A stretch of DNA of 32,396 nt, counting the filler, from Vermamoeba vermiformis (taxonomy: Eukaryota): the NCBI GenBank assembly GCA_045837725.1. It is 2 parts of 2 records of this genome, joined end to end, with 100 filler letters (N's around TTAATTAATTAA, not from the genome) between each part and the next. Parts side by side here need not be neighbours in the genome. Positions count along the whole stretch, not along the records: positions 1 to 12,903 come from JBEWZL010000303.1; 1 more part is not named here. One strand, written 5' to 3'. Numbering within the stretch: the stretch's first letter is position 1; every line of letters begins with the position of its first letter. Position numbers and translations under genes: made by a program. Below the pieces are notes generated by a model. The model was not told where the DNA came from and did not search any database. It saw nothing but the letters and a program-made list of their open reading frames with translations. Positions 1 to 32,396 of the stretch are shown one piece after another.

Positions 1-247
1 GTACAAGTGCTATTCCCAGCTGAGTCTGTCAGCGTTTTCATGCCTCACACAATTGAAAACTCTCTACGTCACGCAAGATCCGTTTGAAGAAGACGAGCTG
101 TGGGCTTTGACGACATTAGCGCACCTCAAAAAAGTTTCGTTTGGTTGGTACTTTGGCACCAAAGACTTGAGGAAGTTTTTGTCGTTGCCTGAACCACAAA
201 ACGAGCCTAGTGATAGCGAGGACGATGATATTGATGAAGATTTGTAA
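1..247 (+). CDS. 3' end of a gene, probably an LRR-containing protein with an acidic tail (partial)
   Basis: Open frame from the window edge (..FSCLTQLKTLYVTQ..LTTLAHLKKVSF..SDSEDDDIDEDL*) with LxxLxxL periodicity; 5' part lies outside the window. Confidence 0.5.
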   Translation, partial: YKCYSQLSLSAFSCLTQLKTLYVTQDPFEEDELWALTTLAHLKKVSFGWYFGTKDLRKFLSLPEPQNEPSDSEDDDIDEDL

Positions 248-373
248 CCTGATCCATAGCACAATTTTCAATAAAGACCAAAAATTTTGTTTTGAGGCAA
301 CAAACAGTACAAATTGTGTCAAAATTTTGTTTTAATAAGCTGGTAATATTAATTAAAATAGTAGCAACTATTA

Positions 374-2247
374 TTAGTGTTCACACAATGAGAAAGGTCG
401 TTCCCAAATCTCTTCGTTGTTCGTGTCGAAGAAATATTTGCGTTCTTTCATCAACTCTTCGCGGTGCTTCTTTGCCACGTCAAGTGACATGGGCCAGTCA
501 TTTTGTTTCATAATAATGTCGCGGATCTCGTTGGGCAGCGTATCGAACAAAGTGTCATCGTTCTTTTCAACTTCCATTCTGAACCATTCAGCCTGTTGAG
601 GCGGGACACGTGCAGTCGACAAAACAGGAGTGGCTGGATCGACCAAAAAGAAGCAAAGAATCTTTCTGTGACCAGGCTTGGTCGGATCTGCCAACTTGAA
701 TGGCTTGACTTTGTGTTGGTACAAGTTCGGGAACACGATGCATCGGTCTTGCTCGGTCAACACACCGCCTAATGGCTGCACCAAGGCCTCTTCATTTAGC
801 AGTCCGTATATCGCTTCAACACCACGGTGATCGCCTTGTTCGTAGTCAGGCTCGCGCACAGCCAATCGGAACTCGAGCTTGGACTCGGTGATATTTTCAG
901 TGTCGTAGTAATAGATGCCAGTAGCGATGATACGCTCGTTCTCCATGCCTTCAATGTGCCAGACACCTCCATTGTATTCGGGCTTTTCAGGGGTCAAATG
1001 GATGTTGGCGAGCTTGGTGATGACTTGCACAGTTCGGCCCTTCAAATCAACGACTGTTTTGGGCTCGGGGACTCCTTCGAATGTTGGCACTTTGGGCTGG
1101 ATCGGGTCGCGGTTTTCGCGCCACTCGTAGTACTGATCATCGTCGTCAAAGTCTTCTTCAGTCTTGTCTTCTGGCGGGTACTCAATGTTGCCTGCAATGC
1201 GATTTTCACGTGGGTACAAAGCCTCTGTCAGGGTCTTATTGTAAAGGGGGATGAAACGTTCAAAGATCTGTTCAAGCGTCTTGTACAAGTCCGCGTGAAT
1301 GTGAGGGTGCAAATTGTTGATGTACGAGTCGATCTTGACTTTGCCGTCTTCTGCGATCTTGAACTCGGATGGCAACCACTGGTACTTTTCAGACTTGCCA
1401 GGCATCGGTGGACGAACGCTATGGCATCATTAATATTATTCCTATATATATTATAATGATGCACTTACACTGAGGCAGGATGAGAGAATTGTTGGAAGTG
1501 ATCCGGATTTCGGCGGTAGCAGTTGGCACCGTAGGCACAAGGAGGAAGCTTGCTGTCGTCGAACGGAGCCTCTTTTTCAACTTCACCTGCTCCCAAGAAC
1601 TCTTTCCAAGGCAAGGGTTTGCCGTCAGTCACACGACTTACGCCGTGAATGTACGGAAATAGCGACGGATGCACCAAATCCAAAACTTGATTGTTTGAAT
1701 TGGGATGCCAGTCTTTGTGCGCATCATCGACGTTCTCAAGCACAGCAACGCCTTTGAGAAGGTCTTCGCGGATTTCTTTGGGGATCAGATCGTCCGCTTG
1801 ATAAACTCCGTCGACTGGCGAAGGAACCACAACGCCGTCCACAAGTTTAAGGAAATGATTCTCGAGCTCGTCGAAAACGTACTTGATTGATTCGTCTGAA
1901 GCGCCTAATCAAAGCATTTAAGGTCAGAATTAAGTAAGAATTCGACATCCAGTTCCGGATTTACCTTGTGCTTTCGCTTCTTCCATCCATTTCTTCTTGA
2001 TCTCAGGCTTTAGAAGTTTTTCAGCCCAACCTCGCTTTTCTCTAATGCAAGCGCTCAGTTGCATCAGCTGCAATTCCACTACCGTTTTTGGTGGTGCCCC
2101 AGATTCGTAGTCTCCTTCTAAATCGAAAACGGTGGGAAAACGCTCGCTCAAAGGGTTTTTGGGGATTGTAGAAGTATCCATCTTTTGTTTCTTGGCTGCT
2201 GGTTCGTTATCAGAAGAGTCTCCGACGTGCTTTCTTTTAGGAGGCAT
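374..2247 (-). CDS. DUF4246-family (2OG-Fe(II) dioxygenase-like) protein with an inserted PBZ zinc finger; 3 exons (2247-1965, 1904-1469, 1418-374)
   Basis: GT-AG splicing joins three ORFs in frame. Motifs DWHPNSNNQVLDLVHPSLFP, YQWLPSEF, SYINNLHP, QVITKLANIHLTPEKPEY, WHIEG, FPNLYQH, GHRKILCFFLVDP and ERPFSLCEH match DUF4246. CAYGANCYRRNPDHFQQFSHP is a PBZ motif. NLS-like PPKRK..AAKKQK at the N-terminus. Confidence 0.85.
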
Positions 2248-2603
2248 TCAATGCGATCTATTAAAAATTAGGTGAATATTTGCCACACTACATTTATTGG
2301 AAATTAAAATCGCATTTGGTGGACTAACAGATCTTGTCAAAAACAAATCCCGCCAAAATTCCAGGCACCGATTTAAAATATAGTCAATCCATAAAAAATT
2401 GATTATAATAATACTTACATGTGGCTATTAAATGAGCGACAAAACAAACTACGGTTTAGAGGAAAAAATCTTTACCCCAGGAATTTCTTAAAGCACGTGC
2501 TGCCCTGGTGGACCAAAATGTTCACCCGCGTAGATATTGGCTTGTGTTCATATAAATTTAACAACAATGCGATTATTGAACGCAGTTTATTTGTGTTCAG
2601 ATC

Positions 2604-5600
2604 TTATGCACCAAAGTCCATTGGTACAGGGACTACTCGGAACCGTGGCGATGAATCGACAGCAATTTTTTTGAGGGTAATTGAGGTGCAGTAAGATCTG
2701 GCCACGAACGAATAATCATTGGTTGCGGATGTCGCCATAAAAATATTCCAGAACCTAACATTAGCAAACGGATCTTTCCATTTTAGCGTGTAATCCATAT
2801 ATTCTTTTCCTGTATATTAAAAAAGAATTAGAATGCGAAGGGGTCATTTTAATGTACTGAATATATGATTCAGTATATTACCTTCGTAAATAGAGTCAGA
2901 GTGCCAATTTGTGTCAATATGAACTTCTTCCGTATCATACGGAATCTTTTCGATATGATTTCGCATTAATAGCAGTCCCAAGTAGATCTTCTGGTTCTGT
3001 TGAAATTTCGGGCGAGGACCTTGTAACGGCCAACCAATGAGCTGAAAGTGGTGGTGATACGCGACTAATTGAATTGACGTTATCGTTGCAGATAATTTTG
3101 ACAACACGAACATTCGTTGCTGCCATTCACCGTGGCTGATAGTCTTAGTAGGTTTCACTAGCGTTGTATTTGGTCGGTTTGTCGACGCGGCAACAGTGTC
3201 AGATGTCAACACAAGTGTCACTCCGGTTGACATTTTGATCAATAATGCAATATCCGCTGCTGAATTTGAATGTGATTTTTTCACGAAGTAGCTGATCTCC
3301 AATTCGTCAACGCCAGTTAAATCAAATTCGGTTCTGAACAACGTCATGCTGCTTGTTTGAAGGTCCGTTGGAATTTCAAGTTCGTTCGGCACCGAAAAAT
3401 CGACTTCAATGGCATTGCTTCCATCAAAGGCTACTTTATCCGTCAATCTGAACTGCGCTTTGTTTTCAATCACGTCGTCAAATGTCACGACAGCATCTTG
3501 GGCCAGCAAATTGTTCCAAGGCTCATCTTTCACTTTCTTTCCGTTCATGAACAGATTTGGACCACAGCCAGTATTAAATGACGTTGCAAATGGCAGTTTG
3601 TTTGGTACCGGCCTTGGCGCAATGAATCGTGAAAATTTCATGGCTGGATTAGGTTTCAAAGCGATCATCAATGACGGCGCGTCAATTTTTGTTCCATAAT
3701 GTCCGGCCCAATACTCCGCTGACTTGCCAGAATCCTCCCACACAATAAATCTCGCTCCTTTGCCGTAGTTGCTGATATGGATTGATTTTTGTTCCCACTT
3801 GTCGGTGCATTTTAATTCACCTACAACGAGTTAGGGTCAGTCTTTTAGTATCAATTGTTCATACCTGTCGAGTACTCATGTACGAGCTGTTTGTTTTCAT
3901 TCAACAGCTTGATCTTCAGGCAGTAAGGGTCGCTGAAGTCAGGTCCTGTGCCTTGTATCCATTCTGACGCTTCAATGAGCGGCTCTTCATCGAGATCTTG
4001 AGTCGTGAATCCCAACTACAAAATAATTATAAGAAGTTTAAACGAATAAACTTATCTTGCCTAATTAGGAAATTCATATTTGCAAAGACACCATGAGACG
4101 CCTGACTGCAGTTTCGATAAGTTCAAGACTTACCTTGACTAAATCAAACTCCATTTCTCGCACGCACCAATCAAAACTCGTCACGAAGACTGAAGTACGA
4201 GTCTGTTTCGGTCTGATCTCTGAACGGCTGTCATCATTTTCAAGTGCCTTCCAGCCATTGCCACCATTCTCAATAATATTCCAATCTCCTTTGTGCACTT
4301 GAAACAACTCTAAAATAACATCGCGATAAATTTTCACTCTTAAAAGTTAATTACTGCGCACCTGTAGAGTCCTTTCCGAGCCAAAATTTCTCTTCGGCAC
4401 GCAGCCATTTTGTTCTGCTAAGCGAGCCTACTTCTTCAAGGGTCCAACCTAATAAGGAAAATTAAACAATGTTTGGAAAATTCAAGAGTGTGTCGGATCT
4501 TACTTGGTGCAAAGAGTGCGTAGCTCAAGTCGTATTTTTGAATGAATTCCATGGCTAAATATGAATTAAATCCTCCTCCGCCGTATACTCCACGTCCAAA
4601 CACGTCAATACCGACATAAACATCGTGTCGTCTGTTGAACTGGTTGGCAATTTCAACCGACTTTTTCAACTTCTCGTCGTTCCATCGGTAATTCAAGAAT
4701 ATTCCGTCGCATCTAAAAATAGATTAATAAAATATTTGCAAAGTTATGGATTGCCTTTTTTACGTACTTTTCAAAGAACGCCATGTTATTCTCGTTCAGT
4801 GAATCTTGCCATTTTAGGTCACCGTGCACCGTGACACTATCGTACCATAATACGACTGAATTTTCTATTCGTTGGTGGCAGGCTATAGTCATATACTCGA
4901 CAAATTCTAGTAATTTGAAGATGTACTCAGGAGCAACTTTGCATTCGATATTAAAGAACCAGCCATCAAATCCATAATGTTCCGCAATATCAATCAACTT
5001 ATTGGCGTAGTAGAATTCATCGCCTGGCTTGCCATCGACCAGTCTTTGCAACTCTTTTTCGGCCTGTTCCCACTCGGTAATAATTGTTCCGAGTACTTTA
5101 ACTCCATTATTATGCGCAGCATTGATCCATCCAGAGGCTATGAAAGCACATTAATAAGGCTCAGTCTCATATGAACATTTGACTTACGTGGTATTGTAAT
5201 TGTGTGGTGTGAAAAATAAATAAAAGTGTCGATAAACTGCCAGTACGTGAAATTGTAAGCATGTTCTTCATTGGTGCCTTGCAAATATTTGTCGTTTAAA
5301 TAGCCGCCTAAGCAATATTACGTTAACAAACTTCCCGGCGAAAAAAATGTGACACGTGCCTTTGAGGTCATGGCAATGAATCATCTTCGGTCCAGCACGA
5401 TCTTTTCTCGGCCCTAGTGGGACCTTCAGTGCACCAACGGGACTGGGAGTCCATTTATCAAGTTCATCGATCGATCTTAACGGCTCAATGGCTAGTACTT
5501 GTGGCTCAATACCATCTGAAACACGGATTAAAAATTTAATTGATAAAAGTAAAGAGTACCTTGAGGATAATTCGGTTTTGATGACTTTGACGACTTCGGG

Positions 5601-6413
5601 ACGGTTGATAATTTAAATGAGGAGATAAATCCTTTGAAGCTTCTGTAACAACGAATTAGAACTCGATCTGGCAGTCAATCGGACCCACGACTTACCGATT
5701 ATTTTCAGCAGATTTGCCAATAAAAAATGTGTTATTAATGGGTTTTGATAAATGATCGATTTTAATTGTAGCATTAGTCTCCTCATTAACTTGGATAAAA
5801 ACCTGCTTCGATCCGAACTCAAACTCTACGCCAACAAAAGCCCTAAATATATTAAAAATAAATCATAAATACTTATTTCGTACCATTTATACAGCGGAAT
5901 CGAACTTTGGCTCTTCCATACTGTCAAAAAAATGAATTACTCCTAGATCGCGAGTGAAAAGCCTTTCTTACCTTCTTTCTGGTTGATTTTCAGTATAATT
6001 CGCTTCTCTCTGCTTAATAGCACCGCAACGTCGTATTTATTCGGAAAAGGTCCGACCGAGAAGAGAACCGCCTCGTCATCTTTAGGTACATCCAGTGGAA
6101 ATACGTGCAGTTGATAATTTAATGTATCATAAGATGTGCTAGTATTTATATTGCATTTTTGTATTAAAGATGATTGCCTAAGGGTAAATAGAGCGTTAGA
6201 AATGAATTTGAATTGATCTAAAATCCTTCTTTGCACCAAAAATTGAAATAAAAATTTTCGAATATTCAAATATAATATGGTAGCTAAAATGCAATTGATG
6301 ATATTAAGAAAATCGCGAATCTTGTGCTCTAAATATTTGGCGGCCTGCTTGTAGACCTATGTCGGCACTTACCCGTCGAAATATGTTTCGTTATGAATAA
6401 ATACGTGTTCCAT
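2604..6413 (-). CDS. ENGASE: Endo-beta-N-acetylglucosaminidase (GH85), multi-exon, with N-terminal LamG/ConA-like domain and internal FBA (Fbs1-like) domain
   Basis: Spliced reading gives HCHDLKGGY, YWQFIDTFIYFSHHTITIPP, WINAAHNNGVKVLGTIITEW, YGFDGWFFNIE (catalytic N-x-E), WYDSVTVHGDLKWQDSLN, VYVGIDVFGRG and LPFATSFNTGCG. The start at 6413 (MEHVFIHNETYFDG|QSS) is inferred from in-frame splicing. Confidence 0.88.
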
Positions 6414-6486
6414 ATGATTATTTTTGCCCTTCCACTGTGTTTGTGTAAGCAAACTAAAATTGTTATTTTCTTTTGGCAATTTCAAT

Positions 6487-7895
6487 ATGTTACGGCTCGT
6501 GCGAACATCTGCAACGGTGTTAAGAAGGTCTAAGGGCCTATCTTCATATTCAAAGCAAGCTACACGATTATTTTCTGCACAAGTGAAATTGACGAGCAGA
6601 TCGAGCAAGAATAGAGCAGTATTTGCTGCCAAGCCAACCATCAACAAATTGTCGGCAAAATTTTATAGCACAAATCAGAGTGAATCGAATAATGGCCAAA
6701 TTGCAAATAACACCACCGACACAAGGTAAATCCAAATTTTACAACATTTGTTCGAATTTTTAAAAATACTACATCACCTAGGACGTTATTAATATTACCA
6801 CATGCGATAATATCATAAATAATATTTAATTTAATTGAAGATATTATTTAAAGAAGTAAACTCACGATATTTAGTAATCTGCGCATAAAAATTCTCGAAG
6901 CCGCACTCCGTCACGTGCCTAAATATGGCTGGTCTGTTGAGATCCTCAGTAAAGCTGCCGAAGAAAATAATCTTCCGCCAATTGCACACGGTGTCGTGGA
7001 TGTACGTGACAAAAGATCCAAAGTCATCTGGCGTACCATCACTAACAATTATTCCAGGGCCCATTAGATTTAGTGCGATATTTTATTGATAAATGCAACC
7101 GTCAAATGATTGATGACTTGGAAAAGATGGAAAATTTCAACGGGTAAGTTCACGCATAAAAATCAAAAATTGCTTGAATTAATTGTAGCTCGACAAAATT
7201 GCTTGAAGTACTTCTAGGGCGACAAAATTAATTAAATATTGGTGCTGTATTACATATATTATATATACATATATTAATGTTTTGCTTTCTGCTCAGGTTG
7301 ACCTTGAAACAAAAATACAAAGAAATTATCAAGCTCCGCTTGTCGTACAATATTCCTTACATTAGTCGATGGTCCGAAGTAAGTAGCAACCATATATATA
7401 TAATACTATATATAGTATAGCACATTGTTGCTAGAATCAATTAGGCTCCAAATTGGACATGTCCTCGGTTAAACTTGTGCGCGTGTCATACTTGGCGGTG
7501 ACACGTGTCATTTACTAATTATCAATGGTCGGTATCTTATATATTATATTACACTAGGCCCTGGCCTTATTAGCACACCCCATTGCATTGCCTACTTCGC
7601 TCAAAACACTCGCGCAGCTGGCCGACGAGATCGCGTACCAGACTGGTGATGATTCCACTAACGTACGTCACTGTATACGAGTTATTTTGCTTGCCTCGGC
7701 AGATAAAACTAACAGAACATTATTATTATAGCTTGATTGGTATGCCAAGCGCGCTGCAATTACTGGCTTGTACACATCCACAGGTACCGTTTTTTAACTC
7801 TTCAGCCTTTAATTTGGCTATGTATATACGCTATCGTGCAAAGAATACGATATTGTATATTAGAGAGAACGGTTGTTGAAATTTAGATATTTAAT

Positions 7896-7927
<32 letters not shown>

Positions 7928-8179
7928 CCTTCTTTTAGGGAGTTCGTAGAGCGTCGAATTGAGGATTTGGTTTGGCTCTCAAAAGCAAAATCAAACTTGG
8001 GTACTTTAGTCTCAACCGCCGCATCTGGAGCTTTTTCGATTATCAATGGTTTGATTAATAGTAATAGTCGAGGACAAGGATACAATAGTAATTATAATAA
8101 CAATCGAGGCCAGCCTACTCATGAAAATTCTTCGCAGTCCAACAATAGTGCTGTTGATCAGCATAAGCCAACTCATTAA
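6487..8179 (+). CDS. COQ9: Ubiquinone biosynthesis protein COQ9, mitochondrial, multi-exon; one internal exon appears to be missing
   Basis: Arg/Ser-rich presequence MLRLVRTSATVLRRS; motifs KILEAALRHVPKYGWS, IKLRLSYNIPYISRWSE|ALALLAHP, LADEIAYQTGDDST, LDWYAKRAAITGLYTST and EFVERRIED. Confidence 0.85.
7896..7927 (+). repeat. Poly-T homopolymer (~32 nt) in a COQ9 intron
   Basis: Directly visible run of T just upstream of a TTTAG acceptor. Confidence 0.9.
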
Positions 8180-8502
8180 ATCTTGATTTCAAAATTAATC
8201 TTACGACTATAATAATAACTATATTCTTTTTGATTCTCGTGCACACCTGATGTTCAAGCAATCATACTCTGGAGCTTACTTCGTCATCGCACGAAACGCT
8301 TCATTCTGGGCAACTGAAGTTTAATGCCTAAAACACCATTAAAGCGGAGCGGAGTTCGGTCCGGAAAACCCGCAATAACCGAGATTTCGCTAAATATCTC
8401 TAATTCATCTCGCGAATTGTTTGTGACATTAAAGTCATAAAGCGATTGAATAGCTTCAAACAATTTTTTTTTGTTACCATCCAATATCTGCATAAGAAGA
8501 AG

Positions 8503-10259
8503 ATGCTTCTCAAATACGTACCTTTACTATTGTTAGTATAGCCGTTTTTATGTTGGTGTGAAGGAACCGTGTTTTTTGGAATGTTTTAAATGTTCGAAAT
8601 GATTCATTCGAGATCTACGGGTGACAGACAGGTCCCCACTGGCCAATCGCTTCACGCCTCTGCGTAGATTTCAAACGAAATCTAGATTAAGTGATTCGCG
8701 CTTGGCTCGAGCGTTCGCAGCTGCTACATCACTGTTCGCCCCAAAAGATGTGCTATCGTTGCCAATCAGAGCAAGCTACTTCAAAACACAAATGTACGAG
8801 AGACGATTGTAAATTTGGTTAGACACCGTCCAATCAACGTGCGGCTTGCTCTAATAGGCAGATCCATGTTAGGTGAGACGCATACCATCTGTTGCTGCGA
8901 TCCCCTGGCTAAGTCAACCGCTAGGTAGCAGGGGATCTGGTATCGCTGTCATGTCAGCAAGAGATTCCCCTCAGTTATCGTGAATCATTTCGAACATTTA
9001 AAAACATTTAAAAGTGTGATTTAATTCTGACCAAGATAAAAACGGCTATACTTGTACAACACAGCATTGCCGTTTATCCGGTGATCTACCAGAAAACCAC
9101 GTTCTTCACAAGCTTACCGAGAACGGGAGTAGCGGCAACATCTGCTGGAAGTTTTGCATTGTTTGCTGGTGGTATTACCAGGTTTGACAACGTTTCGGAT
9201 GTGGTGGATGTTTTCAACACTGAAACTCGTCAGTGGTCGACTGCAAAATTAAGCCAACCAAGATTAAATGCTTATACTGCGTCAGTTGGACAACTAGCTC
9301 TCTTTGCTTTTGGTGAGGTTGGAAATGTTTCCAAAACTGTTGACATTTTTGACGCAGCCAGTGGGGAGTGGTCTACGTATCCACTCTGCACTGAAGTAGC
9401 ATCAATAACCGCAACAACCTACGTTGGCAACTATACATTGTATTGGGGAGAAGCTAATAACGCAACTGTAGTTTGCCGCTTCGATCCGATCGCACATCAA
9501 TGGACAGTTAAAGAAATAGGCCCTTACCGTCACAGAGTTCCGGCTGCAGCTTCTGTTGGCAAGTACGCCCTCTTTGCTGGCGGAACGTTGGAACTTAATG
9601 GAACTACAACCAAGACCAATCTTGTTTCAATATTTGATTCAGAAACACTCCAATGGTCCACGGCAACACTTAGTCAAGCAAGATATAGTCTAGCAGCAAC
9701 TTCGACTGGTGATTATGCATTCTTTGGTGGTGGTCTTGCTTCGTCGAGTCCGCCAGCTTTCTGTGACGCAGTTGATATCTTTGATGCCAAAACTCTGACG
9801 TGGAGTGTTACTTCTTTAAGCAGACCCAAATCCTACTTAGCGGCGACTGCAGTTGGACCTTATGCGATTTTTGGCGGAGGATTCTCTCAAACTAAGAACG
9901 CCCCTGACGTGGACATCTTTGATACAACGACAAAACTCTGGACTTACGCAAACCTGGCTAGCGGGCGATACCAATTGACTGCTACTTCTGCCGGAAAATT
10001 TGCATTCTTTGCAACCGGAAATGATGATCAATCCCTGCCGTCGGGCACAATCGATCTATTCGAGTTTCCAGAATTGTCTGCAACACCAACGGCGAGCAAC
10101 ACACCTGCTATAGTCGTGCCCGTCCCTACATCTAGCACTTCGAACAGCAATGTTCCGGTTGAATCTCCTGTCACTGTTACATCAGAGGCTTCGTTGCATT
10201 CGGCATCGCTCGTTTGGGTTGCATGTCTAGGATTTTTACTCCTTAACGAGCTAATCTAA
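8503..10259 (+). CDS. Secreted, probably GPI-anchored kelch-like beta-propeller protein; signal-peptide coding region interrupted by an insertion
   Basis: Repeats of W-x-T-A-x-L-S-x-x-R-x-x-L-A-A-T-S-x-G-x-x-A-x-F-x-GG..VDIFD, an S/T/P-rich stalk and a hydrophobic C-terminus (SEASLHSASLVWVACLGFLLLNELI). ATG 8503 (MLLKYVPLLLLV) joins LVQHSIAVYPVIYQK in frame when 8539-9050 is removed. Confidence 0.75.
8539..9048. mobile_element. Non-autonomous TIR element (MITE-like, TA target duplication, Tc1/mariner-type geometry), 510 bp
   Basis: Outer inverted repeat TAGCCGTTTTTATGTTGGT (8539-8557) / ACCAAGATAAAAACGGCTA (9030-9048), one mismatch. Inner inverted repeat AATGTTTTAAATGTTCGAAATGATTCA (8580-8606) / 8981-9008. 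TA at 8537-38 and 9049-50. Excision restores the host reading frame; no transposase ORF. Confidence 0.8.
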
Positions 10260-10385
10260 TTTGAGCAATAAAATGTATTTGAATGTAACCCTTCAACGCA
10301 ATTGAACTATGAGAGCTAAAAATTCAGTTTCCTTAGAGGTAAAGCGTTGCAATTTGCTGCGATAGTCTGTTGCAAAATTTAAATT

Positions 10386-12846
10386 ATGGACTGGAGTACA
10401 GTAGCCGTTGAAATTATAGAGCGTATATTATTATTTACTGGCTCACCAAGAACGATCATTAGTGCCAGCTATGTTTGCAAAAATTGGAAGGCGATTGGCG
10501 ACGATCAGATCGTGTGGAAGGTACGTAATGAGCATAATTACGCAATTAAAATTTGGTTTATTATTTATACGCAACAAAAGATAACATATTAGAGTCGCCT
10601 AACGCGATGACTAATTTTACATTTTTTGCGATAAATTTCAAATTAATTTCCGTCAGCACTTCCCTGTGAATTAAAGAAAAATAATTATAGGAGTTATACT
10701 ATGCTACATCTGCCATCGGTTTGAAATATCAAGATGAAGTCGATTGGAAGAAGAAAGTCATGGATGGGGTTTTGATCCGCAATAACGTCGCTCAAGGAAG
10801 GTAAGTATGCGATATTTTCCGTAATTATTAATTAATTAATTATTTTATTGCTTAGATGCATAGTTAAAACCCTCAGCACAGGCGAACCTAAGACTAACAG
10901 GGTTGATCTGACTGTCGACAACACTGCAGTGTACAAAGACTTTCATCTCGTTACTTGGCAGACCATAGAGCACTTTGGGTATTATTATTATAATATGATG
11001 GCAACCTGCGTATCATTAATTTTTCTGCAGATCTTACGGAGATGTTCAAAGGTTAAATTCCCATTTCGTCAATATGGTTACCGAAGAATACATCGAGGTA
11101 AGTCACATAGATACATATATTTTGATACTTGATTAATGTTTACTTACAGCTGGACGAGAGAGAAGTGACTCTCATTAACAAATACGTTACCAAATCCGTA
11201 CGTTTGCCTTTAAGTTAGTAAAATCGTCTAAAATTCATCATCGTATCTACTATAGCCTTCAGAGTATTATGGCGGTATCTCTTACGCCGACATGAGAGTG
11301 CACGAAATTGACGAAGAAAAGATCCGTGAGGGCAGGCTGTTCCTTATAACGAGGGCAGTTAAATTAAACTTGCCTCGCAGTGACCATACAACACGATCTA
11401 TTACCAATTATTGCTTGGATTCGAAGTACCTGGGGTTTTACTCGAGCGAATATCAAGGGTAAGTACTCCACTATTACGCCTTTATTCTACGTTGAGACGC
11501 AAAATATTTCAGTGATATTTAAAAGATAATAAGTAGGTGTCGGGTAGTTACTAAAGAAAGGATAGCATCAAATTCAAATTTAAACAAAGCTCGTTTCAAG
11601 CTATTTTTCCTGGCTACCAACATTTTCAATTTTATTTGAAACAGTTTGCTCCGAGACTAATAATTTTTTTGCGCAATGCAAGACCTTCTCAGGCATATAT
11701 TCTCGATGCGGAAACTGGATCAGTCGTATTTGAAACTCCGATGCCCTATGATAGAACCAACCGGTTCTTCGGACTGTACGACAATTACTTTGCAGTGCGA
11801 CCCTGGGATACGCTTGGCAAGCATAAATTCTTGTTAGTGGATGTTGTGACAAAAAACCGAATCAAAAAGCGATTTGAAGCTCCTTATGAGTTTTGTTTCA
11901 TGAGAAAAGACGAGGTAAGATCTAACGTCAATTTTTTTACACGCAATTTCTAATTCGATGCAGGTCGCATTTCGCTGCGAAAACAAGTTTATCATATGGA
12001 ATTATAAGAACAATACTGAGAAAGAATATCCAGTTGGACAAGCGGTAAGTACTTTCAGCGTTATGGATCTGGAATTTTCTTACATGTTTTGCGTAGGCCA
12101 CGCAACAGGTGAAAATGATTTACCACGACATGTGGGTGACTGGAAAGAACGAACAATCGGAACTGCTGATATCATTTTTCGATATGAATGACGGCTCACA
12201 AGTGGGATCTTTATTTCTTCGAGGCAGTTATTCGGGCTTTGTATATCTCTCCGAGGTAAGCATTAATGCATATTATGCACTACGTAATACTAGTATTAAC
12301 GAGTAAACGAAATTCCAGCTGAGTGATGGTCGGCTTGCGGTTAGTACGAGGACTGGTTGTCACGTGATCAGTTTTTTGAACTCCGAAGTGACGCGAAATA
12401 CCAAAGTTTTGTTGATGGACATTGAAGGGACCGTAACAGTAAGAAACAACAATGAACTAAATTTGGCAATTTTTGAGGGTACTAACGGTCGCCCTTGTTT
12501 CACATAGGAGCATGAAATCATGGCGTGCAAACTCCCTGAATTTTATCGCCAACCCGCCAAAGGATTTTTGCGAGATATGACCTCACGCGTTGTTCCTTAT
12601 CAACCTCACGCTGAAGACGAACGCTACGTCATGGTTTTTTCACAAGCTTCCGAAAGACCGAAAAATGCAAAAGCAACGGAGCTATTCAAAAATGCAGTTC
12701 AGCCCACACAGATCAACACGCCGTATCAGGGGTGGAGAACCGATGGCCAGACTATCGAGTGTCGCTCTCAGGCTGTTACACAGGTGTATGGTCCAGTGGT
12801 GATCGTGAAAGAACGAAAGATCGACGGTCGATGGCAACTAGTGTAA
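10386..12846 (+). CDS. F-box protein, multi-exon, C-terminal region of unknown (possibly beta-rich) fold
   Basis: N-terminal MDWSTVAVEIIERILLF..ISASYVCKNWKAIGDDQIVWK|ELY..DWKKK F-box pattern, followed by a chain of short GT-AG-flanked exons to the stop at 12846; internal exon borders not all verified. Confidence 0.65.
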
Positions 12847-12903
12847 TTGGCATAATGAAGTAATTAATAATGGTATTATTATTGTACAATAATGGTATGA
12901 AAA

Positions 12904-13003
12904 NNNNNNNNNNNNNNNNNNNNNNNNNNNNNNNNNNNNNNNNNNNNTTAATTAATTAANNNNNNNNNNNNNNNNNNNNNNNNNNNNNNNNNNNNNNNNN
13001 NNN
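12904..13003. other. Assembly gap/spacer (44 N + TTAATTAATTAA + 44 N)
   Basis: Exactly 100 nt with a centred palindrome giving stops in all six frames, typical of an artificial contig linker. Confidence 0.95.
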
Positions 13004-13221
13004 CTCAGCAACAAGAACTCTGGACTAGCGTAGGAAGCGTGATTAAACATGACACAAGGGGCTATTTAAGGTAATTTGATCCATAGTATAGTTAAAGATT
13101 TGTTTCGAAACGAAAGAAGGTTTATTCTAAATCGAGCCGTTAAAATTGATGACTTTTTGACACGTTTAAATTATTCCATTTTATTCTAACAATGACTCAG
13201 TGATTACAACAAGCAACAAAG

Positions 13222-15654
13222 ATGGAGAAAATACACATCAGAAATATGTTTCGGCTCTTGGTTCCGCTCAACGAGAATCTCGGATCTGCAGCCACGAGAA
13301 CAGAACCGTTTGGATTCGACATGGTCGACTTTCGATGCAGTTTCAATATCAAATTGGTTGCAACAGACCATTTTGGAAATATCAAGCATGAACCGAAGAA
13401 TTGTTTCACTTGGGCAAAACGAAATCCGTTGATCTACTCTGAAGACTCTGAAAATTCTGTCAATGGTTTATTTATTCGTCTAAAAATCAACCAAGGCGTA
13501 TTCGACTTTCGAAGAACGAAGGACAGAATGTTTCAGCTCATAGTTGAATATTTTGAAAACGGAAATTTGGTCAAAACAGGCACGTCTCGAATCTGGGAGC
13601 TTTTTCCAAAAAGGCGGCATGTTCAGGGTAATGACGAAGAAAATGAGAGTAAGTAGATCACTTTTATCGTTTCCGAATCTATTTCTGAACTAAATCACAA
13701 TATCAGCCGTTCTTCCGATCTACTGGATCGGCGAAGATGGCTATCTTGCGGACACCCCATCACGTGTATCGCCTGGCTATCTATCTGATACTCAGCCGCA
13801 AATATCACCTGAAGATATGTCTGCTCATCAAATCAATGCTGCCTCTTCTGAAGAGGCCAAGTCTTCGCCGAGCATTCAAGAGTACCTCTTCGAGGACGCG
13901 ATCTTTGACGTTGAAAGCCTCGTGGAAGAAAGCCAACTGTCGATGGCACTGACGAAAGGAAGCGACAACTACATGGTGCTGTACAACGGCAATGCAGAAG
14001 TCGTGGGAAACTTTCGAGCACTCAACTTCTACAAAGCATCAGATATCAACATTAAAGAAGACATTCGCTTGTTGGAACAGGGTACGAGAACGTGTGCAAT
14101 CTTTATTATTTCGTTTAGCTTTGCTAACGTTCTGTATTCAGACCGAGACTGTCGAGCGTCACTCCTTCAAATCAACGGAGTGTCGTACAAGTTCAAACCA
14201 GGAGTGAGTCACGCAACGAACAAACGATTCATTGGATACATTGCTCAACAGATTGAAAGTGTGGTGCCTGAAGCTGTGCAACTCATCGATGGTACGTGCA
14301 AATGGATAGTGTTATCGCTAAGAGTGAGCTAACGTTATTGACATAAATAGGTATTCTTCATGTGGATTACGAGTCACTGATACCATACATGAGTGAATCA
14401 ATCAAACAGAACTACAATGACATTCAGAACGTCACTTCCGAAGTTGATCGCATTCAACGAGTCATCGATGCTCTCTACGACCAATTCACTGGAACAACAC
14501 AGAAGCTGCCAACAAAAAGAACCTCAAATAAGAATAGAACCAAGGTGATTGGCTGGACGATTGGCACTATTGGAGTATTGGCTCTCGTTATATCATTTGT
14601 CCTTGGTGCCGTGTTCTTCACAAACCAAAATGAAACACCAAGTGCAACAGTTCCAACAACAAATGTCAACCCGAGTACGAACAGGCCTAACCTTGCGCCT
14701 CTAATGCCTGCAAACTACGAGCGAGGCATGGTGTTAGAGTTGTATCATTCGTTGCAGCTCGTCAACAAAGCGCTTCAGAACTTGACGGGCCCGCACTGTG
14801 ACTGGCCTGGAATATCATGCAACGCTACCACAGGTCGTGTCATCAGCATCAAAATTAATACGTTAATGGGTCACTTTCAACTAAGACCGGGCATGCCTGC
14901 AACTATTCCAGCGAGCATTGGAAATTTCACAGAGCTGCAATTCTTGGATCTGAGCTTCAGCAATCTCACGGCAACAATTCCTGCGTCAATCACCAACTTG
15001 AAACAGCTATTTCATTTGCGACTAACCAGCAATCCTCATCTGACTGGCACATTGCCTGAGTTTGCAGCGTTACCTACGTTGAAGGAGCTGTTTCTCTTTG
15101 GCACTTCCCTTTCAGTGAACGAAAGCTCTCTGACGATGTTGATGAACTTGCCGTCAATTGAAACGCTCAGTCTACGCGGACTTGCGATCCGCTCTCAGCT
15201 ACCTACAACAATGTCCAAGTCGTTAAAACAGTTACTTATCAGTGGCTGTAGGTTGCACGGAACAATTCCGAAGTCATGGGAAGACAGCAACGTTCAATAC
15301 CTTGACATCAGCGACAATAGGCTCAATGGTTCTATTCCGTGCTTAGGAAAGAATATTCATTCGTTGTACGCTGATCACAACCAATTTTCTGGAGAATTTT
15401 GTGGCGACAATTACAGACAAATTGAAGCGATGTTCCTGATGAATATGAATTTGACGGGAGTGTTTGACTTGCCGAACGCAGATATCTCTCAGATGTCAGC
15501 TCTATTTGTCCATGATAATCAGTTCACGTCGTTCATGCCATCCTCACAACCGGACGAAGATCAAGGGCCACTTCAATGTTCAGCGGTTAACAACCCTCTC
15601 AAATGCCCTATTCCTGATTGGACGAAGAAATTATGTAGTGCCAAGTGCACCTAG
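13222..15654 (+). CDS. MYRF-like S74/ICA-TM-LRR protein, copy 1 (751 aa; exons 13222-13648, 13707-14081, 14142-14291, 14351-15654)
   Basis: Exons sum to 2256 nt in frame. N-domain ends WELFPKRR; ALNFYKA-SDINIKEDI (Ser codon 14039); GYIAQQIESVVPEAV; HVDYESLIPYMSESIKQ; coiled coil; TM VIGWTIGTIGVLALVISFVLGAVFF; HCDWPGISC cap and LxxLxLxxNxLxGxIP repeats. Confidence 0.88.
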
Positions 15655-16028
15655 AAGTTTTGCCGACGAAAGTTATTTCCGCGTAAGTTTCTGAGAATCG
15701 TCAGTTTGCTATCAGTACGCAACGATGGAACTAATTCATTTTTCTTTCAGCGCGGGTTGGAATTTGGCTTATATGGAACCATGGATTTATAGTCGGTATT
15801 AAAAGAATTAGTAAATACCTGTCAATGATGTGGATCAGATGGACCTGCGTCATGCCTTGGATCTGAGTAACAGGATTGGCAACGACAAATTAATTTAACG
15901 TAGATTATGGAATGAAGATTTGTTGTTTCTGTCCGAATGTACGAGTGTTCACATTGACGTTCCGAAAAAAATTGGTAAAATTGAAGTAAATACGCAATTT
16001 GCCAGTACTTATGAATTGAACAACAGAG

Positions 16029-16740
16029 ATGGAAAAAGTATACGTCAGAAATCTTTTTCAAATATTGATTCCGCTCAACATCGACTTTGAATCCGCTCTT
16101 TCGGCAATCACAAGAACCGAGCCTTTCGGACTTGACGTGCTTGATCGTCAGTGCAGCATAAATATAAATCTAGTAGGAACAGATTATTTTGGCAATACTA
16201 AGCATGAACCGAAGAACTGCTTCACTTGGGCTAAATGCAATCCGTTGAGCATTGAAAAACGGGCCGAATCCAGCGATGCCAGCGGCTTGATTATTCGTCT
16301 AAAGATTAATCAAGGCGAAGAGAAAAAAAGGAGAGAGGAGGAGGGCGCTCTGAGGAAAGAAGGCAAAGAAAGATCACACCGCCCCCATAGGGCCGCAAAA
16401 GGAAGAGCAGAGAGAAGCAACGATGGGGTGCAGCAGGGCAGGGGCGGGGGACGAGAAGAAGAGAGGAGAGGAAGGAGGACCGCGAGGAGCAGGAAGGCCA
16501 GGAGCGAGAGGGGGTGGGGAGTGGAGAAAGGTGGAGAGGGGGGACGCACGGAAAAAAGAGGAGGAGATGGAGAGTAGTTACATGAATCAATTAATTGTTA
16601 GCAAGAATCAGTTCATCTCTTTCATGCCTTCGGCGATGAACATTACCGAAGGTCCCAACTTTTGCACCGTCACCGCTAATCCGCTTCAATGTCCAATACC
16701 CAAATGGGCTGAACGAAGTTGTGGTGCTTCTTGTAATTAA
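16029..16740 (+). pseudogene. MYRF-like S74-TM-LRR family copy 2; only the 5' (16029-16316) and 3' (~16578-16740) ends are present (deletion or misassembly)
   Basis: MEKVYVRNLF..HEPKNCFTWAK..RLKINQG matches the paralogues, then a purine-rich tract, then NQFISFMPSAMN..NPLQCPIPKWAERSCGASCN*; about 2 kb of expected sequence is absent. Confidence 0.75.
16317..16575. repeat. GA-rich low-complexity tract replacing the middle of copy 2
   Basis: Almost T-free G/A-rich sequence, unlike the rest of the window. Confidence 0.8.
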
Positions 16741-16861
16741 CCTGTATTTGTAACTGACATAGACGTGTAAGATTGTACATTAGTTTCAATAAATTGTTGC
16801 TTTAAACCAGGTGGTCAGAATTTAGATTACGGTTCAATTGTTTCCGAGAATAACACGTTGT

Positions 16862-18531
16862 TTATTTAGCGTTGTACCGATACAAAGAAAGTATCGATTT
16901 GGCAAGCGGTTCAAACGATTCTAAACCAGGGTAGCTAATATCGCTGAAGATTGCAGTCCATAATTCTATTGGCAATTTGCCGTACAAGTAACTACGGCCA
17001 ATAATATGAAGAACAATCGCTGTGCCTTCGTAACGCTTCTTTTGTAAGGCGAAATTTCTGTCACAGATGTCCTCGAACACACTAAGTAATTCAATTTGTA
17101 TTTTGGTCAATACAAAGTTATTTTCCACTGCTTTTGTTAAGCTTTCTATAAAATTTTCGTCTTGGTCTCTTACGACGCGTGCAACGAGAGTTTTGAGGGA
17201 ATTGTTGGTGCTAATAAGCTCGATCAAATCGTCTTGAGAAAATAATGAAGCTGTCAATGATCTAAGTGAGGTATTGCATTTCAGTATCTGGTTGAATGGC
17301 AAAGTCGTGCCCGAAATTCCGAGAACAATTTCAAAGCTTGTCAAAGTGTTGTTCGTGCTAAGTAATTTGGTGATAATTTGTGCCGTCTCTTCTGTCAACT
17401 TTCCATTTAAATACAATTTTTTGATGTTTTTGTTGTTTTGTATGATGGATCCGACATTTGCGTTTAGCAGCGGACTGAATCGTAGTGCCAAATTTGTGAG
17501 CGATTTATTCGATGCTAACGCCGTGCACAATGCGAGGCTATTCTCTTCCGCTCTATTGCATAATTTCATGTCTAGCTTCCGTAGTGTTTGAGTTGTTTGT
17601 AGGTACGTGATGAGCGCATCTGGTTCGCAGTTCAAAGTTACTTCCCAACATAAGCTTGTTAGGGTCTTATTAATCATCAAGCCTTCGACGAGTCGCGAAA
17701 GATGGTCTTTAGTGAAGATCATATTACGCAGCTGAATATCCTCGAGTGCGTAGTTGTGTTTGAGGGCCTCGCCGAGTGGTCCAATGTCGCATTCACGAAT
17801 ATCTCTGAAATTACTAGCAATGCTAAGTGACTTCAAATAATTGTTCTGCTTGAGACCTTCTCCTAGGGCAATCATTTCTTGAGGCGAATAGTTAAATGCA
17901 GACGAATGCAGAACTGTCAAAACATCGTTGCTCGCTAAGCATTTGAATAACTCCACTGCTGCATTTTCGTCGCCTGCCACTGGTAGCAATTGCGTTCTAC
18001 ATTGGTCTAAATACAGATTTGTAATCGCATTGTTTCGTGTAAGGGCTTGTCCGAGTAACTTCCACTCGTGAGATCGAGATCTTTCCAGAGAGATTTTCAA
18101 TTGTTGAATCGAAGTGTTATTTGCAATACCGTCGAATAGTGGTGCCGATTCAGCGGCTTGATGTTCTGAAAGCATTACTGAGAACTTTTTCAAAGTCGTA
18201 TTTTTGTTCAGATCTTCTCCTAAAATCACGTATCTATCATTCGTAAATTGGTACTGCTGCATATTAAGATGTATTACATTGTGGTGATTTTTGGATAATA
18301 TTTGGTGCAGCCAGTCGTCAGCTTGGGCGGCATCTGATAAATTAATAACATTGTCGTCTTCATTAATTACACCGTTCAGCTGGTTTAAATATGCGACGTG
18401 TTTCTTACAGCCATCTCCCCGTAAGATCTAATGCAATCTTTCCTTTAAGTCAATACGTTTAATCAACAAAGGAGAAGGATCCTTACTATTTTGCATCCGT
18501 CCGGCGGTAAACTTCTAAATTCAATATTCAT
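16862..18531 (-). CDS. RNI-like (ribonuclease-inhibitor/NLRC3-type) LRR protein with C-terminal F-box-like motif, copy 1 (536 aa; exons 18531-18487, 18427-16862)
   Basis: Repeats L-x-x-A-L-x-x-N-x-x-L-x-x-L-x-L; exon 1 MNIEFRSLPPDGCKI splices in phase 0 to ILRGDG; C-terminal LPIELWTAIFSDISYPG. Confidence 0.8.
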
Positions 18532-19020
18532 TGGGTTATTGATTTCTAGTGTTTGGTTTGGTGTAATAATAGTTCTGAGTTCGATCGACTTGTTTCAAAC
18601 AGCTCAAAACAATTATTTTATTTAATAATCACTTAGAACACCAACACCAGTAGTCTGGTATTATTCTATGCCAGCTGCAAGCATTGTTGTTACGGTAATG
18701 ACGAACAATCCAAATCCGAACGTTTGGATCCCGCCTTTTTTTTTTATGGCTGAATAATGACATTACGATACAGTAAGACGATTTAAATGTTGAATTTCAG
18801 AGTAATTAATATTTATTCAGGCTTAAAAAAATTAATTTAGTAATTTGTTTTAACAGATCAGCTATCGCGCGAAGAGTCTCTAGCAACCACTTGCGAGTAA
18901 TTATTTCATATTATTGCAACTTGTTTTCCTTTTGAAAAACGAAGACTCCGATCACAAAAACAGAACTGACAGATGAGAAAGCGGGCCCGGATTTACTTTG
19001 AGTATCTTTAATGAACGAGA

Positions 19021-21463
19021 ATGGAGAAAATACACATTAGAAATATTTTCAAAGTATTTATTCCATTGAAGAGAAGTATTGGCTCTGTTCAAACGAAGAC
19101 AGAACCGTTTGGGCTGGGCTTGCTCCAAAATGAGAATCAATCCGATATCGCGATTCGGCTTGTATGCACTGATTCATTTGGCAATATTAAATATGAACCA
19201 ACGAACTGCTTTACATGGGCAAAAAGAAGTCCTATAACGTACCAACAAAATGGGGTCACGGATGCAGCCGAAGAAGGAATATTCGCACGACTCAAGATTA
19301 ACCAAGGAGTATTTGACTTCAGAAAAGCAAAATCAAAAGATAGGCTATTTCAAATTATCGTAGAACTGGTCGAGAACGGATCTACCTCGAAAACTGGCAC
19401 ATCCGCCATCTGGGAATTGTTTCCGAAGAAGCGACAAGCAGAAATAGAAGAGAATGATAATGAAGGTAATTAATATGTAATTCGAGATACGATAATTTAT
19501 TTGTCGAACTTTGTTCTGAAATTGTTCACACATGTCAAGTTGTCGTCCCGGTGTATTGGCTTGGCGAGGACGGGTATCTGATCGATCAACGACACATATC
19601 TCCCGAAGGAGAGTCGTCGCATAGTATACAAGAGTCGTCGTATGAAGATAACATGATGCACGTAACTGATCCGAACGAAACAAATCAATACGCACTTAGC
19701 TTGGATCAACCTGTCTCTGCAATGGCCTTACATGACAGCGGAGAATATTACTCGTAAGTGATGATCATATTATTGATGTGCCGTAGTGATATTAAGTCTG
19801 TCAAATAGTCCTCATGACAACTACATGGTGCTGTACAACGGCAATGCAGAAGTCGTGGGCAACTTCCGAGCACTCAACTTCTACAAAGCATCAGATATCA
19901 ATATCAAAGAAGACATTCGCTTGTTGGAAGAAGGTATGAGTACTGACGCGATCTTACTCTCCACCAAGGCTAACGCCCATCGTGTTTCAGATCGTGATTG
20001 CAGAGCGTCACTACTCCAGATCAATGGTGTCGAGTATAAGTTCAAGCCAGGAGTGAGTCATGCAACGAACAAGAGGTTCATTGGCTACATTGCTCAACAG
20101 ATTGAAAGTGTGGTGCCTGAAGCTGTTCAACTCATCGATGGTACGTGACAGCGCTATCGCTAAGAGTGACCTAATGTTATTGATCTGCGCAGGTATTCTC
20201 CACGTCGACTACGAGTCACTGATACCGTTCATGAGTGAGTCAATCAAACAGAACTACAATGACATTCAGAACGTCACTTCCGAAGTGGAACATGTCAAAC
20301 TCACTCTTGACGCTCTGTACGAACAGGCCACTAATGATGACGAACAAAAACCAAAACAAGAGATCAGTGCAACCAAAAGACGAAGAAGCAGAGCACTTGC
20401 CTGGATAGTTAGTGCGATAACACTATCCGTCATTATTGCCGTGGCAATCGGGTTCGTGTTTTTCATAGACCAAGCAACAAAGCCTCAAGTACCAAATCAA
20501 ATGAAAAATCCAACGCCTGCAACACTAGTATCTGGAGCAAGTGAATTTGAACGGAGGATTTTGACAGAATTTTATCTGTCTCTACATCCCAATCCTCTTT
20601 ACAAAGAGTACGTGTGGAACTTGACAAAGCATCATTGCACTTGGAAAAGTATCGAGTGCAATCCTTCAACTGGCCGAGTGACCAAGATTGCGATGGTTTA
20701 TTTTGCAAAGACTGCAGCAAACGCGACGATTCCGGAGGGCATTGGCAACTTTACGGAGCTACAACGGTTGCTATTACCCTTCAATCATCTCGTGTCCACG
20801 ATCCCAGAATCGTTCAAGAACTTGAAGAATTTGGTCGAGTTGAACTTGGAGCATAATAATTTGGTCGGAACAGTGCCGGACTTGAGCGGCTTAACAAAGT
20901 TAGAGTTAGTCTTGCTACAACAAAATAAGTTAACTGGATCACTATCAATGCTCATGCAGTTACCAGCACTTAAAAAAATGGCCATGGATAGAAATCCACT
21001 CAACACGGAACTTCCCGCGAACATTTCAAAGTCATTATCGATAATATACTTGGACCAGTGTCACTTATATGGAACAATTCCTGCGTCATGGACGTCGCCT
21101 ACTCTCACATTGATTGACTTGTCAAATAACAAGCTCAACGGATCCGTTCCGTGTTTAGGCCCGAATGTCTCCACCCTAAAATTGGCTCATAACGAACTAG
21201 ACGGTGAATTCTGTGGAAGATCGCTTAGTTCTATAGAGGAATTAGATATTAGCGATAACAAGTTGATAGGAGACTTCGAATTACCTGCAGCAAAAGTACC
21301 TCGAATGCCAAAATTGGCGCTAAGTCAAAATCAGTTCACTTCGTTCTTGCGCTCTTTGCCGAATGATACAGCGCCGCCGTCACAATGTTCAGCTAACTTC
21401 AATGCCTTTAAATGCCCGGTGCCTTCTTGGACCGAGAAGAGTTGTGGTGCTTCTTGTAGCTGA
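19021..21463 (+). CDS. MYRF-like S74/ICA-TM-LRR protein, copy 3 (734 aa; exons 19021-19465, 19540-19753, 19809-19933, 19991-20140, 20193-21463)
   Basis: Exons sum to 2205 nt in frame; SDINIK Ser codon 19891; KRRRSR then TM ALAWIVSAITLSVIIAVAIGFVFF; HCTWKSIEC cap; plant-type LRRs; Cys-rich C-cap. Confidence 0.88.
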
Positions 21464-22196
21464 GCGACAACGCCTCGTAACGATCACTTAGTTTGGTTCG
21501 ATGATTACGAGTGATTTAGCGCTCCTCGAATTTGACATCAAGACGTCATATATTTACCACATTATGCAGCTGGCTCGAGTGATTCAATGCGGAGCGAACC
21601 GAAATAAATGCTTACTTGTAAAAACGGGCAAGTTTCTTCCATTGGCACTTTAGACATACACGTTTGTTCATATTTGTTTATGTTTAGAAGGATCAATATG
21701 AGCACTGTTCAGGCATCTTTTGCGACCGGATCTCATCTACTAAAAATAAGGGTACGTTAAAAAATTCAAAAAATTGTTACAATTTATTATTATTATTACG
21801 TAATGTAATTTAAAAATATTAGAAGGACGATTCAAATTATATCGGCCTACAAAATTATTATTTGAGATTCCCTTCGAATAGCCACAATTTATAGCTTTTA
21901 TTTATCATTCAATATTACGTCGGATTAAGATTTCGTGAAGATATAAATTCGCACATAATAATATAATATATAATTATGTGGCCCGTTGGTCATGCAAAAT
22001 CAGATCTGGGGAACTAGTTCCATCCGAAAAAAAGCAAGTCACCCGCTTCTAATTTTACTATTTCTATTAATCAAGTAACAAATGCTCGGTGGTATTCGTA
22101 CTTAACTTATTCTTGTTCAGCAGTCGAAATCTCAACGAGACGTGCTGAGTGGGACAGGTCCCACCATTCAACTTACCCGATCGATGAAGCAACACA

Positions 22197-24651
22197 ATGC
22201 ACAAAATACACGTCAGAAATATATTTAGTATATATTTACCTTTGGATAAGTACATTGGCACCGTTCAAACGAAGACAGAGCCTGAATTTGGATTCGGCGT
22301 TATCCAAAATGAGAACCAATTATTCTTCAAGATTCGATATATATGCACTGATATGTATGGAAAAAAATTATACGAACCACAAAACTGCTTTACATGGGCG
22401 AAAAGAGCTCCAATCATCCACCAACAAAGTGAAGTGGCGGATGCGCATTCAGCCGAAGAAGGAATGCTTCTGCGTCTGAAAATCAACCAAGGAGTCTTCG
22501 ACTTTCGAAAGACAAAAGCAAAAGATAGATTCTTTCAGATTATAATTGAGCGGATTGAAAATGGATCTGTCACCCAAACAGGATCTTCGTCTGTCCGGGA
22601 ATTATTCCCGAAGAAAAGGAAGCACGAAGGCGACTCAGAAAGTGAAGGTAATCATATCTCTTAACTTTCTACATGGTCGATTCTGATACTTTGTGCTGTC
22701 ACATGTCAAGTTGTTGTCCCGATTTTCTGGTTTGGCGAAGACGGGTATCTAATCGATCAACGGCAAATATCTCCCGAAGGAGAGTCATCGCAAAGTATAC
22801 AAGAGTCTTCGTATGGAGATGACACGATGCACGTAACTGATCCGAATGAAACAAATCAATATGCGTTCGGCTCGAGTTTGGATCATCCTTTCTCTGCAAT
22901 GGTCGTACATGACAGCGGAGAATATGACTCGTAAGTCATCATATCAATTGATGTACCGTAGTAATATTAAGTCTGTCTGAATAGTCCTCATGACAACTAC
23001 ATGGTACTTTACAACGGCAATGCAGAAGTCGTGGGAAACTTTCGAGCACTCAACTTCTACAAAGCATCAGATATCAATATCAAAGAAGACATTGAGTTGC
23101 TTCAGAACGGTACGAGTGACTTCCGAATGTGTTCGTTATGATTTTTACTCAGTATCTCAGGGCGAGACTGCCGAGCCACGTTACTTCGCATCAATGGTGT
23201 TTCATACAAGTTCAAGCCAGGAGTGAGTCACGCAACGAACAAGAGGTTCATTGGGTACATTGCTCAACAGATTGAAAGTGTGGTGCCAGAAGCTGTTCAA
23301 CTCATCGATGGTACGCGATAACTACTAGACCACAATCGGAGTGTAATATTGTTGCACAGGTATTCTGCACGTTGACTACGAGTCACTGATACCGTTCATG
23401 AGTGAGTCAATCAAACAGAACTACAATGACATTCAGAACGTCACTTCTGAAGTTGATCACATTCAACGAGTAATCGATGCTCTCTACGACCAATTCACTG
23501 GCTCAAAGATGGCAACTCAGAATGCAGCTCCCAACTCAAGTAGAAGAAATTTGATTGGTTGGAAGATCAGTGCAGCGATATTGTCAACTCTGGTTATCTT
23601 AATCATGGCTGTAGTTGGTCTTTACCTGTTCAGCAGTCACACCGCGGAGGTTGCTCCTACACTGGATAGGCCACCAGGCACTGCAGAACCACCTCCTAAT
23701 CTCGAACATTTAAATCCTGCGAATTATGAGCGGCACATGCTGTTGGAGTTACTAGATGCAATGCACGTCGATACAACCCGGTGGTTAAATGTACCGCACT
23801 GCACCTGGACAGGAATTTCATGTAGTAACATGACTGGTCGCGTTATTGGTATTAATATCAATTCCAACAGCTTTAAAAAGCGAACAGTTGCTAGTTCAAC
23901 CGTAAAGATTCCAGCAATTATCGGAAATTTCACCGAACTACACGTCTTGGATCTGACCTTCAACTCCATCGAGTCAACAATTCCAGAGTCGATTATACAT
24001 CTCAAAAACTTGAAGTCATTGAAACTAGCAGAGAATCGCATAACTGGAACTTTGCCTGACTTGCGCGAGTTACCACTGTTGAAGGAAGTTGAACTTTATG
24101 AAACATGGCTGTCACTGAACGAGAGCTCTTTGGCAATGCTTATGAACTTACCATCGATGGAAAAACTTGATCTTAATAACTGCCGTATAGAGGGTACTCT
24201 TCCTCAGGGTTTATCGAAGTCACTACTCAAGCTCGATGTGAGCGGATGTGGTTTACACGGAACGATTCCTACGTCATGGGAAGACAGTAATATTCAATAC
24301 CTAGCGATTGATCGCAATAACCTCAACGGCTCAATTCCGTGCTTGGGAAAGAGAATCACTAAGTTTTATGCTTCTGACAATGACTTTGAAGGAGAATTTT
24401 GCGGCACTGGATTCACGCAACTCACCGAATTTTCTCTCACTCATTCAAAACTGGCAGGAGTATTTGATTTACCGAACACGGACTTTAATCAACTTTCTGC
24501 ATTGTTCGTTAACGACAATCTGTTCACTTCGTTCCTGCCTTCAGCGATGAACGTCACAGGAGGTCCGAGGTTTTGTACTGCGGCAGCCAATCCGATTCAA
24601 TGTCCCATTCCTGAGTGGGCTGCGAAGAAATGTAATGCTATTTGTAATTAG
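22197..24651 (+). CDS. MYRF-like S74/ICA-TM-LRR protein, copy 4 (745 aa; exons 22197-22647, 22711-22930, 22985-23109, 23161-23310, 23360-24651)
   Basis: Exons sum to 2238 nt in frame; SDINIK Ser codon 23067; TM ISAAILSTLVILIMAVVGLYLF; HCTWTGISC cap; LRRs. Confidence 0.88.
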
Positions 24652-24694
24652 TTACTAAAATGACGTACTTGATCAAATAATCGATTTTTATCAG

Positions 24695-26327
24695 TTACAA
24701 TTTTAAGATTGATTTGGCGATAGGGCCGAACGATTCTAAACCAGGGTAGTCGATCTCGCTGAAAATTGCAATCCAAATTTCTGTTGGCAATTGCCTGAAC
24801 AATTCGCTGCGGGCAAAATTGTGGATAATTATTGCTGTATCTTCGTAACGCTGCTTTTGCAAATCGAAATTTCTGTCACAAATGTGCTTAATTTTGACGT
24901 TGGTTATGCCGCCAATCCAGCAATTAGTAAGCGTATAATTATCTTCCATCGCTTGGTCTAATTTTACGTTCCATTCTTCTGTATCGAAGAAAATCAAGTC
25001 AACTACCAGCCGTTTCAATTTTTTGCCATTTTTAACTATTTCAATCATTTCTTCGTAAGGTAGGAAAGGTATGCATAGTTCTTTTAGCGTAGTATTGTAC
25101 TTAAAAATTTCTCTGTAGCCTAGGTCGACGTTCGCACGTAGATCTAAACTCGTCAATGTCTTGTTCACTATTAATGTTTCTTTCAAAGCTTGAACGGAAT
25201 CTTCTTCCAATTTCGCGTAAATTTGAAGTAGTTTGATATTTTTGTTGTCTTTTAGTGAGCCAATACTTGTGGTTCGTAATTCAGATCCGGCAATTTTCAA
25301 AATCGTGATTGATGTGTTCGCTGCTAATGCCGGGAATATTGCTTGTTCAATTTCTTCTGTAATTTTTGTGATCGTTAGATCTAATTCTGATAAAGTTTGA
25401 GTTGTTCGGAGGTACTTCAAGAGCGGATCCATTGAGCAGTCTAAGTCCACTTTCCAGACCAAATTAGTTATTGAACGATTGACTATAAGACCATCGAATA
25501 ATCTTTGCAAATGTTCGTTCGTCAATTTGATGGCCAATAACGTTAGTTTTTTGATCGTTTTGTTGTGCTTTAGTGCATCGCCAAGTGGTCCAATTTCATG
25601 CTCGCGTATGTTCCTGTAATTACCGACTATATTGAGAACATTTAACGATGTATTGTGCTTGAGACCTTCTCCTAAAGCAATCAGTTCTTGGGCCGAAAAG
25701 TTAATTTTTAACAGGTGCAGATCCGTCAAAACATCGTTGCTCGCGAGACTATCAAACAAATCCACAAGGACATTTTCCCGTGGTTCTGGTTCTATTAGCG
25801 GAAGTTCTATAATTTGCAATCGTTTGATCGATTTGTTGAGCGTTAATAATTTGCCAAGACTTTTCCAAGTTGAAGTAAGAGATCTTGGTAAGGAAACATG
25901 CAACTCCTCTATTGAAGTATTGATCGCGATCCCATCAAAGAATAGTGTCGTATCTGCGCGATGAGCTGCAGGAAATAGGATGTCGAGTTGTTTCAAAGTT
26001 GAATTTTTGGTCAGATCTTCTCCCAAAGTTCTGTACCCATCATTTGAAAATTCATAATGACGTAAAATGAGCTTTGCAATATTTTCCTGATTTTTTTGTA
26101 ATATGTGGTGAAGCCAGTCGTCGGCAAGTGCCACATCCGAAAATTCAACCTCATTATTTGTTTCAGCGACTCCTCCAAGTTGTTTCAAATGCTGATAGTG
26201 TGCCTCCCAGTCTTCATCGCCGCGAAACAACTCGGGGATTGTGGTTAATTATTTTACAAACGTTTCTGAACTTCGATTTGCTTACTATTTTTGTTCCAAT
26301 GCTGCATTTTCCAATTTCAACGTTCAT
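24695..26327 (-). CDS. RNI-like LRR protein with C-terminal F-box-like motif, copy 2 (525 aa; exons 26327-26286, 26230-24695)
   Basis: Paralogue of 16862-18531 (shared ADDWLH, LASNDVLT, IGPLGxALKHN, ICDRNFxLQKxRYE, LPxExWxAIFSxIxYPGLESF), with the same first-intron position. Confidence 0.8.
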
Positions 26328-27188
26328 TTTTGCAGAGCTATATCATTGTTAAAACTCTAGGTAATGTGACTTTCAGTCTTGTTCAGAAAGAAATTGACCT
26401 GCATCCACAAATCGTTTTTTTTTGTTAATCTTGCAATGCACAGCACAAATCCTGCACTCGTAGCAGAAAAAACAATAGTACATTATATTTTACTGTGCAG
26501 ATACGGCTGCTAAGAATTGGCGATGGTCAGATTCAGAAATTATTAATTAGGAGGTTTGTTAATGGGCGCGAAAAAATAGTACGATTTTGCAAATTTGTCA
26601 GGTAGTTGAATGAATGCACAGTTACAGTATTGCGACGAAATTGTAATGCAGTATTGAGTACGGACATTTTATTAACGCGCAATTATTTTGATTCTGTTTC
26701 TCCTTCACCAAACGACCACATGTCTCGTGCGCTTTAATGTATTATTCTTTATCATTTTCTTAATTATTGTTTCATATTCTGTTTTTACCTTTCAATCTAA
26801 CGTATTTGGAGATCTTTAGCAAAGAATGGTCGTTTAAAGTGCATGAAGCTTAAAAAATGGAAGACAATAGAATGCCTATCGCGAACCAGTTCAATGTTTG
26901 ACTGAAGTAGATCAAGAAGTTCTTTGTACTGAATGTTACCGCCGCGGTGGATGTACTCCCAAATTGTATTGGAAATTGACAGCATTTTAGAGTGGAGGAC
27001 AATAACAATAATATCTTGTGCTATTTGCAATCGCTATGAATTGCTTAATAACGCGAGAATTCGAAAATACGCAATTGCCGGTGTCAACTACAAATATCAG
27101 CCATTTCACAACCCCAGCTTATCAATAATTCATATACCATTAACTTAGTCAACACATTACAAGGCTTCTCATTCTTCGACTGATCATC

Positions 27189-28420
27189 ATGACGCGATCT
27201 ACTGCTTTTCTACTCGCATCTTGGATGTTCCTTCAGATCGGTACCATTTATGCACAAGATGAATGGCCGCCTGTCGAAGAACCTACTGCTGTGCAATCCA
27301 ACGATTTGGAAAAGATATCTATGGCATTCAGTAAGAGATTCTCGGTTGATCCGATCTGAAACAATTAGAACTAATCTGAACTCATTTATTTAGCGATCAT
27401 ATACAGCGCATTGCTAGCGCTTGCCATATTATGCTTAGTTTTTGCCATTGTTCAACGAAAGAAGCAAGTTCATGATTTAGAAAGGTACTTTATCCAAAAA
27501 TACGGCCAACTCCAAAGCTAGTTCGAATTTCTTTACTATATAAGGCATATTATTAATGCGCTTAATATATAGACGACCTCTATTTGGTGATATTGTTCCT
27601 CAAGGCCTCGCAGATGCGAACCTGAACAACGTTAATTATGAAAATCAATTGAAAATCGCTCAAGAAATTCGAGGAGGTGAAAGACTTATTTGGGCCTATC
27701 ATAGCGTTCCGAGATGTAAGTAGGATCCGGACCGGATTTGTGTCTCAAGTACACACGATGTGACCTTTAGTATATTTAGTCCCCAATGCTTCAATCGTGT
27801 TAGCCAGCATTGCCACAGCACTATGTCTGTTCGGATTGGGCTATTCAGGCTCAGTTTTTGGCCTTATCAAGGCTGGTGAGAAGATCCCGTTCGTCGACGA
27901 GTTGATCTTCCCTGAAATGGTGTTGTTCATACCTTGCGGCATTGCTGGAATGATTTCGTAAGTACATATACCTCTAGCATGAATTATTTTGATAATTTAT
28001 CGAATCCTAATTTTTTTGTAAAGGATCTTTTTGATGCTTACATCCACTTTGGTTCGCATCAGCCAAAAGAACCTTGCCCTCTATGGAATTACTACAACCA
28101 GACTCTTCATAATATCGCATGCCCGATTGAACTGCTGTGCAACCTACGCCGGAGTTAGAGAACTCGAGCTCAACGGCATCCGCGATATTCGTGTTATTCA
28201 TACATCAAGCACTCGTGGCTCTATATTCCTTTCATCTGCTAACGTACCTCGTAAGTCTCGTTGCTACACGAGTATTATCAAGTTTGATCCGTACTGAATT
28301 TTGATTTTTCTAGTGTTTTATGGCAGACGTGCACGATTGTTAGGTTTTGCTTTCTACAACATTCCTCGTGTAAATGAAGTGCGCGATATAATTGAGAACA
28401 ATAGACAAGCGGCCAAGTAA
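27189..28420 (+). CDS. Multi-exon membrane protein (signal peptide, ~3 TM) with a bacterial-PH-like (bPH_2/YdbS-type) C-terminal region
   Basis: Spliced reading MTRSTAFLLASWMFLQIGTIYAQ.., TM IIYSALLALAILCLVFAIV, GGERLIWAY, two further hydrophobic segments, LYGITTTRLFII, FYNIPRVNEVRDIIE..AAK*; mostly missed by the ORF track because exons are short. Confidence 0.6.
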
Positions 28421-28778
28421 ATCAGTTTTTTGTCTGAGTGCTGCGTAATAATTAAAACATTATTTTTAATTTATTGGATTGTATATTACTTACGAATCGA
28501 ATATGGACTTAACGGCAATCGACTTGCTAAGAAACTTATTTTTTCGCAATTACACCGAAATCACTGATGAATCTGACAGATTGTGCCAAGATTTCCTACG
28601 TGCTTGTCCCATGCGGTCAATAAATAGGCTGCATAAATATCATATTAAAGCTTTAACTGGTCGTACAGGTTAACGAACCTACATTAATGTAAACGATTTA
28701 GTAAATCACCCGAGAGTCTCGTCCCATTTTACGCAAAGATGTCACACAGATTGCAATCTTTTAGTAGTCAATAACATA

Positions 28779-31191
28779 ATGGAGAAAATACACATTAGAA
28801 ATATATTTCGCGTGTTTATACCGCTCGATAGAAGCCTTGGATCTGGCACTGCCCAAACGAAGACAGAACCTTTTGGATTAGAATATAGTCAGAATGAAAG
28901 TAGATTCGATTTTAATATTAGGCTCGTATGCACGGATGAATATGGAAACATTAAGCACGAACCAAAAGATTGTTTCACTTGGGCAAAACGCAATCCGATT
29001 ATTTATCAACAAAAATCGAACGACGATGCTCCAAATGGATTATATATTCGCCTAAAAATCAACCAAGGAGTATTTGACTTCAGAAAAACAAAAGATAGAT
29101 TATTTCAAATTGTTGTTGAATTAACCGAAAATGGAGCAGTTAGTAGATCTGGCACGTCTGTAATATGGGAGCTATTTCCGAAAAAGCGACAAACAGAAAT
29201 CGAAGAAGGAGATAATGAAGGTTCGTACGCGTTTCTTGTCTCTTCCGTTGACCTGATCTAAATCTAAATTTTTCTCGACTAGCTGTTGTGCCGATTTATT
29301 GGCTCGGAGGAGACGGTTACTTAATTGACGATCAACAACACGTATCGCCTATTGATTCCTCGCAAAGTATACAAGAATCTGTGTTCGAAGACAACGCATT
29401 AATGGTGTCAAACGCGTCAAATTCGAATCACCAATACGCACTTACCTTGCATAATCCTGATACTGCAATGGCCTTACATGACAGCGGAGAATATGACTCG
29501 TAAGTGATGATCATATTTATTGATGTCGTAGTCATATTAAGTCTGAATAGTCCTCACGACAACTACATGGTACTTTACAACGGCAATGCAGAAGTCGTGG
29601 GCAACTTCCGAGCACTCAACTTCTACAAAGCATCAGATATCAATATCAAAGAAGACATTCGCTTGTTGGAAGAAGGTACGGCTTGAGAACTAAACGTACA
29701 AAACAACACTTTCTGACTTCTTATCAGATCGTGATTGCCGAGCAGCATTACTACGCATCAACGGTATCGAGTATAAGTTCAAGCCAGGAGTGAGTCACGC
29801 AACGAACAAACGATTCACCGGGTACATCGCTCAGCAAGTTGAAACTGTCGTGCCTGAAGCTGTACAGCTCATCGATGGTACGCAACAGTGCCATCAGTAA
29901 AATAAGCTTTGTTCCTAATATTATCTGCGCAGGTATTCTCCATGTTGACTACGAATCATTGATACCGTACTTAAGTGAGTCAGTCAAGCAAAACTTTCGT
30001 GATCTTCAGAACGTCACGGCGGAGGTTCAAAGTCTTAAAAAAGTGCTGGATGGATTGTACGATCAATTCACCAGCTTCAAAAAGACAAAACAATCAGAGG
30101 ACGATAAGATGAAGCATAATAGAAGAAACAAAGTGCTTGGCTGGCTCGTCGGAGTCGTCACGGTCTCAGCGATCATAGCGCTAACAATTACTTGGGTATT
30201 TTTTTCGGAAGTCAACCACGTCAAGATAACACCGCTCAGCGATACGCTAACACCACCAGAATTCGAACGGGACATTATTGTCCAATTATATATTAGCTTG
30301 ACCCGCGATATGAAGCCCCTGAGCCCCTGGAACTTGGCAGAGCCACACTGCTCTTGGCATGGAATCAAATGCAACGCTACGAGTGGCCGAGTAATATCAA
30401 TCGCAATGTCATCGTTTGGAACTTTTCAGGGCTTTAATGGAACTAGCATACCCGACGACATCGGAAAATTCACCGAGCTGCAAGATTTGGATCTGAGTCT
30501 CAACTTCATGACAGGGACGATTCCCGAATCAATCAAGAACTTGACGAATTTGAAGTTTTTAGCTTTGGCTCAGAATTCATTGACAGGCACTGTACCGGAC
30601 TTGCGTGGCTTGACAAAGCTAAGCTTGTTAATACTCAACAATAATAACTTAAGGGGACCTTTGGATATGATCATGCAACTACCATCACTTTCAACGCTGT
30701 ATTTCTACGGCAATTACGTCCCCGGCGATCTTCCCAGAAACATTTCAAGTTCATTGAAGGAAATTTTAATGGCGAGCTGTGGGCTCAACGGAACAATACC
30801 GGATTCATGGACCACAAGCAATCTCGAATCTATTGATTTGAGCTTCAACTCACTCCACGGATCTGTTCCGTGCTTAGGTCAGAAGCTCGTTCAACTAAAT
30901 CTGCAGAATAACAAACTGGACGGAACATTTTGTGGCAGCTCACTCAGATCTATTTCCGGATTGACGCTGAGCAATAACAATATGACTGGAACATTCGACT
31001 TGCCTAATGTAAATATAACGACAGTGCGGTACATCGCAATAGAGCACAATAGCTTCGTCACGCTGCTCCCTTCAACTTGGAACATGTCCGTTACTTTAGC
31101 ACCTACCGCGCATTGTTCAGCGTTTTATAATGCGTTTAAATGTCCTATACCCGAATGGACCTTAACAAAATGTAGTGCTACTTGTACCTAA
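28779..31191 (+). CDS. MYRF-like S74/ICA-TM-LRR protein, copy 5 (730 aa; exons 28779-29220, 29283-29499, 29551-29675, 29728-29877, 29933-31191)
   Basis: Exons sum to 2193 nt in frame; SDINIK Ser codon 29633; NRRNK then TM VLGWLVGVVTVSAIIALTITWVFF; HCSWHGIKC cap; LRRs. Confidence 0.88.
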
Positions 31192-31292
31192 TTAGTTGTA
31201 AATAAACCCTTTAGTAAACACGTGCGCGGAGATTTCTTCGAACTGAAGCAATATTGTCCACCGAAAATCGGATAAGTAAACCATCCCGATTA

Positions 31293-32396
31293 ATGGATAA
31301 AACACATATTATAGATGTTGATGCCATGGCAGACCATGACAAACGGCTAGTGCCTGTTGTCGATCTGGAAAAGACCCAACAGGACGAAGAAATAATTCTG
31401 GTTGGAGAGAAGAGAAAAAATGCAGACCGACAAAATAGTAATTATCATATATCATACACTTATTATCCGTGGTTCTTCTATTTTTTAAGAATTTTTTTGA
31501 TTATTATTCGAATAAGAAAAGTTTCCAATTTTTCCTCTTTAGGGCGCAATAAACGAAGAAAGATAGAATTAGCTGATGAATCAAGCGTGCGTATCTAGAA
31601 AATATTATCGTGTCTAATACAGTTTCAGCTGATTTAGTTTTAGATGGATCCGCTTCATTTATTCGAACAAAAAGAACGAGAATTTCAGCGAATAAGGCGC
31701 AACTTTCCAACAACAGACCCTTTATCGTTTCTTCCGTTCGAAATCATCGAGCAAATTTGCCGTAATCTTAATCTTCGAGATTACCTCTACCTTCTTTGTG
31801 TGAGTACTTTCACGGTATTTGTTTAATATACTAATAATTATATTACGTCCAGATAAATAAGGCATGGAATGCTTGCCGAGACGTACTACCTTGGAAGTAC
31901 TTAAGTGCTAAAATGTTCGATGTAACGCTCATGAACAAGCTGAAAGGCATGTGGTACGAACGACTGAAATTCAAATTGGCGCTCGAGAAAAATTGGAGGT
32001 ATTGTTAACTACTACTATTGATAACAACTATATTAACGAAGTTAAAGAAATAATATTAAAGAGCGAGTTAATACTGGAAGTATGTTTCCCCTCAATCGTA
32101 TAATTCAATTGCCATCAGACACCATCGTTTGGAAAAACAATTATGATACAAACATAGCAGAATTTTATCGGCTAATTTACGGAGTGAAATTGGAAAAAGT
32201 TTTCGAGGCTCAATTTAAACAGAAAAGAGGTCCTGTTGCGCCTCTGGCATATTTTGCTCCAACGCATGTGTTTCAAACTGACGATAACAACATATTGGGA
32301 GTGTATCAAAGTGATCGTGAATGGAACCGAACGATGTCTAGAGATATTTCAAGATGGTTTTTGGAAAAATCGGAAAAACTTCCGGATCAGATCTCA
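31293..32396 (+). CDS. F-box protein, 5' part, multi-exon, running off the window
   Basis: TDPLSFLPFEIIEQICRNLNLRDYLYLLC|INKAWNACRDVLPWK F-box consensus across a GT-AG intron; basic NLS-like segments upstream; start codon uncertain. Confidence 0.7.

Follow-up and report, generated by a model that had tools for sequence, protein, structure and literature searches.

An FBA-type domain, a putative N-glycan-binding module, inserted in a GH85 ENGase of Vermamoeba vermiformis and other protists

The window analysed here, a stretch of 32,396 nucleotides (filler included) joined from parts of two records of the Vermamoeba vermiformis assembly GCA_045837725.1, contains on its minus strand (6413-2604) a gene for an ENGase of family GH85 which, judging from its sequence, has intact catalytic residues, and which carries an FBA-type domain of about 165 amino acids in the C-terminal tail of its barrel. 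The 14 coding exons join into a stop-free protein of 975 amino acids, in which a LamG-like domain is followed by the GH85 barrel, the FBA insert and the GH85 beta-domains. As homologous proteins indicate, this is a widespread protist architecture and not an oddity of this genome. Each part is well known by itself, and automatic annotation already shows the two combined; a published description was not found in the literature searched. It looks like an old, overlooked protist design, in which the insert probably has a sugar-binding role. The features of the gene are given here in positions of the window.

2604..6413, minus strand: whole gene, exon model, with junctions 10-11 and 13-14 backed by RNA reads of a relative
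6413-6373, 6177-5972, 5920-5884, 5842-5696 and 5642-5560, minus strand: exons 1-5, gene model
5515-5360 (GC donor), 5307-5188, 5137-4768, 4712-4504 and 4448-4362, minus strand: exons 6-10, gene model
4309-4134, 4015-3865, 3820-2882 and 2809-2604, minus strand: exons 11-14, gene model
5600..6177, minus strand: LamG/concanavalin-A-like domain (about aa 15-160; aa 79-156 aligned), custom profile
4362..5515, minus strand: GH85 TIM-barrel before the insertion point (exons 6-10, about aa 172-485), PF03644
4944..4952, minus strand: catalytic N326-x-E328 (Endo-A N171/E173), from an Endo-A alignment via a homologue
4134..4309, minus strand: FBA insert, exon 11 (aa 486-544), with F531 at 4175-4173; PF04300 22-67, Fbs1 match with E 2e-4
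3865..4015, minus strand: FBA insert, exon 12 (aa 545-594); PF04300 80-117
3952-3929, minus strand: loop G566-x-x-P569-x-x-x-D573, mapped to the beta5-beta6 loop of Fbs1 and one residue longer
3660..3820, minus strand: FBA insert, start of exon 13 (aa 595-648), with E630; PF04300 129-172
3713-3711 and 3710-3708, minus strand: Y631 and W632, equivalent to Fbs1 Y279 and W280
2604..3659, minus strand: GH85 resumed, tail of domain 1 and two C-terminal beta-domains (aa 649-975), from matches to Endo-A, Endo-D and Endo-HS

The introns, 12 GT-AG and one GC-AG, are 41-195 nt long, and the weakest parts of the gene model are exon 1 and the start codon. The host genome is compact and intron-rich (43 Mb). 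Pfam was scanned exon by exon over 12 of the 14 exons, the two shortest being left out, and PF03644 matched exon 7 (E 1e-11, 44.9 bits), exon 8 (E 9e-45, 154 bits) and exon 9 (E 6e-22, 78.9 bits), all above the cut-off of 22.2 bits. Endo-A has N171, E173 and Y205 as catalytic residues, according to PMC2646837; the counterpart of Y205 is Y362, and the N-x-E is kept in 41 of the 41 insert-bearing proteins that cover the site. Behind the insert, residues 65-142 of exon 13 match Endo-A 344-422 (E 4e-5). The barrel, the N-x-E with the Tyr and both C-terminal beta-domains are thus shared with Endo-A of Arthrobacter (PDB 3fha/3fhq/2vtf), Endo-D and the cytosolic ENGASE of animals and plants, but where the window protein has the FBA domain Endo-A has a stretch of about 20 residues (between about 326 and 344-351), and the LamG-like N-terminus is an addition of the window protein. 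Since domain 1 of Endo-A extends to residue 350, as stated in the same paper, the insertion site lies inside that domain. A pseudogene was considered and rejected.

The insert was recognised by the FBA profile PF04300 (175 positions) in three consecutive exons, namely exon 11 (E 6e-7, 29.9 bits), exon 12 (E 0.009, 16.2 bits) and exon 13 (E 1.2e-6, 28.9 bits). The matches are colinear and span 22-172 of the profile, each one below the cut-off of 32.4 bits and 75 bits in sum, and three ordered matches to one family are not chance. Full-length fusion homologues pass the cut-off, with for example 77.5, 73.2 and 94 bits. Residues 3-54 of exon 13 match FBXO44, Fbs1 and Fbs2 (E 6e-6 to 8e-4), the best match of this C-terminal third of the insert being FBXO44, level with the Fbs1 loop mutant 5b4n, and the same exon also holds the resumed GH85 part. 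The sequence-only reading, which had placed an FBA domain of Fbs1 type inside a GH85 ENGase, is upheld in this respect: an FBA-type domain lies between the barrel and the resumed GH85 part, the peptides quoted from it are located in exons 11, 12 and 13, its claimed span agrees (about 4309-3660), and the GH85 and FBA profiles of Pfam both match.

The AlphaFold model of the homologue from Arcella (779 aa, pLDDT 85, pTM 0.87) likewise contains both a GH85 core and an Fbs1-like sandwich. It matches Endo-A with Z 35.5 and 2.5 Å over 541 aligned residues spanning 1-775, and its residues 296-454 match the sugar-binding domain of Fbs1 (2e31) with Z 20.9 and 1.7 Å over 154 residues, against Z 16.9 and 2.6 Å for FBXO44. 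It is this homologue model, and not one of the window protein itself, that matches the three-domain fold of Endo-A and the ten-stranded beta-sandwich of Fbs1's substrate-binding domain, and from it the insert is predicted to be a self-contained beta-sandwich module that leaves the GH85 core undisturbed. The window protein thus has the fold (by the homologue model) and the colinear PF04300 matches in common with the sugar-binding Fbs1/FBXO2 and Fbs2/FBXO6 and with the non-binding FBG3/FBXO44, but unlike Fbs1-3 it is without an F-box and stands outside the SCF ligase. No F-box was matched in the 12 of 14 exons scanned (the two shortest unscanned), nor in the full-length fusion homologues scanned, and the reading as an F-box protein is rejected.

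RNA reads were taken from three runs of a related organism, of which 48, 28 and 59 reads aligned, mostly less than 90% alike. Seven reads of run X2 end at 4362, which is the end of exon 10, and their loose letters match the start of exon 11 (4280-4309) in 27 of 30 bases. In the RNA of this relative, splicing thus links exon 10 of the barrel with exon 11, where the FBA part begins. Four reads of run X4 support junction 13-14, with 15 of 17 loose letters matching. It is highly improbable that the FBA exons come from another gene, nested in the ENGase or wrongly joined to it. Such an artefact would fit with the absence of junctions 11-12 and 12-13 among the 11 of 18 loose read ends listed, with five reads of run X4 that extend into intron-11-like sequence (unspliced or retained), and with the fact that exons 11 and 12 (327 nt) could be skipped in frame, but one single exon joins the end of the FBA domain to the GH85 tail, the 10-11 splice is seen in seven reads, and the transcriptomes assembled for Copromyxa, Arcella, Rhizamoeba and Diphylleia independently contain the same fusion, as does an intron-free metagenome frame (L006). 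A nested gene is for practical purposes ruled out by the shared exon, the splice and the other transcriptomes. Of five metagenome loci, four have free FBA domains and one has the fusion.

A search with the barrel exon gave 32 proteins, six of them with a precomputed FBA domain and the top two among these six. The sample was widened by HMMER with exon 13 as query and by a profile made from 21 fusion proteins; the latter gave 387 matches at E 1e-100, and a custom FBA profile matched 30 of the 120 listed. When exon 13 was compared with longer proteins through a word index, none of 2109 candidates matched, and the ESM Atlas gave no named cluster (all below 0.9). Altogether 14 named protist species carry the same insert at the same site, and they belong to the Amoebozoa (Arcella, Copromyxa, Rhizamoeba, Cavenderia, Heterostelium, Acytostelium, Dictyostelium discoideum, D. 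purpureum and Balamuthia), CRuMs (Diphylleia), Discoba (Naegleria fowleri and Willaertia) and SAR (Amorphochlora of the Rhizaria and Tetrahymena utriculariae of the Alveolata), the lineages of six of them being confirmed by a check. Four of the 14 rest on a custom FBA profile seeded with the window protein, namely Amorphochlora (2e-20, with a Pfam FBA match of E 0.004), Tetrahymena (4e-6) and the two Dictyostelium species (4e-12 and 6e-13), the last three being without a Pfam FBA match; the Trp-loop motif is plain in the inserts of Tetrahymena and Amorphochlora.

The insert is present in 59 of 177 GH85 rows with both flanks, a sample that is biased to fusions, contains near-duplicates and gives no figure of prevalence, and it is always situated between the last F-W-x-G of the barrel and P-F-x-T-x-F. 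With custom profiles the spacer between barrel and tail has a median of 186 amino acids in the 59 rows with an insert versus 4 in the 118 rows without. None of the 88 named rows from animals (42), plants (37) and fungi (9) has the insert. The earlier view that typical eukaryotic ENGases lack this domain is accordingly correct for those three groups, but not for the 14 protist species, and a novelty of one lineage is ruled out by the same insert at the same site. UniRef has automatically labelled the proteins of Arcella (A0A6B2KYC7) and Naegleria (A0A6A5ATW8) as "FBA domain-containing protein", and further members in the databases are those of Cavenderia (F4Q2G8), Heterostelium (D3BCG8) and D. 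discoideum (DDB_G0268520). Compared with these protist proteins the window gene is alike in architecture and insertion site, and nothing essential is different. The question whether the fusion is both widespread and already characterised has a divided answer: it is widespread over four supergroups, but in the literature searched (titles and abstract openings, with few subscription journals) the GH85-FBA fusion was nowhere described. Within the V. vermiformis genome, GH85 and FBA matches were found at this locus only in an exon-wise search, which gives a lower bound.

The LamG-like N-terminus was absent from the description in the sequence-only reading, and Pfam, run exon by exon, gave no match for it (PF13385). 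A profile of five homologue N-termini, which Pfam itself calls Laminin_G_3, gave 15.6 bits (E 8e-7) with half of the domain aligned, and the best of 200 shuffles used as control gave 6.5 bits. With E below 1e-4 this profile matched 10 of 37 N-termini of fusion proteins (the window protein included and the five seeds not counted) and 0 of 52 from non-fusion proteins. The LamG N-terminus is present in Balamuthia, Diphylleia and other fusion proteins, and this domain travels with the FBA insert. In a second AlphaFold model, where the N-terminus was included, the pLDDT was mostly below 60 for residues 1-120.

Fbs1 binds chitobiose via F177, Y279 and W280, and FBXO44 keeps the equivalents, but its loop network, in which the beta5-beta6 loop is pivotal, prevents sugar binding (both according to PMC4603797). 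F531, Y631 and W632 of the window protein align with the three Fbs1 residues (numbering from 2e31). We compared 44 inserts, the window included, that is the 59 above minus 18 near-duplicates removed by hand plus three partial proteins. The W280 equivalent is kept in 42 of them, and the F177 equivalent is His in 18, Phe in 10, Tyr in 8 and Ser in 5, so that 36 have His, Phe or Tyr. At the position of Y279 we find Asn (13), Gly (7), Tyr (7) and His (6), and the full triad is present in six inserts. The match of the Phe and the Tyr-Trp to Fbs1, which the sequence-only reading had pointed out, is thus real in the window protein but not a trait of the family, and as a sign of sugar binding these residues are weaker than was claimed, since FBXO44 has the triad and binds none, as reported in PMC4603797.

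Other positions are more stable. E630 is kept in 41 of the 44 inserts, D628 in 39 (it is Ser in the window protein), G634 and G637 in 42, and G566, P569 and D573 in 40, 42 and 41. The nine best conserved columns are all found in the three pocket loops of Fbs1, and mean conservation is 0.63 in the 28 loop columns versus 0.34 in the other 132, with loop limits that were set after the alignment had been viewed. In a set of 66 proteins with 123 free FBA domains, the majority of these columns are likewise conserved, and part of the conservation signal may for this reason come from the fold. The motif of the inserts, D-x-E-x-W-x-G-H-[YF]-G, is common to the free domains (E in 79 of 123, H in 63 of 123) and differs from that of Fbs1, whereas the P of the G-x-x-P loop is present in only 21 of the 123. 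Among 44 free-FBA proteins scanned many have T9SS tails or cadherin-like, PA14 or lectin domains. These shared columns, together with the bacterial secretion and adhesin domains, indicate that the insert is closer to a broad mobile FBA module than to the animal Fbs proteins, and by its residues it is more general and less Fbs1-specific than the sequence-only reading held. In the window protein Lys281 of Fbs1 is replaced by Ala (Lys is found in 2 of the 44 inserts), Val278 by the conserved Glu, and the beta5-beta6 loop reads G-T-G-P-x-x-x-D, which is unlike both Fbs1 and FBXO44; the beta2-beta3 loop is variable or deleted among the inserts. Since Tyr279 is usually replaced and a conserved Glu stands next to the Trp, the specificity of the insert probably differs in detail from that of Fbs1. 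The inserts of D. discoideum and D. purpureum have kept the sandwich and lost the Trp loop.

We regard it as somewhat probable that the FBA insert is an accessory module which binds the N-glycan core. For the barrel, the intact catalytic residues suggest the usual substrate-assisted mechanism, which would cut N-glycans at the GlcNAc-GlcNAc bond, and the enzyme would act in the cytosol. The FBA domain may work as a carbohydrate-binding module. Its conserved Trp, Glu and Asp loops would hold high-mannose N-glycans by their inner core, whether these are attached to unfolded, retro-translocated glycoproteins or are free after release by PNGase, and this would raise the local substrate concentration. 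Because the chitobiose would be required in the FBA pocket and in the active site alike, the domain would most likely bind a second glycan or pass the substrate on to the active site, and it could release after cleavage because the product is one GlcNAc short. In favour of binding we count the Fbs1-like fold of the homologue model, the nearly invariant Trp, the conserved pocket loops, the full triad in the window protein, and the one site kept over four supergroups next to an intact active site. For a role on cytosolic glycans we count that hydropathy gave no signal peptide and no clear membrane helix in the 975 amino acids, and that the genome also encodes a cytosolic PNGase (L011). Fbs1 and Fbs2 bind the Man3GlcNAc2 core and prefer denatured glycoproteins, according to PMC6389600, and PMC8997433 states that ENGase acts on free glycans and, when NGLY1 is missing, also on glycoproteins of the cytosol. 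From the same source, NGLY1/PNGase with its PAW domain is likewise a cytosolic deglycosylating enzyme with a glycan-binding beta-domain for high-mannose substrates, but the catalytic family and the binding fold are others, and PAW is appended where FBA is inserted. Against binding we count the rarity of Tyr279, Lys281 and the whole triad, the precedent of FBXO44 and the different beta5-beta6 loop, the loss of the Trp loop in the two Dictyostelium species, and that the ENGases of animals, plants and fungi function without an insert.

Several of these points would suit a domain that has the fold but, like FBXO44, binds no glycan, and whose loops instead pack on the barrel or bind a protein partner such as the ERAD/proteasome machinery, i.e. 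a structural or docking module. The Tyr279 equivalent is mostly lost, the C-terminal third matches FBXO44 best (though level with the Fbs1 loop mutant), the P of the G-x-x-P loop is typical of inserts and not of free domains, as expected of an interface with the enzyme, and the high pTM of the model would suggest a fixed orientation. We nevertheless find it rather unlikely, as the conservation of an exposed Trp and acidic residues across four supergroups is in keeping with a sugar site, and the insert of the model is nearer Fbs1 than FBXO44, even if AlphaFold may lean on solved structures. A sugar site could also serve another lectin role, by binding the product Man-GlcNAc1, by completing the subsites of the active site and setting its substrate range, or by binding prey glycans in phagotrophic cells like the FBA of bacterial secreted proteins. 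The motif shared with free FBA domains and the company of a second lectin-fold domain (LamG) would agree with this, and so would the way of life of the named carriers, which are phagotrophs or mixotrophs. In the literature searched we found no ligand for an FBA of bacterial type, and the missing signal peptide and the complete Fbs1 triad of the window protein also speak against such a role, which we consider unlikely; binding of the N-glycan core, and with it the substrate capture proposed in the sequence-only reading, is the hypothesis that we prefer.

The single insertion site over four supergroups argues for one old event, and the trees are compatible with it without proving it. In the barrel tree the backbone is without resolution, the insert-less enzymes of animals and plants form one group (100/97) and the fungal ones stand apart. 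One clade of the 20 insert-bearing barrels, set as a constraint, was not rejected (p-AU 0.21), and therefore an ancestral insert that was later lost and one paralogous clade that was spread or differentially kept both stand. In a quick FBA tree the inserts do not form one clade, but such a clade is not rejected (p-AU 0.75): a tree constrained to join 27 inserts scored ahead of the quick free one by 19.5 log-units. For this test 30 of 85 rows were omitted, for the most part near-copies and long branches. The FBA domains of animal type group together (100) and share a polytomy with the inserts, and the window protein has no supported sister in the trees.

To our knowledge, cytosolic ENGase is known almost solely from animals, plants and a few fungi, and there it has no dedicated substrate sensor. 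The proteins described here represent a second ENGase architecture, found in four supergroups, where the enzyme bears a fold known from animal ubiquitin ligases, in which it serves to recognise misfolded glycoproteins. Ngly1-null mice are rescued when either Engase or Fbs2 is lost, as stated in PMC8997433. It is tempting, if doubtful, to see LamG-GH85(FBA) as the ancestral eukaryotic ENGase with its own sensor of misfolded glycoproteins, from which the insert was lost in animals, plants and fungi and the animal Fbs reader descends. On that view a single protein would once have combined the reader (Fbs2) and the eraser (ENGASE), both of them genetic suppressors of NGLY1 deficiency in mice. If the FBA domain binds the glycan core, the fusion would be a model for how ENGase chooses its glycoprotein substrates, a possible origin of the Fbs lectins, and a source of natural ENGase-lectin fusions for glyco-engineering. 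Dictyostelium, where the Trp loop is lost and the sister genera retain it, is a natural control.

Outside the ENGase, FBA domains are found, often in tandem, in P0036, P0045, P0055, P0064, P0085, P0097, P0147, P0178 and other proteins, where their partners are T9SS tails or DUF4347, cadherin-like, RTX, PA14, astacin or phospholipase D domains. In these proteins the FBA domain is a mobile bacterial-type module without an F-box. The inserts of Dictyostelium discoideum and D. purpureum (in the ENGase homologues P0244, P0217 and P0212) are without the Trp loop, the loop with the Fbs1 W280 equivalent, and in P0212 the middle part is also missing, possibly an error of the gene model.

Two introns of the window ENGase deserve mention:

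5359-5308, minus strand: GC-AG intron
4016-4133, minus strand: intron 11 of the gene model, 118 nt, the longest internal intron

The GC-AG intron is placed there because the reading frame and the GH85 homology require it. Intron 11 is apparently unspliced in five reads from the relative's RNA, and its retention would stop translation after one third of the FBA domain. The source genome also has a cytosolic PNGase gene (L011, G000:C163:63574-66705), whose catalytic motifs (Cys, His and Asp) are present.

Other genes on the record that holds the ENGase are:

6480-8000, plus strand: COQ9 (COQ9_N match)
374-2247, minus strand: DUF4246 gene (domain match)
9012-10259, plus strand: Kelch-repeat protein gene

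COQ9 and the ENGase gene lie head to head with about 70 bases between their start codons in the gene model, which suggests a shared bidirectional promoter, or else a shorter ENGase 5' end. The DUF4246 protein carries a PBZ finger (zf-CCHH, poly-ADP-ribose-binding type) on the N-terminal side of its DUF4246 domain, and the Ser/Thr/Pro-rich, hydrophobic C-terminus of the Kelch-repeat protein resembles that of a GPI-anchored surface protein.

The second record is occupied by repeated genes:

13200-31200, plus strand: tandem array of a multi-exon gene, at least four copies
16862-18427 and 24695-26248, minus strand: two related single-exon LRR-like genes, about 520 aa each (by eye)

The LRR-like pair is interleaved with the array on the opposite strand; both proteins were without a Pfam match, and their repeats were judged by eye to be RNI-type. 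The array copies begin with an unclassified domain of about 150 aa (at 13204, 19015, 22188 and 28674) that had no match in Pfam, PDB or Atlas, followed by a Peptidase_S74 autocleavage domain, a coiled coil, a membrane helix and an LRR ectodomain, a layout reminiscent of the self-cleaving membrane-tethered factors MYRF/MrfA, with an LRR sensor added. There are 102 S74 matches in the source genome, many of them clustered, and the S74-LRR genes are possibly an expanded receptor family.
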